Virus record (IMG/VR): IMGVR_UViG_3300007734_000758
Strand: one strand, 5' to 3'
Source of the DNA: a virus
Length of the DNA stretch: 64,000 nt
Numbering within the stretch: the first letter of the stretch is position 1; every line of letters begins with the position of its first letter. The notes beneath the pieces are model-generated. The model did not search any database. It was not told the DNA's origin and saw nothing but the letters and a program-made list of their open reading frames with translations. Shown here in pieces: positions 1 through 64,000 of this stretch. The position numbers and the translations under genes are program-made.

Positions 1-443
1 TTCTCTAATAAATCCAAATCAAAGTTTAAGGTTTCCCATTCAATATCAACAAATACCGGCTTGAGCCTACATTGATATAATACTGATATAGTAGTTGCGA
101 ATCCTACGGGTGATACGATAATTTCCGTATCATCGTCCCACTGCAAATATTTTTTTAATCCGGCAATCAAAACTAAATTAGCCGAACTGCCAGAATTTAC
201 CATCTGCGCATACTTCGAATTAAAATGTTTAGCAAATGCGCGTTCAAAATGATACACACTCTCCCCAGCAGTAATCCACTTACCATTTAAAAATGTATCA
301 ATAGCAGCTTCAATTTCCTTAGAATCCCAATATGGTCCGGAATAATAAATTGGTGTCTTGCCCGGTAAGAACTCCTTAGAGTTGTAGATATAGGGGGCAA
401 CGTGATTTCCCACTAAACTACCAATATCTTGTTTTAAAATCAT
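1..443 (-). CDS. DegT/RfbH-like PLP-dependent NDP-sugar aminotransferase/dehydratase (partial, runs off window start; not in ORF track)
   Basis: Manual translation from ATG 443: MILKQDIG...YYSGPYWDSKEIEAAIDTFLNGKWITAG...FERAFA...MVNSGSSANL...SPVGFATT...KPVFVDIE. ATGA overlap with the upstream gene. Confidence 0.85.
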   Translation of the reverse strand, partial: MILKQDIGSLVGNHVAPYIYNSKEFLPGKTPIYYSGPYWDSKEIEAAIDTFLNGKWITAGESVYHFERAFAKHFNSKYAQMVNSGSSANLVLIAGLKKYLQWDDDTEIIVSPVGFATTISVLYQCRLKPVFVDIEWETLNFDLDLLE

Positions 444-1465
444 AAAATTATAGAATCTAGGTTAGAAAATAATGTATGTAAGTAAATTGCTAGATTTTCA
501 TGCTCCATAGTACCCAATATTCGGTTCTTTGCATTCTCAACAATATGAGAATAATAGTTGTAATTTCCTAATACAGACTCTATCTTTTCTTGCAAATCAC
601 TAAAATCATGCTTACATGAAATATATGTCTGTCCAGCTATATAGATATTAGGAATAGTCTCGATGTGGCTCATATCCGGCTTAATTAGAATATTACCGAA
701 CATCATCGCTTCCATATCCCTAGGGGCCATTTCGCCGAAACCGTACGGGGCAAATATTATTTTAGAATTAAACATTCGATTGTAATACTCTCCAATTGAA
801 ACGCGTTCACCATTAATTAACTTTGCTACATTAATGTTATTCATTCCATCAATAACATCTATTCCGCGTTTTCTAAAATTGTCATAATGTATACTTTGCA
901 ACTGTCCGTGTTCATATATTTCGGGAGAGGGATACTGGAACATTGCAGAAACATCATACGTCTTTTCCCTGCGATAATCATACCATCTAGGCCGTATCCC
1001 AGCCCAATGCGTGGATAACCAATTGGTACCAGATAACACTATTCTATCCGAATACTCATCGAAATCATCTAATTTATAATCTCCCGGACCCCAATAATAT
1101 CTCCCTAATACCAATCCCTGTTTATATAGGCTACGGTCTGCATATAAACTATTCTTCAACAAAAGTAACGCATTCGATTGTTTGAAGACTTCATAAGAAC
1201 CGAGAAGTGATGCCGAATCCTGACCATCGAGCAACATGTAATCACCACTAATTTTGGAGAGAAACTCTAGCCCATCATTAATAGACTGTTCTAAAGAAAC
1301 CTTCTTATTCAAGAAACTTGCCTGTGCAACCCAAGCGAAGTCATATGAATCGCCAGTCGTAAATTCTATTCCGACTTCACGCAATACATTCTGAGCAGCT
1401 ATATACGGCCGAAATGCACACTCGTTGCGGTGTTTGTCTAATTCGTATAATTTAATTTTGATCAT
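440..1465 (-). CDS. putative glycosyltransferase (GT-B-like C-terminal domain)
   Basis: C-terminal SKIIFAPYGFGEMAPRDMEAMMFGNILIKP resembles GT-B donor-binding segments; glycan gene neighbourhood. Confidence 0.6.
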   Translation of the reverse strand: MIKIKLYELDKHRNECAFRPYIAAQNVLREVGIEFTTGDSYDFAWVAQASFLNKKVSLEQSINDGLEFLSKISGDYMLLDGQDSASLLGSYEVFKQSNALLLLKNSLYADRSLYKQGLVLGRYYWGPGDYKLDDFDEYSDRIVLSGTNWLSTHWAGIRPRWYDYRREKTYDVSAMFQYPSPEIYEHGQLQSIHYDNFRKRGIDVIDGMNNINVAKLINGERVSIGEYYNRMFNSKIIFAPYGFGEMAPRDMEAMMFGNILIKPDMSHIETIPNIYIAGQTYISCKHDFSDLQEKIESVLGNYNYYSHIVENAKNRILGTMEHENLAIYLHTLFSNLDSIIL

Positions 1466-2129
1466 AACGCCGCAAAAATTCTTCGTGTGATATTAAATTG
1501 AGCAATTCTATTCTATTGGAATCTAAAAAATCATATTCAAGTTCTGTGTATGTGGTAGGTAATGATATCAGTTCTTGACTTCCCCTCCGTATAATGCCTA
1601 CACCGTGATCGGTATTCACAACTTCCATACTATAACCGATTAACTCACTACGTAACTGTAACCATGCCTTCCAACAGTCGCCGTTCCAAGCGCCAACAAC
1701 GCCTCGTTTTCTTTGGGTAATTTCCCACATGGGATTCATATCATGACAAACGATAGTTCCGCCTTCTACCAAATGATTCAATGCATTACAAATATCTTTA
1801 TATACTTGATAATCGTAATGAAGACCATCAATGAAGATAATATCATACTTAATACCGTGCCCACGTATTAGATCGAAAAACGCATCGGATGTTATTGGGT
1901 AATTTACTTCTGGTGGATTTTTTATTTCCTTGCCCGGATCTACACCATCTTTATGGGCAGCAATCACATTACGTATACACGTACCATCATTAACGCCGAT
2001 TTCTAAATAATTAACATAATTGAATTTGCGAATTAAATGATTAATTATATCATAACGCAATAATGGCCACGGACCCCGAGTCAGTTTCCATTCATTATAT
2101 TCTAGTATCTGTTGTTCTTCGGATTTCAT
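1452..2129 (-). CDS. class I SAM-dependent methyltransferase (Methyltransf_24-like)
   Basis: YLEIGV, GVDP, YDIIFIDGLH, GGTIVCHD motifs. Confidence 0.85.
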   Translation of the reverse strand: MKSEEQQILEYNEWKLTRGPWPLLRYDIINHLIRKFNYVNYLEIGVNDGTCIRNVIAAHKDGVDPGKEIKNPPEVNYPITSDAFFDLIRGHGIKYDIIFIDGLHYDYQVYKDICNALNHLVEGGTIVCHDMNPMWEITQRKRGVVGAWNGDCWKAWLQLRSELIGYSMEVVNTDHGVGIIRRGSQELISLPTTYTELEYDFLDSNRIELLNLISHEEFLRRYDQN

Positions 2130-2132
2130 TTG

Positions 2133-2966
2133 TTAGTTACTTACGGCACGACCCTTCATACTATTCCAATCCTGTTCAGGTCTCACTTCCAAATTGGTCT
2201 TCCAACCGGCTTCTAAAGTATTCATGGGAGTACCTAATTTTTTACCTAATGAAATCAAAGCATTGACATCTTTCGGAAAACAAGTACCACCATATCCTAA
2301 TTTACCATCCGGACCCGGTACGTGCAAGTGTGAATCACCAATTCTACCATCAGCAGCGAATCCTGCTAATGCAGTTGGCCAATTGGCACCCAGTGCGTCT
2401 GATAAACGTTTAAATTCATTCATAATAGATACTTTTGTGGCGAAGAAAGTATTATTCATGTATTTTATAAGTTCGGCAGTAACCGCATCCGTATGAATAA
2501 AGTTTCGTTTCATAAAACGCTGAGTGAATAGATCTTCTACACGCTCTGTGAGATCCGGATCTCCTCCGAATACTATACGTGCTTGAGTCATCATGTCTAA
2601 CTTAGCAGTACGTTCAGTTAAAAATTCCGGACTGAATACTATTTTTAAGTCAGGATATTTGTCTTGTAAATAGTCGGTAGTACCCGGCAAAATAGTCGAT
2701 TTAATAATATAGATAGGCCCAGGTACTGCAGTTTCAAAAACCGTTTCAATATATGAAGAGTCCTGTTCGCCGTTGCTTTTCATTGGCGTGGGTACACATA
2801 CGAAAACAAAATCAGATTCATGTACTTCTGATAAAGTATTTAATGACCGTAATGGATTGATGTCATATACACGAACATCAGCCGTTGGACTGAAAGCGAA
2901 TGCTAATGATTCACCCACAAACCCATTTCCTATAATACCTACCTTATAACGTTTCATAATAGTCAT
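2133..2966 (-). CDS. UDP-glucose/GDP-mannose dehydrogenase family (short form)
   Basis: GIIGNGFVG, VCVPTP, IKST, SPEFL, KYMNNTFFATK, GYGGTCFPKD. Confidence 0.9.
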   Translation of the reverse strand: MTIMKRYKVGIIGNGFVGESLAFAFSPTADVRVYDINPLRSLNTLSEVHESDFVFVCVPTPMKSNGEQDSSYIETVFETAVPGPIYIIKSTILPGTTDYLQDKYPDLKIVFSPEFLTERTAKLDMMTQARIVFGGDPDLTERVEDLFTQRFMKRNFIHTDAVTAELIKYMNNTFFATKVSIMNEFKRLSDALGANWPTALAGFAADGRIGDSHLHVPGPDGKLGYGGTCFPKDVNALISLGKKLGTPMNTLEAGWKTNLEVRPEQDWNSMKGRAVSN

Positions 2967-3654
2967 TTTGTTTTTCCTGTCTTTCTATTGTCTTTGGATG
3001 ATATAAACAGAATTCTTCACTTGGAGGAAGCATCGTATACTTCTTGAACCCGGTTATACGTTCATGTACTCTTCCATCCCACCTAATATAAGAAATATTT
3101 TTGTATATTCTAGACTGACTGTCCGGAAAGTTTACCCAACCGCGTTCGTTAACAAACCAGTCCCACTTCTGTACATGCGCATCCGTTAATCCGGATACTG
3201 TATTGATTCTAGGAATCATATATAAATCTACATCTGGGTTGGATTGCAGGATTGCAGGTAAATTTTCTATTAGTGTTGGGTTGGGATATTCGTCTGCATC
3301 GATTTGAAAAATATAATCGCCTGTACACATACTGTTCAATATATTCTTCCAATCAGCAAAATCATGATCGAAAACATCCTCACGCAAAACTATCCGGCCA
3401 GCTTCTTCACATCGAATAAGATAATTCTCTAACTCAGGAGAAGCCTTCGGTTTGTCTAAGAGTACGCAGATTTCATCAGTACCACGCTTGTGCGTGTGCA
3501 ATAAATCAATCAATCGTACTGCCTCCTGTAATTCATTACATACAGTAATTGCATACGATATCTTTATATTATTTTTCTGTTTCATATAACCAATCGTAGA
3601 ATCTAGCAAATGCATCTGGGAACTGTTCAGGGGTAAATACTTCTGATTTTTCAA
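2944..3654 (-). CDS. glycosyltransferase family 2
   Basis: ISYAITVCNE, DYIFQIDADE (DxD), GRVHE; true start probably the internal Met of MKQKNN. Confidence 0.85.
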   Translation of the reverse strand: MKNQKYLPLNSSQMHLLDSTIGYMKQKNNIKISYAITVCNELQEAVRLIDLLHTHKRGTDEICVLLDKPKASPELENYLIRCEEAGRIVLREDVFDHDFADWKNILNSMCTGDYIFQIDADEYPNPTLIENLPAILQSNPDVDLYMIPRINTVSGLTDAHVQKWDWFVNERGWVNFPDSQSRIYKNISYIRWDGRVHERITGFKKYTMLPPSEEFCLYHPKTIERQEKQNDYYETL

Positions 3655-4051
3655 AATCTAAAATTCGATCGTAGAATACGCCTTCCTTTCCCGGTACCGG
3701 ATACTTAACTCGCTCTTCCTCACTAAGCTCTTTAACAGGCGTTAGCATCCAGCCCCACTCCTGTAAGGATCCGGCAGGGTAGAATATTAATTTCTGTGTC
3801 GATATTGATAGCGGATACCACACGCTGCCAGCAGAGTCCTTATGCTTAAGGTCACGCATCAGCGATGTTACGCTAGAATCGAACCTATTTAGCTCCTCAG
3901 AACCCTCAACCCAGGAAGTATGGTTAGTGTAACCGGACTCCATACAGAGACGATGTTCCATTCCGTTGTTCGGATCGGCTTCACACAATACACACTTGTT
4001 ACCTGTTATTGGTGATACCTCATCGTATTCATTACTTAATCTATCAAACAT
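3569..4051 (-). CDS. hypothetical protein
   Basis: Tightly packed ORF; no motif recognised. Confidence 0.6.
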   Translation of the reverse strand: MFDRLSNEYDEVSPITGNKCVLCEADPNNGMEHRLCMESGYTNHTSWVEGSEELNRFDSSVTSLMRDLKHKDSAGSVWYPLSISTQKLIFYPAGSLQEWGWMLTPVKELSEEERVKYPVPGKEGVFYDRILDFEKSEVFTPEQFPDAFARFYDWLYETEK

Positions 4052-5366
4052 TTTCTATCTTTTTTAATTTAGGTAATTCAATCTTTTTAGGTTGTTCTAC
4101 CTTCTTTAGTGAAGGTAATTGTAATTGAACACGTTGTGGAATTCGGCTTCCTACTGTATCAATAATTCGTTTCACTTCAGCATTCATTCGTTCCATAGTG
4201 AAGTTAGCTAATGCATACTGTTTCTGCTTCTGTGCTTTATCCAAATACGAATCATAATTAAAATACATATGTTTCATCATACCAGAAGCATACGGGTAAT
4301 TCACTACAAACCATTTGGAATTTTCTAGAATCCATTGATTGATTGCACTCTTACTAACCGGTTTCAATTCTCCCGGGAGTAATGTTACAAAATTCTTACT
4401 TAGGAAATCTTTGTGGCCTGACCAATCCGGAGCCATGATAGGTTTTCCTACCATTGAAAATTCTAAGAACGGCCTACCAAATCCCTCACCATGTGTGAAT
4501 GAAACCATTGCTTTAATCTTAGGATGGTTGTACAGTGAATTCATTTCAGTATCACTTAAATCACCATGCAGTAGATAAACATTCGGTGAGTCTGAATAAC
4601 TATCCATAATAAATGTTATCTTTCGCATAATATCTTCTCGGTCGATAATTGAGAAGGTCGCTCCGCTAGTTTTCAACAGTAATGCCGGCCTAGATTCTTT
4701 AGGTTCATTCTTAAATGTTTCAATAAAAGTCTTTACCAGCATACCTAAATCTTTCCTATCAGCACCTAACTCTCCCTGTAACCAATGGCCTACTGATAGG
4801 AATACGAACTTTTCCGGTATTGAATCAATTTCAGCTGCTACATCCTTATTCAATTCAGCACGGGTAATAGATTTGTAGATATCAACATCACATCCCTCAA
4901 ACAAGACTGTCATCGGAACATTCACTTTCAATTTATCTATTACCTGCTTGGTATTGTTGTCTACCTTATCGTATGATACATTATCAAATACTAGTTTTGA
5001 ATGTTCAGAAGTAACAATGACTTCATTCATCCTATTCATACCTTCAATCCATTCAGGAGAACATACGTCCGTCTCAATACCAGCCGTAATACCGATATTA
5101 TAATTTCCCAATGCCTGAAACTCATTTGGAATAGAAAGCTGAATAAAGATATCCGGTTTCGGTACTTCACCGAAAATAATTCTACGTTTAATCTCTGCAT
5201 ACTTAGGATCATCCAATCCGGTCATCGGAGTATTGCCCCATGGCAACGATATAAACTTTACATCGTAATCCGCCAATTCTAAAAGTGCTAGAGCAATTTC
5301 GCGTGCATGTGCACCGTATCCCGACCTAGTACTTACCGGCGATTGTAAATAAATAGTTTTCTTCAT
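4044..5366 (-). CDS. glycosyltransferase family 4 (GT-B)
   Basis: SGYGAHAR, RKDLG, HGEGFGRPFLE (E-x7-E), WSGHKDF. Confidence 0.9.
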   Translation of the reverse strand: MKKTIYLQSPVSTRSGYGAHAREIALALLELADYDVKFISLPWGNTPMTGLDDPKYAEIKRRIIFGEVPKPDIFIQLSIPNEFQALGNYNIGITAGIETDVCSPEWIEGMNRMNEVIVTSEHSKLVFDNVSYDKVDNNTKQVIDKLKVNVPMTVLFEGCDVDIYKSITRAELNKDVAAEIDSIPEKFVFLSVGHWLQGELGADRKDLGMLVKTFIETFKNEPKESRPALLLKTSGATFSIIDREDIMRKITFIMDSYSDSPNVYLLHGDLSDTEMNSLYNHPKIKAMVSFTHGEGFGRPFLEFSMVGKPIMAPDWSGHKDFLSKNFVTLLPGELKPVSKSAINQWILENSKWFVVNYPYASGMMKHMYFNYDSYLDKAQKQKQYALANFTMERMNAEVKRIIDTVGSRIPQRVQLQLPSLKKVEQPKKIELPKLKKIENV

Positions 5367-6820
5367 ATAACAATTCCATTATTTTTGATAGGTGTAGACT
5401 TGCTTGCCTTATATACAGCAAAGCGTTTTCTAGGAGTCCAATTGGCAAAACAGTTTTCAATGTTTAATTTAAAACGATTACACATCTCAAACGATGACAT
5501 ACCACTCTCTTCACTAACGACCCAATTTCTTCCTGCTAATCCTGCCAAATGTCTTTCATCCGGACTCATATCATACCAATATTTTATTGCATCAGCAACA
5601 TCTGTGAATGAAACTCGGTCATCAAATATATAGGGAGTCTCCGGTGATCCCTGCAAACTACGATTAGAAGGAAATACCGGCTTAGCCCAAATACCATGCT
5701 TCTTATATTTACCCGTGTGGTTGGTTGAGAACTCAGTATCGAATTCGATCCAGTTTCCATTCTCATCCTCGAAACGACATTGGTCTTGTAATCCACCAGT
5801 AACATTATTGATGATAGGAGTACCTGCCATCAGTGACTCTGCACCAGATAAGCCGAAGCCTTCATTACTAGCAATATTAAGCGTCACATCTGCCAGGTTA
5901 TAGTAATAATTCATAGCGTGTGGCGGTACCGGCTTGTCACTAAAAATGATTTTATAATCAGGACAGATAGCACGCTGTACTGCCAATAAATCAGTACCAT
6001 TTCCATCTACCGGCTGGGTGTGCATAAACAATGCAACCCTTGAAGCCTGTTCTGTAGTTAGCTTATCGCAGAATGATTTGTATGCTAATATTACATCCCC
6101 AGGCTGTTTACGTCGTATATTTCTATTGTTCCAGAAAACTACAAAATCAACATTATTTTTAATCTTAACTTCGAACACAGTCTTCTGATACTCTTCCCAT
6201 TGTGGGTGGGTTTCATCGATCGGGAAGAATTGCTTCTCGTTAATCCCATGTGGTACATATTGAATGGCCCAATCCGGCTTAGGATTTTTACGCACTACGT
6301 TCTTAACAATGTTATTGGTTTGTTTAGAGATATTCAATAACATATCACATGATTCATAGAAATTTTCATTCCAGAAGGGATACGGAACATCATCCCAAAT
6401 ATTATAATAGATAATCGGAATCTGCTGTCGTAATTCATGTTCCATGTGGAAAAACCATACCCAATACCTAGGATCTGTGAAGATGATAATTGCATCGGGT
6501 TTTTCTAAATAAATCAATTCACGAACTAATGCTTCATTTCCATATCCATCGTTCGGATAGATTTTAATGTTAGCGTTGGTAATACCACGTTCTTTGTTTA
6601 CTGCTTCTGATATATCAAACACTTTTCCTTTATCAGGATGGTTGATTGCTGCACCTACCTGTACCCAATCAAACCAATGCGCAGTACCTGTAACAAATTC
6701 ACGTGACATAGTAGCGATGCCGCTATGTAAACGTAAATCATCGGATAGTAGTAATATTTTTTTCTTTTTCGGCGTATTCGGATCAACTTTCCGAAGTTTC
6801 GGTAATTGTAACTGTTGCAT
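5363..6820 (-). CDS. glycosyltransferase family 4 (GT-B)
   Basis: VPHG, NRNIRRK, NEGFGLSGAE (E-x7-E), GTPII..TGG. Confidence 0.9.
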   Translation of the reverse strand: MQQLQLPKLRKVDPNTPKKKKILLLSDDLRLHSGIATMSREFVTGTAHWFDWVQVGAAINHPDKGKVFDISEAVNKERGITNANIKIYPNDGYGNEALVRELIYLEKPDAIIIFTDPRYWVWFFHMEHELRQQIPIIYYNIWDDVPYPFWNENFYESCDMLLNISKQTNNIVKNVVRKNPKPDWAIQYVPHGINEKQFFPIDETHPQWEEYQKTVFEVKIKNNVDFVVFWNNRNIRRKQPGDVILAYKSFCDKLTTEQASRVALFMHTQPVDGNGTDLLAVQRAICPDYKIIFSDKPVPPHAMNYYYNLADVTLNIASNEGFGLSGAESLMAGTPIINNVTGGLQDQCRFEDENGNWIEFDTEFSTNHTGKYKKHGIWAKPVFPSNRSLQGSPETPYIFDDRVSFTDVADAIKYWYDMSPDERHLAGLAGRNWVVSEESGMSSFEMCNRFKLNIENCFANWTPRKRFAVYKASKSTPIKNNGIVI

Positions 6821-6837
6821 AAAACTATATAACCTTT

Positions 6838-7041
6838 TTAATAATTATCGACATTCTTATCTTTTTTGCGGAAAATCCATAGATCTATAGGAAAAAAGAT
6901 AAGTGCTCCCACGAAGTTAAAGCATATAGTAGACCATAAATAACTGAGATGAAGAATGTCTACAAATAAGTATAGCATCGGAACTGTGATTATAGTTCCC
7001 AATTGCCACTTTGCTGCATAAAGTAAAAATTTTCGAATCAT
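6838..7041 (-). CDS. small two-helix membrane protein, GtrA-like
   Basis: Two hydrophobic segments; FLLYA...LYLFVDILHLSYLWS...WIF pattern resembles a GtrA half-domain. Confidence 0.5.
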   Translation of the reverse strand: MIRKFLLYAAKWQLGTIITVPMLYLFVDILHLSYLWSTICFNFVGALIFFPIDLWIFRKKDKNVDNY

Positions 7042-7211
7042 TGCTTTTCAACCCTTAAGGCCCATACCAATGCAATAACCCAACCGATAAAGGTCCAACC
7101 TAAGAAAAGGTTAAGAACGAATACCTGTGTGCCGAATGATTTTTCATATGCAACAAACGATGGTAGGAAATAGATTGCTACCAATACAAGAAATAATAAT
7201 AATGATCCCAT
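7038..7211 (-). CDS. imm: superinfection immunity protein (T4 Imm family), 57 aa; not in ORF track
   Basis: Manual translation MGSLLLFLVLVAIYFLPSFVAYEKSFGTQVFVLNLFLGWTFIGWVIALVWALRVEKQ; YFLP and NLFLGWTxIGW signature. Confidence 0.9.
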   Translation of the reverse strand: MGSLLLFLVLVAIYFLPSFVAYEKSFGTQVFVLNLFLGWTFIGWVIALVWALRVEKQ

Positions 7212-7228
7212 AGTATGAATATAAATAA

Positions 7229-7666
7229 TTAGTTAACAATAACAAAGGATTTTCCTCTCTTTTTCATCCTACCAATAGGAATATTATAAAAGGAAACATC
7301 CTCTCCAGGATTGGAGAATATAATAAGTTTTTCTACTGCTGTGGCTAACAATAGATACCTATGTAAATAGTGACTTCCATGACGCGGTTTACTATAATAG
7401 TTTTCCGGCATTGCTGAGTAAAGATTGTATGGAGTAAATGCAGGATTAAATTCCATATAATTAATACCAAACTGTAGAGCAAATTTTTTAACGATTGGCT
7501 CTACACCTAATTTACTACCTCCCGATACAATCACCAACTCAGAATCAAATGAGTCTCGAAGTATCATTAGGAATTCCTTTACCTTCGATGCATTAGTATA
7601 GTTCAGTGAACCTATCATTCCGATCTTCATGATAATAAAACTTTTATACGGCTCTTTGCCGGACAC
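7229..7666 (-). CDS. SLOG (YspA/DUF2493-like) family protein
   Basis: KIGMIGS...VIVSGG..GVE...FA pattern; start probably the internal Met of MKIG. Confidence 0.6.
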   Translation of the reverse strand: MSGKEPYKSFIIMKIGMIGSLNYTNASKVKEFLMILRDSFDSELVIVSGGSKLGVEPIVKKFALQFGINYMEFNPAFTPYNLYSAMPENYYSKPRHGSHYLHRYLLLATAVEKLIIFSNPGEDVSFYNIPIGRMKKRGKSFVIVN

Positions 7667-8571
7667 AAATCTGGCTTGTCCTTAAATTCACAATACTTAC
7701 AATTTACATTTGCAGGACCTGCAATTGCGGGATATTCCCTATCTACATTGTAACTGCCATCTGGACTGAAACAATCAGCAACAAACTGTTCAATCGATTT
7801 TACTAATTTCTTTCTAGTAACGGACCCGGATGCCGGAGTAAATTCCTGTACTCGTTTCTGAGGAAAGACAGATTCCTGTAATATTTTACGTTTAACGATA
7901 AAGAATTCAATCTCAACTTTATCTGGATTCAAATTCCATTGACGACTGAAATACTCTTTATACAGAACTAACTGAGAAGTTTTTGTCTTATCCTTCTTAG
8001 CATTATCCTTCCAACCCATATAACTAGTCTTGATGTCGTAGATAGTATATGTATCTGAGTTTTCATTATAGATAACTAAATCCATAAATCCAATCAAACG
8101 AACCTTAGGATAGTCTTCACGGACACGGATATTTAATGGCATCTCAATACCAATCAGTTTATATCCTTTGCTAGGAAAGTATGCAGAACGCTTCTTCGTT
8201 ATATGTTCTAGTATCGCAACACCGTCTTCATAATATTCGGCTAACTCTGCAGGACTGGAATAATGTTGACCGAATTTATCCATTTCCTCTTTGTAGATTC
8301 GCATCATATTGGTCTGCAATAGGTTTGGCAGATTCATTTGTGATGCTAACTTGATACTCTTATTGAATACAGTATCTAACCATGTCTGTAACGTTTCATG
8401 GAAGGCAGATCCAAATGTCAAATTGATATTCGGCTCAGAAACCTTATGTTTCTTTACATAGCACAATTCCCATTGTTTCGGACAACGGGAATACATTGCG
8501 TATTGCGAGTATGATATTCTAGCCACGCCTTCTTCTATTTGTGTGGTATTAACGTCGAATATGGTCTTCAT
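7627..8571 (-). CDS. PD-(D/E)XK RecB/Cas4-like exonuclease
   Basis: SYSQ..CPKQW, GSAFHE, IE, GFMDL, DIKT, QLVLY, C-terminal CKYC..C. Confidence 0.85.
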   Translation of the reverse strand: MKTIFDVNTTQIEEGVARISYSQYAMYSRCPKQWELCYVKKHKVSEPNINLTFGSAFHETLQTWLDTVFNKSIKLASQMNLPNLLQTNMMRIYKEEMDKFGQHYSSPAELAEYYEDGVAILEHITKKRSAYFPSKGYKLIGIEMPLNIRVREDYPKVRLIGFMDLVIYNENSDTYTIYDIKTSYMGWKDNAKKDKTKTSQLVLYKEYFSRQWNLNPDKVEIEFFIVKRKILQESVFPQKRVQEFTPASGSVTRKKLVKSIEQFVADCFSPDGSYNVDREYPAIAGPANVNCKYCEFKDKPDLCPAKSRIKVLLS

Positions 8572-8575
8572 TCTA

Positions 8576-8607
8576 TTAAGATATAGAATTAAATTGTAAT
8601 AACCAAA
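8576..8607 (-). promoter_or_regulatory. Bacteroidota-type primary sigma promoter
   Basis: Coding strand TTTG-N20-TATCTTAA, 4 nt before ATG 8571. Confidence 0.7.
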
Positions 8608-8823
8608 TTATTTTGATAATTGCTGTATGCGCCTATCCAAGTACCAGGCAGCTTTCTTAAGATCTTCCAATTCTTTTGTGGGGTCCTTTTTACCGGCCCG
8701 GGAAATGTATTTAACAACATTACCCAAACAAAAGTCTAATTGCCAGGCTTCAATTACTTTGATAGCCTCGTATGTATTGTCTGCACCACCATAATGTGCA
8801 GGGTGATTTATTGATTCTTTCAT
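8608..8823 (-). CDS. DUF3310 family (T7 gp1.7-like nucleotide kinase domain)
   Basis: INHPAHY, FCLGNVVKYISRAGKK, EDLKKAAWYL. Confidence 0.9.
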   Translation of the reverse strand: MKESINHPAHYGGADNTYEAIKVIEAWQLDFCLGNVVKYISRAGKKDPTKELEDLKKAAWYLDRRIQQLSK

Positions 8824-9302
8824 TCTAGTAACTTTTTAATTTCTTTTTCTGTCTTCCCAAACTTAGCAATCAACTCTTTCAATTCATTCTTCCTATCAAC
8901 CGTTGAGAAGTAAATATCCAAATACTGAATAGCATCCTTCCTACTTATAAGATAATAATCTTTTAGTAACTCTACAAGTCCATCCTGATAATCTTTGGAA
9001 GTTTCTTTCTTTATATACTTCAGATATATCTTCTGTTTCGGTAACAACTCTAAATACAATCTATATACCATTTCTTTATCTAATACAGTCATAGTATACT
9101 TTTGTAACATTGCTACCAATTCAACATAATCCATACTCATCGAAAGCCAGCGGTTAATCATAAAGGGACTGAAAGCCTTTTTATCGGTTTCAGTCAATTG
9201 ATCCCACGGTTTCTTCTCTACGGTCAAGTAGTTGATGAAATCGATTATTGATGCTGTCTTAAGGCTCGAGGCTGATTTTTGTACTGTTGTCTGTTTCTTC
9301 AT
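8820..9302 (-). CDS. clamp loader small subunit (T4 gp62-like)
   Basis: FSPFMINRWLS motif; next to clamp loader ATPase and clamp. Confidence 0.7.
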   Translation of the reverse strand: MKKQTTVQKSASSLKTASIIDFINYLTVEKKPWDQLTETDKKAFSPFMINRWLSMSMDYVELVAMLQKYTMTVLDKEMVYRLYLELLPKQKIYLKYIKKETSKDYQDGLVELLKDYYLISRKDAIQYLDIYFSTVDRKNELKELIAKFGKTEKEIKKLLE

Positions 9303-9537
9303 CTCTGAACATGCTCTGAATTTCTTTAGGTAATAGGTCTACTGCAATATTTCCGCAATCGTCACAACGGAACACTTGAATCGGAACTATCGCATCCTTT
9401 TCGGCACCTATTGCCAGCCTACTCACTTGCTTAAGCATCATCACAGTCTTAAAAAAGAAGCTACCGCAAACGCATTCTATGGTAGGCATCTTACCTAAAT
9501 CTAAATTTAGGTTCATTTGTTGGTTTCCACCTGTCAT
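9259..9537 (-). CDS. small zinc-ribbon protein
   Basis: CVCG and CDDCG pairs. Confidence 0.6.
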   Translation of the reverse strand: MTGGNQQMNLNLDLGKMPTIECVCGSFFFKTVMMLKQVSRLAIGAEKDAIVPIQVFRCDDCGNIAVDLLPKEIQSMFRDEETDNSTKISLEP

Positions 9538-10466
9538 TTTATAATATTTAATATGTTAATAAAAAGAGCCATTGCATGTAATTCTTTATCAACCGCGGTA
9601 GGTTCAGTTATCTGCGATTCAGCCAACGCCAAAATCACTGAAGCAACATTACCTGTAGCATACGAATCAACATTATCATACAAGAACCCGTATATATCGG
9701 AAAAGGAATTACTTCCCGTAGAACTCAACAGTCTCCGTATCTCTTGAAAACATGTTTTCTTATCAGAGGATTTGAGTAATTCTAATATTTGCATCTGATA
9801 ATTACTTTCAATCACAGATGTCTTATCCAATTCAAATTTACCTCCAATCGAATACTGCTGCAGTGTATTTAGTATCCTACGGATATCCGGATAGGAAGCA
9901 TTAATTACCATTGCAAGATCTTCCGGAACAAAGGTTACATTCTCTTTCTGCAATATGTTAGCCATCTTTATTGCGATATCCTTTTTGGATGGCGGAACTA
10001 GGTGATACAGTTGACACCTACTTTGCAGTGGTTCAATGATTCGTTCCGGGTAATTCGCAGTCAAGATAAACCTAGTATATAATGAGAACGTTTCCATTAG
10101 ATTACGGAGTGCCGGTTGGGTTGATGTCGGATTTAAAAAATCACTTTCATCAAGGATAACAATCTTTAACGGGTTGAAGCCAGCACTAGAAGCAAAGTTT
10201 TTAATCTTGTCTCGAACCAAATCAATATTACGTTCATCCGAAGCATTGATATATAGATAATCACAATTTATCGAATTGACAATGATCTTTGCCAACGTCG
10301 TCTTACCGCCACCTGCTCTACCGTGAAACAATAGATTAGGTACATCGTTAGTTTCAATAAACGTTTTAACTTTATTGATTACTGTTTCATTACCTATATA
10401 TGTATCTAAGGTAGCGGGACGATACTTTTCTGTCCACAAACTATGTTCTGTTCTTATCATAATCAA
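9534..10466 (-). CDS. clamp loader AAA+ subunit (RFC small subunit / gp44-like)
   Basis: WTEKYRP, Walker A GRAGGGKTT, NASDER, ILDESD, SRC. Confidence 0.95.
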   Translation of the reverse strand: MIMIRTEHSLWTEKYRPATLDTYIGNETVINKVKTFIETNDVPNLLFHGRAGGGKTTLAKIIVNSINCDYLYINASDERNIDLVRDKIKNFASSAGFNPLKIVILDESDFLNPTSTQPALRNLMETFSLYTRFILTANYPERIIEPLQSRCQLYHLVPPSKKDIAIKMANILQKENVTFVPEDLAMVINASYPDIRRILNTLQQYSIGGKFELDKTSVIESNYQMQILELLKSSDKKTCFQEIRRLLSSTGSNSFSDIYGFLYDNVDSYATGNVASVILALAESQITEPTAVDKELHAMALFINILNIIK

Positions 10467-11182
10467 GTATGCTGAACTTCAACCAGGAAATATTCACTCT
10501 TAAAACCATCACCCATACACACAACACGCATCAGGCCTGCATTTGAAACTTCAATAGTACCTGACTTCATATTGGAGTTGGCCTTAAAGATTTCAACCAA
10601 ATAATTCGAATTAAATGACTTATATTGAACATCACCTTCAACATCAGCCTTAATATCAAAACTGATTCGAGTCGTATTGTTTTTAGAGTAACCAATAATG
10701 ATTTCAGGAGTGCCTGATTTAGTATTGAATGTGATGTGGCTAATGTCTGGCAATGCTCCCTTTGCTTTGCTAATCTTCCCAATCAAGTCACTCGTAATAG
10801 GAACAGACAATTGGAATGATGGAAGATTTTTAGGTTTCGCGGCAGCAGGAATCACACTCAAATCAGCCAACATATATTGGGCCTTCGTGTCGGCATCTCC
10901 CAATTCAAAATTGATTGGGCGACCATCGATACTGTTCATCTTAATCGCAAGCGAATCACCGAATACATCCAATACCTTTACAAAGTTAGATGTAATAAAG
11001 ATACCTACTTCCATGTCATCCATATCAACATCTTCATATACTACTTTACCAATCAGTCCTTTGTCTTCGGTAATGACATCAGTGGATATCTCCTTTCCGG
11101 AGATTGACCATTTTACGGCTTCTACATTGCCGCCTAAATTGTACTTCTTAATGAAGTCCGATAATGTACTTTTTAGTTTCAT
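10463..11182 (-). CDS. sliding clamp (gp45-like)
   Basis: Size, beta-rich sequence, position immediately upstream of clamp loader. Confidence 0.7.
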   Translation of the reverse strand: MKLKSTLSDFIKKYNLGGNVEAVKWSISGKEISTDVITEDKGLIGKVVYEDVDMDDMEVGIFITSNFVKVLDVFGDSLAIKMNSIDGRPINFELGDADTKAQYMLADLSVIPAAAKPKNLPSFQLSVPITSDLIGKISKAKGALPDISHITFNTKSGTPEIIIGYSKNNTTRISFDIKADVEGDVQYKSFNSNYLVEIFKANSNMKSGTIEVSNAGLMRVVCMGDGFKSEYFLVEVQHT

Positions 11183-11194
11183 ATTTACTTTTAT

Positions 11195-12439
11195 TTATTC
11201 AAAATCAAAAAATGTATTTGCTACTTCTGTGTTTGCCGATGGATGAGATCCGCGTGCATATCCTAATTCACGCATACCATACTTAGCATTGTATTTAGAA
11301 TACAGTGGTTTATATCTTTGATATACTGTAAACGGATCGGAGGATTCAAACATTTCTTTTATACACATACAGAGTTGATAAATCATCGGATCTACAATGT
11401 CTTTTAGTATTTCATCATGCGACTGCAACGTCGTCTTGATTGTATTCACCGCATCAAGGAATATATTCAAATTATGATGAACAATAATCTGATACGAGGG
11501 AGTTTTAAAATCAACAATGTCCCTATATGTTCTTCCCTTACATGCAACACAATCATCGAACTTACACGGCAACGGGGCATCTAAATTATAATTAACATCT
11601 GTCGGACGACCAAAGTGTGCTGTTAAGAAAGTACCAGTCCTGTAATCAGTATTAAAATAGTAACCACCATATACACTCATCAACCCTGGAGAGGATGAAT
11701 CCGTAGATACTTGTACTTTACCTCCTGTATACTTATTCATTATCTTCTGAAGGTATTCGTAGATAACAAAATCATATACTTTAGATGCACCTAATATGTG
11801 CAAGAATTTGCATGAATCTTTAAGGAATTCTTTCTCCTTAATCATAATTGCAAGTGCATACATCAAGTGATCGATTCGACGACAATTACCGAAACCCCAA
11901 CCTTGAAAATCAAATGCTTTCACCTTTTCATACCAATACCTATAGGTTTCCTCTTCATTTCCCTGCAATACATTTAAGAATGCAGTCTTACCGGTCTGGT
12001 TCTTCTCGAAGTATTTGAAATTTTCTAAACTAATATCCAGGCAGTAATCAAATTTACCTTCCAATTTTACTCGGGGCGGTAAATCTAAATTCATTGCAAT
12101 GTCAGAATTTGCTTCCAACCAATTGAATATCGTTTCTTTGAATGACGGATCCCAAGCAATAGCACCTGTTGCTAATTGAAATCCTCCCGAATCACCTAAT
12201 ACCTGTGCGCCTTCGCAACCGAAGTCCGCATTCGCATCCATGTTCTTATAATGGTGACCTGCAGTAATAAGGAAGTACTTGGTTCGCCACTTTTCAGGAT
12301 ACTCGTCTGTATAGAAGCGAGAAGTCACTCCAGGACGTAATTCGTGGTTTTTCATTAACCAATTCTTACTGGCGCCCGCACTCAGTGAGGGATAATATGA
12401 AAATTCTTTTTCGCCAGGAATCTTATCTGGTTGTATCAT
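11195..12439 (-). CDS. TGT-fold guanine transglycosylase, DpdA-like (probable DNA 7-deazaguanine insertase)
   Basis: DSGGFQ, MNLDLPP, NVLQG, LHILG, STDSSS, C-terminal C..CxxC..HN zinc site; folE and queE in the same window. Confidence 0.8.
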   Translation of the reverse strand: MIQPDKIPGEKEFSYYPSLSAGASKNWLMKNHELRPGVTSRFYTDEYPEKWRTKYFLITAGHHYKNMDANADFGCEGAQVLGDSGGFQLATGAIAWDPSFKETIFNWLEANSDIAMNLDLPPRVKLEGKFDYCLDISLENFKYFEKNQTGKTAFLNVLQGNEEETYRYWYEKVKAFDFQGWGFGNCRRIDHLMYALAIMIKEKEFLKDSCKFLHILGASKVYDFVIYEYLQKIMNKYTGGKVQVSTDSSSPGLMSVYGGYYFNTDYRTGTFLTAHFGRPTDVNYNLDAPLPCKFDDCVACKGRTYRDIVDFKTPSYQIIVHHNLNIFLDAVNTIKTTLQSHDEILKDIVDPMIYQLCMCIKEMFESSDPFTVYQRYKPLYSKYNAKYGMRELGYARGSHPSANTEVANTFFDFE

Positions 12440-13514
12440 CTTCGTAACCTTTTATTATTTTATCTACTAATTTTGTTCCGTCAAAAAACTGACCTGCTTT
12501 TTCTTCTGTCGTCTTTGCAACCGCTACATACGAGTCATATCTTTCAATCCTATCACGAATTAAATTAACTAAATTGTTTCTATTTTCCAAATAATATTCG
12601 TAACTTTCAGTCCAGGTACTCGGATATAAGAATTCTTGGTGATACATTTCTGCATAACTCAAACGCCTAGGCATTAATGGTAATGCCCCAGCTAACATTC
12701 CTTCCCAACAACTAATACCTAACGTTTCCTGCAGGTTTGCAGAGAATACCATTTTAGATCTTTTTAATAAGTTATGATATTCCTCTTTCGTTAGATTCTT
12801 TTCCTGGCATACTACGAATTCGTATTCAGGCAATTGTTCTGCTAAGTCCTTAAATATATCTACCTGTTTTTCCTTAGAAACTCGATGCGGGAATAGAATT
12901 ATGTTCTCCTTTTTCGTATCGTTTTCCGGGAAAAGATCCTTAAGGTAATTGAACGGAAATCCTGCTATAACTGCCTTACTAGGATAGAAGTTCATTCCAC
13001 CCAAAGCATTTGTATAAAATAGTTCAAAATGCCATCTAGTAGCAAAATAATTGAAATCAGATGCTTGATAAATAGAACGTTCGAATGAATAGGACCATGT
13101 TTTATGTTTAATCTTTTGACCTAATAAGTCCCAAGCATCATACGATCCTGCGTGCCAAATCGAATGTATTTCAACCGGAATGTCTAACAGGACACTCATA
13201 TATTTCAACTGTATAATACACGGGTTCCATGCATCAGTGAATACAAACTTATCACCAGGCTTGATACTACCATTATTAAACTCGGATGCAATAAAATTCA
13301 TCTGAGTATTTTTCCAAATATTAGTACCGGCAAAATTTAAAAATGCACCCGGCGTGGTTTCACCACTCACACTCTCACCTACTACATTGAAAACGTTAAA
13401 CGGTCGTTTTAAGTCAGTAGCACGTTTCCTAATTAGGCTAGGAATAAAATCCAACCACTCCCCCGTATATCTACTCGGAAGCGGTTCAAGTGACATTACA
13501 TATATATTATTCAT
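12423..13514 (-). CDS. GT-B glycosyltransferase coupled to DpdA-like gene
   Basis: FPHRVSKEK, QETLGISCWE (E-x7-E), LSYAEM. Confidence 0.8.
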   Translation of the reverse strand: MNNIYVMSLEPLPSRYTGEWLDFIPSLIRKRATDLKRPFNVFNVVGESVSGETTPGAFLNFAGTNIWKNTQMNFIASEFNNGSIKPGDKFVFTDAWNPCIIQLKYMSVLLDIPVEIHSIWHAGSYDAWDLLGQKIKHKTWSYSFERSIYQASDFNYFATRWHFELFYTNALGGMNFYPSKAVIAGFPFNYLKDLFPENDTKKENIILFPHRVSKEKQVDIFKDLAEQLPEYEFVVCQEKNLTKEEYHNLLKRSKMVFSANLQETLGISCWEGMLAGALPLMPRRLSYAEMYHQEFLYPSTWTESYEYYLENRNNLVNLIRDRIERYDSYVAVAKTTEEKAGQFFDGTKLVDKIIKGYEDDTTR

Positions 13515-13517
13515 AAA

Positions 13518-14450
13518 TTACCATTTAATATATCCACGAACATAGTACGAATGACGATTTAACCCATCCTCAAAGCCTTTCTTCACTTCATCCAGATTAT
13601 TTCGATCGTATCCCATAGTCCAAATAAACTGAGTATCAATAATTCCCGTCTTAATAAAATCACAGGTCAATGCCATTTGTTCGTTAAAGTCAGTATTACG
13701 TGGTGACGGCATTATAAGAGTATGGCAATTCCAACAGTTCGTGAAAAAGTTAGTCGTTACAGGATCATACGGAGTCGCTGCATAGCAAATCAATGCTTCC
13801 AAGTCTGCCAGCTTCTCACCGATAATATGGAAGTTAGATCCTTTAGAAGTCAAATCAATAATAACCTTATAACGCTTTCCAGATGCGATGATATCATCTA
13901 ATTTATGCAGCGTTGCAACATTATGCCAATGATCACGGTTACTCGATCCTACTACCGTAAACTTATAATCGAATATCTTAAAGTACTGTCCGATAACAAC
14001 ACTCATAAAACCAGAACCTAACAAAAGGATTTCTTCATCTTCATATCCCATCGCTTCCATCATGCCCAATGTCTTGTTTGCAATATTAATTGCACAGGCA
14101 GCTGGTTGCAGAATATACTTAGGAGAAGCTTCCGGAATAACTACAAATTCATTCTGCTTTGCTAAATAATAATCGGCATATGCAGGATCAGACCAGGTAG
14201 AAACTATATCACCTACCTTTACGCCTGTGATATTCTTTCCTACCTCTACCACCTCTCCCGTGCCTTCGTGGCCCTGCTTTAGGAATGGCATCGGTTCTTC
14301 GAAACCTGCATACGCCCCGATATCGCTTCGGCAGATACCGGTCATTATCGTTTTAATTAAAATAGTGTCATCAGTACAGATAGGCATATCTACCATATGC
14401 TCTGTAAGGTCACGGTTGCCCGTCGTGTGAAAGTATCGTATTTGTCCCAT
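13518..14450 (-). CDS. zinc-dependent medium-chain (alcohol/sugar) dehydrogenase
   Basis: GICRSD, GHEGTGEVVEVG..V..VKVGD, LLGSGFM; lacks the structural-zinc lobe. Confidence 0.85.
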   Translation of the reverse strand: MGQIRYFHTTGNRDLTEHMVDMPICTDDTILIKTIMTGICRSDIGAYAGFEEPMPFLKQGHEGTGEVVEVGKNITGVKVGDIVSTWSDPAYADYYLAKQNEFVVIPEASPKYILQPAACAINIANKTLGMMEAMGYEDEEILLLGSGFMSVVIGQYFKIFDYKFTVVGSSNRDHWHNVATLHKLDDIIASGKRYKVIIDLTSKGSNFHIIGEKLADLEALICYAATPYDPVTTNFFTNCWNCHTLIMPSPRNTDFNEQMALTCDFIKTGIIDTQFIWTMGYDRNNLDEVKKGFEDGLNRHSYYVRGYIKW

Positions 14451-15369
14451 AAAATTTATTTTTTATTGTTTCTAAAACACTGTGAATCCAACAGTCAATA
14501 TAATTTTGTATATCTGCCTTCTGTGAATTCATATCTGAAAAGTAATGAATCATTTCTAAATATGCTGATTCAGGACACAATCCAAAATCATACTTCACAC
14601 TAGGTGTATCATCTTTATATACAATCTCTAATCCAATCTCATTCTCTTTAATCTCCGGAGTCTTCCAAGATGCCTCTATTGTGGTAGGAAATCCTGCAAT
14701 TGCAGATACCGTTAACTTACAATAATCATCGACATCATATACTCCATTCATATCAACTTTACCGTAGTCCGAAGACTTTATATCTTTTAATGTATAACGT
14801 TGTTCAACAGTTACGGGCATTACCGGATAATATTCATTTATTACTCCGAAATAGATACTCAATAAATGCGGAACTAAGTCTGAACTCACACCACTAAATG
14901 CAAATTCTTTATTTGTAAACCAACCTCCTGGATTAGGAATTCGATTTGCATTTAACCATTTGATATTTAATGATTGTATATTTTCTTTGTTCTTAGAAAT
15001 GAGCTTATGAATATCCCGAATGTTCTTGCGAAACATATTGTTCTTAATCATAAAGATGTTGTTACGTTTCGCAAATATCATATCCCATTCAGCCTTTGTC
15101 TTGAATCCTGGCTTCTCTACCAAAACCACCTTAGATACCTCATACAACTTCTTTGCTGCTGATAGGTGTAAATAGTTTGGTAAACATATAATCGACATAT
15201 CAACGGTAGGATGTTTTTCTAACGCAGAGGAAATGTTATGAAACATTGCCTTTTTGTTTGGATCCTTATCGACCGTTATAATATCATACTTATAACGTTT
15301 AGATGATTTACATACCTTTTCGTAGAGTTGGCCAATACCCATTCCTACGATCATAACCTTTAATGACAT
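14410..15369 (-). CDS. Gfo/Idh/MocA family oxidoreductase
   Basis: IVGMGIG, ICLPNYLH, VLVEKP, DLVPH. Confidence 0.85.
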   Translation of the reverse strand: MSLKVMIVGMGIGQLYEKVCKSSKRYKYDIITVDKDPNKKAMFHNISSALEKHPTVDMSIICLPNYLHLSAAKKLYEVSKVVLVEKPGFKTKAEWDMIFAKRNNIFMIKNNMFRKNIRDIHKLISKNKENIQSLNIKWLNANRIPNPGGWFTNKEFAFSGVSSDLVPHLLSIYFGVINEYYPVMPVTVEQRYTLKDIKSSDYGKVDMNGVYDVDDYCKLTVSAIAGFPTTIEASWKTPEIKENEIGLEIVYKDDTPSVKYDFGLCPESAYLEMIHYFSDMNSQKADIQNYIDCWIHSVLETIKNKFYGTNTILSHDGQP

Positions 15370-15373
15370 AAGT

Positions 15374-15405
15374 TAAATATATAAAATTTTTCTTTAAAAA
15401 TCAAA
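15374..15405 (-). promoter_or_regulatory. Bacteroidota-type promoter heading the oxidoreductase-GT-DpdA-clamp operon
   Basis: TTTG-N20-TATATTTA, 4 nt before ATG 15369. Confidence 0.7.
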
Positions 15406-17907
15406 AAAGCTGGAAACTATTTTTTGCGATTCATCAGGTAATTTTCCGAAATTCAACGCATCATAAAATGATTGTAATTTGTTTTCCAAATTGGATCTGA
15501 ATGTTTCAGTATAATCAATATTCTTTCGAATAAAGTCCATAATGGATGGAGGATCTGAATTACCTGTAAATGCAATTACTTCTAATCCATATTGGTTTGG
15601 AATCAAATGTATCCATTTAATCTTACCACCGCTTTTAATTGGTGGATAGATAGAATCCAAGTTATGTAGTTTTAACATATGGTTATATGCCAATGCTGCC
15701 TTAATATGTGCAGGAGTACCTTTTTTGAACTGTAATCCGTTGCATTTAAAACTATCTAAATTCTTGGCTGATGTCGGCTTTGCGATATCTAAGACATCCT
15801 GCTCTGGTATTGACCGTTTAAAATCAAGAAGCTTCCTATCAATGGTATCTTTATCTACAAATTTAAGAATATCACTTAGCATTGAATTCATGTAATTTCT
15901 AAACATTTTCGGGAAATTACTACGAACAACATCCAGTCCTTTCACTACCACTTTATCTGCAGGAATACCTTTCTCTAAGTCAAATATTTTGTGATAGGCA
16001 TATCGCTTCTTAGCAATCCAGAAACCGGAACTGATAATCGATTCCTCTTTAAACACTAACCGATTATTGTTTGTGAATAAATGATTTGTTGCAAACAATT
16101 CTAAGTTACTATTAATGAACTCTGCCAATTTAGCCGACATATCACGTATCTGCGATACCTCGTCACCATTATGTTTGATTATCTTATCCAATTGGAAATA
16201 GCAACTATCAGTATCAGAATACTTACAATAATCTTCATTAGAATCTACCTTATATGTATTCTTGATGTAATAGTTACCCATTATATCTGCAAAGCGAAGT
16301 GCATCCTGTCCAGTGATGGTCACCGCTTCTACATTATCAATATTATAAAACCTGAATGAACTCAAACCTAAAACACCATACATAGAGTTCAACAGGATCT
16401 TGGTAACGTACTGCAATGAATCATAATAGTATTCCATTGAAGCATTACCTTCTTTGGCATACTTAACCATTAAACGTTTATATTCAACCCTTTCTTCAAA
16501 CCATTTCTCTAGGATTGCAGGGATGAATCCTTTATTCTTCGTAATATATACTGCACCATTACCCGCAACACAATACTGATTAGTATGTAACCATTTTTTA
16601 AACTCATCTAGTGTAAACAGTTGAAGCTTACCATTACGGTATTTGAATGTAAGTTTAGATGGATTAGTCTCAATGCCTTTATGTTTAGCCATCATACTAA
16701 CATTGACCCACTCCTCTAACTTTCCTATTAGGGTCTCACCAGAAATATTACATGTCATGATAACTGACGGATACAGAGATGTAGCATCCAATGCAGTCAT
16801 CCATTTATATCTTCCCGGAATAGGCGGCTTTACATATGCACCCTCTGCCGTTTCCTGTTCTTCATCATCTCTACGTTCAACTCTTGCAGGACCGTTCGGA
16901 CCTACAATACCAATACGTTTCATATAAGTAAGCAGTGCACCATCCAAGTACCTAGAAGAGTGCCATATTGCACTGTATGGTACATGTCCCTTGTGACACA
17001 ATTTCATTGTGATGTCAATGTAATCTAACTTATCATCGATACCACTAACCAACCTAACGTCATTCAGGTTATACTCAATAAACTTCTCAATATCGTTACG
17101 ATACAAGTCATCTAAAGTACCGGTATATTCAGTCTTTCCTTTACCAATTATCTTCTTTGCAATAGCATCTAGTGTGTATGAAGGTTCCTCATTGGGAGTA
17201 AATTTCTTATACAATGCCAGATAATCTAAACAATTGACGCCAGCAATCTCGTATATACTAGATTCGTACTTTCTCTCTACAATACCAATTGGACTTAATG
17301 TTTTCATTGCATCTTCACCCAGCAGATACTGTAGTCTACCACACAGATATGGTATATCAAAGAAATCAATATTCCATCCGGTTATAACGGTAGGTTTGTA
17401 TTTCGAATATACTGCCAGGAAAGAAAGTAAAAGATCCTGCTCATCTTTACATGAACGGATCATTACACCATCACCCTCATATGATTGTATCTTACTTTCA
17501 GGATCTAAAATGAAACATATCTCTTTTCTACTAGGTTTGAATTCTAGAGAGATAGCCGTAATTGCATTTACAGGATTATCCAGGTCCGGATAGTTTTTTG
17601 TGGAATCAACCTCAATATCGATATTCAATATCCTGTGGTTGGTTGATATATTATCGGAGTCTGTATAGTGATCGATTAGTATCCTAGTATCTACCGGAAC
17701 ATCTGATTCATATATCAACCCCGCTTCAACATCTTCCTTCGACCATTTACCTACACGCCTAACTCGTTTACCGTCAATTGTAGTAAACTCACCTGAACTA
17801 TCTACTTTATAGGCATACGGTTTATATTGAAATTGTAAATGTCCCTTTTCATCGTCCCACAAGTGTACGACACCAGACTTTCGATTGTAATATATTGATT
17901 GGTACAC
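15394..17907 (-). CDS. polB: DNA polymerase family B (GTG start)
   Basis: Exo DIE, GWNIDFFDIPY, YNLND; pol DATSLYPS, KILLNSMYG, YSDTDS, KKRY, KGLD. Confidence 0.97.
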   Translation of the reverse strand: MYQSIYYNRKSGVVHLWDDEKGHLQFQYKPYAYKVDSSGEFTTIDGKRVRRVGKWSKEDVEAGLIYESDVPVDTRILIDHYTDSDNISTNHRILNIDIEVDSTKNYPDLDNPVNAITAISLEFKPSRKEICFILDPESKIQSYEGDGVMIRSCKDEQDLLLSFLAVYSKYKPTVITGWNIDFFDIPYLCGRLQYLLGEDAMKTLSPIGIVERKYESSIYEIAGVNCLDYLALYKKFTPNEEPSYTLDAIAKKIIGKGKTEYTGTLDDLYRNDIEKFIEYNLNDVRLVSGIDDKLDYIDITMKLCHKGHVPYSAIWHSSRYLDGALLTYMKRIGIVGPNGPARVERRDDEEQETAEGAYVKPPIPGRYKWMTALDATSLYPSVIMTCNISGETLIGKLEEWVNVSMMAKHKGIETNPSKLTFKYRNGKLQLFTLDEFKKWLHTNQYCVAGNGAVYITKNKGFIPAILEKWFEERVEYKRLMVKYAKEGNASMEYYYDSLQYVTKILLNSMYGVLGLSSFRFYNIDNVEAVTITGQDALRFADIMGNYYIKNTYKVDSNEDYCKYSDTDSCYFQLDKIIKHNGDEVSQIRDMSAKLAEFINSNLELFATNHLFTNNNRLVFKEESIISSGFWIAKKRYAYHKIFDLEKGIPADKVVVKGLDVVRSNFPKMFRNYMNSMLSDILKFVDKDTIDRKLLDFKRSIPEQDVLDIAKPTSAKNLDSFKCNGLQFKKGTPAHIKAALAYNHMLKLHNLDSIYPPIKSGGKIKWIHLIPNQYGLEVIAFTGNSDPPSIMDFIRKNIDYTETFRSNLENKLQSFYDALNFGKLPDESQKIVSSFFDF

Positions 17908-17910
17908 TAA

Positions 17911-18546
17911 TTATTTACCCTCAAAACGTTTAACGAAATTATAAAACTCTTCACGTACTGCTGGAGTTTCAATAAAACCGCCAGACAGTTTAGAAGTAAT
18001 CATCATACTATCATGCTTTACTCCTCGTATACATGCACACTGATGCTCAGCCTCAATCATAACAGCAATACCCTTATTCCCCTGTATCGTTTCATCCAGG
18101 AAGGAATGAATCTGCTGAGTCAGATTTTCTTGAACCTGCGGTCTACGTGAAAACCACTCAACAGTTCGATTTAATTTACTCAGACCAATTATCTTTCCTG
18201 TAGAGTCTGGAATATATGCAACATATGCTTTGCCTACGAATGGCAAATGGTGGTGGCTGCATATGGATTTTACGTCAATTTTTCCCTGAAAGACAATCCC
18301 ATCATATCCATTGACATTATCAAATGCAGTAATTTTAGGCTTATCAGTATAACAACCTACAATTAAGTCCTCTACATACGCCTTCGCAACACGATGCGGA
18401 GTATCAGACATATTGGGGTCATTCCTCCAATCAAAACCTAAAGCATCAAGATATTTTGCATATGCCTTTTCGGCACGTTTGATAATACGACGACGTTCCT
18501 TTTCGCTTAACGGAATGTTGTCATTTGAATTCTTTAAAAGTATCAT
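17911..18546 (-). CDS. folE: GTP cyclohydrolase I
   Basis: TPHRVAK, CSHHHLPF, GLSKLNR, RRPQVQE, HQCACIRG. Confidence 0.97.
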   Translation of the reverse strand: MILLKNSNDNIPLSEKERRRIIKRAEKAYAKYLDALGFDWRNDPNMSDTPHRVAKAYVEDLIVGCYTDKPKITAFDNVNGYDGIVFQGKIDVKSICSHHHLPFVGKAYVAYIPDSTGKIIGLSKLNRTVEWFSRRPQVQENLTQQIHSFLDETIQGNKGIAVMIEAEHQCACIRGVKHDSMMITSKLSGGFIETPAVREEFYNFVKRFEGK

Positions 18547-18550
18547 AACA

Positions 18551-18582
18551 TGAATATAGTAAAAATAAAATAAACTTACAAT
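18551..18582 (-). promoter_or_regulatory. Bacteroidota-type promoter for folE-polB
   Basis: ATTG-N20-TATATTCA, 4 nt before ATG 18546. Confidence 0.65.
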
Positions 18583-19085
18583 TATTGTACGTAAATATTC
18601 TCTAAATTACGTAACGATCCATTTAGATCTAAACCGTAACCATAAACCCAGGCATCGTTTTCAATCTCAAAACAGGAGTAATCAACAATTTTAGGAGATG
18701 ATTTCCTGGTTAACATAGTAACTGTAATGATATGCTTCGGATTATGTTTTAAGAGATGTTCTTTAAGGAATACAAGTGTATTGCCAGAATCGCAAATATC
18801 ATCTACAATAACAACCGTTCTATCAGATATGTCCGTTTCAATATCTTTTGTCATTTCAACCGTACCACGTTCTGTTCCTTGATACGATTTCAATCGAATA
18901 AAATCAACTTCATGTGGTATATTGATTTCTTTGGTTAATGAATCAAAAAACATATATGCTCCATTCAATACACATATAAATAACGGTATATCGTTTGGAG
19001 TTTTAGAACGCAGTACGGTGTTTAGCTGGTGTGCTACGGATTGTACTTTCTTATGTATCGTATTTGTATCGTATAACCTGTTCAT
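18582..19085 (-). CDS. hpt: hypoxanthine/guanine phosphoribosyltransferase
   Basis: CVLNGA, SY, VVIVDDICDSGNTL (PRPP motif), VYGYGLD, RNL. Confidence 0.92.
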   Translation of the reverse strand: MNRLYDTNTIHKKVQSVAHQLNTVLRSKTPNDIPLFICVLNGAYMFFDSLTKEINIPHEVDFIRLKSYQGTERGTVEMTKDIETDISDRTVVIVDDICDSGNTLVFLKEHLLKHNPKHIITVTMLTRKSSPKIVDYSCFEIENDAWVYGYGLDLNGSLRNLENIYVQ

Positions 19086-19092
19086 AATAAAA

Positions 19093-19458
19093 TTAACTTA
19101 AAAAGCGAAGCTTATAAAGAGTACTATTCACCAACTCTTCAACAGTATCGATCTGATTCTGAATATATGAATCTTGTATTGCAGACCTGGTGCTACTGAT
19201 AATTGAAAGGAGTGCTTTCAAATATCCGATAACAGTCGCTTTTCCGCTGTATTGAATAACATTATAGCTTTGATATCCTTCTAAAATACCGTACTTACCT
19301 TGGTACGATTCTACCAACCCATCAACTAATCCTACAATACCATCGTAATATGCGCCTAAAGCAACATGCTCGGCATAAGAATTAGTTTGTAAATGAAACA
19401 CATGAGTCTGTGTTCTAGAGTGCATTAAATGCGATATTAGTTTAACGAACTGTTCCAT
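19093..19458 (-). CDS. ferritin/Dps-like four-helix protein (DUF5856-like)
   Basis: HVFHLQT.SYAEHVALGAYYD...DGLVESYQG...YKL. Confidence 0.7.
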   Translation of the reverse strand: MEQFVKLISHLMHSRTQTHVFHLQTNSYAEHVALGAYYDGIVGLVDGLVESYQGKYGILEGYQSYNVIQYSGKATVIGYLKALLSIISSTRSAIQDSYIQNQIDTVEELVNSTLYKLRFLS

Positions 19459-19482
19459 ATATTAATAAATATGTAGTAGGAT

Positions 19483-19524
19483 AAAAAAAAAATAAAATAA
19501 AGGGAGAAACTCTCCCTTTATTTT
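19483..19524 (-). terminator. rho-independent terminator
   Basis: Perfect 14-bp stem 19494-19507/19511-19524 followed on the minus strand by a long T run. Confidence 0.85.
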
Positions 19525-19534
19525 GTATTACGGA

Positions 19535-19753
19535 TTAAGCACTCACCATATCGGAGTTCTTAGTACGACGACGTGCTAAGTTATAAGCATTGCTGATGAT
19601 TGCTTTGTTATAACTTTCAGCACGCAGAACCTTTGAGATGAATGATACTGAGTAAGCATCACCCATACGTTCTTGAATTTTACGAGCATCGCCCGTACGT
19701 TTCCGCGAATTGTAGACAGCCAATTGGGCCATCGGATTGTTTCTGAGACTCAT
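19535..19753 (-). CDS. small basic protein, possibly DNA-binding
   Basis: ATG 19753 (MSLRNN) after an A/C-rich leader; K/R-rich; followed by a strong terminator. Confidence 0.55.
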   Translation of the reverse strand: MSLRNNPMAQLAVYNSRKRTGDARKIQERMGDAYSVSFISKVLRAESYNKAIISNAYNLARRRTKNSDMVSA

Positions 19754-19772
19754 TTTTGTTTTTGTTTTGTGA

Positions 19773-20348
19773 TTAAATAATTTCGTCAATAAACTTATAT
19801 CGTAGTGCTTCTTCTGAGGATATATACCAATCTAATTTAGTACGTTTTATCGTATCTAACTGCTTACGTTTTATGGCCGTTTTCGAGATTAAGTAATTAT
19901 CATACTGTGCCATAATTCGAGCAGTCTCTTCTAAATTCTCTTTTAATGTCGATAGCTTTTCCTGTACGGGAGTATCCAAACATTCATGATACATATATGT
20001 TGCTAATGAATGACCGAACCTTTTATGACCAGAAACTAAAATTAATAGTGCCATCGACATAGCATGGCCATAACATATTGTATGTACTGGAGTCTTAGAT
20101 GTTTCAATAACGCCAATCAATCCAAACCCATCATATATAGTACCACCGGGGCTATTGATAATAATACGAATCGGTTTGCGTTCATAACCTACCACAGATT
20201 CTTCAGAAGAATCGTCTTCATCATTTATATCGCATATTGTCTGTATCATATCGGCCACGTTCTCATGGTTCACCTCACCGGATAATATGATCGTTCTGGA
20301 TAAATTATCTTTATCGATACTCTGTTTCTCTTTACGTGCCATAATCAT
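19773..20348 (-). CDS. clpP: ClpP-family protease
   Basis: INSPGG, AMSMA (catalytic Ser), YMYHE (His), YISSEEAL...DEI. Confidence 0.88.
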   Translation of the reverse strand: MIMARKEKQSIDKDNLSRTIILSGEVNHENVADMIQTICDINDEDDSSEESVVGYERKPIRIIINSPGGTIYDGFGLIGVIETSKTPVHTICYGHAMSMALLILVSGHKRFGHSLATYMYHECLDTPVQEKLSTLKENLEETARIMAQYDNYLISKTAIKRKQLDTIKRTKLDWYISSEEALRYKFIDEII

Positions 20349-20740
20349 TCAAATTCTAAATACTCATCAGTTAAATCTTTTAAACGTTGTAGAACATCGT
20401 CAGAAGTGTGGCCATCAAATTTAGGCGCATGTTCTAAATCGATAGCAAAACTGCAATCATCCCACTTGGAATCTGGTAAATGATAAGTAATCTGGTTTCC
20501 TGGAATCGCATTAATTCCTAAAATAAACCAACCATCCCACTCATCACCATCGGAATGTTTTTTGCTTCTCCAAACAATCGGACTAAATAATGATTCGTCA
20601 GCTGAAAACATCTTGCATAAGTTAATGTACAATTCAATTCGATGGTTGTACAGTTCTCCGAAAGTATGATATCCATCTGAAATCAAGTCAGTATTGACTT
20701 TGGATTCCTTTATTGTTTTATTAATCTGATTCGCGTCCAT
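20345..20740 (-). CDS. phage hypothetical protein
   Basis: SDGYHTFGELY, WRSKKH, QITYH, FDGHT; TTG-N20-TATATTAG promoter at 20757-20788. Confidence 0.7.
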   Translation of the reverse strand: MDANQINKTIKESKVNTDLISDGYHTFGELYNHRIELYINLCKMFSADESLFSPIVWRSKKHSDGDEWDGWFILGINAIPGNQITYHLPDSKWDDCSFAIDLEHAPKFDGHTSDDVLQRLKDLTDEYLEFE

Positions 20741-20853
20741 AATATTGATATAGTATCTAATATAGAATAATTAGTTGATACTAACAAGTTGATAAGATCG
20801 GGATGTGAAAAAGAATCATTGCACAAACCTAACAAATGTAACAGTTCAGTCAT
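20710..20853 (-). CDS. small hypothetical protein, 47 aa (not in ORF track)
   Basis: MTELLHLLGLCNDSFSHPDLINLL...; fills the gap and overlaps both neighbours. Confidence 0.4.
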   Translation of the reverse strand: MTELLHLLGLCNDSFSHPDLINLLVSTNYSILDTISILWTRIRLIKQ

Positions 20854-20926
20854 TTAAATTAGTTATAAGTAACCACGCAATTATGATTAAAATCAAAGCA
20901 AAACATACCCAATAGAAAGGCATCAT
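20846..20926 (-). CDS. single-TM micropeptide, 26 aa (not in ORF track)
   Basis: MMPFYWVCFALILIIIAWLLITNLND directly after groES. Confidence 0.35.
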   Translation of the reverse strand: MMPFYWVCFALILIIIAWLLITNLND

Positions 20927-20935
20927 AAGATATTC

Positions 20936-21253
20936 TTAAGCATCATACTCTATGTCAGCGAGGATCATAAGCAATTCCGATTCACGGAACAACAGATATT
21001 CTTCACCATCTACTTTGACTTCCTGCCCGGTCCCGAACGGAATCATTACTTGATCTCCCACTCTAGTAGACATTGGGATCTTTATACCATTCTGTGTATA
21101 TAGTCCTTCACCAACTGCAATAACGGTTGCTAGTTTGACATCAAGGTTATGTACAGTTTCTGGAATGATAATACCACCGAGAGTTTTGTTTTCTTTGTTT
21201 TTAATTTCTTTTACTAGGACTCGGTCACCTAGCGGCATCAGTCGTTTTGTCAT
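20936..21253 (-). CDS. groES: co-chaperonin GroES
   Basis: PLGDRVLVK, TLGGIIIP, VIAVGEG, VGDQV, EEYLLFRESEL. Confidence 0.95.
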   Translation of the reverse strand: MTKRLMPLGDRVLVKEIKNKENKTLGGIIIPETVHNLDVKLATVIAVGEGLYTQNGIKIPMSTRVGDQVMIPFGTGQEVKVDGEEYLLFRESELLMILADIEYDA

Positions 21254-21545
21254 AACTTTCCTCTTTAATTAATTTATGATAGTCTCGTAATTTCGCAGCT
21301 GCTTCATAATCTTCTATCCGTACTGCATATGATTCCATATCGACTAACATCCTATCAAAATCCATGTCAAACTCTTCCTCTAATATGGATTGTATCATTA
21401 GTTTATGAATCAATGAAAGATTCGAAGATGCTAATTCAGGATGATAATTGTATGATTCCAACATGCTGGTAGGAAGCTCAACGCCCGACTGAATTAACTT
21501 AAGTAATATAGCAGCTTTTAATCTACCTACCAAATCATTTTTCAT
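21225..21545 (-). CDS. hypothetical protein with C-terminal UVR (UvrB/UvrC) motif
   Basis: AVRIEDYEAAAKLRD. Confidence 0.7.
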   Translation of the reverse strand: MKNDLVGRLKAAILLKLIQSGVELPTSMLESYNYHPELASSNLSLIHKLMIQSILEEEFDMDFDRMLVDMESYAVRIEDYEAAAKLRDYHKLIKEESYDKTTDAAR

Positions 21546-21556
21546 AACATTGTATT

Positions 21557-21826
21557 TTAGTTTGGAACTTCTTCGGAAGGAAATTCACTTTCTATTCTTA
21601 ATTTGACGTCATTGTTATTTTTGTTTATCTTTTCAATGACATTTCCTAATAGAGTAGCGCCTATTATACTACCGAATACCGCAATGAAATCTGCAGATAA
21701 TGTAGTACCACCACTCAAATCTACAATGCCCGCGGCAAGTAAAAATAGAAATGAAATCAATCCAATAACTCGTTTACTTGAAACGTCATCACTACTTGAT
21801 ACTAATTTTTTAACGAATGCCTTCAT
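21557..21826 (-). CDS. two-TM membrane protein, holin-like
   Basis: SSKR followed by two hydrophobic helices and a charged tail; late motif upstream. Confidence 0.45.
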   Translation of the reverse strand: MKAFVKKLVSSSDDVSSKRVIGLISFLFLLAAGIVDLSGGTTLSADFIAVFGSIIGATLLGNVIEKINKNNNDVKLRIESEFPSEEVPN

Positions 21827-21860
21827 ATCTATAAATATGAATCAATTCGATAACGGTGCT

Positions 21861-22094
21861 TTAATTGTTGGGTGTGATATATACGTCTCCTGTAACACCA
21901 CTTGCTCCTCCGGTAATTAATATAGATGAACCGTCTGTAAAAGTAACTGTGTATCCTTTATATCTACCATTTGACTTGAAACTTTCTATTGTTTTGCCTT
22001 TAAGAGAAGCATTTGGATTATTCATTAAATTATCTTCGTTCAGAATGGTTTGAACTTCTTCCCTTATGATTTGTTGTAGTTCTGATTTTTTCAT
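21861..22094 (-). CDS. small protein with MKKSEL..IIREE leader
   Basis: Shared N-terminal leader; late motif 22109-22116. Confidence 0.65.
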   Translation of the reverse strand: MKKSELQQIIREEVQTILNEDNLMNNPNASLKGKTIESFKSNGRYKGYTVTFTDGSSILITGGASGVTGDVYITPNN

Positions 22095-22119
22095 AGTTTA
22101 TCTTTATTATAAATATGAA

Positions 22120-23355
22120 TCAATTCGATAAAAGTGCTTTAATGGTTGGGTGTGATTGATAGTTGTTTAAATAAAAATCTTCAAACACTAACTTATCCCA
22201 ATTACCCGACCCTGGTTGTAAGCATGATGGTAATGTTATGGTTGGTAATGGATATGGTTCTCTTGTTCGTTTTGGTAATTTAGAAACATATTCCATTCTA
22301 TATTCATAATTAGCAGCATCCATACCAGACTGTTGTAAATGTTCTAAGATTTCCTCTTGTGTAAATTCTCTTCCAATCTGTTCTTTAGCTTGTTCAATAT
22401 GATTTGAATATAAATGTACATCACCCAAGTTTCCAATTAATTCATCAGGAACCATATTAACTTCTTTAGCAATTATCTCCAACAACAATCCATAGGAAGC
22501 GATGTTAAATGGCAAGCCCAGAAAAGTATCTACTGAACGTTGATTCCACATTAAAGAGATTGCTCTGGTTGGAACATTAAGTTGATTAAGTGTTTTTTCA
22601 TTTTCTTCTTTAAAATGCGTTTCAAACAATTTAATATCATCACTAGTATGTTGACTAAGTGACATATATTTACTTTGCCATAATCTAAATCTTTCTTCAA
22701 AACTCAACTCTCTTGTATAAACTTGAAATCCATAATGACATGGTGGAAGAACCATATTATCTAATTCACCAACATTCCAAGCATTAACCATTATACGTCT
22801 TGAATCTGGGTTTGTTTTTAATTCATTAATTAAGCCCAGAATTTGGTCTATAACTGTTTGGTCCATTTCATCATAAATGTTTTCATATGAACCATCTGTT
22901 GATAAATACATTTTCTTTTTAGTCCATCTTCTCCATTGCTTCCCATAGATTGGTCCTAATTCACCCCACTTCTTAGCAAACTCATCATCTGTTTTGATTT
23001 TATTGATGAATTCTTCTTTTGATATATCTCCACAGTCGCACGTATTGGTATGGCCACAATAACACTTTCCATCTCTATTTTGATACGCCTTGTAAGCATC
23101 ACCATCCCAAATGTGACAATCATTATCAACAAGGAATTTGATGTTTGTGTCGCCACGGAGAAACCATATGAGCTCTGTAACTATTCCTTTCCAATACATC
23201 TTCTTTGTAGTGATCAACGGAAACCCTGCACTCATTCTATGTCTTATCTGTCTACCGAATACAGATAGTGTATCACCATTTCTGGTTTGTTTTTTGGTAC
23301 CATTATCAAGAATGTCTTGTAAGAGTGCTTGGTATTGTTTATCTAATGAGTTCAT
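22120..23355 (-). CDS. thyA: thymidylate synthase with insertions
   Basis: TRNG.T.SVFG, ELIWFLRG, LGPIYGKQWR, DSRR, LPPCH, QRSVD, PFNIASY, GDVHLYSNH. Confidence 0.97.
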   Translation of the reverse strand: MNSLDKQYQALLQDILDNGTKKQTRNGDTLSVFGRQIRHRMSAGFPLITTKKMYWKGIVTELIWFLRGDTNIKFLVDNDCHIWDGDAYKAYQNRDGKCYCGHTNTCDCGDISKEEFINKIKTDDEFAKKWGELGPIYGKQWRRWTKKKMYLSTDGSYENIYDEMDQTVIDQILGLINELKTNPDSRRIMVNAWNVGELDNMVLPPCHYGFQVYTRELSFEERFRLWQSKYMSLSQHTSDDIKLFETHFKEENEKTLNQLNVPTRAISLMWNQRSVDTFLGLPFNIASYGLLLEIIAKEVNMVPDELIGNLGDVHLYSNHIEQAKEQIGREFTQEEILEHLQQSGMDAANYEYRMEYVSKLPKRTREPYPLPTITLPSCLQPGSGNWDKLVFEDFYLNNYQSHPTIKALLSN

Positions 23356-23423
23356 TCCGTTATTAATTTTTGTAAGAACTCTTCTTTTGTTAATGGAGTT
23401 CCATCTTCGTGTTTATATTTCAT
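23352..23423 (-). CDS. 23-aa micro-ORF coupled to thyA (not in ORF track)
   Basis: MKYKHEDGTPLTKEEFLQKLITE; ATGA overlap with thyA; GTTG-N20-TACATTTA promoter 4 nt upstream. Confidence 0.5.
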   Translation of the reverse strand: MKYKHEDGTPLTKEEFLQKLITE

Positions 23424-23452
23424 AACTTAAATGTAGGAAATTAATTTGAGAT

Positions 23453-24073
23453 TTACAACACCTTTACATAAATCTCATCACCATCTATTTTAGTGATTTC
23501 CATTCGAGTGTTTCTTGGAAAAATAAACTCTGCTTCACCTTCTGCCATCATCATTGGTAGTGGTGCTTGTGCTGCTTTGTTAAGTGCTCCTGTCAATATC
23601 AACACTGCACCTTTCCCAGTACGTCTTGCAAAATGCTCTGCTGTTGTGTAGTCCTCTGTTGTGGACATGAATGCCTTGTCTATAAAATTTTTAGACCTTG
23701 CTGTAATTATCGTTTGGTATAACTCTTTACCAATACCTCTATATAACTCGCTTCCAGTAAACTTTGGAGCTACCTCTATGTACTGATCTATTAGTGCTGC
23801 CTTTGGTGGTAGTTTGTCTGCTCGTAGAGACTTATTCATCCTACCATACAAGCTTGCTGTGTAGCCTTGTGCAGCTTTGTTTAACTCTTTTGTTTTCTCT
23901 ATCCCCACCTTTTTTACTATGGGTAGTAGTCTGTTTAACTCACGCTTGTAGCCTGGCTTTTGTCTTTCTTCGTTGTGGTACTTATTTTGGACAAGATCAA
24001 AGCGTAACAGCTCTTGTTCTATTTGAGCAACAGTATCATTGGCTCCTTCTAGTAGGTCTTTAAGCTTGATCAT
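23453..24073 (-). CDS. ADP-ribosyltransferase (R-S-E clade; VIP2/Alt-like)
   Basis: YT..LY.RMN..LR, LYRG, FMSTT, EGEAE, FPRNT. Confidence 0.88.
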   Translation of the reverse strand: MIKLKDLLEGANDTVAQIEQELLRFDLVQNKYHNEERQKPGYKRELNRLLPIVKKVGIEKTKELNKAAQGYTASLYGRMNKSLRADKLPPKAALIDQYIEVAPKFTGSELYRGIGKELYQTIITARSKNFIDKAFMSTTEDYTTAEHFARRTGKGAVLILTGALNKAAQAPLPMMMAEGEAEFIFPRNTRMEITKIDGDEIYVKVL

Positions 24074-24078
24074 GTTAC

Positions 24079-24558
24079 TCAGTTTGATTGATAATCAGCT
24101 CCAAGCTTCTGTGCAAGTTTTTCCCAATAACCATCACTCCTATCATCCTCTATGACTAACACTCTTTCGGTTATGGGATTGAACCTTTTTGCTCCAAAGT
24201 CAAACATAGCTTTAATAATATCGCCAGTTACACCTGAATATTTGTTTGCTGTTGCGTTAGCTACGACTAGGTTAAGGGTCTCACCTTCTGCATACAAGTT
24301 GAAAGCAAGGTAGTAATGTCTACGATTACCCTCTCCCCACATTGATGCTGCTGACGGATCATCTTTATCTGTGCTAACATAAATGTAATCTTCTTGATCG
24401 AAATATAATTTTACTTTTGGATATTTTTTTGCAAATATTTGTGTGATTATTGGCTTTACCTCATTAAGTTCAGCTTCTTCCAATTCACCATCAGTTAATT
24501 CTTTAAGTACTTTATTAATTTCTTCTTTAATAATAGTTCTTAATTCTGATTTTTTCAT
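24079..24558 (-). CDS. leader-bearing protein, possible GNAT-like C-terminus
   Basis: MKKSELRTIIKEE leader; KYSGVTGDII...SDGYWEKL loosely resembles GNAT motifs. Confidence 0.5.
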   Translation of the reverse strand: MKKSELRTIIKEEINKVLKELTDGELEEAELNEVKPIITQIFAKKYPKVKLYFDQEDYIYVSTDKDDPSAASMWGEGNRRHYYLAFNLYAEGETLNLVVANATANKYSGVTGDIIKAMFDFGAKRFNPITERVLVIEDDRSDGYWEKLAQKLGADYQSN

Positions 24559-24601
24559 TGGGTGTCCTTTAATAATAAATATGGTGATAAATGGAAAAAC
24601 A

Positions 24602-24733
24602 CTACTTATCTTTAACTTTTTTTAGATAATCTTCGTAAAGTTTGTCATCTGATTTACCACCCCAATTACGCCAACCAGCCCCATAAATCGGGATGGAATA
24701 TGTTTCTTTATCTGAGTTGTTCGTTTCCTTCAT
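24602..24733 (-). CDS. 43-aa hypothetical protein (not in ORF track)
   Basis: MKETNNSDKETYSIPIYGAGWRNWGG...; starts 4 nt after the queE stop; ends in TAG. Confidence 0.45.
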   Translation of the reverse strand: MKETNNSDKETYSIPIYGAGWRNWGGKSDDKLYEDYLKKVKDK

Positions 24734-24736
24734 AAG

Positions 24737-25501
24737 TTATACGCCGGTCTTTTTATTCCAAATAGTTACATGTAACCTATCTGTAAATCTGACACCTTCC
24801 CTGATAGCTAGGTCAGCAGCTAATTCCCTAGTATTGTTTAATTCTTCCTGCGTCTGTCCTTCAGGCATAATTACGATTTTATCTTTTGTAATAAAACCAG
24901 GAGTTATATAATCGTTTTGTATTTCATTCCAATCAGCTTCACTGTTAACCACGAACTTAAAGATAGAATTCGGTAAACTTCCCATATATGCAAGAACAAG
25001 TGGCTTGATCCTAACTTTTTCTTTCATCCCGGAATTGTTTAATTTCGGGCTATTGTTCCACCAATCTACTAATTCTACGAACTCGGTTGTTGGCATAAGA
25101 ACTGCCTCGTTTTCTACCTCAACATACGGTTTAAATCCATATTTATCCTTAAATGCTGTTAAGAAGGCAATACATTCCTTCTCCTGTTTTAATGGAGACC
25201 CACCGGTCAATATCAAATGCTGGCCGGTTTTGAATCTTTCTACTAGTCCGATAGATTCAAACATATCGAAAATCTCATCGAAGGAATATTCATTGCCCTC
25301 AGGCCAAACATCTAACGTGTCACACCACACACATTTCAATGTGCAGCCTTGAAGCCGTATAAATGTAGATATCACACCCGCATGCGGGCCTTCGCCTTGT
25401 ATAGTATCTGAAAACATTTCGGCGATTGCTAATTTATCCGTACCATTTACTTTTTTGGTGAAGGTAGGTTTCTGTTGTATTAATGTTATTGGCATAACCA
25501 T
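24737..25501 (-). CDS. queE: 7-carboxy-7-deazaguanine synthase (radical SAM)
   Basis: EMFSDTIQGEG, FIRLQGCTLKCVWCDT, LTGG.P, SPKL, RLH. Confidence 0.9.
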   Translation of the reverse strand: MVMPITLIQQKPTFTKKVNGTDKLAIAEMFSDTIQGEGPHAGVISTFIRLQGCTLKCVWCDTLDVWPEGNEYSFDEIFDMFESIGLVERFKTGQHLILTGGSPLKQEKECIAFLTAFKDKYGFKPYVEVENEAVLMPTTEFVELVDWWNNSPKLNNSGMKEKVRIKPLVLAYMGSLPNSIFKFVVNSEADWNEIQNDYITPGFITKDKIVIMPEGQTQEELNNTRELAADLAIREGVRFTDRLHVTIWNKKTGV

Positions 25502-25526
25502 TTACTTTTTTAAAAGATAAGAAAAA

Positions 25527-25998
25527 ACCTTAGGGCAAACAAATTTATTGAATACTTAATTTTTTAATCTTATTCTTGGCTACTGGAATTGTTACAACTA
25601 ACAGACCATTTTCTAATTTGGCCGTTGCCCTTGTAACATCATATTTAGCAGAAATTTTGTAGCCTAAGTTAAAAGAACTACGTTTGATACCACGATATAA
25701 CGTTTTTCTGGTATCGGTGTTTGTTTGTTTGTTATAACTGATATGTACACATGCATCCTCTAAGGTTACATCCACATCATCTTTTGTTAAACCAACACAA
25801 GCCACCTCAATTGATAGTGTCTCTTCGGTTTCATAAATGTCTACGGGATGTACTCTAGATACTGTGTTCGTTAATGCACTGAAAGCATTGTCTGTCGTGT
25901 TAAAGAAATCACGAAATAGGATGTCAAAGCTATCCATAAAAACTCCTTTTTTTTAATTGTTACTTGAATCAATTAATCTATTTGTACTGCCCTAAGGT
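25527..25998. repeat. 11-bp perfect inverted repeat flanking hsp20
   Basis: ACCTTAGGGCA 25527-25537 and TGCCCTAAGGT 25988-25998, extendable by ACAAA/TTTGT. Confidence 0.8.
25545..25937 (-). CDS. small heat shock protein (Hsp20)
   Basis: PVDIYE, RGIKRSSF, AKLENGLLVVTIP. Confidence 0.92.
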   Translation of the reverse strand: MDSFDILFRDFFNTTDNAFSALTNTVSRVHPVDIYETEETLSIEVACVGLTKDDVDVTLEDACVHISYNKQTNTDTRKTLYRGIKRSSFNLGYKISAKYDVTRATAKLENGLLVVTIPVAKNKIKKLSIQ

Positions 25999-26036
25999 CT
26001 ATTATAAATATAATGAAACAGTTTGAAAACTACAAA

Positions 26037-26465
26037 TCAAACACCGGTACTTCCATGACCGCCGGTTCCACGTGCAGTCTCTCCCAATGAATCTGTTTCT
26101 ACCAATTCTGTTTGCGGTACTGGCATAATTACCAACTGTGCGGCTTTGTCGCCTATCATATAACGTTTAGAGAAGATGTTATTTATCTTTGTAAATGATA
26201 TCTGAATCTCCCCACGATAATCTGCATCTATAACACCAACAGAGTTTGTTAGGCGTATATCATAATTACGTATACTACTTCTAGGAAACACTAACCCTAC
26301 ATACCCGGGAGGGATTTCTAATGCAATATCCGTACCGTATATTACTTTCTTATCATCGTTTTCAATTATCTTACTTACATACAAGTCAAAACCTGCATCT
26401 GTGGGATGTGCCTTAGATGGCATTACTGCGGCAGCCGCTAAACGTTTTACTTTAATCTGAACCAT
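26037..26465 (-). CDS. dut: trimeric dUTPase
   Basis: AGFDL, PRSS, GVIDADYRGE, AQL, RGTGGHGSTG. Confidence 0.97.
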   Translation of the reverse strand: MVQIKVKRLAAAAVMPSKAHPTDAGFDLYVSKIIENDDKKVIYGTDIALEIPPGYVGLVFPRSSIRNYDIRLTNSVGVIDADYRGEIQISFTKINNIFSKRYMIGDKAAQLVIMPVPQTELVETDSLGETARGTGGHGSTGV

Positions 26466-26480
26466 AACCTAATATAAGAA

Positions 26481-26750
26481 TTATTTTCCTTTTCTCCAAC
26501 CGCCACCGGCTTTCTTATACATTTTAGCTGCCCATGCATTTGCATACGCTGACGGGTAAACATCAAACTTCTTTTTGGCTTGACCCTTATAGTAAGACCA
26601 CTTTGAGGGATCTGTAGGTATATTCTTTTCTAAGAATAAATTTAACCTTTCCGTTAATTTTTTGAGGGTCACCTTATCGTAACCTGAACCATATGGCGCT
26701 GATTTGCCAGTATCGGTATATGTTTTTGGATCTAAATTTTCTTTTTTCAT
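26481..26750 (-). CDS. basic hypothetical protein (DUF5872-like)
   Basis: KKKFDVYPSAYAN..AAK.YKK.GG.W. Confidence 0.6.
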   Translation of the reverse strand: MKKENLDPKTYTDTGKSAPYGSGYDKVTLKKLTERLNLFLEKNIPTDPSKWSYYKGQAKKKFDVYPSAYANAWAAKMYKKAGGGWRKGK

Positions 26751-26759
26751 TTAAATTAT

Positions 26760-27245
26760 TTATTTTAAGGGTCCGCCCATTAACCAAGCGTCACATGTAC
26801 GATCGCCGGCACATTTAAACCAAAACAACTCGCAAAATCCTAAGTTAGCGAGTTCATTTATTTGTTTACCATCATCACCCAAAGCCTTTTCTATCTTTGC
26901 AAGAGTAGTTTTACTTTGATCGAACGCAGCACAATTTTTACACCTACTAGTCTTTGCGTGCTCAACAGTGGTATTCCATAATTGCGCCTTCTGTTCCCAA
27001 AATTCTTCCGACGTAGCCTCGTCCCTAGGATTCAATGGACCGTAACCATATTCTTTTATAGTATGATTTCTATTTAAGGTATTAAGATCCAAATCTTCTA
27101 TCGCATCTTCAGGATTCACTGGTTTGTTACCGATTTCTTTTTCTTTTTCAATAGCAGCTGGAGTAATATACCCAGGAAAATCAGCTAGATTTTTTGATTC
27201 TAAAACAATATCCTTTGCGATATTTTTTAATGAGGTAAGTTTCAT
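26760..27245 (-). CDS. Cys-rich hypothetical protein with leader
   Basis: YGPLNP, RCKNCAAF, GFC, FKC..RTC.AW. Confidence 0.6.
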   Translation of the reverse strand: MKLTSLKNIAKDIVLESKNLADFPGYITPAAIEKEKEIGNKPVNPEDAIEDLDLNTLNRNHTIKEYGYGPLNPRDEATSEEFWEQKAQLWNTTVEHAKTSRCKNCAAFDQSKTTLAKIEKALGDDGKQINELANLGFCELFWFKCAGDRTCDAWLMGGPLK

Positions 27246-27253
27246 ATTAATAA

Positions 27254-27934
27254 TTATATAGTTGGAATTAGTTTGTATGATTGTTCTCCGAACAAAATCA
27301 TCGATCTTGTATCTGCCTGTTTAAATGCATCAATCTTATTTTTTCTTGCAAGATCATTATAACGTACTATGGTAGGAATGCAGGCTAACCATTCACTCGA
27401 GTGCATTATCGATTCTACACATCTCGTAGCCTGCAGCATTTCTTCAATAGAATCATAATCCCATTCAATATGAACAATAGGTTCTACTCGATTGTTGTTA
27501 TAGAAATCTATACATAGATCCAAACCACATTTAAAGTTTACAGATAATATTCTGAATAATTCCGGACGTCGTTGTGCATATGAACTTAATTGCTCTCTAG
27601 CAGCACCTACTATAGTAAACTTAAATACGAAGTGACTATGATCTAATACCAAAGAACTATTATCCTTATTTAACTGCTCGAACCAAGTATACAGCATCGC
27701 ATTTGTACCTGCAGTCTGACCACCATCTTTATACCAAGTATTGTCTTTATTTAATTGTATACCGTTATGTAGGTAGTAGGCCTGTTCTATCTCATTCAAA
27801 TCAAATCCCTCATGGTCAATGTGACAGGCACCGTTAAGTAACAATTCTTCAGCAATATCATCAGGTAATGGATTACATACTACCTGGGTTTCTATTGTCG
27901 GCAATATATTACACTGATAATCGAATGATACCAT
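27254..27934 (-). CDS. hypothetical protein
   Basis: Packed ORF; no family recognised. Confidence 0.6.
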   Translation of the reverse strand: MVSFDYQCNILPTIETQVVCNPLPDDIAEELLLNGACHIDHEGFDLNEIEQAYYLHNGIQLNKDNTWYKDGGQTAGTNAMLYTWFEQLNKDNSSLVLDHSHFVFKFTIVGAAREQLSSYAQRRPELFRILSVNFKCGLDLCIDFYNNNRVEPIVHIEWDYDSIEEMLQATRCVESIMHSSEWLACIPTIVRYNDLARKNKIDAFKQADTRSMILFGEQSYKLIPTI

Positions 27935-28329
27935 TATACCATTATTTTTATCATTTTTATAAAATTCGTTTTACTATCAGAAAAGTCCGGATCCTTATCA
28001 TCGAAGTATTTAGTTTCAAACGTTCCTCCAGTCTTTTCAATCAAACAAACCGTAGCATCAAATTGTTCCAATCCATTGAGCATATATATGATACCAAAGT
28101 AAGCATATTTATCAGTTACTCTCGCCATATAACTAGCATCGGAAATAATTTGACTCATTTGACCTAAATCAGTTAATGGTGCAATAAACACATATTCTTT
28201 GTCTTTTAATCCTAAGTATTTAAACATAGGTTTACAATTGAATTGTGTATAGAATTCATTGAAAAATGGCATTGCCATTACTGAAGGATCTAGATGATCT
28301 TCTTTAAGGATTGATTTTAACTTTATCAT
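27934..28329 (-). CDS. hypothetical protein with MIKLKSILKE leader
   Basis: Shared N-terminal leader. Confidence 0.6.
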   Translation of the reverse strand: MIKLKSILKEDHLDPSVMAMPFFNEFYTQFNCKPMFKYLGLKDKEYVFIAPLTDLGQMSQIISDASYMARVTDKYAYFGIIYMLNGLEQFDATVCLIEKTGGTFETKYFDDKDPDFSDSKTNFIKMIKIMV

Positions 28330-29897
28330 TTTCCGGGTTTATTTTGTAATTTCTTATTGGCTAAGATTTCAGATATACGTTCCATATCTGGAACGTTATA
28401 TGGTTTATCAGTTAATGCATTAATCAAAGTCAAATTAACCTTTTTATCAGATAAACGACGGGCTACTGCATTTAAGTTTTTCACACTGTCATCCATGAAT
28501 TTTATATTCTGATATCCATTGTTTACTTGCGTTTCAATCCAATCTGCTTTTACTTCAGGGTCGCTACTGCCTACTGCAATAACATAGGCATTAATGCCAT
28601 AATTATCACGTAAATGCTTCATTATTGGAAATGCAACGCGTCTTGCAGTTAAAATCGTAGTTTTAATAGATGGATTGCGTAATGACCGTTTAATTTGGTC
28701 TATGTTACGGCTAATAGGCAATGAATTGTGAATGATTTTATCAAAATTGGAAAAATCATAACGTTCTCCAGGTTTCAATCTATATGTAGCAAAAGTATCA
28801 CTTTTCAATTCATATTTCGAACCATCCGGACGTTTTACAATTACAGTTGCATTTGTCTTTACCAATGTATCATCAAAGTCATATACATGTAATGTTTTTC
28901 CATGGGCTTCGGAAACGCCCGTTTTCACTTTGATTGGATTACGTACACCTAACTTTTCAATAACCCGTATAGCCTTATCTATATCAGCAGGATTACTAGG
29001 TGTATATTCTCTTAGTGCGATTTCTTTTTTAATTCCCGTTTTCACGAGATTAACTTTAATTTTATCTTTACCTATTGCCCATGCAGCAGTAAGTCTATGA
29101 TGACCATCGTATATAGCCATCTCACCGTCTGGGAACTGAACTACGTTTATTGTAGCCGTATCATCAAAACTCGTTATTGTTTGTTTAACTTTGTTGCTTT
29201 GTATGTTTGGTTGAGTTATATGAACATCGTTAACAGATACAAATTCAATATTATTTTTGGCTTTATTTTTTTCAAATGCCTCTATAACTTCACTGTAAGA
29301 ATGTTTACTTTTATTAAAAATTCCATCTATTCTCTTTGCATCGTTAAATATTTTGCCGTGTGGCAGTCTATCAATTTTATCATAAGCTGTATTAACGCTT
29401 ATACTTTCTTTAACTCCTGTTTTAACTTTAATAGGTTTTTGTCCTTTACTACGTTCTCCACCTTTTTTAGCATCGCCCCCCTTTTTCTGAGCAGCTCTTT
29501 TTCTTTTTACAAATGCTGCTCTACCTGCTTTCCCTAACTTACGAGCCTTTTCTTTTGATAAACAAGCTGCATACGCGTCACCTTCTTTTGCATCACCACA
29601 CTTGCCAACACGATCACCACTCGTATTATAGCGATCCCAACCGCCCCCGCCAACACCGCCCTTCTTCCCTTTACCGAACCAAGCACGCAAGTCTTCTTTT
29701 AGTTTACCGGTTAAGAGTTTAGCACCGAATACGGTTTTAGGTAAATCTTCTGGATATACCATCATGTCATCGCCCTGTTGTGCCAAATATTTACGAAGCT
29801 TTTCTAACTTCTTCATATGACGTTCCGTTTCGGCCTGGTTCATAGTAGCACCCTGCTCCCGAACTAACCGATTATATATATCCATCAATTTAATCAC
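28326..29897 (-). CDS. multidomain protein: leader, basic Gly-rich domain, ParB/Srx-like domain, HAD-like phosphatase
   Basis: EDLRAWF..GGW; TQ..IYDGHHRLTA; VYDFDDTL, ILTAR, FMDDS.KN. Confidence 0.75.
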   Translation of the reverse strand: MIKLMDIYNRLVREQGATMNQAETERHMKKLEKLRKYLAQQGDDMMVYPEDLPKTVFGAKLLTGKLKEDLRAWFGKGKKGGVGGGGWDRYNTSGDRVGKCGDAKEGDAYAACLSKEKARKLGKAGRAAFVKRKRAAQKKGGDAKKGGERSKGQKPIKVKTGVKESISVNTAYDKIDRLPHGKIFNDAKRIDGIFNKSKHSYSEVIEAFEKNKAKNNIEFVSVNDVHITQPNIQSNKVKQTITSFDDTATINVVQFPDGEMAIYDGHHRLTAAWAIGKDKIKVNLVKTGIKKEIALREYTPSNPADIDKAIRVIEKLGVRNPIKVKTGVSEAHGKTLHVYDFDDTLVKTNATVIVKRPDGSKYELKSDTFATYRLKPGERYDFSNFDKIIHNSLPISRNIDQIKRSLRNPSIKTTILTARRVAFPIMKHLRDNYGINAYVIAVGSSDPEVKADWIETQVNNGYQNIKFMDDSVKNLNAVARRLSDKKVNLTLINALTDKPYNVPDMERISEILANKKLQNKPGK

Positions 29898-30634
29898 ACT
29901 AAATCCGATTCTTTGAGTAATGTATAGGTAAATTTATTGTTTACGGTCGCTTTATAGAATTCACAGATATCCAACACAACTCCTAAATTTTTGGCGGTAG
30001 GAAATACCTGGCATCCAGCACTCCACTTATCAATTGAAATGCTTTCGCCATCTGCCTTGGCTCTGTGAATATTGATACCGAAAAAACCAAACTCAGTCTT
30101 TCCCGTTTCTTCAGCAAACGTATCTTTATCAGCATCACGATATACAGTAACCATGTTGCCGGTCTGAACCAATGCTGGATGGCTGTTATCGCGTTTATGA
30201 AAACCTAATTGATATGCATCTTTATACTGTCCGGGCTTAAGTACTGCGGTGCCTAATGATGACATTGGATTCTTCAACCAATAGACTCCCGGATCCGTAG
30301 TGATTGTGAATACTTTTATTGCAGGTTTTCCTATCGCGTTCCGATGTTGTGCAGCTGCGTATAATGTTTTACTCCCAATCTTTCCATCAACCTTTAGTTC
30401 ATTACCGTTAGCATCACGGAAGCCAAATACATTTAGAAATTTTTGTTGAACATCGGGCCTGGTAGAGAATGAGGTAGGCATCGCAGGTACTATATATGCG
30501 ATTGCAAATAAATCGTTGAATACGTTTGGTACATCTAATTTAGTACGTATACCTATTAGATTTGGTCGATCTTCGTACCAAACGTATCCTTTCGATTCTA
30601 TCGTTTTCTTTAGTAAGTCATAAGTAACTGTCAT
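29894..30634 (-). CDS. putative endolysin / YkuD-like cell-wall enzyme with peptidoglycan-binding insert
   Basis: QQKFLN..G...LKVDGKIGSKT (PG_binding-like); GINIH...WSAGCQV His/Cys motif. Confidence 0.6.
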   Translation of the reverse strand: MTVTYDLLKKTIESKGYVWYEDRPNLIGIRTKLDVPNVFNDLFAIAYIVPAMPTSFSTRPDVQQKFLNVFGFRDANGNELKVDGKIGSKTLYAAAQHRNAIGKPAIKVFTITTDPGVYWLKNPMSSLGTAVLKPGQYKDAYQLGFHKRDNSHPALVQTGNMVTVYRDADKDTFAEETGKTEFGFFGINIHRAKADGESISIDKWSAGCQVFPTAKNLGVVLDICEFYKATVNNKFTYTLLKESDLV

Positions 30635-30668
30635 AGTGTTCTATTTATAATAAATATAAACGAACACT

Positions 30669-32525
30669 TTATTTGATTTCGCAAGCACCACCGGCGCAGG
30701 CTAATTCACCAGATAAATCTGTGTTATCATCTAACTCAATTACATGACGCAGATCTACTTCTGTTAACGATTTCATTAATTCGTGGTATCGTTCTTCTGT
30801 AATATCCTCAAACGGACTTTGTATATATGTATGATCCGAATACGGAAGTACTGATAGACCGCTATATGCATCACGATTTTCCCACATCCACTCACCCACA
30901 GGTTCCCATTCTTCTGGTTTAAGTGATACCGTTGCTGATATATTGTGCATATTAGATCCGGTACGGTGACCTGGTTCGATCCACTCTTTACGTACACGCT
31001 TAACACGTTCTAACAATTCTAAAGCAGACTCAGTACGTAAAATAGATCCGGTCGGCGCTTTTTGTGGTATTCCAATGACTGCGGTATCGTGCGGTCGGAA
31101 ATATTCATCCTCAACCAATGCAGGATGATTTAGTGCTAAATAAGAATAGATTGCTTCATTCTTTCCTACACGGATTCGACGAATATAGTAATCATTATGC
31201 CATGCATGAATACCGGATGAAGTACCTAATACCAATGAACTAGTACCGGATGGCTTTACCGTTGTGGTACGTGCTGCTTTATTAATTCCTAAAATTTCCG
31301 CTACGCGAGCATTTTCTTCTTTAACTAATTTAGCTGCTTGTTTAATATCATAATCAAATACTTTGTTTGAACCGATACCTGTCATACCTACTCCAATAAG
31401 AGCTTCTTTCTCCGTAGTACGTCTCCATACATCTCTTAAATAATGAAAGTCAGTATAACCTGCTTGCAATGTTCCAATGAACGCAGCACCTTTAACTCTT
31501 TGATTAAAGTCTTCTTGCGATTCAATATCGCTTACATTTACTTCACAAAGGTTACAGAATTGATATGGTCTTAATGCAATCTCCGCACAAGGATTAGTTC
31601 CCCAATCTTTATCGTTAGTAAAGAAGATACCTGGCTCTCCTGCTCCTGAAGCTTCAATACGTTTCCATAAGTCCATAAAATATTCTTTAGTTACTTTATG
31701 TCTTACAAGTGCTGCTGAGTTATTTGCACGACCACGCTGCGGGTTGAGTTCCCACCATGCGCCCGACTTACAAGCAATCATTTCATCGTCATCAGCACTG
31801 AATAAAGAAATAAGTGCAGCACGACGAATACCACCTGCCAATACAGCATCTGCAATATGGCATACAATATCATGAACTTCTATCGGACTTAATTTATCGC
31901 CGTTATGTTTTGAATCTAGGATTCCTTCAATCTTAATTAAGCACTCTTTAAGCGGTTGAGGTCCTGGTGCCTTACCACCTGAAGTTACTAACCGTGCTCC
32001 CTTCGGCCGAATATCTGAAAAATCAAATTCAACTCTAGGTGATCCAGAAAAGTAACTCTTAGTGAGAGTCTTTATTGCATCTGCCCAACCTTCAATTGAA
32101 TCTGCAATAAGATACCTACGTTTACGGTCACTATTAGGTTTACGTATTTCTGGTAACTTTTCTACATGATGCTTTTGTACACTGAAACCTACTCCAGTAC
32201 CACCTAAAAGTAAAAACATCGTTTCACTAAAAGCACGGATATCATCAATTGGCAAATATGCACAATTGTATATTCGATTCGGAGAGATTTCAATCGGCTT
32301 GCCTGCAAACTGCATTGACCTCATAGATGGTAATATTTTTTTATCATATACCAACTTATAAACCTCTTTAATCTCATCGGTTAACTGGGGATACTTTTTA
32401 AGATGCATCTCCATATTCCTGGTAACTATTTCATTCCAGGTTTCGCGCCTTTCTAGATACTGCTGATACTTGGCGTATTTCATAAAAGTAGAAATTTCGC
32501 TTAATATCGAATTCGATAATTCCAT
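30669..32525 (-). CDS. nrdJ: class II (B12-dependent) ribonucleotide reductase
   Basis: YNC, GTGVGFS, RRAALI, TNPCAEI, CNL, VKPSGT, C-terminal ACAGGACEI; no small subunit nearby. Confidence 0.9.
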   Translation of the reverse strand: MELSNSILSEISTFMKYAKYQQYLERRETWNEIVTRNMEMHLKKYPQLTDEIKEVYKLVYDKKILPSMRSMQFAGKPIEISPNRIYNCAYLPIDDIRAFSETMFLLLGGTGVGFSVQKHHVEKLPEIRKPNSDRKRRYLIADSIEGWADAIKTLTKSYFSGSPRVEFDFSDIRPKGARLVTSGGKAPGPQPLKECLIKIEGILDSKHNGDKLSPIEVHDIVCHIADAVLAGGIRRAALISLFSADDDEMIACKSGAWWELNPQRGRANNSAALVRHKVTKEYFMDLWKRIEASGAGEPGIFFTNDKDWGTNPCAEIALRPYQFCNLCEVNVSDIESQEDFNQRVKGAAFIGTLQAGYTDFHYLRDVWRRTTEKEALIGVGMTGIGSNKVFDYDIKQAAKLVKEENARVAEILGINKAARTTTVKPSGTSSLVLGTSSGIHAWHNDYYIRRIRVGKNEAIYSYLALNHPALVEDEYFRPHDTAVIGIPQKAPTGSILRTESALELLERVKRVRKEWIEPGHRTGSNMHNISATVSLKPEEWEPVGEWMWENRDAYSGLSVLPYSDHTYIQSPFEDITEERYHELMKSLTEVDLRHVIELDDNTDLSGELACAGGACEIK

Positions 32526-32617
32526 TAATCCTTTCCTCGTTTAATAAATTAAATAATATTCGTTCTCATCCGAAACATTTATAGATGACTGTAGCGCTGA
32601 CATCATCTATAAATATC

Positions 32618-33976
32618 TTATTCGAAGCCTTCTCCCTTAATCTCCTGATACTTTCTTCCTAAAAGTTTTCGCATTGCTTCGGCACCACCATCCATTTGTT
32701 TCTGTGCCTGCTTTCCATCAGAGGATGTATCTGCGAATATTTGTATCTGTCCGTTACTAGTATTAATTTTGGAAGGAAGAGTAATACCATCCGGACCAAA
32801 TCGATTTTTAATCAAGTGCCAACGACCCGTGCCCGCTATCTTATCATTTATTTTTCTAGAGAGGGAAATAACAAAATCAGCAACCATTACTTTACCAAAT
32901 GACTGCGCAATCTTATCTGCTTCAATCACTTCCGATTCGGTGCTTGATCTATTAGCTTGCGAAGCTGTCCACACGGGTACTTCATATTCACCTGCCAATC
33001 CTCGCATCTCCTCATAGATAATCTCTATTTCTTCATGTCGTTTCTCATTACCCGGTCCCTTGAGTAGATCACCATAATCTATAATGATTAGATCCGGATT
33101 GAATCCTAGCATCTTACATTTTTCGATGTGTGCCTTTAATCCATTTACCGATGTCGACTTGGTAGGATAGTACTTAATCACCAACCCACCCTTTAACGAA
33201 TTGAGAGTCTGCTGTATCTCATTAATATGATACTTCAAGTTTTGATTGATGATACCAGTCAACACAGAATCATAACGAAGACCTACATACGCTTCATTCA
33301 ACTCCATAGTATAGTGTATCACCTTTAACCCTTGCCGAATTGCATGTGCACCGATATTAACCAAAGACCACGACTTTCCCGCTCCAGGACCTGCAACGAA
33401 TACTCCCAACTCTCCCTTTCCTAATCCTCCCTGAGTCAATTCATTAATAACGTCCCAAGGAGTAGCCCTTACATGCCGTACTGCTTCAGTGTATCGATCC
33501 TCTATATGTAGCATGTATTCATGGCCGATATTTTTATCTGCACCAGCACGTAATGCTAAGTCAATCTTACGTTTAATGTTTTCATAATCACCATTCTTTA
33601 GTAGATCGACTGATTGGATGATTGCTTTCTTTATCTCTTGATTCTTACAAAAGTCTAGAGTCTTCTCTTTAATAAATGGCAGATCCGTGGATTCTACTTG
33701 TTTCCATGATTCTTTAAGATGATCAATCACTTCGGATTTCAATAAATCATCCTTAATATCTTGAATCTTTACTTTTAACGCTTCTAATGAAGGCGGAGTC
33801 TTATACTGTGAGGAGTATTGAATTATATTCTCAATCAACCATTTATTGGCCTCGTTTTCAAAATATCCTGGATCTAATATATCCTGACTCTGTTGAAGGA
33901 ACAATTTGTCTGTCAGTAACGAGGTTATGACCTTTATCTGAAAATTGTACCCATATTCACTTAATCTATCACTCAT
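32618..33976 (-). CDS. replicative helicase (DnaB / gp41-like)
   Basis: GPGAGKS, YTME, IIIDYGDL, WTASQANR, KNRFG. Confidence 0.93.
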   Translation of the reverse strand: MSDRLSEYGYNFQIKVITSLLTDKLFLQQSQDILDPGYFENEANKWLIENIIQYSSQYKTPPSLEALKVKIQDIKDDLLKSEVIDHLKESWKQVESTDLPFIKEKTLDFCKNQEIKKAIIQSVDLLKNGDYENIKRKIDLALRAGADKNIGHEYMLHIEDRYTEAVRHVRATPWDVINELTQGGLGKGELGVFVAGPGAGKSWSLVNIGAHAIRQGLKVIHYTMELNEAYVGLRYDSVLTGIINQNLKYHINEIQQTLNSLKGGLVIKYYPTKSTSVNGLKAHIEKCKMLGFNPDLIIIDYGDLLKGPGNEKRHEEIEIIYEEMRGLAGEYEVPVWTASQANRSSTESEVIEADKIAQSFGKVMVADFVISLSRKINDKIAGTGRWHLIKNRFGPDGITLPSKINTSNGQIQIFADTSSDGKQAQKQMDGGAEAMRKLLGRKYQEIKGEGFE

Positions 33977-34013
33977 ACGTCTGAATATATTTTAAAAATC
34001 GAAATAATACAAA

Positions 34014-35075
34014 TTATTCTCTTGGCATAGCGGATAAATACCCAAAACTAGTACGTAGCCAAGTGTCAATATCTTTTATTACAGTAAACATCTTATCCAT
34101 CATGAACATACGTTTAAACTGAGCAATATTGTATTCGTTGGTGGGACGTGCTGCAAAATCTAACAACATTAGTTTTGCGTTGCCGTTAATATCCGGTTCT
34201 TTCAATTGCATCAAAGCATAATTCAAATGTATCTTAGATTCATTAGTAACAATACTCTGAAACACTTTCTTCTCCTGATCCTTAGAGTTTTCAACTAAAA
34301 AATCAACAGAGAGTTCTGCATCAGCACTTAGTTGCGGGAATGCTTTTAAAAGTGTTTTAGCACCGATGCCAGGCACGCCTGATATATTATCACCGGTATC
34401 CCCAATCACTGCACGGTAGAGTAGAAAATTCTTTGCATTAACACCGTATTCTTGCAATACCAATTCCGGAGTATACAGTTTCTTTTTAATGGGACTCCAT
34501 ACATTAACTCGCTCGTTACATAATTGAAGATAGTCCCTATCAGATGAAACAATCACTACCCTCTCGGATTCTGTGAATACTTGGGTAGTTAAATATGCAA
34601 TAGAATCGTCTGCTTCTATGTTGTCAATAGCAATAGTACTAATCGGCAAACAATCTAGATACTCGATAAGCCTTTGGAATTGCATACGCATAGATGCCTG
34701 TTCATCCTGGATGTCTTCGAACTCTTCATACCGATTGAATTTAGTACGAACGGCACGGTTCTCTTTATATTCCGAATACATCTTCTTACGTTTAGCAGAA
34801 CCTCCCTTTCCATCAAATGCTATTATGCATCTGGTAGGTTTGAATGTTCTTACTAATAGTGCCAAGGACCGTAAGAATCCTGTCACGCCGCCAATGTGCA
34901 TACCATCATCATTTAGTGACGGTACGGCTGAAAATACTCGTATATACAGGTTGAGCTAGAGACCGTCGATAATCAGTACCCGATCATTTCTTTTCGTGGT
35001 AGCTGCATCGACGGTCTTATCTTTTTGCTCTGTTTGAAAATCCTGATAACGATGTAATAAATCGTTCCTGTTCAT
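34014..35075 (-). CDS. 5'-3' exonuclease / T4 RNase H-like flap nuclease, with in-frame TAG at 34956-34958
   Basis: ATG 35075 overlaps the recA-C stop; reads ...VLIIDGL*LNLYIRVF...FDG, YKENR, EADD, SSDRDYLQ, GDTGDNISGVPGIG. The ORF-track version lacks the N-terminal DG motif. Confidence 0.85.
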
Positions 35076-35917
35076 TATGCTTCTTCGTTAATTACATCCG
35101 AATCTACTGTCACTTCATCAATTCCACCATCAATACCGGGACGGTATTTGAAGATATAAGCATTGCAGATATCTCGGTACATTGCTGCCTGGACTTCAGG
35201 TCGTTCTTGTAACAGCGTATGGAATGATTTGCTTTGGAATTTTATCTCCTCACCGGTTTCTTGGTCTATATAAGTATACCAGGCACCAGCGTTCGTAATC
35301 AAACCATAATCTTTCATGAGTTCCATCCATCCTCCGTAATTATCAATTCCGGATTCAAAATAGATATCATAACCAACCATCCTCAACGGAGGTCCGATTC
35401 GATTCTTAACTACCTGCGCATTTGTTTTTATACCAATAATCTGTTCAACACCGGCGCCATTTTTAACTTTAATTTGGCCGATGGATTTTAAACGTAACCT
35501 AACAGATGCGTGGAAGGGAATTGCTTTCCCGCCGCTAGTAGTATTATGATTCAATCTGCCATTTGCCAGATATGTATGATCATTACTATCTACTTCAATA
35601 TCAACTACGTGCATTGGCTCATCAATCACTTTAAAATCCGGGTGCTCGCATGCAAAGATTTCTTTTCCATTTTCTACAAATCGGTGATTACCAGAAACTT
35701 TTATGTGTCCGTCGGTATAAAATGAATTGACACTAGGTTTGACTATAAAACTTTTAATTGGAACGAAGACTCGATTTCCTGTACTCGAATCTATGGATTC
35801 TACTTCCAATTCGAGATCCGATAAATCATACATCTCTTCTTCAGAGAAATTGTTTAATTGTAAAAAACGATCGGCAAGCTCAGCCAATGTAATTTCTTCT
35901 TCTATGTATTTGCTCAT
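35075..35917 (-). CDS. recA: RecA C-terminal half fused behind a 125-aa C-intein
   Basis: Intein SGNH (block B) and VDIEV..HTYLANGRLNHN, then TTSGGKAIPFHASVR, KNRIGPP, AGAWY. Confidence 0.92.
   Translation of the reverse strand: MSKYIEEEITLAELADRFLQLNNFSEEEMYDLSDLELEVESIDSSTGNRVFVPIKSFIVKPSVNSFYTDGHIKVSGNHRFVENGKEIFACEHPDFKVIDEPMHVVDIEVDSNDHTYLANGRLNHNTTSGGKAIPFHASVRLRLKSIGQIKVKNGAGVEQIIGIKTNAQVVKNRIGPPLRMVGYDIYFESGIDNYGGWMELMKDYGLITNAGAWYTYIDQETGEEIKFQSKSFHTLLQERPEVQAAMYRDICNAYIFKYRPGIDGGIDEVTVDSDVINEEA
35543..35917 (-). mobile_element. split intein C-fragment (125 aa)
   Basis: Ends His-Asn, +1 residue Thr. Confidence 0.9.
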
Positions 35918-36963
35918 ATATGTTCTTTTATTATTTGTTTACATTTTTCAACATCAGTTAAAATATCATTTTCCCACAGCACTATCACAGTATAAGAATT
36001 TTCTTTTAAAGATACAATTTTTTCTTCATCATATTTCCATATATCAGCAGCTATTCTAGATTTATGTGTGGTATCTGTTGGTTTGAAATACTTAGGATTT
36101 GCATGCCAAAAATCCCCAAAACACTCAACTATAATATTACCCTGAACTAAGAAATCAGGTACATATGATTTATCGTTTAAATGTATTGTGGTTTCGTATT
36201 GCCACTCTAAGGACAAATCATTTAAAATCAAGGCTATTTGATATTCAATCGAATTCATATCATAACCGTTAATTTTAAAATTTTTTTGCTTGTGCGAAAG
36301 AAGCATCCTATAAAATTTATCAGGATCGTTTTTCCTAGCATCATGCCACATATTTTTAGCTGCCCGCGATATTTTTTGTATCCTGTCGGGAGCGTTGCAC
36401 GCTGCAACAAATCGTTTCTTATATTCAGGATCAAGCATACGTTCCCTATTCTTCTCGGATATCCGCTCGTAATGTCCCGAATCCTTACGAGTTTGTATTT
36501 GTTTATCTCGCCACGCAGGATCCGTTTTCCACCGTTCAGAATTTTTCTTACCGATGATAGTCGCCCATTTTTTTTGTTTTAATTGTAACTTATTTCTAGT
36601 AATATCACCTGCAGGTGATTCATAATGCTTTTGTAATGAAGCACTAACTCGTCTTCCTATCATATTTTTTTCTTGAAGCAACATTTTCGAATCATCCGGC
36701 TTAAATGTATCTACATACCACTGTATTAAGTTAGTCTTAGCACAAAGTTTTTTTCTTTCATGAAAAACCTCATTTCCTAGAACATCGCCCAAATAATGAA
36801 TATAGTATTCTTGCTGTACGCCACTATAAGGAATTCCGTTCGGTCGGATCGGGTGTGATTTATTCTCTTTAAATTGCTCTTTTAATTTTAATTTGATTTT
36901 TGGATTTGTAGGTTCATTGTTATAGGTTACATCAAAAAAATCCAGTATTAAGTCAGTATTCAT
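35914..36963 (-). CDS. free-standing Vsr-like (EDxHD) homing endonuclease between recA halves
   Basis: PDF, VECFGDFWH, DEEK, VLWE; basic repetitive central region. Confidence 0.85.
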   Translation of the reverse strand: MNTDLILDFFDVTYNNEPTNPKIKLKLKEQFKENKSHPIRPNGIPYSGVQQEYYIHYLGDVLGNEVFHERKKLCAKTNLIQWYVDTFKPDDSKMLLQEKNMIGRRVSASLQKHYESPAGDITRNKLQLKQKKWATIIGKKNSERWKTDPAWRDKQIQTRKDSGHYERISEKNRERMLDPEYKKRFVAACNAPDRIQKISRAAKNMWHDARKNDPDKFYRMLLSHKQKNFKINGYDMNSIEYQIALILNDLSLEWQYETTIHLNDKSYVPDFLVQGNIIVECFGDFWHANPKYFKPTDTTHKSRIAADIWKYDEEKIVSLKENSYTVIVLWENDILTDVEKCKQIIKEHI

Positions 36964-37030
36964 AAGTCCCTCTGTTGTTGTTTATATGTTTTATACTTAT
37001 AAATATTAACAGAGGGACTTTTTATGAATA
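36957..37030 (-). promoter_or_regulatory. RNA hairpin sequestering the endonuclease start codon, with late motif in the loop
   Basis: TATTCATAA(AAA)GTCCCTCTGTT pairs with AACAGAGGGACTTATGAATA; ATATTTAT at 36999-37006. Confidence 0.85.
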
Positions 37031-37081
37031 TCAACCAATCTTGTATCGTATTTTTACTTTCGTACTAAACGGATCCACACA
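37031..37081 (-). mobile_element. split intein N-fragment (16 aa, CVDPFSTKVKIRYKIG)
   Basis: Cys start directly after FGDPW, then TGA. Confidence 0.85.
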
Positions 37082-37759
37082 CCAGGGATCTCCGAAACTT
37101 ACTCCTAATCGAGTCCTAAGCTGGTTTGTAAAGATTAAACAGATACGTTCACGGGCAATCATATTAGTAATCTTACGCATTGCCTTAGAAAGGATAATTG
37201 ATTTAGACGTAGCATAACCATCCTTATCATAATCCGCTGCCTGTTCAATCTTGGTAGATGCACCCATAATAGAATCGACTACAATAGTAACCAACCTATC
37301 TTTAGAGGATTTTCGAATTGATTCAACAATATTCTCAATCGCTTGGAAGATGTCCTCAATGGTTTCTAATGGAACATACAACATTGTATTTAGATCCAAA
37401 CCAATCGCTTCCAAAAATTCCCTACTGACAGCACTCTCAGTATCAATATATACTGCTAAGCCACCCTTTTGTTGGGTAGAAACGAGTGCATGTGCTGCAA
37501 GTAAAGATTTTCCCGAAGCCTCGAGCCCAGTAATCTCTGAAATTCGCCCTACCGGAAATCCTCCATTCGGTCGGTTAGCGATTGCTAAATCTAATAACGA
37601 TGAACCGGTTGATACGAATTCATTTACATCTGCAGGAGTATCAGTATCTCCATCTAAGAAGTACGCCACCTTATAATTGGTACTCTTAAACTGCTTGTTA
37701 AGATTCGCTGCTAGTGTGGATGCTAAATCATCCAACACTTCTAATTTTGTTTTGTCCAT
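37031..37759 (-). CDS. recA: RecA N-terminal half with short N-intein
   Basis: STGS..LD.A, GGFPVGRI.EITGLEASGKS, YIDTE, VVDS, FTNQLR. Confidence 0.95.
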   Translation of the reverse strand: MDKTKLEVLDDLASTLAANLNKQFKSTNYKVAYFLDGDTDTPADVNEFVSTGSSLLDLAIANRPNGGFPVGRISEITGLEASGKSLLAAHALVSTQQKGGLAVYIDTESAVSREFLEAIGLDLNTMLYVPLETIEDIFQAIENIVESIRKSSKDRLVTIVVDSIMGASTKIEQAADYDKDGYATSKSIILSKAMRKITNMIARERICLIFTNQLRTRLGVSFGDPWCVDPFSTKVKIRYKIG

Positions 37760-37771
37760 TTGAACTCCCTA

Positions 37772-38530
37772 TTAAGAATTGAATAATGAATCGAATGCGG
37801 CGGATACATCTTTAACACCGGTTGATTTTGCAGGTGCTGCGGTTTCTGATTCCGTATCCTCGTCACCAGCAGTTGCAGTGTTTTCAGGATTCATCCAATT
37901 TTCTAATGCAGTACGCAACTCTTCATAAGTTGGTTCATTAAACAAATCTGTAATCGTAGGTTGTTCTTTAATAAGATTGATTACATCCGGATCTGCAGTG
38001 ATAGGCGTAGTATTCGGTTTAACACGTATCTGTGTTTTAGGATATGCACCAGGTTTTTCTGCTGCAATAAATTCAACAGTAATATCACGTCCCGCTTTCG
38101 GATCTGTGATATCGCCGTAATCCGGATCTACCATGAAACTCAGCAATTCAGAATAAACTGACTTACCGAAGCCCCAAAATTTAACACCTTCATTCTCCTT
38201 ACCACGAACCAGGATCGGTACATATGTACGCATTTTAGGTTCTAACTTTTTACCCATACGCCATTCATCAGAGTTTCCAGATGTCTTTAATTTTTCAGCG
38301 AATTCTACAATTGGGTCAGCCTTACCGAAAGAAGCGGGAGAGAGATAGATCTTCTTTCCGATGTCATAATGAAACAACAATTCAATAAATGGATTTTCTT
38401 TATTGTGCTTGTAAGGTACGATTCGAATCTGATGTGTACCTGGTTCAGGCTTCCAAATATTGGTTTGTTTTGTGGTCTGTTTCTGTAACTGATTAAGTTT
38501 CGATTTGATTAAATCTAAGTTGATTGCCAT
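37772..38530 (-). CDS. single-stranded DNA-binding protein (gp32-like)
   Basis: WKP..G...IRIVP, DP+.E, DITDP..GRD, acidic tail ending FDSLF. Confidence 0.8.
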   Translation of the reverse strand: MAINLDLIKSKLNQLQKQTTKQTNIWKPEPGTHQIRIVPYKHNKENPFIELLFHYDIGKKIYLSPASFGKADPIVEFAEKLKTSGNSDEWRMGKKLEPKMRTYVPILVRGKENEGVKFWGFGKSVYSELLSFMVDPDYGDITDPKAGRDITVEFIAAEKPGAYPKTQIRVKPNTTPITADPDVINLIKEQPTITDLFNEPTYEELRTALENWMNPENTATAGDEDTESETAAPAKSTGVKDVSAAFDSLFNS

Positions 38531-38604
38531 AAGTAATCCTTTGGTTTAAATTGTTAAGTAATAATTGATTTAAATATATAAAAATAATTCGTTAAGTACA
38601 AATG

Positions 38605-38994
38605 CTAAATGTTTCTAACCTCAAAAAAATGCAACTTAATTTGACGTAAATTACCCTCACTGGTCAGCAATAGGCTATTACTATATAAGGCCCAATTGAT
38701 CGGTAATGTTTTATCTAATACTCCGTTATTCATATTCCTAATAATCACATTCAACGCGTTCACAGTATATAAAGTATTAGATTCCTTCTTCCTATGAATA
38801 AGAATAGTATTTTTTCCGTAATCTACCAAATTAGTTCGTAAAATATTATAGGTGCAGTATAAATCATTCGAGTTGGCTGTATTTTCAAATACGAAAATTC
38901 GTTTTTCTGGAAGTTCATATGTTTTACTTACATAATCAATAACCAGATCTAAATCAGACTTTTTAACGAATGTGCATAGCAACTGCGTGTTCAC
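38605..38994 (-). CDS. hypothetical protein (GTG start)
   Basis: QLLCTF, HRKKESNTLYT.NALN; ends in TAG. Confidence 0.65.
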   Translation of the reverse strand: MNTQLLCTFVKKSDLDLVIDYVSKTYELPEKRIFVFENTANSNDLYCTYNILRTNLVDYGKNTILIHRKKESNTLYTVNALNVIIRNMNNGVLDKTLPINWALYSNSLLLTSEGNLRQIKLHFFEVRNI

Positions 38995-39033
38995 TTAATA
39001 TCCTACTTCATTCCTCTGTTCTTTCGATAGGTA

Positions 39034-40368
39034 TCACAATTGTAATTCTAACATTGAACCGTAATCTGTTCCTGCTTTGACCTTTACTGGATACTTACTA
39101 CTTAATATATTATAAATACCTACCAATACATTTTTTCCTTCTGCAGGATCAACATCAAATAGGAATGAATCATAAGTATATAGAACAAGTTTGGAATTGT
39201 ACTGCTTTAGGTATTCATTGATTTCGTTTATAACTAGTATACCCGTTTCAAACTCTAATGCCTGCAGGTAGTAGTTGAAAAGTTTATTATTAGTGATGTC
39301 TGAAAAGTTACTTGCATATAGTTTTCTACCGAATACCGGAGTTTCGATATATCCCCTAGTAATGAATGTAGTCCATAAATTACGAGTCAAGTCCTTTACA
39401 CGCTTAAACAATTCTATATCTTGATACTCAGGGTCAGTACCACCAAATACCTGCTTGAATGTTATCTGTTTTGCAACCTCATACTCATCTGCATCAATGG
39501 TATCCTTTTGAAAGTATATCTTCGCAAAGTGTTCGTGAATCGATTCCTCATCGAAACTGTATCCAACACACTGACTAATCAATCGTAAGTGAAACGAATC
39601 AAAATCAAACTCAAACAATTTACCACCATTAAACCTGGATACGAATACTTCGCGTGACCCATCCTCTTTATTCAATGCTGCAAAGTTAACGGTACCAAAA
39701 TTATTACTAGGACGGCCTGTCGTTGTATAGATATTATACAAAGAATGCACTAAGTTTCCACGCAATGGATATTTAGGAAACATTTGCCGGAAACGTTTTT
39801 CATTCACACAAATACCATTAGATTCTAAAATCTTTAGTGAATCCAATACCAACCCATTGTATATATCAGAAACAGAGTCCGTTTCAAAACGTTTCACTTC
39901 CGGGAGGAATAGCTCTAGTAACCGATCACAATATTCGATGTGTTTAGTGATCGGAATAATCTTATTGTCACTCATTACTGACGAGTACCAACGTTCAAGA
40001 TAAGAGGAATAACCCTCTCGAATCTTTTCTATCGGTAGGTGAGAATTATTATTTAGCCAGTAAACTAATTCTATATCATAGGACTCTTTAGGAACCCATA
40101 GGGGCATCCATTTTTTCCGGTATACAAAGATATTATGGCTATGAGAACATGCCCCTATGGCGTTCATATCAATGCTAAGGGCGTCTAAATGATTTACCGG
40201 AAGTACCGCTCTCTCTTCCTTATCAATAAAGTAAACGTACACTAACGAGACCGGATTATTCACATAATGTAAATGCGAAGAACTGAATACTGGTATCCAT
40301 ATGGAGTCCGATTCGGACAGCATATCCTGAAACCATTCTATATCAGTATTACATTCAATGAATCGCAT
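39034..40368 (-). CDS. divergent family A DNA polymerase-like protein
   Basis: TTTGRPS, EFDFDSFHLRL (motif A), AKQITF..VFG (motif B), NYYLQ, YTYDS (motif C). Confidence 0.8.
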   Translation of the reverse strand: MRFIECNTDIEWFQDMLSESDSIWIPVFSSSHLHYVNNPVSLVYVYFIDKEERAVLPVNHLDALSIDMNAIGACSHSHNIFVYRKKWMPLWVPKESYDIELVYWLNNNSHLPIEKIREGYSSYLERWYSSVMSDNKIIPITKHIEYCDRLLELFLPEVKRFETDSVSDIYNGLVLDSLKILESNGICVNEKRFRQMFPKYPLRGNLVHSLYNIYTTTGRPSNNFGTVNFAALNKEDGSREVFVSRFNGGKLFEFDFDSFHLRLISQCVGYSFDEESIHEHFAKIYFQKDTIDADEYEVAKQITFKQVFGGTDPEYQDIELFKRVKDLTRNLWTTFITRGYIETPVFGRKLYASNFSDITNNKLFNYYLQALEFETGILVINEINEYLKQYNSKLVLYTYDSFLFDVDPAEGKNVLVGIYNILSSKYPVKVKAGTDYGSMLELQL

Positions 40369-40401
40369 ACTGAGTAATATTAATAAATTAGGTTGAAACT
40401 A

Positions 40402-40761
40402 TCAAATCGAATATTCTGACAAATCTCTAAAGTATGTTTGTATACCTGGGAAGTCTACAGATACCAGTACCAATGTATCTCGATTGGTGATTGCTATCTG
40501 TTCTGGAGTGCCTTTAATTCTCCATTTCATCGTTCCGCGTTTCCACAATATAGGGTCTATGCCAGTATTATCTCCGTAGCTATTATAAGAATCTTCTGAT
40601 ATTTCAACAAATACAGTTAATTCGTTTCGTTTCTGTACAAAGTAACGATTTATAAAGCCTAATCGTACGTCTCTTTCGGTCACAGATGGCTTCGATTCAG
40701 AGAATGAATTCCTTTCTAGCGGATGTGCTGGTGGGCCTAATATAAAGTCTATATCAATCAT
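40402..40761 (-). CDS. hypothetical protein (baseplate region)
   Basis: Coupled to upstream gene; RYFVQK, WRIKG. Confidence 0.6.
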   Translation of the reverse strand: MIDIDFILGPPAHPLERNSFSESKPSVTERDVRLGFINRYFVQKRNELTVFVEISEDSYNSYGDNTGIDPILWKRGTMKWRIKGTPEQIAITNRDTLVLVSVDFPGIQTYFRDLSEYSI

Positions 40762-43700
40762 TTAAGTCGTCCTGTAGTTTGATCAATTAATTTTGCATTG
40801 CTAGGTTTATTGGTATAATTGTTATTTAACCAACCTACCGGATCGATATTATTTCCGGAATTTCCATCATACCATATTTCATAATGTAAATGCGGTCCGG
40901 TACCCGCCGTACCTGTAGTTCCTATAACTTGCCCACGCGTAACATATGTGTCATTTGCAACCGCAGCACTCCTACCATGACCAAAGATATGCCAATTACG
41001 GTTTTTATCTACCAACACCATATACTGTTTATTTCCTAAATTTCCATCTCCCGAATTATTACCTAAACTACCATTACCGGCTCGAATAAATACAACACCA
41101 TCTGCAGGTGCTACTATCTCAGAACCTATACCCACTCCCACATCTATGCCTTCATGAGCTCTAGTAATACCATTAATAGATCTGTTAGCCTGAGGTAGGC
41201 TTGAAATTTTACCTTGAACTGTATTGTTTAATGGTATCCATGATGGATAACCAGGAGTCCATCCCGATATCGACTGTCGTGTCTGTGATGCTGCGGATGC
41301 TGGAGTGGCGTCTTTAATTACGTCCCCGTATAAAGACCCCCCATTCGGATTAAGGTCACATACCGTTTTTAAATTTGTAGTCCATTTATTATTAGCATCA
41401 ACAGTATGTGTAACATTCAAAACTCTAAATACAGTATTTTTATACCCGGATAACTGCGGTATAATTGATAAATTTATCAAATCGCCGAACTCAAATCCAT
41501 TAATACCGTCAACCGTCAAATCAATATTTAACGGGTACGGGATAACTCCATCTTTACGGACGACTTCTTTAGGTACCGTATTTATGAACTCACGAACTGC
41601 AGATTTGAGGGGATCTACTCCCGTTTCATTTGCTTCAGAATCAGCAAAAACAAATACACGTTTATAAAATAAATCCTCGATAGCTATTTGGTGTTTCGTG
41701 TATTCATCCAGATTTTTATTTTCTGACAATTCGCTAGCTGTAGAACCTTCAATACTCGCTTCAGCATATGCATTCATTGCGATCGCATCTTTAGGTATCG
41801 TCATTGAAACGTTAGTATTAATCGTTACGCCGTCGGTAGTTATATTTTCAAACACGATCGGTTTTAATGGGTCGTTGGGAGGTATGGTGTTGAATTTTTT
41901 ATTCACTAAAATTATACGAACACCAGACTCATCGTGTTGCGGGATCATATCGATATCGAAAAAACCACCCGACGCGTCGCGTATTAATGAAAATATTTTT
42001 TTCAGGAATGATTCCAATGACAGTTTAACTGCCGGCGTTTCCGTGCTTTCGATACGTTCGGATGTAGGTTTTGTTTCTTCTGTTTCACGAACCGATTCGA
42101 ATATACGAATTATTTCATCTACATTGATTAATATCTTTGTAAGATCCACTGAATTGGTCACAGCCTCATTACCGGTCAATCGTGTAAAAACTAACTGATC
42201 GCCGCCGCGTTTTGCATCTACCGAAAAATCATAACCAATAACACCTGCCGTGGATGAATCACCGCCCGTTGCATTTTGTATCAGCCAATAACGCGTAGCT
42301 TTTGTTTGATCGGCATACGTCACATCAAACCCAGCAGCGTCAGTAACTACCCATTTACCATTTTTATAAATCACGGTCGTCTGTGGAAGCGATAGCCCGG
42401 GGGTATTTATGTCGACTGCTACTACTTCGCCGGTCGTACTATTAACGGCTTCGATCGGTATGGTAACAGTTGAGTTTGCTGGTATTTCTACATTACTACC
42501 AGCTAACGTACTAACTGCTTCGGCGATTGCATTTGCAGTACCGTAATCTCCTACTTTTTTTATGTAGGGGGGTTTCGAACTACCACCATCCCAATTCGTC
42601 CATACAACCCTCATAGGATCGCCAGAACACAAATATTCGTAATTAGGTGCGCGCAAAAACTCATTAGTACATACAAATTCAAACCCAACCTCATTAGTCC
42701 CACTAGGCAACGTACGTGTTTCTGGCGTAGCAATGTTAGTCGTGGTTGTCGTGTTAGCATCATCGAACTGTTTAAGTAAACGTTCTTTATTTGCAGGTAC
42801 GATTATTTTATTGATTAGAATATTTACTAAGTAACCCAAAGTAATATATATACCCGTATATTCGGCATTCGTAAATTTCTCTGCAAGCCAACCCAGTCGT
42901 CTAGAAGCTAGAATTCCTTTTTGAGGTAAATTCGGATAAACTACCATTGCATGACATGCAGTATCGGGCAACTTTTCACCTAAATAAGGCAACTTATTTC
43001 TAGGATCAAAAACTAGTTTTGTCTTTGTTGCGAGCCTTCCTTTAAGTCCAGAAGCTGCCGGTTCTTCCGGATTATTACCAACAAATAGATTATAGTATAT
43101 CACGTCGATTATGCTTGAAATATTCCGTTTAACGGAATTTCCTTGCCGATTCACAATAGAAAGGCCATTCAATCCAGGAACCTTTAAATTATTCACAGTT
43201 GTGTACATGTCGAAACCTCTCCCGACTGTATTCGCTGATCCCATGGCAAAGAATTTACATTCTATTATGAAAGAAGCACCACCCTTTACATTAAATTCGT
43301 ATTTATATATTACTAGATTATTACATACTAATTTTTTAAAGTCTTGTGCGGTAGTCGAATCTTCTTTGAATTTCATATCCCAAGTAGACTTATACGGATA
43401 TGATATTTCAATATCAACTAAATTATTCGGTCGTAGAAAAATACTTTCTAACCTATTAAAATCATTTAAGCTGTAAACGTTAAATGTTACTTCTGCTGTT
43501 AATAACATTCCAAATTGACCTGCCACAGATACCTGAACGTCAGTGATGCCTGGTAACGGTCTTGGTGCGCCTACTTCCGGATTCATATTATATATCGACC
43601 CAAAATCGCAGGCATCGGTATCGGTGTTTACTGGAAAGGTATATTGATCGACTACAATTTGTGTAGTACTCGGCAACGTTTTGTCTAGATAGGCAGCACT

Positions 43701-44057
43701 TATAAATGGTTGAGTTGTATCTGGAACCTCTCGATTTGTAAAACTTGTAACGTTACCATCACGATTTACATTCACTTCATGCCAAGCACCCGTATTACTA
43801 CCTACAGGTATTATGTATACATACTCTTTACCATCGCGACCTGTTCTAGCATTATTCGGAATAGACCCGGCCGTAGTAGAAGCACGCAGACTAGATTGAA
43901 TACGTTTACCCGTGACCTTTACTTTTGCAGGAAATACTTGGCGCTGTTCCGGTCCTACATTACACGGATCATCCGGATTACCATATACCAGTTTAGGTTT
44001 CTGCTCGTCACGTAACTGCTCATATATCCTAGAAGTACCTTTAAATTTGAAACCCAT
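40758..44057 (-). CDS. baseplate hub/tail-tip protein with C-terminal M23 peptidase
   Basis: HEGID (HxxxD), GPHLHYE (HxH); hub-like DLTVDGING...VTHTV..WTT segment. Confidence 0.8.
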   Translation of the reverse strand: MGFKFKGTSRIYEQLRDEQKPKLVYGNPDDPCNVGPEQRQVFPAKVKVTGKRIQSSLRASTTAGSIPNNARTGRDGKEYVYIIPVGSNTGAWHEVNVNRDGNVTSFTNREVPDTTQPFISAAYLDKTLPSTTQIVVDQYTFPVNTDTDACDFGSIYNMNPEVGAPRPLPGITDVQVSVAGQFGMLLTAEVTFNVYSLNDFNRLESIFLRPNNLVDIEISYPYKSTWDMKFKEDSTTAQDFKKLVCNNLVIYKYEFNVKGGASFIIECKFFAMGSANTVGRGFDMYTTVNNLKVPGLNGLSIVNRQGNSVKRNISSIIDVIYYNLFVGNNPEEPAASGLKGRLATKTKLVFDPRNKLPYLGEKLPDTACHAMVVYPNLPQKGILASRRLGWLAEKFTNAEYTGIYITLGYLVNILINKIIVPANKERLLKQFDDANTTTTTNIATPETRTLPSGTNEVGFEFVCTNEFLRAPNYEYLCSGDPMRVVWTNWDGGSSKPPYIKKVGDYGTANAIAEAVSTLAGSNVEIPANSTVTIPIEAVNSTTGEVVAVDINTPGLSLPQTTVIYKNGKWVVTDAAGFDVTYADQTKATRYWLIQNATGGDSSTAGVIGYDFSVDAKRGGDQLVFTRLTGNEAVTNSVDLTKILINVDEIIRIFESVRETEETKPTSERIESTETPAVKLSLESFLKKIFSLIRDASGGFFDIDMIPQHDESGVRIILVNKKFNTIPPNDPLKPIVFENITTDGVTINTNVSMTIPKDAIAMNAYAEASIEGSTASELSENKNLDEYTKHQIAIEDLFYKRVFVFADSEANETGVDPLKSAVREFINTVPKEVVRKDGVIPYPLNIDLTVDGINGFEFGDLINLSIIPQLSGYKNTVFRVLNVTHTVDANNKWTTNLKTVCDLNPNGGSLYGDVIKDATPASAASQTRQSISGWTPGYPSWIPLNNTVQGKISSLPQANRSINGITRAHEGIDVGVGIGSEIVAPADGVVFIRAGNGSLGNNSGDGNLGNKQYMVLVDKNRNWHIFGHGRSAAVANDTYVTRGQVIGTTGTAGTGPHLHYEIWYDGNSGNNIDPVGWLNNNYTNKPSNAKLIDQTTGRLK

Positions 44058-44058
44058 A

Positions 44059-44370
44059 TTATCTATTGTTTTGTTTGTTTTGCAGTGAACTGTTTATATC
44101 GGTATCATCTAACGGCAACGGTATACGTATTCTGGTTCCTGGTGTTATGTACATTGAACCTTTAGATACCCCCGGATTCACGTCAGCGATTATCCACCAC
44201 TTAGTAACATCATTGTAATACCGTTGCGCTAATAGATCTAAACGGTCACCTGCAGTAACGTATATATAAACATCACTAGATTTAGCTTCGTAATATGGAT
44301 ATAGTGTGCTAGAATAATATCGTTTGTTTGTATCCGAAAATCGTACAGGTGAATATGCGTATCTATTCAT
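44059..44370 (-). CDS. LysM-like baseplate wedge protein (gp53 / tail X-like)
   Basis: GDRLDLLAQRYY.D...WWIIA..N...PG..IRIP. Confidence 0.85.
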   Translation of the reverse strand: MNRYAYSPVRFSDTNKRYYSSTLYPYYEAKSSDVYIYVTAGDRLDLLAQRYYNDVTKWWIIADVNPGVSKGSMYITPGTRIRIPLPLDDTDINSSLQNKQNNR

Positions 44371-44394
44371 ATACTATAAATATCGTAACATGTA

Positions 44395-46596
44395 TTATTC
44401 TACAGTATTAATACTATAGACCGGTGAATCTGCACATGACAGCCGTTTACCTATATAGGTAAAGTCAACATCGACAGTTATATATTTCGGTGCCTGTTTA
44501 TCCGCTTCTATTTCCCATGGAGTTTCATTATCTATTGAATATGATAACGAATCAATTAACATGACTTCATCAACAAACAAATCACCAATGGTAACCTCAA
44601 CGAAATTACCTAGAGGCGGATTATCTTTCGATAAAATAGGCATCGTTAGGTTAGCTAAATTCTTCAATTTCTTATACACCGGTTCTAATTCATCTCTAGA
44701 CTCAACAGTAACGACAAATGAAATGCTAATCGATCTATCGAACGCATTATACATATATCGATTGAATGCAGAGTTTTGTAATTTTTCTGCTTCCCATTGC
44801 GGACCGAATCTATCGTTTATGCTACTTAAATATGCACGAAAATAGACCGGAGCACCACCGGGATATTTTGCGAATCGAAACTTGATAATTCCATTATCAT
44901 CATCAAATCCATTCTTGTTATCATCAGTGCCCAGATCTGTCGTATTACCGCGAATATTTTTTGATAATTCTTCGGTTTCTAACTTACCAACGTATTTTCT
45001 TTTTAGTGCTGCTTTGCTTTGATCATCTAAATACGCAATAAAATTATTTTTCTTTGTAGACACGCTCGCTGCTTTGCGTACTTGGCCATATGATAATGTA
45101 GAATATTTTTGAACTAACCCATTTTCGCCTGTATTAGGATTGTTCTTGAATCCAGGATATGTGCTATCTACGTTATTATTAGCGATTCGAGTGTTTCCGG
45201 GTGAATAATCAGTTATTTTTAAGCTAGAATCTAGGCGCTTTGCTAATCGATTGTTACCTGTATAGTCAATAGAATTTTTATCGGTTACTACCGCTGAATT
45301 AGGTCCCGGGTATGTATTTCGATTCCTGGACAAATTATTGTCCGGTTTATCTTCTATTATTACTGTGTATGGTGCTTCAATATTATAAATGTTCCCCAAA
45401 TCTTTACCATCAAAACTTACCTTACTATTAGTAAACCGGCGTATTTCAGTCAAACCAACACCCAGGAATGATTTCGGGCCAGTAGCACCAGATAATGTTT
45501 TAAATGAAGCACCTATAGATAATGGATTTACGATTGTAGTAGATACGGATTCGCCAATGGTAGGTATCACCTTCGCACCCCCAGGTTCAAATACCGAATC
45601 AATTGTTATTGTGGTTTTTTTAAGAATTTCATCACGCAATTTAACGAGACGGTTAAAATTAGTTGCAAGTCCACCATTACCGCGTGTTTTGATAACTTCT
45701 TCATACGTCCCGTCAGATCCTTTACCTAAAATCCCATGTCTAGGCAAACGAATACCCAAGCCAGAAGCTGCTGTGTTCGCTAACAGATTTATTGGTAAAA
45801 ACGTTTTTGTATTTGATGGATAATTTGCAAACGGCGTTCTAGCCTCACCTATTGCATTTTCCACATTCGGATTCATCAATTGAAGACCGAACTGTGTAAC
45901 TAAAAAACTAATGCCTTTCGGTGATGCTAGAAATTTACTAATTCTAAGTACATCATTACTTGCACGATCTGAATATGATGCAAACCCGCTTCTAGGAAAA
46001 TCAATGACTGATGTTGAAGTACCACCCCAACGTTGCGGATCAATTGAACCTTCACGTTGAATTCCACGTAATATATACGGTTCTTTTATATAACTTGAAT
46101 TGTATGAATCTTCACGTAAATTAAATCTGTTATATACATCCTCGATTGGAGTATTGCTTAGATAGGTTTCACGTAAGAATCCCCTACGATCCCCGCTAGG
46201 AACTGCAAGATCTTCATATCTATTTGTTTCGTAAAATCCGGTATGGGGTTCTGGTTTCCATTGATATATTTCACCCTTATAACTCTTTGGGAACGGATAA
46301 CCCTCACCGCCCTGAGCAGATCGCTTAGCGATACCCATATCGAACATTGAGTTCTTAGTAGGAAAATCATCCTTTGCAGTGATATACTTTATAAAGTAAG
46401 GTCTTCCATTAACACCAATTCCTTCTACTCTAACTACCGGAGGTTTAACCGCTAAACCAGGAGTCATCGGAGCACCCTTTCCTGCTTTAGGCGGAATAAA
46501 TCTACTCTCACTATCATTTGGGATAGGAGTATCTGGCGTAAAATTTGGCTTTGGGCCGCGCCATACTAAGTCCGATTGTAGTTTTACTAATGGCAT
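44395..46596 (-). CDS. baseplate / tail-tube initiator-like protein
   Basis: C-terminal FRAYL..I.D, R.ISISF, TIGD, WEI, P.YI.V tube-like domain; follows tape measure. Confidence 0.6.
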   Translation of the reverse strand: MPLVKLQSDLVWRGPKPNFTPDTPIPNDSESRFIPPKAGKGAPMTPGLAVKPPVVRVEGIGVNGRPYFIKYITAKDDFPTKNSMFDMGIAKRSAQGGEGYPFPKSYKGEIYQWKPEPHTGFYETNRYEDLAVPSGDRRGFLRETYLSNTPIEDVYNRFNLREDSYNSSYIKEPYILRGIQREGSIDPQRWGGTSTSVIDFPRSGFASYSDRASNDVLRISKFLASPKGISFLVTQFGLQLMNPNVENAIGEARTPFANYPSNTKTFLPINLLANTAASGLGIRLPRHGILGKGSDGTYEEVIKTRGNGGLATNFNRLVKLRDEILKKTTITIDSVFEPGGAKVIPTIGESVSTTIVNPLSIGASFKTLSGATGPKSFLGVGLTEIRRFTNSKVSFDGKDLGNIYNIEAPYTVIIEDKPDNNLSRNRNTYPGPNSAVVTDKNSIDYTGNNRLAKRLDSSLKITDYSPGNTRIANNNVDSTYPGFKNNPNTGENGLVQKYSTLSYGQVRKAASVSTKKNNFIAYLDDQSKAALKRKYVGKLETEELSKNIRGNTTDLGTDDNKNGFDDDNGIIKFRFAKYPGGAPVYFRAYLSSINDRFGPQWEAEKLQNSAFNRYMYNAFDRSISISFVVTVESRDELEPVYKKLKNLANLTMPILSKDNPPLGNFVEVTIGDLFVDEVMLIDSLSYSIDNETPWEIEADKQAPKYITVDVDFTYIGKRLSCADSPVYSINTVE

Positions 46597-48713
46597 TATG
46601 CGAATGAATTATTTACCTTTACCTGTTCTCCAATTGCTCCAACTGCTCCCCTACCTATAACTATCTGCGTACTGCGAACTGCATTTGCAAATGCGTCTGC
46701 CATACGATTATAATCTATTTCAGGAGCAGAACCGCCTCTACCACCTAAATTAGTACCAGCAACAATGGTATCTCTATCATTGAGTGCATATGCTCCTTCC
46801 GGGCCACTTAATACTCTACTGTATCCTGCAGGACCGGATAACGGCGACATGACCATATCATCCTGTTTACTTATCAATCTTTCCAATCCACCAGCGACTG
46901 CAGCTGCTGCAGCAATGCCTAACGCTGCTTTTACCGGATTAGTTGCTGCTCGTGCGACAGCGAGACCAATCGCTTGACGTTTTGCATATAACATTCGAGC
47001 ACCAACAATCGCTAATATCGGCAATAAATATTTCATACCGCTTACAATCAAACTAACTGTCTGCGCAATAAACGAGAAGATAGGGGCAATTGCACTAACA
47101 ATCGATAAAATCGGAGGCATTAATTCAGATTTTATTTTATCTAAACTAGTAGTTAATTGTTCCGTTGCCTGTACACTTTTAGCTCGGTTTGCAACCTCTT
47201 CTGAAGTCAGGTTATTTATATTCCCTAAATCACTTCCATATTTTGATACTAATGCAGCCTCCTCAGCTGTCATGTTCATTGTCTTTTCCTGCAATACCAT
47301 TGAACGCTGCAATTCATCTACAGTTAAGCCAGTAGCAGTTGCAATTGCATTACGTTGTAACGCGTTCATTTGTTCGAATTCGGCAATCGAACCTACCTGA
47401 TTCAATACCTCTTTAGTTGCACCTGCAATATCACCCTCAATCGCCAATCTTCTTGCGGCATCGAAATTTAACTGCCTACCAATCATTGCAGATGCTTCAA
47501 ACTGTGCGGTTAATGATTTTTCAATATCAAGTAAACCTTCTGCGACAGTCGATGCTTTTTCTAATGAGAGGCCTATTTTTGCCATCTCAACCGCAGCTTT
47601 GGCTAATGCTTTAGGATTTCCTGCAAAGTATTTAGATGCAACGCCTGCATTCTTTGCAATATCTTCCATTACCTTAGCAGGCTGTACACCGGCAGCTTCT
47701 GCCAAAGCCATCGTAGCAGTCGATATGTCTGATGCTACTTGTGGCGATACATTTCCTATCTGTTCAAATGATCTTTGTACCTGAGCAACAGTATCTACAC
47801 TAACACCAAACGCATCTGCCATACCAGCTACATTTTGTACAGTTTCTGCTGATATTAGGTTTAAATTACCAAACTCTTTAACCAATGCTACGTTTGCATC
47901 TAGTATTTCTTTCTGTGTAGATAATCTATTTTCCGAAGATGCCTGTAACTCATAACTCTGTTTTACTAATTCTGCTGATTGGTCGACAGTAAGTCCAGTA
48001 GCAGTTGCGGTTTCTTCTGCGGATTGTCTGAATTTATCTAATACAATGAACGCACCGGCAATCAATCCAACCGTCGCTGCCATGGCTAATTGTGCACCGC
48101 TAACATACGTACCAAATTTTTTCATACCGGCACTGAGTGCTTGCATCGGACTTTCGCCCCGTTTCAATGATTCACCTATAGCACCGATCGAATCAGATAT
48201 TCCTTTTGATACTTTAGAACCTAAATTATCTAAACCCAAAGCTTTTTGTAAAAAACCGCCGGCCGGTAATGACTTAAAAACCTTATCTAATGTGGTTTGT
48301 AGTTTTTCTGACTGATCTACCGCCATATTTAACGCTTGACCAAAAAATGGCATCTTTTTATTAATCTGAGCAATATTTCTTAATTGTTTTCGTTGCGCTT
48401 CGATTATTCTCAATTGTACTTCATAAGCCTCGCGAGTAATTTTACCAATAGTAACTGATGTATCAAGTTCTTCTTCTTTCGATTTTAATATCTTTGCTGC
48501 ATTAGTAAAATTCTTTTTATTAAATGAAACAAGCGATTTAACCGTATCAGTGAGTTTACCGGTTAAATCTAGATATTCTTCTTGTAATTCGTTTAATTCT
48601 TGCTGTGCCCGTAAAACGTCATTTACATACTCTTCATATTGAGCGGGTGTAATAGTACCCCGTTCTTTTTGCTGAAATAGCTTATCAATTTCACTAATTC
48701 TTTTTTTTGCCAT
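46596..48713 (-). CDS. tape measure protein
   Basis: Long Ala/Leu-rich helical protein with hydrophobic patches downstream of tube and chaperone. Confidence 0.8.
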   Translation of the reverse strand: MAKKRISEIDKLFQQKERGTITPAQYEEYVNDVLRAQQELNELQEEYLDLTGKLTDTVKSLVSFNKKNFTNAAKILKSKEEELDTSVTIGKITREAYEVQLRIIEAQRKQLRNIAQINKKMPFFGQALNMAVDQSEKLQTTLDKVFKSLPAGGFLQKALGLDNLGSKVSKGISDSIGAIGESLKRGESPMQALSAGMKKFGTYVSGAQLAMAATVGLIAGAFIVLDKFRQSAEETATATGLTVDQSAELVKQSYELQASSENRLSTQKEILDANVALVKEFGNLNLISAETVQNVAGMADAFGVSVDTVAQVQRSFEQIGNVSPQVASDISTATMALAEAAGVQPAKVMEDIAKNAGVASKYFAGNPKALAKAAVEMAKIGLSLEKASTVAEGLLDIEKSLTAQFEASAMIGRQLNFDAARRLAIEGDIAGATKEVLNQVGSIAEFEQMNALQRNAIATATGLTVDELQRSMVLQEKTMNMTAEEAALVSKYGSDLGNINNLTSEEVANRAKSVQATEQLTTSLDKIKSELMPPILSIVSAIAPIFSFIAQTVSLIVSGMKYLLPILAIVGARMLYAKRQAIGLAVARAATNPVKAALGIAAAAAVAGGLERLISKQDDMVMSPLSGPAGYSRVLSGPEGAYALNDRDTIVAGTNLGGRGGSAPEIDYNRMADAFANAVRSTQIVIGRGAVGAIGEQVKVNNSFA

Positions 48714-48973
48714 TACTTTATATGACCTTTATCTCTATACAACTTAACTAAATCGTTTTCTGGATCTATTTTAGCCAAATGCTTAATAAGCGAAATCATA
48801 CGTTTGTTATAGTTTGCATAATCTATGAATGCCGCTTTTAATTCAGGATCATCTTCCATTTGATGAATTGCTTTTTTTAAGGTACGTTGTACTTTAGGCG
48901 CCAAGAAAGTACGCAATAAGATTGCAGCCACATTTTCTTGTATACGTATACGATAGTTTCTTTCAGCACTCAT
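48713..48973 (-). CDS. hypothetical protein
   Basis: Late motif and AGGA upstream. Confidence 0.6.
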   Translation of the reverse strand: MSAERNYRIRIQENVAAILLRTFLAPKVQRTLKKAIHQMEDDPELKAAFIDYANYNKRMISLIKHLAKIDPENDLVKLYRDKGHIK

Positions 48974-49005
48974 ATTATTCCTGATTATATACTATAAATA
49001 TGTAA

Positions 49006-49228
49006 CTATTTCTTTTTAGGCGTACGCATCTGTGCCTTACGGACTGCCTTTTTCTCAGCATCACGTTGATCTTTTAGAACCTTTTCGATTCTAGAGATAT
49101 AGAAATTCCTAATAAATACTGGTAAATTGTATACATCCGCCCAATTGAATCCACCCTTACCGAAATAAATCAGATCGAATATTGATTCATGTATACGAAT
49201 TCTATCTTTAGGTTGTAGGCCAAAAAAA
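49006..49228 (-). CDS. frameshift extension of the tail assembly chaperone (gp51-like segment)
   Basis: FFGLQPKD...WADVYNLPVFIRNFYI begins at the 7-T run in the +1 frame of the upstream gene. Confidence 0.65.
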
Positions 49229-50068
49229 GTCCACTCCAATTGGAAGGGTAGCACGAAAGGGATCGCCGGTTTCCTCATCCGTAAACTCCAATTCAAGATT
49301 TACATCGGGAGTCATCATTTTTATGTATGCACGGAGAGCTCTTGAATCTGCTGCTAATAATTCTTTACTAACAAAATTCCTAATAATAGCCTTATCTTTA
49401 TTTCCATCAACTGAAACTATAGAATGGATCAACCTGGTAGAAAGCAATGTATCAGTGCCACCAGATATCTTTTTAGTACGTTTTACCTCTTCCTCAATCT
49501 CAGCCTGTTCTCGGTGTGAAAGGAGCTTATATGTAACTGTACGTTTAGACACGGGAAGTGTAAATTCAAATTCATTTACATTTTTAGGTAATGTATCAAA
49601 ATCAACCTCAATATTTTCTATACGCGTCAAATCAACGGTTTCTTTCTGTTGATTTCCGGAAGGCGTTTCAATCTCAACATCATAATCCTTTCCATATCCT
49701 AGAATCCTGGCAGTGATCATAATTGCATTCTTATCACATAAGAGTAAGTCTTGATAATTAACTCGTTTACCCTCACCATTTCCTACAATCATACTTTGGA
49801 ATAATTTATCTAAAACTACTCCCTGTTTGATATAGGACTGCGTAGTCAGGATATCTTCCTCTTTTGCGGTCATATATTTCATTTCTACCTTACCGGATGA
49901 GAGTGGATTTTCTGCCGGATAAAACCATCCTTTCGATGGCAATTCTAAAATTTCAGTCGGGAATTGGTATTTACCTGACTCACCTGTAGTTTGCTGTTCG
50001 TACTGTGCAGCAATTTCTTTTGCAATATCTGCATTTGGCTTTTTGTAATCATCTGTAACGATTGGCAT
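49208..50068 (-). CDS. tail/baseplate assembly chaperone (gp26-like)
   Basis: LPSKG.FY, MTAKEEDIL, LPVSK, DSRALR, FFWP; between tube and tape measure. Confidence 0.75.
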   Translation of the reverse strand: MPIVTDDYKKPNADIAKEIAAQYEQQTTGESGKYQFPTEILELPSKGWFYPAENPLSSGKVEMKYMTAKEEDILTTQSYIKQGVVLDKLFQSMIVGNGEGKRVNYQDLLLCDKNAIMITARILGYGKDYDVEIETPSGNQQKETVDLTRIENIEVDFDTLPKNVNEFEFTLPVSKRTVTYKLLSHREQAEIEEEVKRTKKISGGTDTLLSTRLIHSIVSVDGNKDKAIIRNFVSKELLAADSRALRAYIKMMTPDVNLELEFTDEETGDPFRATLPIGVDFFWPTT

Positions 50069-50104
50069 AGTGTAACTTCCTTTATTATAAATATAGATAA
50101 CATG

Positions 50105-50133
50105 AAAAACTCCCCTATATTATAGGAGAGTTT
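50105..50133 (-). terminator. rho-independent terminator after tail tube
   Basis: AAACTCTCCTATA/TATAGGGGAGTTT stem followed by T run on minus strand. Confidence 0.7.
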
Positions 50134-50161
50134 AAATTTATTCTTGGGTACGATTACGCCC

Positions 50162-50650
50162 TTAGAATTGCAATATGCAATAGTCGCAGCCAATGGTTAA
50201 TTCGATATTAACTGCATCTTCAGTCGACCAATCCATATTACCAAAGGTTGCACTCTTAATAAATGCGCCTTTAATAGTCCATTCTTCAACCTTATCACCG
50301 ATAGGACCTAATGAATTGAGTGTCAAATCTTTCTTGTAAAAGTCAGAATAACCATCACGGCCGGTTACTGATTCGTGGTGTAAACGTACCCACTCCATTA
50401 CTGCCTGAGCACCGGAAGGTACAATTGGATCATACAATGTCATTGTAATGTCCTGCCAACGTGACTTGCCCTTCAATTTACGTTCAACGTTAATGTGGTC
50501 AAGAACAATCTCACCTTGGTCAATTGATGGTCTATCAGTTGCTTTAATAATGAATGACGGGATACCATCAACATACATAATAAATCGCATGGCCACTTTC
50601 GGCTCATACGCGGTAAAAAATATTTCGGTAGGGTCTAAAATTTCTGGCAT
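50162..50650 (-). CDS. tail tube protein (gp19-like)
   Basis: EPK..RF, RP, GK..W.DIT.TLYDP, YKKD, E.W.+KGAF. Confidence 0.85.
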   Translation of the reverse strand: MPEILDPTEIFFTAYEPKVAMRFIMYVDGIPSFIIKATDRPSIDQGEIVLDHINVERKLKGKSRWQDITMTLYDPIVPSGAQAVMEWVRLHHESVTGRDGYSDFYKKDLTLNSLGPIGDKVEEWTIKGAFIKSATFGNMDWSTEDAVNIELTIGCDYCILQF

Positions 50651-50693
50651 AGGTTTGTTTCCTTTATACTAATAAATATCTACAAATTGAATT

Positions 50694-51143
50694 TTATTTA
50701 CTAAAAGTATACCACACAAGTTCACCACGTTCCTCATCCCAATCTGTATTCTCTTTTATTTTATACAACCGTTTCAATCGATTCAACATATTGCCGGGCA
50801 ATTCACGATAATTATCATAATTCACTAATATATCGCCATCCTCAGCCTGTAATAGAAAATCTGCACCACGAAATAACCTTTCTAAATACGTCTTTAATTC
50901 GATAACATTTGTATCTGTTTCTGAACCACGTTGTACAGTTACACCCTCTGTAACCGGAGCAGTTGTTTTCCGTAGCATTTCGGCAACCTGTTCACGTATA
51001 TATGAACGTATTTCATGCATGTGCAATGCCGCCAAATATTTCTTTAATGCTTCCTTAGTTCCTTTAGTTGCACCAACTCGTTTACCGGAGTCCTTTTTAT
51101 ATACGACGTATTTATCACCTTGTTTTTTATATGTATATGGCAT
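50694..51143 (-). CDS. hypothetical protein
   Basis: Basic N-terminus, internal IRSYIRE leader-like segment; late motif upstream. Confidence 0.6.
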   Translation of the reverse strand: MPYTYKKQGDKYVVYKKDSGKRVGATKGTKEALKKYLAALHMHEIRSYIREQVAEMLRKTTAPVTEGVTVQRGSETDTNVIELKTYLERLFRGADFLLQAEDGDILVNYDNYRELPGNMLNRLKRLYKIKENTDWDEERGELVWYTFSK

Positions 51144-51178
51144 AGGACGGTTCTGATTTTTATATAATAATAAATATC

Positions 51179-52693
51179 TTAACGATTAAAAAGTACATAT
51201 TTTAGGTTGCCACAATCCCATACCCGATCAAATTTCATACTCAACATATTCTCCCACTCGGTCTTCGATTTATCACCTCCCAATTTATTGACAATCCTGC
51301 CTTTCGTGAAATTAAATCTATGATACCTGTGTATGCCTTTAATATACCAGTAATTAGGATCCGATATCGACTCCAACTTAAACCCATTCTTTTCATATAT
51401 GTTATCAGTGACTGATGTCCAGCGCCTATCTGCATATGATATAATACTAGATGGATTGTACTTCGCTACAACGAATTTTATCATTTTATCGAACATGCCC
51501 GGCGTGGAGGTATTTAATTCTACCGCATATCTGACAATCTCTAAAGTATTCGTTAAACCTTTATTGGAACCTAACGATTTTCTAGGATTAGATAACGACA
51601 TAACTGAAACCAACGCACCATCATAAAACGCCCCTATATGTATTTTTGCTGATATACTGCCTTGAATATGATTTGCATTTAAAAAATCCTTTACTTGATT
51701 GTGTGCTATTTCCTGGAGTGTACATTTTCTAGTGTGAACGGTTCTTCTATCTAATTTATTAACCTGGTTCAAAATCTTTTTTTCTACAATCTCACGTTTA
51801 GATAACCACTCATCTTGGAATATGTGTATTAGTTTGATACCATTAGCTTCGGCAATTTCTGTTTTATTTAAATGGTACTTTTTCGTTTTACCTCCATGAT
51901 ATTCAGAGTGCCAGTACAACCCATTATATTCAATAGCTAGATCAAAATCCGGCAAAAATATATCAAATTCTACGCCCAAATTTCTATAAGGCGCTATTAC
52001 TCGAATATCATGTTCTTTTATGAAATCAATTAGTTGAAGTTCTTCTTTTGATTGATAACAGTACTTCCTCGATATATTTAATTTTGAAGTGATTGAACTA
52101 TGTAAATCATGTAAACGGTCACTTAATATCGGCGCATTTGGAAAACGCCGCTTGTAATCACTTATACTGATACCGTGAATTGATTTCATATGAGTGTTTG
52201 ATATCTTATGGAAATCATCACCGCACAGTAAACACTTTACAGACGATTCTATGACTTTTTTGTCGAAGTATCTATTCCATAAACCAGAATAGGTTGGGTA
52301 CTTATCGATAAATGATTCAGGTGTGTACCCATGTGAATGTATATGTATCGTAAAACATCCACTCTTATTCATAAGATCTTTGGTTTTCCATTCACATTCC
52401 GGACAACCTATATATTCACACTGCTGTCTATCGATAACATCATAATGATTTGAGATAGAAGTAAACTGTATATTGTGTTTTGATTCAATATGTATCCGTA
52501 AGTGACCAGATACATTATATACATCATTACTAATATGATCACATAATTTACACTTTATCTGCTTATCGGTTTGTTTTTTCTTTTTTGTACAGCGGCTAGT
52601 ATTGTATTCAGTATCTGAAAACTTACAAGCGTTAGAACAGTATATTCGTTTAACATTATCGAAAACATTCTCGCACATCTTACATTTTTTCAT
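51179..52693 (-). CDS. Hef-like free-standing homing endonuclease with zinc fingers
   Basis: Several CxxC/C2H2 units; DIFLP..LAIEYNGLYWHS, IHIFQDEW, NHIQG, YADRRW, WDCG. Confidence 0.8.
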   Translation of the reverse strand: MKKCKMCENVFDNVKRIYCSNACKFSDTEYNTSRCTKKKKQTDKQIKCKLCDHISNDVYNVSGHLRIHIESKHNIQFTSISNHYDVIDRQQCEYIGCPECEWKTKDLMNKSGCFTIHIHSHGYTPESFIDKYPTYSGLWNRYFDKKVIESSVKCLLCGDDFHKISNTHMKSIHGISISDYKRRFPNAPILSDRLHDLHSSITSKLNISRKYCYQSKEELQLIDFIKEHDIRVIAPYRNLGVEFDIFLPDFDLAIEYNGLYWHSEYHGGKTKKYHLNKTEIAEANGIKLIHIFQDEWLSKREIVEKKILNQVNKLDRRTVHTRKCTLQEIAHNQVKDFLNANHIQGSISAKIHIGAFYDGALVSVMSLSNPRKSLGSNKGLTNTLEIVRYAVELNTSTPGMFDKMIKFVVAKYNPSSIISYADRRWTSVTDNIYEKNGFKLESISDPNYWYIKGIHRYHRFNFTKGRIVNKLGGDKSKTEWENMLSMKFDRVWDCGNLKYVLFNR

Positions 52694-52762
52694 CTTTACT
52701 CCGTATATTAGGATCTAATATAATAATAAATATACGAACAAACAAGAAAACATACAGGTTGT

Positions 52763-52791
52763 AAAAAAAGGCGCCTTACGGGGCGCCTTTT
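52763..52791 (-). terminator. rho-independent terminator after major capsid gene
   Basis: AAAAGGCGCC...GGCGCCTTTT GC stem with T run. Confidence 0.9.
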
Positions 52792-52809
52792 ATATTGTAT
52801 ATGCTAAGA

Positions 52810-54498
52810 TTAGATAGTATTTAAACCTTTTACATATATTTTTCCGTAGAATTCCGGACGAACTACTTTTTTCGCATAACGAGTCATTACCCCTTTACGC
52901 GGTGTGAAGTTCGTAGGATCATAAACAAGTGGTGTCATGATCAATGGAATATACGGACTGTAAACAGCACCTGTCTCAAGGAACTGAGAACCACGATATC
53001 CTAACAGGATCAGGTTTTCAGTCATATAAGGATTCTTATATACTTGGAAGCGGCTGTTTAACTGGCCGATCTTCTGAACACCCATAGCAAACTGCATTTT
53101 GTTGCCATCGGTATCGGCAGCGTATCCAGGAATAGATTCGAGGATCGTTGCAACGGTAGGAGATACTACTACGAAGTTAGCACCACCACGCATTGTCAAC
53201 TGATGAATCTTGTTACTTACCTTCTGGATTTTGGTACCAAGAGTTTGGAACCATCCACCCTGGGTATTGTAGAATCCACCAGTGGTTGCAGACTGCTGAG
53301 TGAATGCTGAACCATCCCAAATTTCGTTGTTAACCGCTGACCAATATTCTGTGGTCTGTGCGTTGTTAACTAACATATCCAGGATCTCTAAATCGATCTC
53401 GTGAGAGATATATTCAGATAACATTGAAGTCAATTCTGCTTCAGCGTCGATTGCATGGTATGCATTCAAGTCTTGAGCAAATTCAGGAGTCCAAACTGCC
53501 TTTAATTTACGTGTCTTAGCAACGATTGCCTCAGAACGTAATTCAAGGTTGATTTCCGGAATACTTAAATCCTGACCAACTGCAGAAGATCCTTGAGTCT
53601 TACCATCTTCAAAATCACCACGAGTGATATTTGTAGGTTGCTTCTGGTAATATACCTTAGCGGATGCCAATCCATCATTGGCTGCAGAAGCAGATACGAG
53701 GAAGGTAATCGTACCAGCAGCTTTGTTATACTTCGTGAATTCAGGATAGAAAGTGTTAACAGTGCTACCAGAGATAGCAAAACCACGAACGCCATTGAAG
53801 TCAGCGTTAGCGAGTGATGCAGTAGCTACTGTTACTTTCACAATTGAACCAGCAATAATGCTAGCACCAACGCTAGAAGAGAATTCAGTATTGTAGTTAT
53901 AATCTGCATTGGCAGCACCTGTAGCTACGTCAGCTACGGTAAACGTAGTAGAGTTAAGAGTCGAACCGGAGCTTAACAGAGAAGAGGTAACAGCGTTGAT
54001 TGAATAACCAAAACGGCCTGCACCATAAAGACCCTGTGTTCCTGCGGTTCCAGGATTGATGCTAGTACCATTACCACCAGCATCAGTGATACCAAATACT
54101 GAATCAGCCTGAGAAGTACGACCTTGACCAGTTAAGAATCCGAAAGGACCATCCTGGTTAGTGCCGTATTTGAAATCCAGGAAGAATACCAGTCCTGAAG
54201 GCATTGACATAGGCTGTACAGAAACGAAATCTTTTGCCGCAATTTCTGCGAATACACGGCGAACAAGTGGAAGGGCAATACCGTTCCATTCTTCTGAACC
54301 TGCAGAAGTACCAGTTTGGTTAGCCTCGGTAACCAACTGCTTGGCTTGGTTCTCTAACAGAACCGCCATACCGGTCTTTTCGTAGTCCTTTGCAAGACCT
54401 TCGAGAAGACCTGTTTTTTGCCATTTGTCTACTAATGCTTTAGACTTAGCCTGTAAAGCACTGTATTCACTATTTGGCAATAATTGAGATACATTCAT
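52810..54498 (-). CDS. major capsid protein (T4 gp23-like)
   Basis: LVRR, VQPM..PSGL.F, AKTRKLKA.WT.E.AQDL.A.H..DAEAEL, YSPYIPL, PRKGVMTRY. Confidence 0.97.
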   Translation of the reverse strand: MNVSQLLPNSEYSALQAKSKALVDKWQKTGLLEGLAKDYEKTGMAVLLENQAKQLVTEANQTGTSAGSEEWNGIALPLVRRVFAEIAAKDFVSVQPMSMPSGLVFFLDFKYGTNQDGPFGFLTGQGRTSQADSVFGITDAGGNGTSINPGTAGTQGLYGAGRFGYSINAVTSSLLSSGSTLNSTTFTVADVATGAANADYNYNTEFSSSVGASIIAGSIVKVTVATASLANADFNGVRGFAISGSTVNTFYPEFTKYNKAAGTITFLVSASAANDGLASAKVYYQKQPTNITRGDFEDGKTQGSSAVGQDLSIPEINLELRSEAIVAKTRKLKAVWTPEFAQDLNAYHAIDAEAELTSMLSEYISHEIDLEILDMLVNNAQTTEYWSAVNNEIWDGSAFTQQSATTGGFYNTQGGWFQTLGTKIQKVSNKIHQLTMRGGANFVVVSPTVATILESIPGYAADTDGNKMQFAMGVQKIGQLNSRFQVYKNPYMTENLILLGYRGSQFLETGAVYSPYIPLIMTPLVYDPTNFTPRKGVMTRYAKKVVRPEFYGKIYVKGLNTI

Positions 54499-54522
54499 CT
54501 TTTTTTCCTTTTTTTAGATGTT

Positions 54523-55380
54523 TTAAATTAAACCAGCTAAATACTTCATACGATTAGCTAATTCATTGCCTTCGCTTAAGATTTCTTTGCTAGGTGCAGT
54601 TGAACGGCTAGGTTTAGATGCAGCTGATTCTTTAATTGTTTTCTTTGTTGTTTTCGACTTAAATGCTTCACTTAAGGTAGCGTATACTAATTTAACTTCA
54701 CGGATCGTGTTTGCACGGTCAAAGTTTTCAATTACGCGTAATTTTTGTGCTTCACTTAAATCGTAATTTTTAAATAACTTGTTGCTAAATAACAATTTAG
54801 CATTAAGCATGTTCACTTCGTTGATCTGGCTACGAAGGAATTCGATAGTGCGATAGGCTTCTTCTAATTCGTCTTCTTTTTCCTCTTCTTCCTCAACAGT
54901 CTGCTCGGCTTTTTCTTCTTTCATTTCTTCTTCGCCTTCTTCTTCAGACAGTGATTGGATGAGTTCTTCTAGATCGACTTCTTCGCCCTCTTCGCCTTCT
55001 TCCATTTCGTCTTCCATCTCAGCTTCTTTCATTTCTTCAGAATCTTCACCTTCTAATTCACGAATAATAGACTCAAGATCTAAATCTTCGTCTTCTTCTT
55101 CTTCGTACTCTTCTTCCGGTGTTTCATCTTCGAAATCCATTTCAGCTTCAACGTCTTCCATATCATCCTCTTCAGCTTCTTTAGTCATTTCAGGCTCTGT
55201 TAATTCTTCTTCTTCCTTAACAGATTCTTCTTCTTCTTCCATTTCTTCAGAAAGCTTAGCGGATAACATGCTTTGTAACCTAGGGGCAAATGCCTCCTCT
55301 AATGCTAACTTAGCATTCGCTAATGCAGATTCACGTACGGCTTTCGCATCAGCAATTGCTTCTTTTAACAAATCTCTCAT
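54523..55380 (-). CDS. prohead core scaffold protein (gp22-like)
   Basis: Highly acidic coiled coil with many L/I-x-E sites, directly upstream of MCP. Confidence 0.8.
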   Translation of the reverse strand: MRDLLKEAIADAKAVRESALANAKLALEEAFAPRLQSMLSAKLSEEMEEEEESVKEEEELTEPEMTKEAEEDDMEDVEAEMDFEDETPEEEYEEEEDEDLDLESIIRELEGEDSEEMKEAEMEDEMEEGEEGEEVDLEELIQSLSEEEGEEEMKEEKAEQTVEEEEEKEDELEEAYRTIEFLRSQINEVNMLNAKLLFSNKLFKNYDLSEAQKLRVIENFDRANTIREVKLVYATLSEAFKSKTTKKTIKESAASKPSRSTAPSKEILSEGNELANRMKYLAGLI

Positions 55381-55501
55381 GATTTATCCTTTAATTTAAT
55401 TTCAGGAAATAAGATTATTGGAAATCTTAATGGTGGGTAGTTATAATGTAATTGCGTATTAGGCACGCAATATAATTCTATAATATATATGTACGTACAT
55501 G

Positions 55502-55542
55502 AAAAAACATCCAAAATTCTTAAAAAAGTTTCTTGGATGTTT
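55502..55542 (-). terminator. possible terminator after bS21
   Basis: AAACATCCAA/TTGGATGTTT inverted repeat with long loop and T run. Confidence 0.45.
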
Positions 55543-55567
55543 CAATCTTTAATTTAACTGATCTGCT

Positions 55568-55783
55568 TTACCGGAACTGCTCCCGATAAATAGCGTTTAA
55601 AATTTGGCGCCTACGACGTACTGACGGTTTTTCATATTCCTGTAGTTCGTGTAATCTTTCGATGTTCTTTGATCGTTTTAAGTCTTGTTTCCAAATTTTG
55701 ATAGCAGTGTTGATGTCATTGTTAATTACTCGTGCTCCCGTCCCTACTATCATAGACGCCAAGTGTTTTTTGTTTAATCCCAT
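55568..55783 (-). CDS. rpsU: phage-encoded ribosomal protein bS21
   Basis: RVINNDINTAIKIWKQ...ERLHELQEYEKPSVRRR matches bS21 pattern; ATG 55783 preferred over the track start. Confidence 0.8.
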   Translation of the reverse strand: MGLNKKHLASMIVGTGARVINNDINTAIKIWKQDLKRSKNIERLHELQEYEKPSVRRRRQILNAIYREQFR

Positions 55784-55829
55784 GTTGTTTTGTTTTTGTT
55801 TATAACTGTTTGTATTTAAATAACCTGTA

Positions 55830-56075
55830 TTATTCTTCTCCCGCAACCATATCAGCAACAGCAGCTTCATAAACCCCTAACATATCTACCAATGCATTTG
55901 CCTGCTGATTGGTCATTGAACCTGCAGATATCATATTCTTAAGAAATGTATTTATCTGTCCCTTTACCTGTTTAACGGCAGCAGTATCTGAACCGGCTAT
56001 CGGTACACGTACTGCTTCGGACATTACTTTACCGATTTCTTCTCGGATGATTGATTGTAATTCTGAACGTTTCAT
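55830..56075 (-). CDS. small protein with MKRSEL..IIREE leader
   Basis: Shared leader; head gene cluster. Confidence 0.65.
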   Translation of the reverse strand: MKRSELQSIIREEIGKVMSEAVRVPIAGSDTAAVKQVKGQINTFLKNMISAGSMTNQQANALVDMLGVYEAAVADMVAGEE

Positions 56076-56467
56076 TTTAATGATTCGCCTACCTTATAGT
56101 ACTTACTTAATACTTGACCCATATCATCATATGCGGCCTCTAAACGTTGCTGCAATCCTGACATTTCAGTTGCGGTCTTTTCAAATATCTTATATGCTTC
56201 TTTTAACTGCTTCATGTGACGAGATACTGTAACATTGTCAAACCAATGCTCAGATTCTTGAAGCGTTAAATGTTCAGCAATCTCAATAATATTGCTAATT
56301 TCCCGTAACATTTCATTTACATTTTTAGCAGTATAGATCGAGTCTCCATAATTATGGAAATTAGCTACTGCCTCCATGAATTGACGCTTCTCTTCAGAAG
56401 TGAATTTTTTAGGTTCTTCCTTCTCTCCGAGGTATTTTTCATTAATCAATGATTTTAAATTTGCCAT
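56072..56467 (-). CDS. hypothetical head-cluster protein
   Basis: MANLKSLINE; helical; WFD.VTV.R.MK. Confidence 0.65.
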   Translation of the reverse strand: MANLKSLINEKYLGEKEEPKKFTSEEKRQFMEAVANFHNYGDSIYTAKNVNEMLREISNIIEIAEHLTLQESEHWFDNVTVSRHMKQLKEAYKIFEKTATEMSGLQQRLEAAYDDMGQVLSKYYKVGESLK

Positions 56468-56488
56468 ACGATTTCTTTTATATAATTA

Positions 56489-56728
56489 TCAATACTTTGC
56501 GCCGATACGTTTAAGAATAGCCGAATGAGTCTTAAGCATTTCTTCTAATGACTTTTTTACTCCCATTACATCCGCACTTGCGGTTATAGATTTAGATAGA
56601 TTATTTATATCACGTACAATACGAGCATAATTCTTAACCGGATCTGGTTTACTAGATGAAAACATATCTTCACTCATTACTTTATCTACTTCTTCTCGGA
56701 TAATATTTCTTAATTCTGATGCTTTCAT
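56489..56728 (-). CDS. small protein with MKASEL..IIREE leader
   Basis: Shared leader; late motif 5 nt upstream. Confidence 0.65.
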   Translation of the reverse strand: MKASELRNIIREEVDKVMSEDMFSSSKPDPVKNYARIVRDINNLSKSITASADVMGVKKSLEEMLKTHSAILKRIGAKY

Positions 56729-56757
56729 ATACTATAAATATCTATTAATTTTACTTA

Positions 56758-57549
56758 TTACTTAAATTCGGGATATGTACGTTTCATGTTATCCAGGATA
56801 AACTTAGCACACACATCATCTCCCTCTTTTGTAGTATCTAAGTGGATTGATGTTTGGCGTTGCTTCATCCAGGCAAATTTAAAAGCAAAACCATCACTAC
56901 GTACAGTTTCACCATCTGTCCAAAGATATCCGCATGAATCATTTACCCAAACGTTATTAAGGCGACTATTGTTTGCAATACAGTCTTCTACTAAGAATTT
57001 ATTTGACCAACCATTATGATATCCGGATGGGGTTACAAATTTAGTATCAGCCACTTTGTATTCACACAGGCGAGAAAATAATTCTACATGCTTCAGGTTC
57101 GGACATTTTCCTTTTGACTGAGAAACAAAATCTTTCATCTTGTTTTTCAATGCAATTGCTGATGCTGGGAAAGCATTGCTTCCGTCACGCAAATCATCGT
57201 GACACATAATAATACCTTGAACATCTGCATAGGTATAACCATTAGCAGAAAGAGTTGAGGTTACATTCTTCCAACCCGCACCATCAGGCATCAACCAATC
57301 ATTTATGTCTTGTGCACCGACACAACAGTTGAGGATATCAACATCTACAAGTGCATTGCCTAATTTTTCTAACTGCGTTGATATTTGGCCCGGAGTACTT
57401 GCTCCGATACAAATAAATACAATCTTCTTATTTCCTACCTTACTTAGTATAGGTCGCTTTGACAAATGATCTGGGGTAGATCCTAATTTAACAGGATAGC
57501 CGTTATATACGGCTGATGTGTTATTAATTAATGGAGTATAAGTTGGCAT
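56758..57549 (-). CDS. hypothetical protein, possible SGNH-like hydrolase
   Basis: FICIGAST, NCCVGAQ, C-terminal SIHL...G. Confidence 0.4.
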   Translation of the reverse strand: MPTYTPLINNTSAVYNGYPVKLGSTPDHLSKRPILSKVGNKKIVFICIGASTPGQISTQLEKLGNALVDVDILNCCVGAQDINDWLMPDGAGWKNVTSTLSANGYTYADVQGIIMCHDDLRDGSNAFPASAIALKNKMKDFVSQSKGKCPNLKHVELFSRLCEYKVADTKFVTPSGYHNGWSNKFLVEDCIANNSRLNNVWVNDSCGYLWTDGETVRSDGFAFKFAWMKQRQTSIHLDTTKEGDDVCAKFILDNMKRTYPEFK

Positions 57550-57569
57550 ATTGTTCCTTTTTTTATTTA

Positions 57570-57785
57570 TTAACCAGCTAACGGATCTTCTGTCGGAACA
57601 GGTCCGGCATCATATCCATATAAACTAAGCCTTGTCTGTAATTGTACGGGGTCAGCGAACGCATCTTCTGTAGTAATATTACTATATAGACTTGTACGCG
57701 TTTGTAATTCAGGATTAGCAAATACATCCTCTACGGGTCCTGCCGGATCCGGTGCATAAATTGATACCATATCTACTAGTGCCAT
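57570..57785 (-). CDS. small acidic protein with internal repeat
   Basis: EDVFANPELQTRTSLY / EDAFADPVQLQTRLSLY; AGPV twice. Confidence 0.6.
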   Translation of the reverse strand: MALVDMVSIYAPDPAGPVEDVFANPELQTRTSLYSNITTEDAFADPVQLQTRLSLYGYDAGPVPTEDPLAG

Positions 57786-57797
57786 AAATTCCTCGGT

Positions 57798-58412
57798 TTA
57801 AACGTTACCTAATATATCTGTTACGATATTGTTAATTCGCTGAATCTGATCAAATTTAGGATTTGCGTTGATTGATTCCTGAATCTTTGATGGCGACAGA
57901 AATGCACCATGAGTCGATGGATTAGATACAAAATCAAACGCAATTAATTCGAAGTCCGGTTGAACTTCAACAGCTCCCGTTTCACGTAATTCTTTTACTG
58001 AACCCAATCCACGTGAACTGATTCCTAAACGAATACCTGCCTTAAACAATTCCTTAAGGATATTACCTGCAGGTGTGGACAACACTTCAACTGTTCCTAC
58101 TAAATCATCGCCATCCCAATGCATCTCTAACACATTGTGTGATACGTTACTTAAATTTACCACACTAGAATCCGGATGATCTAATTCTCCCAATGCACGA
58201 CGTTCACCAATAAATGTTTTAGCATATTTGGTGGCTTCACGCATTAAGATTTCTTTAGGGTAGATTCTACCGTTATGATTCTTAGCATTAGCACGCTGCA
58301 ATACGCCAGATACAACTAATCGGCCATTATTGCGTTCCATAGACTCATTAATCTGTCTAGGGGATACTTCAAATAACGTATAATCTACTAATAATTGCTT
58401 GTCCATGATCAT
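57798..58412 (-). CDS. prohead protease (T4 gp21-like)
   Basis: NHNGRIYP, GELDHP, VSH, TPAG, GISSRGLGS, FDFVSNPS. Confidence 0.95.
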   Translation of the reverse strand: MIMDKQLLVDYTLFEVSPRQINESMERNNGRLVVSGVLQRANAKNHNGRIYPKEILMREATKYAKTFIGERRALGELDHPDSSVVNLSNVSHNVLEMHWDGDDLVGTVEVLSTPAGNILKELFKAGIRLGISSRGLGSVKELRETGAVEVQPDFELIAFDFVSNPSTHGAFLSPSKIQESINANPKFDQIQRINNIVTDILGNV

Positions 58413-58573
58413 ATATATTTTTTATTGTTAAAGTATTGGCTATTCACATACTCCATATACCTACGCCATTTATCCTGTTCAATAGCATATAATCGTTTCT
58501 GCTCGTTAATAGGCAGTTTACTATTCTTCGGATCTTTACTAAATTCTTGCCAGGTACGTGAACGTGGTATCAT
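58409..58573 (-). CDS. 54-aa hypothetical protein (not in ORF track)
   Basis: MIPRSRTWQEF...NNKKYI; ATGA overlaps at both ends. Confidence 0.65.
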   Translation of the reverse strand: MIPRSRTWQEFSKDPKNSKLPINEQKRLYAIEQDKWRRYMEYVNSQYFNNKKYI

Positions 58574-59205
58574 TGTCCCAACTCCTTCATCTTGTTTGAA
58601 ATACGGATTAACCTTTCAGATATTTTAGAAAAGTTTTTCTTTGAACGTTTCCAATAAGAGTTAGATTTAAAACCGGTTTCATTCTTTAATTTGTAATTAC
58701 GATCTAATATCGTTTCAACCTCACCCAATAATTTATTTATTTGGTTGATTGATTTATTTATTTTCTGTTCGTTGGTAGCAGTGTCGTCTTTTTTATAATC
58801 ACGATAACTAATCTCGTTTAATTGACGCATCATCTTCTTATATGTGCTTTCCATCGGTTTGAAGTATTTTTTTGTTTTCGGTACTTTCTTAAATCCCATC
58901 ATTTCAATACGGTCATCAGGAATTTTACCAAAAGCATACGGAGTCAAATAACCTTCAACTCCACCAGTAGTACTCGCTTCATCCATTAATGGCTCATAAC
59001 CCTGGCCCTTCATGATATCTACGAGATATTCCCAATAGGCTTCAGGTACGATATAGTACCCATCCTCATCCATATCAATATATGCTTGAGCATCAGAACG
59101 CATTAAAAATAATTCACCTTCCGGATCGTTAACGATGAAAGGTATCATATTTTCATTGGTTTGCTTCTTAGGAAAATCACGTTTCATAATCAATGATATA
59201 CTCAT
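58570..59205 (-). CDS. hypothetical head-cluster protein
   Basis: EASTTGGVEGYLTPYAF, basic coiled-coil C-terminus. Confidence 0.65.
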   Translation of the reverse strand: MSISLIMKRDFPKKQTNENMIPFIVNDPEGELFLMRSDAQAYIDMDEDGYYIVPEAYWEYLVDIMKGQGYEPLMDEASTTGGVEGYLTPYAFGKIPDDRIEMMGFKKVPKTKKYFKPMESTYKKMMRQLNEISYRDYKKDDTATNEQKINKSINQINKLLGEVETILDRNYKLKNETGFKSNSYWKRSKKNFSKISERLIRISNKMKELGQ

Positions 59206-60038
59206 AGTCTACTTAATTCATTAGCCAATTCATAAAATTTCAACATCGTAAATACATGCTTCTCTTGAACCTTTTTACTGTGTTCAATGTTTTCTAACAA
59301 ATCTAAAATTCCTTGTACTTTAATTTTAGTGGCTTTGTCTGAAAGCTTTTTAGAATTGGTTTCTATAGATTTGCGCAATGAAGCAGCATTCTTTCCTACA
59401 AATTCTTTTAATTGAACTGTATCTTCGACACCATTTACATATATACGAAGTAATTCTTTCTGTTCAGGTAATAGGTTATTGTATTTTTCGTTGAATTTGT
59501 CTACTAACAATTTATAAGATAATAGACGAACATCACGGTCTAATTTGCTAAAGTCATCCTTTACTTCAACAAGTTCCTGTTTCGGTGTACAAATGAATTC
59601 AACTAATTTAGATTTAGACCTAACCATATCAGCAGGATTATCTAAATCCGTATATTCGAAAAGTTTGTAAATAGCAGCTAACACTGCGTAATTTTGAATC
59701 TTCGCATTGAAGAAAGATTCCATCACATACTTAGCATTGATATCACGAATGAGTTTAAACTTCTCCTTACGTAAGTTAGTTTCATTTAACGTTTTACGTG
59801 ATGCAATGATTGTTTGAATATAATCTTTTGCTGTGGATTCAGTCTTAAACTTCTCTTCAAGTATTCCTTTATACAGTACCAATTCCTTATTCAATTCAGT
59901 ACCTTCCCTAAAGTACTTCTTAATTAATCCAACGGAAGGACTAGTCTTGGAATTCATAATATCCGAAGCTACCTGTCTAACAAGTAATTCGAATAGAATA
60001 CCTGTGTTTTTGAATTTAGAATGCTTTAATGGTTTCAT
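59202..60038 (-). CDS. hypothetical head-cluster protein
   Basis: KHSKFKNTGILFELLVRQ; follows portal. Confidence 0.65.
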   Translation of the reverse strand: MKPLKHSKFKNTGILFELLVRQVASDIMNSKTSPSVGLIKKYFREGTELNKELVLYKGILEEKFKTESTAKDYIQTIIASRKTLNETNLRKEKFKLIRDINAKYVMESFFNAKIQNYAVLAAIYKLFEYTDLDNPADMVRSKSKLVEFICTPKQELVEVKDDFSKLDRDVRLLSYKLLVDKFNEKYNNLLPEQKELLRIYVNGVEDTVQLKEFVGKNAASLRKSIETNSKKLSDKATKIKVQGILDLLENIEHSKKVQEKHVFTMLKFYELANELSRL

Positions 60039-60074
60039 ATAGTTTCTTTCATATATAAATATGTAGATATTAAA

Positions 60075-63000
60075 TTAAACATTAAAAGAATCCAATCTAC
60101 TTTCATCTAAAAGTGTCCCCGTATCACTAGGTTCGACATGTTCGTTTAATGTTTGAGCAACGCTCGTTGATTTTGCTAATTTATTTTGTTTCATTGAATG
60201 TAATATAGAACCGATATATTTCGTATTTTCACCGAATGCACTGCTAGTTTTAGGAGTTTTAGACATACCAGTATCAACTTTAAATGTATCTGATACATCT
60301 TTCATTCCGAGCGGATCCGGCCCATCTACATCGCGATCACTCTCAAAATTCGTTTTAGCTTTAGGGCGTCCGGGCCCGGGAACATATTCACGTAATCTAG
60401 GATCTTCATACTTACTTGATACGTGCATTGATGCAATATCATGAGGAGTACCATAGCTCTGTTTAGTCAATTTCGGATCATTTCCTTCACTCTTTATCTG
60501 CTCTAAACGGAATTCTTGCTTGGTATCTTCTACCACTAATTCCTGTTCATTTTGCCAACCGTTTTGATCCATATCAAAAATGTTTTCATAGATAAATTTA
60601 CGGCTGAATAACTTACTTTCAATTAACGTATTTGCCAAATCAATCTTTTCCTTCATTAATTCGACCTTCTGACGCTCATATATGATTGAGGGAGAGGTTA
60701 AATTCAATTCGAAGTTAACTAAATCGGCATCTTCAAATCCCTGTGTATATAAGTGAACAACGGCAATCTTATATAACTCACTAATTACTATTCGTTGGAT
60801 ACGTTCAATGGTCCTAGCAAAACGAACATCTTCAGCGGCCAGAGTACTATTATGTATAATCACGCCAGCATCCGTACCAAAATTATGATATCTATTAATC
60901 GTTAAATCGCAGGTATCTATATTCTCAGACAACCATTCAACATTCAGCACCGTATGATTGGCATAGTGTGACTCGTATTGCCTATAATTTTGCATAAATC
61001 CTTTATTGGATAACGCTAGAGGCATGTGTGCAAAAACAAAATCTTCTTTGTTGATATCATATAATTCGAATACACGATTTAACGTAGCTCTAGTAATTCC
61101 TAATTTAGATTCTAAGTCTTTAAACGAATTCGATACTTTAGCAGTCTCCAATAAAATATCATACGGGACTTTGTTAAATTTGCAGTTATATGTATTTCCT
61201 ATCTTTCTATTTCTTGCTATAGCAGAAATACATCCTCCAGCCGCGCATGTTTTATTGTTAGGTACACCTAACCTACCAACAAGTTTACATCCACATATCT
61301 CACAAGTATAATCATACCTAGGCAACTTATTTACAGGTGCGTGGGTTCTAGCATATTCACCTAACTGCTTGGCAGATTTAGCACCACCCTTCTTACCCCC
61401 GTTACTAGAATTAATTAAAAACTGCGGTGAATTTCTATATTGGACCATAGCAGGTGATTTGTTCCACTCATGTGCATTTTTCTGATGAAATTCTCTATGT
61501 TCGAAAAATGTCATTGATCCATCTAAATTATCTGGATTGTTATTCCTAGAATTATAATCTTTATGGTGTATAACTTTACCGTCTTCTTTAATATTATAGT
61601 GATCAGCAACCAATCTATGTACTAAAGTATACTTCTCGGTGCTTGGATTATATACTGTAGTATAGTGTTTTTTGTATCCACCATTTCCTAAATACAACGG
61701 CATTAGAGCTTGACCAGTATTCAAATCTTGAGCCTCTATCCATTCACCGTTTCTAGTTAAAAACTTATGGTCTGGCGTACATTCGATATATTTCCCGTTA
61801 TCCAAATTAACGCGTACTATCTGAGTATTTAACCTAGTATAACCTGCCCACTCAATTTCGCCGGGCACGATACTATTTGTATCTGTATCTAATGAATATA
61901 CATAATTTTGTTTACCCGCATTAAATTCATCAATTAAATCCGAAACGGTTAATACTCTCCCGTCAATCAACGGAATCATAGTTAGCGGACTGATACATTT
62001 ACCTTGGATGCCCTCATCATACCCTAAGAATGCTTTGGGTATCTTCAGCGCAGCCATCATCTTGTTCCTTAAATATTCTATATCCTCTATCTGACCGTCG
62101 CTTGATAATCCAGGCAACGTTTCAATTGAAGTACCACTTTCCGATCCTCGTACAGGTAAATAGAAATCCTCTAACATGTTTTGCATGTTGAATTTCAAAT
62201 TATACTCCCCGGTTTGCGGATCCATATATGGAACTTTCTTTACCTTAGTAATAATATTCTGGATATGAGAATCTACCTCAATCGGTGGGATATTACCTAC
62301 ATCTATCTTAAATATACGACGTTCCGGCGCACGCATAATACGTTGCAGTAACATCGCATCTTCCATCAGTACTAACTGCTTAAATAATTTACGAGCACCT
62401 TCGATCATTGATTTTCCGTACGGTAAGAAATTCGTATCGGATAGCATTCTAAAGTGTGCTATTTCATAATATTCAAAATGTGTATTCTTTTCATTGGAAC
62501 TATACACAGAGTTTTTACCGATAAATGTGAAACGTACACTGTACGGATTTTCAGGATCGTATCCCTCTTGTCTTTCTAATTCATAGGCTGATATGGGCAT
62601 TACGTTAACAACACCCAATTCTTCATTAATATCTAAATACAGATAAAAATCTCCGTATTTACACATATTACGAACCCACGGCCATAAATTATACTCGACA
62701 TTCAATACATCATAAAATAAGTTATGAAGTATCTTTTGAATACGTGCATCCTCAGTCTTAATCTCTAATACAATATTGTTTTCTGAATATGTAGTAGATT
62801 CATCTGCATAAATATCAAGCGCAGATGAAATGATCGGATCTAAGTCCATTGCTTCATAATCAGTATACAATTGAGTCTTTACCGCATGGAAACTGTAAGC
62901 GTTACCAATACCAGTAACTCCCATAGTACGATTTGTATGCAGACCAGCAAAACGATCTACGTATGTACTTCCATATGGGTTACCTCCCGCTTGGAGTTTA

Positions 63001-63101
63001 CTCGTATCAGTTACTTTAATCTTATTGGCGCCTACCTTCCGTACTATAACTTGAGTACTGAATAAACGCCTTAACCTAGCACGTATTGATGTATCTATCA
63101 T
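60075..63101 (-). CDS. portal protein (T4 gp20-like) with intein
   Basis: EDA...RI.RAPERRIFKIDVGN, EDFYLP.R, IETLPG, AL.IP, EDVRFAR.I.R.Q. Confidence 0.95.
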   Translation of the reverse strand: MIDTSIRARLRRLFSTQVIVRKVGANKIKVTDTSKLQAGGNPYGSTYVDRFAGLHTNRTMGVTGIGNAYSFHAVKTQLYTDYEAMDLDPIISSALDIYADESTTYSENNIVLEIKTEDARIQKILHNLFYDVLNVEYNLWPWVRNMCKYGDFYLYLDINEELGVVNVMPISAYELERQEGYDPENPYSVRFTFIGKNSVYSSNEKNTHFEYYEIAHFRMLSDTNFLPYGKSMIEGARKLFKQLVLMEDAMLLQRIMRAPERRIFKIDVGNIPPIEVDSHIQNIITKVKKVPYMDPQTGEYNLKFNMQNMLEDFYLPVRGSESGTSIETLPGLSSDGQIEDIEYLRNKMMAALKIPKAFLGYDEGIQGKCISPLTMIPLIDGRVLTVSDLIDEFNAGKQNYVYSLDTDTNSIVPGEIEWAGYTRLNTQIVRVNLDNGKYIECTPDHKFLTRNGEWIEAQDLNTGQALMPLYLGNGGYKKHYTTVYNPSTEKYTLVHRLVADHYNIKEDGKVIHHKDYNSRNNNPDNLDGSMTFFEHREFHQKNAHEWNKSPAMVQYRNSPQFLINSSNGGKKGGAKSAKQLGEYARTHAPVNKLPRYDYTCEICGCKLVGRLGVPNNKTCAAGGCISAIARNRKIGNTYNCKFNKVPYDILLETAKVSNSFKDLESKLGITRATLNRVFELYDINKEDFVFAHMPLALSNKGFMQNYRQYESHYANHTVLNVEWLSENIDTCDLTINRYHNFGTDAGVIIHNSTLAAEDVRFARTIERIQRIVISELYKIAVVHLYTQGFEDADLVNFELNLTSPSIIYERQKVELMKEKIDLANTLIESKLFSRKFIYENIFDMDQNGWQNEQELVVEDTKQEFRLEQIKSEGNDPKLTKQSYGTPHDIASMHVSSKYEDPRLREYVPGPGRPKAKTNFESDRDVDGPDPLGMKDVSDTFKVDTGMSKTPKTSSAFGENTKYIGSILHSMKQNKLAKSTSVAQTLNEHVEPSDTGTLLDESRLDSFNV
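60849..61997 (-). mobile_element. 383-aa intein with HNH endonuclease in portal
   Basis: Starts CISPLT, CTPDH (block B), HRLVA..HHKD.N..NN, ends IIHN followed by Ser. Confidence 0.93.
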
Positions 63102-63121
63102 ACCTTATTTATTAATAAATA

Positions 63122-64000
63122 TTACAATAACCATTTTAATGATTCAGAAGAACCATCTGGTAGTTTACTTGTCCAGGGAGAATTACTTGGATCATTGACT
63201 GTATATATACCGGAATGCTTTCCTATATGTGTTACAGCCTTTAATGTTAGATCTAAACCCTGTTGTTTCAATTTTAATGCAGTATCACGTATCCACAATG
63301 CAATACATAATGACATAATTAAGTCATCATTATAGCCATGCTGCGCTTCTGCTCGGTTACCAATCCAAATAAATACTAGCAATTCATCAATTAACCGTTT
63401 ACTATGTATGATTGGTGCCTTTTCACGGAAATAGGTTTCTAATTTCGCAATCATTAGTGGTCTGGTCTTGGATGAGGTAGTGAAGCCAGGAACCATTGCA
63501 CTCTTATCTTTAAGATCATATCCTTTAGACAAATGAATATTCTCATCCAAATAACCATCCTGTCGGTAGCTGTAATAAAGATTTGGGTATCCTTTATCTA
63601 TTGCTACCTGTATAACTGCCCAACCAATATTAGCATTTTCAATCGCCAATATTGCATTGTTATATTCCGTAGCCATTGATACTAACATGTGACCGTATTC
63701 AGTCGTTCCTATCTTTCCTCTAAATTCAGCTACCTGTCGTAAACTCTTTAATTCAATAATATGGAATGCTGAATAGTCCCCGCCATCACCGCGGGCAACG
63801 TCGGCCGCTACTATATAATCTTTTGTATAATCCGGGTACTCCCATAGCCACAATTCACCACCCATTCCACGTTTTTCTATAGGTTCCTGTGTATAGGTTT
63901 CTCGATACCATTCTATCAATTCACCTGCAACTACGGTGTGTCCGGATGAAATGAAGTCGGTGTCGCAGTTGTGACTTAATAACCCGTTAGTAAAATATAC
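63122..64000 (-). CDS. terminase large subunit, C-terminal nuclease domain (partial)
   Basis: ADVARG.G.DYS, IEN.N.G, GF.T, NDDL.M; frame open to window end. Confidence 0.92.
   Translation of the reverse strand, partial: VYFTNGLLSHNCDTDFISSGHTVVAGELIEWYRETYTQEPIEKRGMGGELWLWEYPDYTKDYIVAADVARGDGGDYSAFHIIELKSLRQVAEFRGKIGTTEYGHMLVSMATEYNNAILAIENANIGWAVIQVAIDKGYPNLYYSYRQDGYLDENIHLSKGYDLKDKSAMVPGFTTSSKTRPLMIAKLETYFREKAPIIHSKRLIDELLVFIWIGNRAEAQHGYNDDLIMSLCIALWIRDTALKLKQQGLDLTLKAVTHIGKHSGIYTVNDPSNSPWTSKLPDGSSESLKWLL
63968..64000 (-). mobile_element. intein C-terminus in terminase (partial)
   Basis: VYFTNGLLSHN followed by CDTDFISSG. Confidence 0.85.

Follow-up and report, generated by a model that had tools for sequence, protein, structure and literature searches.

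A glycosyltransferase and a redox pair beside a DpdA-like transglycosylase in a phage replication operon: candidate genes for a sugar-bearing 7-deazaguanine in DNA

The closest characterised counterpart comes from Cellulophaga phage phiST, whose dDG system (DpdL/DpdA3) exchanges guanine once the DNA has been replicated (Cui, Hutinet et al. 2023, NAR; PMC10516641). The same study reported that DpdL and DpdA of Acidovorax phage ACP17 alone gave no dDG and suggested a need for further enzymes; it mentions neither a glycosyltransferase (GT) nor a Gfo/MDR pair ('glycosyl' occurs 0 times). Like phiST, the phage analyzed here has FolE, QueD and QueE but not QueC, encodes a TGT-fold transglycosylase close to its polymerase, and carries a DpdL-type paralog of QueD marked by the LxxxHRHx(F/W) motif. 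However, its transglycosylase is of the long form (414 aa, versus 259 aa for DpdA3), with a fold closer to the Vibrio nt-1 and Achromobacter Motura proteins than to phiST DpdA3, and a GT4 glycosyltransferase, a Gfo/MDR pair and a clamp-binding-like tail are added.

Glycosylation of related or analogous bases has been described in two other settings. HuiG, from the huimycin pathway of Kutzneria albida, is a GT that glycosylates a free 7-deazapurine (PMC7439116; 10.64898/2026.04.15.718813). By its described activity it resembles the GT studied here, being a GT-B enzyme whose 7-deazapurine acceptor is made via FolE, QueD and QueE, but it belongs to secondary metabolism, N-glycosylates the free base at its 2-amino group, and has neither a DpdA nor a DNA target. 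The T4 alpha/beta-glucosyltransferases and other glycosylated-pyrimidine systems place variable sugars on a non-canonical DNA base (PMC13326640; 10.1101/2023.12.21.572611) and likewise combine a phage GT with tailoring genes alongside. These systems require a pyrimidine hydroxyl (5hmC, 5hoC or 5hmU) supplied by a thymidylate-synthase homolog or a TET enzyme, whereas here only a canonical ThyA is present and the genes linked to the GT concern a purine (deazaguanine). Our literature search found no paper describing a GT-DpdL-DpdA module with a Gfo/MDR pair. We consider it about an even bet (probability roughly 0.5) that the four genes analyzed here supply, from within the replication operon, the phage-specific steps of 7-deazaguanine DNA hypermodification, with a sugar-bearing base as the predicted product.

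The source is an uncultured T4-like phage with a 157-kb genome, of which the window comprises 64,000 nucleotides. The genome also carries an approximately 25-kb sugar island with at least five further GTs, so the phage clearly performs other glycan chemistry. The four open reading frames are intact and co-directional between PolB and the sliding clamp (Table 1), and the active-site motifs and families are intact in all four proteins; profiles, folds and motifs agree with the families named in the sequence-only reading (Gfo/Idh/MocA, Zn-MDR, GT-B and TGT-fold). Its description of overlapping or abutting genes between polB and the clamp and clamp loader, with folE and queE in the window, also stands. 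The Gfo start lies 24 nt from the PolB stop, Gfo and MDR overlap by 41 nt (a 13-nt gap instead if MDR starts at residue 19), a 3-nt gap separates MDR from GT, GT and TGT overlap by 17 nt, and the clamp follows after 12 nt. The clamp was called from its position and its synteny beside gp44/gp62 clamp-loader matches, and it is syntenic in related loci. The QueE matches to NCBIfam models (E 3e-19 to 6e-15) all fall under the cut-off, with a Radical_SAM match at E 9e-7. In contrast, the single promoter proposed ahead of the four genes was not confirmed as better than a random match: the candidate (TTGATT-17-TATATT, 15404-15376) is a 9/12 match, a grade found 47 times in the region against 48.9 expected by chance. 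The sole strong terminator upstream lies at 19524-19494, and the four genes therefore appear to be transcribed within a single long replication unit.

Table 1. Features of the replication locus, in positions of the window
Feature	Coordinates	Strand	Remarks
Sliding clamp, gp45-like, 239 aa	10463..11182	-	predicted docking partner
DpdA-like TGT-fold DNA transglycosylase (predicted), 414 aa	11195..12439	-	
C-terminal clamp-binding-like tail of TGT-like protein, residues 403-414	11198..11233	-	...NTFFDFE
GT4-type retaining GT-B glycosyltransferase, 363 aa	12423..13514	-	
Zn-dependent MDR (medium-chain dehydrogenase/reductase), 310 aa	13518..14450	-	
Gfo/Idh/MocA oxidoreductase, 319 aa	14410..15369	-	predicted glycoside/sugar 3-dehydrogenase
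Family B DNA polymerase PolB, 837 aa	15394..17907	-	PF00136, PF03104, phrog_262 E 1.5e-178
GTP cyclohydrolase I FolE	17911..18546	-	PF01227 E 2.8e-51; NCBIfam FolE
Hypoxanthine-guanine phosphoribosyltransferase homolog	18582..19085	-	TIGR01203 E 6.5e-41
QueE (7-carboxy-7-deazaguanine synthase)	24737..25501	-	QueE NCBIfam models, Radical_SAM

The sequence-only reading had noted that queD, queC and queF were missing from the window. A search of the rest of the genome recovered queD (CxxxHGH motif) together with the DpdL-like paralog (LKDLHRHMW motif), while queC and queF are absent from the whole genome, and therefore the core base should be CDG or 7-deazaguanine. Neither ThyX nor Tet/JBP was found in the genome, and no alternative acceptor base was found. 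If DpdL does yield 7-deazaguanine, that base offers no hydroxyl to which a sugar could be O-linked, and the bond would have to be that of a C-, N- or acyl-glycoside.

The TGT-like protein contains a GDSGGFQ motif, and its AF2 model (pLDDT 89) superimposes on human QTRT1 with a VIA Z of 25.2 and an rmsd of 3.6 Å across 312 residues; TGT was also matched. Comparison by hhalign with ACP17 DpdA (ASD50403) gave 96% probability (E 1.9e-9), and PF01702 was found in some homologs. We considered whether the protein might modify tRNA in a queuosine- or archaeosine-type reaction, reprogramming translation rather than protecting DNA. The nearest solved structures are all tRNA-guanine transglycosylases, NCBIfam gave a weak match, located at the Zn site, to TgtA of archaea, and the PADLOC DpdA models gave no match, all of which would fit a tRNA substrate. 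However, Cui et al. treated its ACP17 homolog as a DpdA, the gene lies between PolB and the clamp, and neither QueC, QueF nor a QueA-type gene for preQ1 or Q was found in the genome. Furthermore, Pseudomonas phage PA5oct, which has a homolog, has DNA that resists restriction enzymes at G-containing sites, a pattern that points to modified G (PMC12191111).

The C terminus of the TGT-like protein also bears on its target. PolB ends in ...SSFFDF, and the TGT-like tail matches it; the two tails co-vary across related loci and in ACP17, where they read LDDLFE and LDELFE, respectively. Among 312 ORFs, such a tail was found on PolB, on the TGT-like protein and on one probably spurious opposite-strand ORF. 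A model of the TGT-like tail in complex with the clamp scored 0.66, compared with 0.00 for the best control, with the interface on clamp residues 40-44, 113-121 and 215-238. The C-terminal tail of T4/RB69 gp43 reportedly docks on the clamp, as Shamoo and Steitz are said to have described in 1999. The arrangement here is similar in that the polymerase ends in a short hydrophobic motif and has a gp45-type clamp as partner, but differs in that the motif, with modelled docking, is also carried by the base-exchange enzyme, which ends as its cognate PolB does. We found no description in the literature of a polymerase-type clamp tail on any DpdA. These observations suggest that the TGT-like tail copies the clamp-binding tail of PolB, predicting docking on the clamp, and that the enzyme probably works on newly replicated DNA at the fork. 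They argue against action on tRNA, the outcome that the sequence-only reading had set against itself, and we regard a tRNA target as highly improbable.

We then asked how consistently the genes travel together. Among 56 related TGT-centred loci with at least 3 kb upstream, the GT was present in 46, DpdL in 42 and both in 39, and the GT adjoined DpdL and/or the TGT gene in 46. Gfo and MDR occurred together in six of the 56, each time with the GT. The GT is thus the conserved core of the module and the redox pair an optional add-on. Viewed from the other side, MDR has 477 relatives in IMG/VR, and in the best 80 of these 477 loci Gfo was present and adjoined MDR in every case, accompanied by TGT in 76, DpdL in 73 and the GT in 70. 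This MDR-centred association persisted at TGT identities of 24-33% and with other gene orders. Three cultured phages, PA5oct, ACP17 and Sinorhizobium phage Phosso, carry homologous TGT-like, GT and DpdL genes, tied to FolE/QueE clusters, and PA5oct has all five genes, including a Gfo-like/MDR pair. However, identity to these phages is only 23-52%, their gene order differs and their genes do not lie at the PolB-clamp junction; the PA5oct Gfo-like protein also seems to lack the EKP motif found here. The co-occurrence of the GT and redox genes with a dpdA-like gene that the sequence-only reading called for was thus observed, and together with the clamp tail it supports reading the four genes as a single functional unit linked to 7-deazaguanine modification of DNA.

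The GT, Gfo and MDR genes could also owe their place next to the DpdA-like gene to nothing more than a hot spot that tolerates insertions at the PolB-clamp junction; their products would then glycosylate another base in DNA, a protein of the virion or replisome, or a glycan of the host. In Microcystis phage Mel-JY01 the clamp directly follows PolB, which indicates that the slot is an insertion site, and in relatives the PolB-to-TGT slot also holds unrelated cargo (VWA, LRR and methyltransferase genes). The large separate glycan island is in keeping with such a role, as is the size of the GT family, with at least 8000 matches against about 1000 for the TGT family; the GT family looks the larger, with most of its contexts outside the sampled loci. 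Nevertheless, TGT-Gfo-MDR-DpdL-GT clusters also occur away from the PolB-clamp junction in phages with as little as 26-29% PolB identity, so that the association survives rearrangement and deep divergence. In addition, the GT is embedded in the FolE/QueE clusters of the cultured phages, and the genome offers no route to hydroxymethyl- or hydroxy-pyrimidines. We therefore judge a target outside the deazaguanine pathway to be quite unlikely.

The GT model (AF2 pLDDT 91) matched BshA, MshA, glycogen synthase and PglA best in Foldseek (E about 1e-9), and residues E263-x7-E271, R211 and K216 are invariant. The protein is acidic (pI 5.8) and lacks a clamp tail, and in Phosso its gene lies with DpdL, FolE and QueE, 170 kb from the TGT gene; for these reasons the GT may act only on a soluble intermediate. 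On this account the GT, with or without Gfo/MDR, would act on deazapurine or pterin intermediates, and DNA would end up with dDG, dCDG or some other small sugar-free derivative. The sugar might then activate or mask the intermediate for a time, for instance by hiding the free base from host tRNA-TGT, or it might give DpdL a leaving group or handle. Another option is that the redox pair does not act on a sugar and reduces the side chain of a pterin or deazapurine. The GT is linked more tightly to DpdL than to the TGT gene, with adjacency in 39 loci and in all three cultured phages, and a pterin glucosyltransferase (5zes) is among its fold matches. The HuiG precedent and the failure of ACP17 DpdL and DpdA alone to give dDG are also consistent with this possibility. 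On the other hand, we identified no sugar-removing glycosidase in the module, and QueD is canonical while DpdL lacks the catalytic Cys required for PTPS-type chemistry. The PolB-to-TGT slot of relatives holds variable tailoring genes (a cytidylyltransferase, LicD, an NTP-transferase/aminotransferase fusion and a second GT); such variation looks like diversification of a final exposed structure, as expected from an arms race over DNA recognition, which argues against a transient intermediate. Glycosylation confined to soluble intermediates thus appears possible but somewhat unlikely.

The proteins of the redox pair retain the features of their families. The Gfo/Idh/MocA protein matches PF01408 at 29 bits (cut-off 24) and has a Rossmann GMGIGQ motif, EKP (LVEKPG) and D-x3-H (SSDLVPH), while MDR (phrog_2640) matches ADH_N at 46.8 bits (cut-off 23.5), with the catalytic Zn ligands C40, H61 and E62 and a GSG motif invariant in A3. 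The best PDB sequence matches of Gfo are DgpA (E 3e-4) and levoglucosan dehydrogenase, both glycoside 3-dehydrogenases, although the likeness of Gfo and MDR to glycoside dehydrogenases is weak (E 3e-4). In E. coli, YcjS and YcjQ are D-glucoside and D-guloside 3-dehydrogenases, respectively, with 3-keto intermediates (PMC11543891). The phage pair likewise consists of two dehydrogenases, and YcjS is annotated as Gfo/Idh/MocA, but the likeness to YcjS does not go beyond shared family membership (24% identity across 118 aa), the similarity to YcjQ is weak, no YcjR-type epimerase is present here, and the E. coli pair is catabolic rather than part of a modification pathway. We take YcjQ to be a Zn-MDR. 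Because the nearest solved Gfo relatives are glycoside 3-dehydrogenases, remodelling after glycosyl transfer would, as judged from sequence, fit at least as well as synthesis of an unusual sugar before transfer, the order put forward in the sequence-only reading.

For the preferred reading, in which a sugar is attached to the deazaguanine, we propose the following route. FolE, QueD and QueE would make 7-carboxy-7-deazaguanine, as the gene set suggests, which the DpdL-like QueD paralog may decarboxylate to 7-deazaguanine, as proposed in published work. The DpdA-like enzyme would exchange guanine in phage DNA for the deazaguanine, and the retaining GT4-type enzyme would add a sugar to the deazaguanine, either as the free base ahead of its insertion or on DNA. 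By analogy with YcjS/YcjQ, the Gfo/Idh/MocA and Zn-MDR proteins might then remodel this sugar by way of a keto intermediate, with epimerisation at C3 as one option. If so, virion DNA would contain a sugar-bearing 7-deazaguanine that shields it from host nucleases. The hypoxanthine-guanine phosphoribosyltransferase homolog is kept beside FolE or PolB in many related loci, and salvage of the guanine freed by base exchange is a possible role for it.

The genes for the Gfo/Idh/MocA protein (Gfo), the Zn-MDR dehydrogenase (MDR), the glycosyltransferase (GT) and the TGT-like protein overlap or are spaced by 3-24 nt. Analysis of the whole 157,151-bp IMG/VR virus record, which carries direct terminal repeats and contains the window as the minus strand of bases 59263-123262, upheld most of what the sequence-only reading had described, namely the four genes, their family assignments, their position between the family B polymerase (PolB) and the clamp, and the presence of FolE and QueE. 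The exception was the single promoter proposed to precede the four genes: the candidate is a 9/12 sigma-70-like match, and shuffled sequence yields matches of this quality just as often (48.9, versus 47 here). A strong terminator-like hairpin, built of a 14-bp stem and a trailing T run, is the only clear one upstream of the gene run that extends from DUF5856 to the clamp loader; the scanned stretch also contains five weak 5-bp candidates. In the closest cultured relative by PolB, Microcystis phage Mel-JY01 (40% identity), the clamp directly follows PolB, indicating that the place taken by the four genes is an insertion slot. A search of cultured phages with the region at the DNA level gave no match.

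Features of the replication locus and of associated genes (window positions unless marked as genome positions)
Feature	Coordinates	Strand	Order of transcription or remark
Terminator-like hairpin	19524-19494	-	upstream of gene run
DUF5856 gene	19093-19458	-	first
HGPRT homolog	18582-19085	-	second, just upstream of FolE
FolE	17911-18546	-	third
PolB	15394-17907	-	fourth
Candidate promoter	15404-15376		
Gfo/Idh/MocA	14410-15369	-	fifth
Zn-MDR	13518-14450	-	sixth
GT, 363 aa	12423-13514	-	seventh
TGT-fold protein, 414 aa	11195-12439	-	eighth
Sliding clamp	10463-11182	-	ninth
Clamp loader	9534-10466 and 8820-9302	-	after clamp
PD-(D/E)XK nuclease	7627-8571	-	last
ThyA	22120-23355	-	
Glycan island (L096, L097)	440-6820, continuing in genome G000:C1:123263-141300		co-directional, about 25 kb
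DpdL-like gene, 119 aa	genome 143159-143518		
QueD	genome 144268-144840		

The AF2 model of the TGT-like protein (pLDDT 89) has a TGT-type (beta/alpha)8 barrel: Foldseek matched it to bacterial, archaeal and human TGT at E about 2e-9, and comparison with human QTRT1 gave a VIA Z of 25.2 with an rmsd of 3.6 A over 312 aligned residues. The catalytic-Asp motif GDSGGFQ is present, with G82-D83-S84-G85-G86-x-Q88 invariant across 32 homologs. The nucleophile Asp of E. coli Tgt is D264; the invariant T246-D247-S-S-S-P was aligned by hhalign with E. coli IDMFDCVMP, at low probability and with a single sequence as the template. A Cys3-His zinc pattern (consensus PCxxDCPxC...HN; C292, C297, C300 and H322) aligns with the E. 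coli zinc site, the TgtA model matches residues 290-340, and the cysteines are conserved in the majority of homologs without being invariant. The protein matched no Pfam family, PF01702 included, and PF01702 is present in 20 of the 120 homologs listed for it. PADLOC models matched none of the four proteins (for the TGT-like protein, none at E up to 1), and when the TGT-like protein was searched against PDB sequences, the sole result was a repeat-protein match that we judged spurious. Profile comparison with the DpdA of Acidovorax phage ACP17 gave an hhalign probability of 96% (E 1.9e-9); Cui et al. (PMC10516641) treat that homolog as the phage's DpdA. BFVD matches included proteins of nt-1 and phiST. 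FolE, QueD and QueE, the enzymes associated with DpdA, are all encoded in the genome, with FolE two genes upstream of the four-gene run, and FolE and QueE recur in related loci.

The C terminus of the TGT-like protein (...NTFFDFE) resembles that of PolB (...SSFFDF). In T4 and RB69, the clamp is bound by the C-terminal tail of the polymerase. The PolB and TGT tails co-vary across loci (KKINSLFKF/KKINNLFKF, KMDGLFW/KMDALFD and ISKFLEVD/ISKFLTNEEK), and likewise in ACP17 (SLDDLFE/TLDELFE). Among the 312 ORFs of the genome, such a tail was found only in PolB, the TGT-like protein and one opposite-strand ORF that is probably spurious; no PolB-type tail is present on the GT, Gfo or MDR. When the clamp was modelled with the TGT tail, the complex scored 0.66, versus 0.00 for the best of three controls. 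Of 78 solved complexes, 51 attained that mark, as did 2 of 108 mismatched pairs; agreement between runs was at least 55% of contacts, with a partner pLDDT of 46-49. The model thus supports binding of the clamp by the TGT tail, although the pass may reflect mere likeness, since clamp-peptide complexes have already been solved. The PolB-like, co-varying tail provides indirect support for a TGT-like protein that would exchange guanine for a 7-deazaguanine in DNA rather than in tRNA, and suggests how a complete, replication-coupled base replacement could come about.

The sequence-only reading had tied the GT and the two redox genes to the DpdA-like gene, and we analyzed this association in both directions by alignment-based scans of IMG/VR. 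The scan with the TGT-like protein found 561 relatives, and the best 80 loci were analyzed, with counts taken from the 56 that had at least 3 kb upstream. In these, the GT was beside the TGT gene in 46/56, a homolog of DpdL (a QueD paralog) in 42/56 and both in 39/56; Gfo and MDR were found together in 6/56, with the GT present every time. The reverse scan from the MDR gave 477 relatives, and in the best 80 of these loci Gfo was adjacent in 80/80 and a TGT gene lay within 10 kb in 76/80, with DpdL in 73, GT in 70, FolE in 55 and QueE in 40. A distant clade (PolB 26-29% and TGT 24-33% identical) with the order TGT-Gfo-MDR-DpdL-GT-FolE-QueE accounts for most of the MDR-centred loci, so that the association persists through rearrangement and deep divergence. 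The co-occurrence was confirmed from either end, and the tie of the redox pair to GT-DpdL-DpdA clusters is near-exclusive. A single-sequence locus search with the MDR returned only the phage's own duplicate contig.

Within the phage collection, homologs of the GT were limited to 17 records. In the Pseudomonas phage PA5oct group, the genes encode a TGT-like protein (EST35_0316), GT (0317), a DpdL-like protein (0318), a PRT-like protein (0321) and QueE (0322). The order in ACP17 is FolE, a gene of no assigned function, DpdA, GT, DpdL and QueE, while Sinorhizobium phage Phosso has the clamp, a 'glycosylase', a small gene at the DpdL position, GT, an unassigned gene, FolE and, farther on, QueE, with its TGT-like gene 170 kb from the GT cluster. 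MDR homologs in this collection were confined to the PA5oct group, where a Gfo-like gene lies directly ahead of the MDR gene, EST35_0363 in PA5oct, making PA5oct a cultured carrier of all five genes (TGT-like, GT, DpdL-like, Gfo-like and MDR). The restriction pattern of PA5oct was read by its authors as modified G (PMC12191111). With the genes carried by three cultured phage groups, the prediction is open to direct testing. In the PA5oct Gfo-like protein (EST35_0362; locus L177:3132-3998), DIN is aligned at the position of the catalytic EKP, and this protein may be inactive or have another chemistry.

The AF2 model of the GT (pLDDT 91) has the two Rossmann domains of a GT-B fold, and Foldseek matched it to BshA, MshA, PglA and glycogen synthase at E 4e-10 to 1e-7. 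This retaining-type GT4/GT5 fold predicts glycosyl transfer from an NDP-sugar. Across 27 homologs, the E-x7-E motif (E263...E271, QETLGISCWEG) and two basic donor-phosphate residues, R211 and K216, do not vary. The GT family is large, with at least 8000 matches. The Pfam Glycos_transf_1 score was 23.3, below the cut-off of 26.4, and a search of PDB sequences with the GT profile found nothing.

QueD, QueC and QueF had been missing from the window; in the rest of the genome we found a canonical QueD (CxxxHGH) and a DpdL-like paralog with an LKDLHRHMW motif, homologous to the ACP17 and PA5oct DpdL-like genes, whereas QueC, QueF and a second TGT were absent genome-wide. With the scheme of Cui et al. 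(PMC10516641), this gene set points to 7-carboxy-7-deazaguanine (CDG) as the soluble base, or to 7-deazaguanine if DpdL is the putative decarboxylase. T4-type DNA glucosyltransferase systems need a phage route to 5hmC, 5hoC or 5hmU, in contrast to this genome, in which the sole thymidylate-synthase homolog is a canonical ThyA (TIGR03284, 289 bits versus a cut-off of 108; Asn of PFNIASY retained) and neither ThyX nor Tet/JBP was found. The genome thus lacks the pyrimidine handles on which DNA glycosylation usually depends, and a hydroxymethyl- or hydroxy-pyrimidine acceptor was ruled out. At 411 aa, versus about 264-320, the ThyA is enlarged by an insert of roughly 100 residues. A pteridine glycoside, made by FolE, PTPS, reductases and a BGluT-like GT, was also considered; the match to BGluT (5zes) did not rise above those to dozens of other GT4 enzymes, and QueE, DpdL and TGT travel with the GT, so that this reading survives only within the alternative of a soluble glycosylated intermediate. 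Because 7-deazaguanine lacks a hydroxyl, the options for a deazaguanine acceptor are a C7 C-glycoside, an N2 N-glycoside or a CDG acyl-glycoside; HuiG is a precedent for N2 glycosylation, with a free base as the acceptor (PMC7439116). Action on the free base is favored by three features of the GT: it is linked more tightly to DpdL than to the TGT, its pI is acidic and it has no clamp tail. The HGPRT homolog is kept beside FolE or PolB in many related loci, and could salvage exchange-released guanine to GTP for FolE or, alternatively, make a deazaguanine nucleotide.

Gfo scored above the PF01408 cut-off, and a Rossmann motif (GMGIGQ), EKP (LVEKPG) and D-x3-H (SSDLVPH) can be read in its sequence. 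Its Atlas structural neighbors were all Gfo/Idh/MocA proteins, including a YcjS-family cluster at TM 0.83, and its best solved relatives, both weak, were DgpA (a C-glycoside 3-oxidase) and levoglucosan dehydrogenase. The MDR scored above the ADH_N cut-off, with the catalytic zinc ligands C40, H61 and E62, along with G145 and G147, invariant in alignment A3; the structural-zinc Cys4 loop is absent and ADH_zinc_N gave no score. Analogy with YcjS and YcjQ suggests that Gfo and MDR may act on a glycoside via a 3-keto intermediate, the likeness being at the family level only; orthology to these E. coli proteins was ruled out.

Other relatives carry different genes between PolB and TGT: a cytidylyltransferase in 14 loci and, elsewhere, LicD with an NTP-transferase/aminotransferase fusion and a methyltransferase, or a second GT. 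Such varying carbohydrate genes are the pattern expected from the diversification of an exposed glycan.

Taken together, the four genes very probably form a single deazaguanine DNA-modification module. The proposed deazaguanine-sugar interpretation is a plausible one to which comparative genomics lends good support; that the sugar is on DNA is what we infer, and we put the probability of a sugar-bearing deazaguanine in DNA at roughly 0.5. More tentatively, a transglycosylase tethered to the clamp would place a 7-deazaguanine glycoside at the replication fork, with a glycan diversified among lineages by swappable cassettes (Gfo/MDR, cytidylyltransferase, LicD, a second GT and possibly the 25-kb sugar island). 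To our knowledge, the sugar-bearing DNA bases are all pyrimidines (glucosyl-hmC, base J and arabinosyl-hoC), and the eight described phage 7-deazaguanines that we know of carry small groups only. If true, the glycoside would be the first glycosylated purine to occur naturally in DNA, and hence a DNA base of a new chemical class; among base-exchange enzymes, the transglycosylase would be the first shown to travel on the sliding clamp. In the literature we found no glycosylated deazaguanine in DNA and no paper on a glycosyltransferase in a phage deazaguanine pathway; a 2026 preprint on genome mining of deazapurine clusters left out dpdA-linked loci by design (10.64898/2026.04.15.718813). The module is common, with hundreds of IMG/VR loci from T4-like to jumbo phages, so that it would alter recognition of much environmental phage DNA by restriction enzymes, CRISPR, type IV/END nucleases and DNA glycosylases; sequencing or amplification of such DNA could also be affected.

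In 38 of the related loci (for example, L010:8357-8776), PolB and DpdL are separated by a gene for a conserved protein of some 140 aa; this protein has no Pfam match and no homolog in this genome. In one locus (L013:2855-8936), the slot before the GT holds an LRR protein, a methyltransferase, an NTP-transferase/aminotransferase fusion, Gfo, MDR and LicD, which suggests that the glycan bears a phospho-substituent resembling phosphocholine or aminoethylphosphonate. The glycan island of this genome runs past the start of the window and encodes a GT-B-like protein, three GT2 proteins, Glyco_trans_1_2, a UDP-Glc/GDP-Man dehydrogenase-like protein, two DegT aminotransferases, a Polysacc_synt_2 dehydratase, a sugar C-methyltransferase, two FdtA ketoisomerases and three more SDR epimerase/reductases. 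It is followed by SOD, the DpdL-like gene and QueD, so that deazaguanine genes bracket the island.

Follow-up and report, generated by a model that had tools for sequence, protein, structure and literature searches.

The interrupted exonuclease gene and its surroundings

The window analysed here, a stretch of 64,000 nucleotides, is part of a complete 157,151-bp phage genome from IMG/VR with 127-bp terminal repeats and a G+C content of 36.7%, and nearly all of the phage genes are encoded on the minus strand of the window. It carries a gene for a 5'-3' exonuclease (FEN), whose frame matches the Pfam families PF02739 (5_3_exonuc_N; 1.9e-33) and PF01367 (5_3_exonuc; 8.4e-09). The preliminary description of this DNA reported a matched-codon interruption, GAC GGT CTC TAG CTC AAC at codons 37-42, in an otherwise intact gene whose ATG overlaps the stop of the C-terminal part of recA. 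This proved exact in every detail: the codons lie there on the minus strand, with CTC-TAG-CTC at 34961-34953, the frame from 35075 to 34014 is open apart from the TAG, both Pfam domains match, and the start ATG overlaps the recA stop as TAATG at 35075 (Table 1). Gene callers split the gene into ORFs of 39 and 295 aa, and the 39-aa ORF is listed in every related contig. The downstream part lies in the zero frame and not in the +1 frame, which in the window closes about 14 codons further on.

Table 1. Features of the exonuclease locus in the window
Feature	Position	Strand	Remarks
Whole 5'-3' exonuclease (FEN) gene	34014..35075	-	353 codons; sole interruption is the TAG at codon 40
ORF1	34956..35075	-	39 codons (MNRND...VLIIDGL) plus TAG; strand beta-1 and first metal-binding Asp (D37)
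Proposed take-off codon CTC (Leu39)	34959..34961	-	
In-frame TAG stop	34956..34958	-	in the A site at proposed take-off
Proposed landing codon CTC	34953..34955	-	decoding would restart at AAC (34952-34950)
ORF2	34014..34952	-	312 codons, from resume codon AAC to TAA stop; remainder of the nuclease
First in-frame ATG past the stop (Met59)	34899..34901	-	only candidate restart; begins the 295-aa ORF of the gene callers
RNA hairpin (predicted)	34960..35017	-	11-nt perfect arms; inner helix inside the 36-nt loop
Hairpin arms	35017-35007 (AGACCGTCGAT); 34970-34960 (ATCGACGGTCT)	-	
Predicted extension of hairpin base	34953..35030	-	pattern not conserved in other lineages

It had also been argued that dropping TAG-CTC restores the expected metal-binding motif, IIDGLNLYIR, and that simple readthrough would add two residues at this point. 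Comparison with more than 300 homologues and with solved structures upholds both statements. Twelve homologues (52-62% identity; full length 346-355 aa) read IIDG-LN[TL][FY]IRVFS, all of them without the insert, and DG-L-N without an insert was also found in 80 further viral loci. Among 231 full-length FEN proteins the site reads DG-L-N in 230 and DG-M-N in one. A two-residue insert at this position was absent from all homologues compared (more than 300 overall), and HMMER alignment to the mycobacterial Pol I and Taq 5' nucleases placed a 2-residue gap exactly at the insert. The family alignment, set against the structures of Pol I, Taq, T5 and T4 RNase H, has D37, D88, E154/D156/D157 and D179/D181 as invariant residues, and the Asp aligned just ahead of the insert is presumably Taq D18, the first metal-binding Asp. 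Since the DG-L-N spacing is invariant, the FEN gene of the window has exactly two extra codons. A random in-frame insert of 6 nt would read as a stop followed by a copy of the preceding codon with a chance of about 7e-4 (3/64 x 1/64). Two possible sources of the six bases were rejected: inspection by eye of the hairpin arms and flanks gave no convincing template for a templated (quasi-palindrome) origin, and a tandem duplication of CTCAAC would require two more substitutions.

The neighbouring recA is itself fractured in the window (35075-37759, minus strand), while sister strains have an intact recA of 381 aa. Its N-terminal part (37031-37759) ends in SFGDPW and is followed by a 16-residue intein N-fragment, CVDPFSTKVKIRYKIG, and its C-terminal part (35075-35917) opens with an intein C-fragment of about 122 residues that ends in HN, directly before TTSGG. 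Between the two parts lies a free-standing endonuclease-like ORF of 349 aa (35914-36963). The recA intein looks like an atypically split one with a very short N-fragment, and a comparable split has reportedly been described for a metagenomic UvsX intein. The FEN insert is present alike in strains with the intact 381-aa recA and in strains with the split recA.

Fixation of the insert and its recurrence in diverged phages

The insert is real and fixed in the phage population. The sequence CTCTAGCTC followed the 39-codon ORF in all 15 contigs fetched, which represent at least 13 independent samples and come from three assembly pipelines (JGI, ENA and Logan), and none of these contigs was without the insert. 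Samples that contain the phage include SRR36466889, SRR24750919, ERR9974879 and JGI 3300010370 and 3300015375. The cluster of the 295-aa downstream ORF holds 7 protein variants across 29 contigs, and an insert-free allele above 62% identity was not found among 5.8 billion protein clusters. The assembly error that the preliminary description had kept as an alternative is therefore set aside, since the same 9 nt recur identically in assemblies of different samples made by different pipelines.

With the standard code, 93% of the phage genome is taken up by ORFs, and the 182 ORFs of the whole genome end in TAA (127), TGA (46) or TAG (9). The only tRNA gene of the phage, tRNA-Leu(UAA) (G000:C1:4425-4511 in genome coordinates), reads UUA/UUG and not the CUC of the proposed hop site, and no suppressor tRNA was found in the genome. 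Reassignment of TAG, for example to Gln, was rejected because a single gene is interrupted, TAG terminates nine ORFs and a suppressor tRNA is absent. An artefact of assembly or sequencing, or a reassignment of TAG throughout the genome, thus has a practically negligible probability as the source of the interruption. A second in-frame stop between matched codons was not found elsewhere in the genome. The sole other TAG junction on the coding strand (G000:C1:12406, plus strand; TTA ATT TAG GCG CAA) joins open stretches of 56 and 106 codons in frame, has unmatched flanks and is probably the boundary of two adjacent genes.

The FEN gene is functional, and purifying selection acts on both of its ORFs. 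In a set of 16 sequences (12 haplotypes, all insert-bearing) 29 sites of the gene vary, 24 of them synonymously, and the 5 non-synonymous changes are conservative (binomial p=3e-12, with 21% of the possible single-base changes being synonymous). The flanking genes behave alike, with synonymous to non-synonymous ratios of 17:1 in recA and 60:33 in dnaB. Two of the synonymous sites, at codons 44 and 54, fall past the TAG but ahead of the first in-frame ATG that follows it (codon 59). In addition, nucleotides 1-131 of the gene (34945-35075, minus strand) are free of polymorphism in the 16 sequences, where about 3.6 variable sites would be expected, which suggests either that synonymous sites there are additionally constrained (by the hairpin or by coupling to recA) or that a local sweep or conversion took place recently.

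Metagenomes were scanned for DG-Leu-stop-Leu-N, and IMG/VR was then scanned with the flanking codons free and with a free gap of 3-15 nt between GGN and AAY. The first metagenome scan gave two further lineages, with CTT TGA CTT and CTT TGA CTA, and overall at least seven lineages carry Leu-stop-Leu at the same FEN site. All three stops are used (TAG, TGA and TAA), in the forms CTT TAA CTG, CTT TGA CTG/CTA/CTT, CTT TAG CTC and CTC TAG CTC. The codon-stop-same-codon arrangement on which the preliminary description had built its proposal is thus present in orthologues, some of the pairs being synonymous only, with a third-base mismatch between landing and take-off codons in several lineages. The take-off codon is CTT in the other Leu lineages and never CTG or TTG, yet these two make up 51 of the 80 Leu codons in insert-free relatives. 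The insert-bearing lineages are mutually 40-62% identical and appear at scattered places in a tree of 241 FENs. When the middle codon was left free (YTN NNN YTN) the same 12 loci came back, with a stop in every one and a sense codon in none.

True FEN matches in the IMG/VR scans took only two forms, Leu-stop-Leu or GGC ACC TGA CA AAC, and genes with DG-stop-N or DG-L-stop-N were not found, though the scan patterns permitted them. The second form is a 5-nt insert, GAC GGC ACC TGA CA AAC, in two contigs, L124 (8471-8505) and L130 (IMG/VR 3300033074_001488 and 3300033075_001196). Their downstream frame is shifted, and the canonical spacing, as DG-T-N (DG-T-N-TFIRVF), could be regained only if the tRNA hopped by +5, from ACC to ACA; their FEN genes share the equivalent hairpin and an adjoining NUMOD3 endonuclease gene.

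Both the N-terminal ORF (31-39 codons) and the C-terminal ORF (312-324 codons) are complete in the insert-bearing genes, and neither a frameshift nor a second stop was found in any of about 30 genes. Between pairs of insert-bearing lineages, which are saturated at synonymous sites, dN/dS is near 0.1 over the whole gene and about 0.01-0.13 over the 20 codons past the landing codon. The distance from the stop to the first in-frame ATG, GTG or TTG ranges from +2 to +82 codons, depending on the lineage, so no restart site is conserved. The insert pattern had no match in bacterial and archaeal genomes, and the closest GenBank phages, Microcystis phage Mel-JY01 and Flavobacterium phage immuto, have an intact FEN without the insert. 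The two-gene FEN of Bacillus phage SPO1 was considered as a cultured case and rejected, as it is merely the boundary of neighbouring genes.

The upstream hairpin and the linked endonuclease gene

The 3' arm of the predicted hairpin is formed by the codons for I-D-G and the CT of the take-off codon. At its base, GAGC (35030-35027) is predicted to pair with the G of TAG and the landing CTC (34956-34953), and AGA (35022-35020) with the second and third base of the take-off codon and the T of TAG (34960-34958). The minimum free energy is -30.3 kcal/mol with the insert and -28.4 kcal/mol without it, and z is -6.2 for the 78-nt element and -4.0 in a context of 181 nt. An equivalent hairpin ending at the take-off codon, typically with the arms GCCGTCGAC/GTCGACGGC, was found in all ten insert-bearing genes examined, and in 11 of 80 insert-free relatives (Fisher 7e-11 by locus). 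Because these 11 belong to three lineages, including the nearest relative of the window (L017), the hairpin is not confined to insert-bearing genes. In the Val/Ile, Asp and Gly codons, changes at the third position are compensated in the 5' arm, which codes for an x-V-D that is not conserved. MAFFT misplaced the 5' arm of the window, so covariation counts understate the pairing, and the arms were instead read directly from the sequences. In insert-free L017 (2165-2233), L090, L096, L038 and L047 a strong hairpin terminates at the Leu codon, and its arms show compensatory changes, for example GAGCCCGTCA/TGACGGGCTC. The insert-free lineages with a hairpin may once have carried the 6 nt and reverted by losing them, or else the hairpin may serve some second purpose.

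Signals other than the hairpin were also looked for. All that the N-terminal peptides have in common across the lineages is xVD...VLIVDG, a stretch equally specified by the hairpin arms and by the enzyme motif, and no nascent-peptide element resembling KKYK was found in them. Past the landing codon no conserved structure was detected (mean z -0.63 in insert-bearing and -0.34 in insert-free genes). During take-off the ribosome encloses the 3' arm; the hairpin must therefore be open at that moment, and its role is a model and not an observation.

An endonuclease ORF of 312-346 aa lies between recA and FEN, overlapping the FEN start, in 8 of 15 insert-bearing loci, compared with none of the 80 insert-free loci (Fisher 5e-8). 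These upstream ORFs carry a NUMOD3 motif, and two of the five scanned gave a weak match of the PD-(D/E)XK type (REase_MTES_1575). In L115 (region 11082-11120) a remnant of 26 endonuclease residues lies between recA and FEN, and the full gene, an ORF of 312 aa at 4306-5241, is found in L116, which is 89% identical; this is evidence that the endonuclease was deleted in L115 and the insert kept. Patches of exchanged DNA may be read from two further pairs. The DNA of L100 and of insert-free L131 is 88-92% identical on either side of a patch of about 130 nt that is only 62-69% identical and spans the hairpin and the site; the two also differ by an exact 6-nt gap. L113 and L123 have nearly identical N-terminal peptides and C-terminal parts that are only 60% identical.

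No endonuclease gene was found beside FEN in the window or in 15 sister contigs, where recA abuts the FEN ATG. Since this phage has none at that position, we infer the cassette origin of its insert from the relatives. The phage has two relatives of the nuclease domain of the endonuclease elsewhere, one of them inside the split recA; the second PD-(D/E)XK-like domain homologue lies at G000:C1:71119-71361 (L133), beyond the window or at its edge, within an ORF of 511 aa in the same phage genome. The insert and hairpin most likely arrived on a homing-endonuclease cassette, where they would have rendered the target site uncleavable, and the window phage would later have been left without the FEN-adjacent endonuclease gene while the insert persisted. 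The preliminary description had listed a mobile-element scar as an alternative to its hop, and the evidence points to such an element, given that in the relatives the insert and hairpin are linked to the upstream endonuclease. Both ideas appear to be true together, the insert being tolerated because ribosomes hop over it.

The proposed stop-hop, its alternatives and known systems

We propose that peptidyl-tRNA(Leu) would be held on the CUC codon in the P site with UAG in the A site, that its anticodon would release and re-pair with the CUC six bases downstream, and that AAC would be decoded next. Nine bases would thus specify one leucine, giving a product with IIDGLNLYIR and the junction peptide VLIIDGLNLYIR, and ribosomes that do not hop would terminate and release a peptide of 39 residues. 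The conserved hairpin probably assists, melted while the ribosome occupies the take-off site and then refolding on the mRNA that exits the ribosome, which would drag the message forward. In this regard, pairing of the exiting mRNA has been proposed as a forward driver of gene 60 bypassing (bioRxiv 10.1101/2024.12.09.627546), and a hairpin that refolds upstream, next to a shift site, promotes +1 frameshifting and dampens the -1 kind, also in a 70S system (PMC6321510); both studies support the refolding model.

Several other explanations have to be weighed against this hop. Readthrough, in which a near-cognate tRNA would read UAG and yield FEN with two extra residues (IIDGL-X-LNLYIR, that is VLIIDGLXLNLYIR), is much better documented in nature than hopping, and it fits a frame that is continuous across the TAG and a C that follows the stop in every lineage, a leaky context in bacteria. 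We nevertheless consider it unlikely, as all three stops occur, UAA included, and one leaky type does not prevail; if the longer protein worked, sense codons at the site and homologues with a two-residue insert would be expected, and neither was found; ACC-TGA-CA is out of frame for readthrough; and readthrough has no need of synonymous flanks, yet the flanks are always a synonymous pair. Just as doubtful is an enzyme that is truncated or made in two pieces, with termination at the TAG and re-initiation at Met59 or a nearby non-canonical start, acting alone or together with the 39-residue peptide. The two ORFs reported by the gene callers agree with it, and purifying selection on ORF2 alone would fit it too. 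However, the Met59 product would be without strand beta-1, the first metal-binding Asp and helix alpha-1, CTC, CTA and CTT as landing codons offer no start, and the first possible start varies between +2 and +82 codons past the stop among lineages. Furthermore, purifying selection is strong over the 20 codons past the landing codon, and both polymorphisms in codons 41-58 of the window species are synonymous.

A shade less probable again is an inactivated gene, in which the immunity scar would have killed FEN, the 5' nuclease of the host Pol I would substitute for it and the apparent constraint would reflect recent origin or recombination. In its favour, T4 rnh is a dispensable gene, a selfish element is linked to the insert, and conversion patches can carry the insert between backgrounds. 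Against this stand the 24:5 ratio among 12 insert-bearing haplotypes, the approximately 30 genes free of any frameshift or second stop, the low whole-gene dN/dS between insert-bearing pairs (saturated as these are at synonymous sites) and a stop that changed among TAG, TAA and TGA, yet stayed a stop. Removal or bypass of the six bases at another level, by realignment of RNA polymerase or by hairpin-guided RNA processing, would make sense of a conserved hairpin that abuts the insert, but no known mechanism cuts 5-6 nt from a bacterial or phage mRNA, a homopolymer for polymerase slippage is absent, and a stop with synonymous flanks is a translational signature; we hold it to be very improbable. 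All in all, the three stops, the lack of sense codons, the +5 form, the constraint past the landing codon and the varying starts argue against readthrough, re-initiation and pseudogenisation, and they agree with a hop for which the A site must hold a stop (or be empty for another reason) and a codon must be available for re-pairing. Among the points against the hop is yield, as synthetic stop-hops are about 1% efficient and it is questionable whether this would give enough FEN enzyme; others are the third-base mismatch between landing and take-off codons in several lineages, the presence of the hairpin in three insert-free lineages and the negative search for a nascent-peptide signal or a downstream structure.

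We infer from comparison of sequences that ribosomes hop here, that the hairpin contributes and that the insert served immunity, and give a probability of roughly two in three to the reading that full-length FEN is made by a ribosomal +6 stop-hop that derives from an endonuclease-immunity cassette like that of T4 mobA/gene 60. The minimal matched-codon hop put forward in the preliminary description is strongly supported by this comparative evidence, through fixation, selection, recurrence with all three stops, the +5 variant and the lack of sense codons. The purpose given there, throttling of a toxic nuclease, found no support and is less likely than an origin in endonuclease immunity. Somewhat more cautiously, we favour the wider proposal that a natural programmed +6 (and +5) hop, driven by refolding of the hairpin, would let an endonuclease cassette block cleavage inside a catalytic motif while keeping the enzyme gene alive. 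The hop device may outlive the endonuclease, as in the window, and may represent a general, unreported class of minimal bypass elements. If this is true, a 9-nt site with one conserved hairpin would be the simplest natural system for release and re-pairing of peptidyl-tRNA, and homing endonucleases would be able to shield their host genome through inserts inside catalytic motifs. For annotation, phage metagenome genes that are listed as "split" or "truncated" in this way would probably prove to be intact.

In 1987 Weiss, Dunn, Atkins and Gesteland obtained hops of +5 and +6 in E. coli with synthetic constructs in which matched codons flank a stop, according to a review that cites them (ref 54 in PMC5009743). 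On natural in-frame stop hopping the verdict of the same review, published by Atkins and colleagues in 2016, is that "no occurences are known" (PMC5009743). It also describes the byp elements of Magnusiomyces capitatus, 81 mitochondrial inserts of tens of nt, whereas the FEN insert belongs to a phage and is based on a stop; byp elements use an unused A-site codon instead of a stop and are without a linked endonuclease or hairpin (PMC5009743). A full-text literature search for stop-hop and for exonuclease with bypassing returned no later report of a natural case. Like the FEN site, the synthetic stop-hops have matched or synonymous codons on both sides of the stop and nine bases for one amino acid, and both synthetic geometries, +6 and +5, occur among the natural FEN lineages. 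The constructs of Weiss and colleagues reportedly used Leu CUN codons. The synthetic hops were engineered, had low efficiency and were without stimulatory signals, whereas the FEN arrangement is natural, fixed and conserved and has an upstream hairpin.

A further parallel is offered by CUU-UGA-C, which we take to be the shift heptamer of prfB (RF2). Most of the sister lineages of the window share it at the FEN site (CUU UGA CUA in L100), and with it a shift-prone P-site Leu and a poor stop. Unlike in the prfB +1 shift, FEN continues in the zero frame (+6), so a +1 shift would be a dead end, and CUC UAG C of the window cannot re-pair at +1.

To our knowledge, T4 gene 60 and its homologues are the sole well-studied natural case of programmed bypassing in bacteria or phages. 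The gap is 3 nt in FEN (2 nt in the +5 variant), compared with 50 nt in gene 60 (20 nt in one clade), and neither a take-off stem-loop in the gap, a nascent-peptide signal nor an internal Shine-Dalgarno sequence was identified in FEN, whose hairpin differs in position from the take-off stem-loop of gene 60. The target is FEN here and a topoisomerase in T4, FEN is not split into two proteins, and the FEN-linked endonuclease has NUMOD3 and the weak PD-(D/E)XK-like match in place of the HNH of T4 MobA. The T4 element is made up of the bypass insert, an endonuclease gene and a replaced "homologous region" of 67-81% identity, and in some genomes the endonuclease is gone and the gene 60 bypass retained, as described in a paper that makes no mention of exonuclease genes (bioRxiv 10.1101/2022.08.31.505936). 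In gene 60 (Huang 1988), as in the FEN relatives, a few dozen codons separate the insert from the start of its ORF, and this start is overlapped by a free-standing homing-endonuclease gene just upstream; the replaced region around the FEN insert, at 62-69% identity, is comparable with that of gene 60. Lastly, the two systems have in common the loss of the endonuclease with retention of the bypass, and insertion at a metal-binding site.

Follow-up and report, generated by a model that had tools for sequence, protein, structure and literature searches.

A phage-encoded, divergent bS21 and its association with short, well-spaced Shine-Dalgarno motifs in a phage with a probable Bacteroidota host and in its relatives

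Introduction

We demonstrate that an uncultured phage whose host probably belongs to the Bacteroidota carries a gene for ribosomal protein bS21, that its genes are enriched for Shine-Dalgarno (SD) motifs at the spacing typical of working SDs, and that bS21 and SD use are associated across phages related to it by major capsid protein (MCP). The reading we prefer, with a probability of roughly 40%, is that the phage bS21 enables SD use. A functional link between the two traits is plausible, its basis being a correlation with few independent events and a host deduced from the genome.

bS21 is the ribosomal protein that phages encode most often. In Flavobacterium johnsoniae, Tyr54 of bS21, which stacks against A1534, directs the anti-SD into a pocket (PMC7797042), and it has already been published that ribosomes in which this bS21-dependent pocket is compromised, or from which bS21 is absent, gain SD use (PMC9976891, PMC13000457). 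Ribosomes free of bS21 translate SD-less mRNAs poorly and SD mRNAs well, and wild-type cells contain a small fraction of such ribosomes; the sole SD known to work in F. johnsoniae requires a pairing energy below −13 kcal/mol (PMC13000457). McNutt et al. 2023 (PMC9976891) speculated on the exchange of bS21 during infection.

Results

The bS21 gene lies in the head-gene block

The DNA analysed (the window) is a stretch of 64,000 nucleotides, the reverse strand of C1:59263-123262, from an IMG/VR record of 157,151 bp with direct terminal repeats (IMGVR_UViG_3300007734_000758). Its G+C content is 37% and nearly all of its genes are on one strand. The MCP shares 57% identity with that of Flavobacterium phage vB_FspM_immuto (hereafter immuto) and 59% with that of 'Microcystis' phage Mel-JY01, while T4-type capsid proteins are more distant.

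The 71-aa open reading frame at 55568-55783 (-) is a genuine bS21 gene, as a preliminary description of the window had proposed: its product scored 33.3 bits against PF01165 (Ribosomal_S21; cut-off 27, E = 3.9 × 10−8) and 28.2 bits against TIGR00030, marginally below the cut-off of 28.95. Gene callers reported a 100-aa reading frame. We preferred the 71-aa start because more than 50 homologues from a library of 1.8 billion proteins, 70-80 residues long, gave alignments that begin at residue 3-6. A word-based homologue search with the window bS21 recovered three near-identical proteins only, and the cultured-phage collection yielded no match by tblastn of bS21 or megablast of 10 kb. The protein could be aligned with the bS21 chains of solved ribosomes. 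Its AF2 model (pLDDT 84) has helices at residues 3-10, 24-38, 40-48 and 53-70, and the top Foldseek matches were mitochondrial bS21m and bacterial 30S bS21 (TM 0.6, probability 0.63-0.92), with E-values all above 0.1 for this very small protein.

The gene lies between that of the prohead protease (57798-58412) and those of the scaffold and MCP, and all its neighbours share its orientation. bS21 closes a series of four small genes (56489-56728, 56072-56467, 55830-56075, then bS21) behind a phage-type promoter-like motif, ATATTTAT, at 56734..56741 (-), 5 nt before the ATG of the unit's first gene. A hairpin with a trailing U-run (55505..55541 (-); −16.4 kcal/mol, z = −3.16, equalled by 0 of 200 shuffles) stands immediately past the bS21 stop codon and is likely to be the intrinsic terminator of the unit. 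No host-type promoter was found for bS21 itself in the window phage. Its 46-nt leader (55784..55829 (-)) had been described as A/C-rich and SD-free, and it is indeed rich in A and C and contains no AGGA, GGAG or GAGG.

The protein is divergent and retains the tyrosine equivalent to Tyr54

The divergence of the phage bS21 noted earlier was borne out: identity was 36-45% to host and phage relatives alike, the protein sits on a long branch, and the tree places the host proteins on one side of a 98% branch and all phage proteins on the other. Residues 1 to about 20 form a conserved N-terminal extension. All phage bS21 proteins of this lineage share a basic extension of 11-20 residues and a divergent first helix, which are absent from 31 host proteins. 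The extension was considered as a capsid-targeting tag, given the head-core location of the gene, and this was rejected as it is without the hydrophobic-x-Glu motif of the neighbouring putative tags. Bacteroidia-type bS21 has 63-65 residues, no N-terminal extension, a weakly basic C-terminal domain and a tail of about 10 residues; the window protein does not fit this type in length and termini, having about 10 additional N-terminal residues and a 5-residue tail past the tyrosine.

That tyrosine, Tyr66 in the motif NAIYRE, is the equivalent of F. johnsoniae Tyr54. The C-terminal helix reads KPSV-RRRRQILNAIYRE in the window protein and KPSV-KRREQIIRAIYRE in the host protein, and is near that of one sampled Bacteroidia protein, Tyr54 included. 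Tyr occupies this position in 29 of the 31 sampled Bacteroidia bS21 proteins and Arg in the other two. The preliminary description had proposed that the divergent bS21, in replacing the host protein, frees the anti-SD; the route as written there is not supported, since Tyr54 and a host-like C-terminal helix are kept and SD use is independent of residue 54 among the relatives analysed below. With Tyr54 retained, any change in the window phage cannot come from its loss. The phage genome contained no homologue of bS18 or bS6, and no anti-SD or SD mimic (7 hits for the extended SD/anti-SD pattern, 10 for the control pattern).

Short SD motifs are enriched at the expected distance from start codons

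In all genomes alike, genes were called from the first ATG of non-overlapping open reading frames of at least 50 aa, and a core SD was defined as AGGA, GGAG or GAGG located 3-11 nt before the start. Core SDs preceded 35-37 of 192 genes (~18%). The controls were lower, with 12 of 192 when the interval was moved a further 30 nt upstream, 8.9 ± 2.9 in shuffled sequences and 6.0% before internal ATGs, so that the enrichment is about 3-fold genome-wide (binomial P = 5 × 10−9). A lack of AGGA enrichment had been named beforehand as a refutation of the ribosome switch, and the opposite was found, with 31 AGGA motifs at a spacer of 3-10 nt where 7.0 were expected. Spacing peaked at 6-9 nt from the ATG, the range typical of working SDs, and was independent of promoter distance. 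The complementary control motifs TCCT, CTCC and CCTC showed no enrichment. The SD enrichment is thus confirmed as real and non-random. An unpositioned duplex-energy score against the 16S tail gave no enrichment over coding controls, which are richer in G+C. Because this score was null while the positioned motif was enriched, the signal consists of a short, correctly spaced motif and not of strong pairing; the phage SD duplexes range from −4 to −10 kcal/mol.

SDs were most frequent in the head/tail block, where 12 of 26 genes (46%) carried one, compared with 8-22% elsewhere. All those located here are on the (-) strand. The scaffold gene (54523-55380) has AAAGGA at 55387..55390 (spacer 6), the major capsid gene (52810-54498) has AAAAAAAGGA at 54506..54509 (spacer 7), and the gene of a 504-aa protein (51179-52693) has GGAG at 52699..52702. 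SDs also precede the genes of the tail tube (50162-50650; SD 50660..50663), a baseplate-hub-like protein (49208-50068; 50078..50081) and an 86-aa product (48713-48973; 48979..48982). On the other side of bS21 they precede a 263-aa gene (56758-57549; 57555..57558), a 71-aa gene (57570-57785; GAGGA at 57790..57794) and a 54-aa open reading frame (58409-58573; AGGAG at 58582..58586). Away from the head genes, SDs were found for ssb (37772-38530; 38537..38540), the N-terminal part of UvsX/RecA (37031-37759; 37765..37768), ribonucleotide reductase (30669-32525; GAGGAAAGGA at 32529..32538), hsp20 (25545-25937; AGGAG at 25943..25947), a 159-aa gene (24079-24558; 24565..24568) and a GroES-like co-chaperonin (20936-21253; GAGGA at 21259..21263). 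At all 12 genes for which an SD had been claimed, AGGA, GGAG or GAGG lies 3-9 nt before the ATG.

PHROGs labels among the SD-led genes include tail tube, hub, ssb, UvsX, ribonucleotide reductase, Hsp20 and GroES-like protein. SDs mark abundant proteins, including the products of ssb, uvsX, nrdJ and hsp20 and the GroES-like protein, and not only late genes, a caveat that the preliminary description had itself raised. The 504-aa protein encoded just after the MCP has a full-length match to PHROGs labelled 'homing endonuclease/HNH'; this label looks doubtful, because the gene sits among virion genes and is SD-led.

Promoter types and candidate leaderless genes

Two promoter-like motifs, ATATTTAT and TTG-N20-TAnnTT, are common to the window phage, Mel-JY01 and immuto. 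ATATTTAT was 7-fold enriched upstream of starts, at 32-35 genes (sites include 44376-44383 and 19464-19471). The host-type motif TTG-N20-TAnnTT occurred within 40 nt of 22 starts in the window phage and of 44 in immuto, and the 20-nt spacer alone was enriched beside starts, other spacers giving 0-3 (0-2 for those of 16-24 nt in the window phage). One example lies at 33984..34012 (-), and others, with the ATG mostly at or near +1, at 52717-52745, 26471-26499, 25514-25542, 20759-20787, 18553-18581, 15376-15404 and 8578-8606. The strict Bacteroidota pattern TTG-N18-22-TAnnTTTG was also tried; it was enriched in Mel-JY01 only, and neither in the window phage nor in immuto.

At 9 of the 22 host-type promoters the ATG lies 5-7 nt past the TAnnTT box and thus coincides with the predicted +1 (seven cases) or misses it by a single nucleotide. 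The gap to the ATG is likewise 5-7 nt for 10 ATATTTAT motifs. Candidate leaderless genes include those behind the host-type promoters at 33984-34012, 26471-26499, 18553-18581, 15376-15404 and 8578-8606 and behind the three ATATTTAT sites located above. The earlier impression that many genes of the phage may be leaderless is thus plausible, as judged from motif positions. Leaderless mRNAs make up 5.5% in F. psychrophilum (PMC9723704), and the predicted phage fraction is far higher. An SD was carried by 1 of 21 genes behind host-type promoters and, among genes behind ATATTTAT whose leader is 14 nt or longer, by 7 of 16; this contrast is suggestive, half of the host-type class being leaderless by construction. 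The ssb gene has a host-type promoter as well as an SD.

The host is probably a member of the Bacteroidota

The phage encodes a host-like GroEL that is 69-77% identical to those of the 60 matching genomes among 61 sampled Bacteroidota, with the top matches in class Bacteroidia. Two Ignavibacteria bins gave 68-71% identity and seven further bins 54-66%, with 62-66% for Proteobacteria, Eubacteriales and Omnitrophota. Most leaders in the window phage are A-rich, as in immuto. The GroEL identities, the promoter type shared with immuto, the A-rich leaders and the host-like C-terminal helix of bS21 together indicate that the host is probably a member of the Bacteroidota. TTG-N20-TAnnTT fits the −33/−7 layout of flavobacterial sigma-A (PMC9723704), and the TATATT box equally suits an ordinary sigma-70 promoter. 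PF01165 was found in 117 of 121 Bacteroidia genomes, a tally that counts in one unpublished genome (G093), which supports no sequence or claim of this work.

By our SD measure, four Bacteroidia genomes scored 2-5% and immuto scored 3%, in both cases below their own controls, which reproduces the known SD-blindness of this group (PMC7797042). The earlier supposition of an SD-blind Bacteroidota host is therefore probably correct, given GroEL, promoter type and low SD use in Bacteroidia. We also tried to name the host from metagenome-assembled genome (MAG) bins that contain related MCP genes and rejected this, the bins being taxonomically too mixed. One Flavobacterium MAG bin (G002) contains three small contigs (C196, C197 and C207; L132-L134) with a phage-type bS21 that has Arg54, besides the host rpsU, which is a weak hint that Flavobacterium might be a host of the Arg-type phages.

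SD use is associated with bS21 among MCP relatives

We examined SD use in 80 viral contigs related by MCP. In 42 contigs a bS21 gene precedes the MCP gene by 1.3-2.8 kb in the same orientation, and SDs precede 24-65% of local genes in these, against 0-21%, mostly 0, in 17 assessable contigs lacking bS21. Pooled SD use was 47% in 12 loci with a Tyr-type bS21, 40% in 30 other bS21-positive loci and 6% in the 17 bS21-negative ones (P = 2 × 10−9, uncorrected for relatedness). At a distance of 6-9 nt from the ATG, AGGA or GGAG is present in the MCP leaders of 40 of 43 bS21-positive loci and of 0 of 18 bS21-negative loci; the former keep this SD despite diverged flanks, whereas the latter have A/C-rich leaders. 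No bS21 was found elsewhere on the contigs of the bS21-negative records, which include two complete genomes (immuto and one other).

bS21 is missing from three clades of the MCP tree, two of which are forced by well-supported branches. With so few clades lacking bS21, there are two to three independent contrasts; all run in the same direction, and a sign test on them is powerless. One such clade (L040, L048, L057), nested among bS21-positive clades, has SDs on 0-4% of genes. A second sample, centred on a bS21-negative clade (L088, L192-L265; 40 assessable loci), had SDs on 14.4% of genes compared with 5.0% in the control, with single loci up to 29%; 14 larger records of this L088-like clade, one of them a complete 297-kb genome, contained no bS21. 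The overall range of SD use without bS21 (0-0.29) overlaps the low end of the range with bS21, and SD-like sites are not exclusive to bS21 phages. The L088-like clade could represent a third state, or SDs could be useful without a phage bS21. The proposed comparison of bS21-positive with bS21-negative phages thus upholds the expectation in part: SD use tracks bS21 among MCP relatives, but over two to three contrasts and with one bS21-negative clade at 14%.

Whether residue 54 was Tyr, Arg, Lys or Val made no difference to SD use among the relatives. Between L062 and four other loci (L049, L071, L073, L075) this residue switches between Tyr and Arg in otherwise near-identical bS21 proteins, and across the switch SD content was unchanged where L062 was compared with L049 and L071. 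In the Tyr-type clade, which includes the window phage, none of the 10 distinct members has an SD in the bS21 leader, although 47% of neighbouring genes are SD-led, and in 7 of 10 bS21 stands behind its own host-type promoter. An SD-free leader combined with such a promoter fits a protein made early by unmodified ribosomes. Most of these relatives (L025-L041) have a TTTG-N19/20-TTATATT promoter 18-31 nt before the bS21 ATG. This suggests early expression of their bS21 by host RNA polymerase, whereas Chen et al. 2022 reported late expression.

SD-like motifs inside genes were present at 2-7% in bS21-positive phages and at 9-17% in immuto-like bS21-negative phages, with base composition uncontrolled. 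Rarer intragenic motifs are expected if the ribosomes translating the bS21-positive phages see SDs.

Discussion

In our preferred reading, the phage bS21 would most likely replace or top up host bS21 on the 30S subunits of the Bacteroidota host. It would have co-evolved with short, well-spaced SDs (AAGGA, GGAG) on the genes of the most abundant phage proteins, namely the capsid, scaffold, tube, hub, ssb, UvsX, ribonucleotide reductase and chaperones, while the remaining phage genes would mostly initiate in the host's manner, from A-rich SD-less leaders or leaderless mRNAs. Ribosomes carrying the phage bS21 could then pair their anti-SD with short SDs, which ordinary Bacteroidia ribosomes cannot do, and SD-led messages would gain priority. 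The bS21 message, being SD-less, would itself be translatable by unmodified ribosomes. We infer in this way that the protein enters ribosomes, exposes the anti-SD and confers a translational advantage. If the change is real, its source might be the divergent N-terminal helix, the basic 11-20-residue extension or the shortened C-terminal tail. We doubt the most specific version, namely that a phage bS21 with its anchoring helix and Tyr54 kept re-specialises SD-blind Bacteroidia ribosomes to read short SDs through its N-terminal extension and divergent first helix, although it merits consideration.

Several observations argue against our preferred reading. The retained Tyr54 and host-like helix, taken alone, predict continued occlusion of the anti-SD, as Chen et al. 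concluded for their phages (PMC9723584). The phage SDs, at −4 to −10 kcal/mol, are weaker than the F. johnsoniae requirement of less than −13 kcal/mol (PMC13000457). In addition, ssb, uvsX and nrdJ are SD-led, ssb even with a host-type promoter, and in the Mel-JY01 clade bS21 itself is SD-led.

An unlikely alternative is that the phage bS21 simply does the work of host bS21, with Tyr54 and the pocket intact, and keeps ribosomes replete. Loosely bound bS21 would run short after host shut-off, the phage copy would serve the SD-less majority of genes, and SD-led genes would use bS21-free subunits that accumulate in infection, both traits then being answers to a shortage of bS21. The host-like C-terminal helix with its Tyr54 fits this, as do the ~82% of phage genes that are SD-less; bS21-free ribosomes are good on SD mRNAs and exist as a small wild-type fraction (PMC13000457), and their use would also account for the SD enrichment without bS21 in the L088-like clade. 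Supply alone, however, leaves unexplained the N-terminal extension and divergent first helix, which the 31 host proteins lack, as well as the free change of residue 54 among phages, and the phage SDs are far weaker than the rpsU SD that bS21-free ribosomes use. We consider it similarly unlikely that the two traits have no functional link and that bS21 and SD-rich leaders were co-inherited, through shared descent or through host differences below the level of phylum between clades. That bS21 presence maps to few large clades, with two to three independent contrasts only, and that some bS21-negative phages have 10-29% SD, are what co-inheritance would produce. It sits less well with the common direction of all three contrasts, including the nested bS21-negative clade at 0-4%, with an MCP SD kept in 40 of 43 bS21-positive loci despite divergent flanks, and with a bS21 that is consistently SD-free in its clade.

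It is less probable again that the host, as a non-Bacteroidia or atypical lineage, reads SDs natively, so that the SDs mirror the host and bS21 serves another purpose. Residue 54 is labile in phage proteins and hence a poor host marker, the MAG bins with related MCP genes are taxonomically mixed, and TTG-N20-TATATT is compatible with an ordinary sigma-70 in a host assigned from sequence. Such a host is at odds, however, with a GroEL 69-77% identical to 60 matching Bacteroidota genomes, best in Bacteroidia, and 62-66% identical to those of Proteobacteria, Eubacteriales and Omnitrophota, with A-rich leaders like those of immuto, and with SDs on 18% of genes only and on 1 of 21 behind host-type promoters. 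Very improbable, finally, is the idea that AGGA does not bind ribosomes and is a purine-rich leader element for mRNA stability, nuclease processing or regulator binding. The motifs are short and the duplex-energy score lacks enrichment, as that idea would have it, but they cluster sharply 6-9 nt ahead of the ATG at any promoter distance, they are the complement of the conserved 16S tail, and the TCCT, CTCC and CCTC controls are not enriched.

The anti-SD sequestration and rpsU system of F. johnsoniae shares with our proposal the principle that the occupant of the bS21 site decides SD use (PMC7797042, PMC9976891, PMC13000457). There the switch is the absence of bS21 and involves one gene with a 13-bp SD, whereas in the window phage it would be a variant bS21 acting on many short SDs. 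Autoregulation of the rpsU type, in which Flavobacteriales have an extended SD below −13 kcal/mol before bS21, also differs from the window phage, whose bS21 leader has no SD core. For Pelagibacter phage HTVC008M, incorporation of the phage bS21 into E. coli ribosomes was reported (Mizuno et al. 2019, as cited in PMC9976891); its host belongs to another phylum, and a link to SDs was not described.

The bS21 myoviruses of freshwater Bacteroidetes described by Chen et al. 2022 (PMC9723584) resemble the window phage in having bS21 in the head block near the protease and MCP genes, an aromatic residue 54, a divergent N-terminal part and a predicted Bacteroidetes host. These features were thus already published, as was the idea that phage bS21 substitutes into Bacteroidetes ribosomes and favours phage mRNAs (PMC9723584). 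In those phages the TerL-portal-protease-MCP block contains bS21 in reverse orientation, whereas the window bS21 is co-oriented with its neighbours. Chen et al. presented no SD analysis of phage genes and argued that the anti-SD stays blocked through Tyr54; their study reports neither an association between SDs and bS21 among related phages nor that such an association is independent of residue 54 (PMC9723584). In our full-text literature search, no paper connected phage SDs with phage bS21 or examined the SD sites of bS21 phages.

Among cultured phages, Mel-JY01 (PP395634) and immuto (MW353175) are the nearest relatives by MCP. Mel-JY01 has bS21 in the same position as the window phage, with Lys at residue 54 and SDs on 28% of genes, and SDs precede its bS21 gene as well as 9 of the 17 genes that follow host-type promoters; immuto lacks bS21 and is depleted in SDs (3%). 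In Mel-JY01 (L014-L023) we also noted about 15 promoters of the form TTGCAT-N-CGTAnnTTTG located 30-53 nt before genes (for example 62957, 64032, 68717, 69086, 69448 and 143094), which corresponds to the Bacteroidota sigma-A consensus and not to a cyanobacterial one. The true host of Mel-JY01 may be a member of the Bacteroidota within a non-axenic Microcystis culture.

If the most specific version considered above is true, it would give the phage a private translation channel for its most abundant proteins, and would provide a function for the ribosomal protein that is commonest in phage genomes. Among well-studied groups, only in Bacteroidia does bS21 determine whether SDs are visible to the ribosome, and reporters, bS21 depletion strains and cryo-EM are already available for F. 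johnsoniae. The window phage adds the constraint that the effect, if real, cannot rest on the loss of Tyr54. SD-led genes that come and go with a variant bS21 would turn the vague idea of a ribosome hijack into a specific one that is testable in F. johnsoniae.
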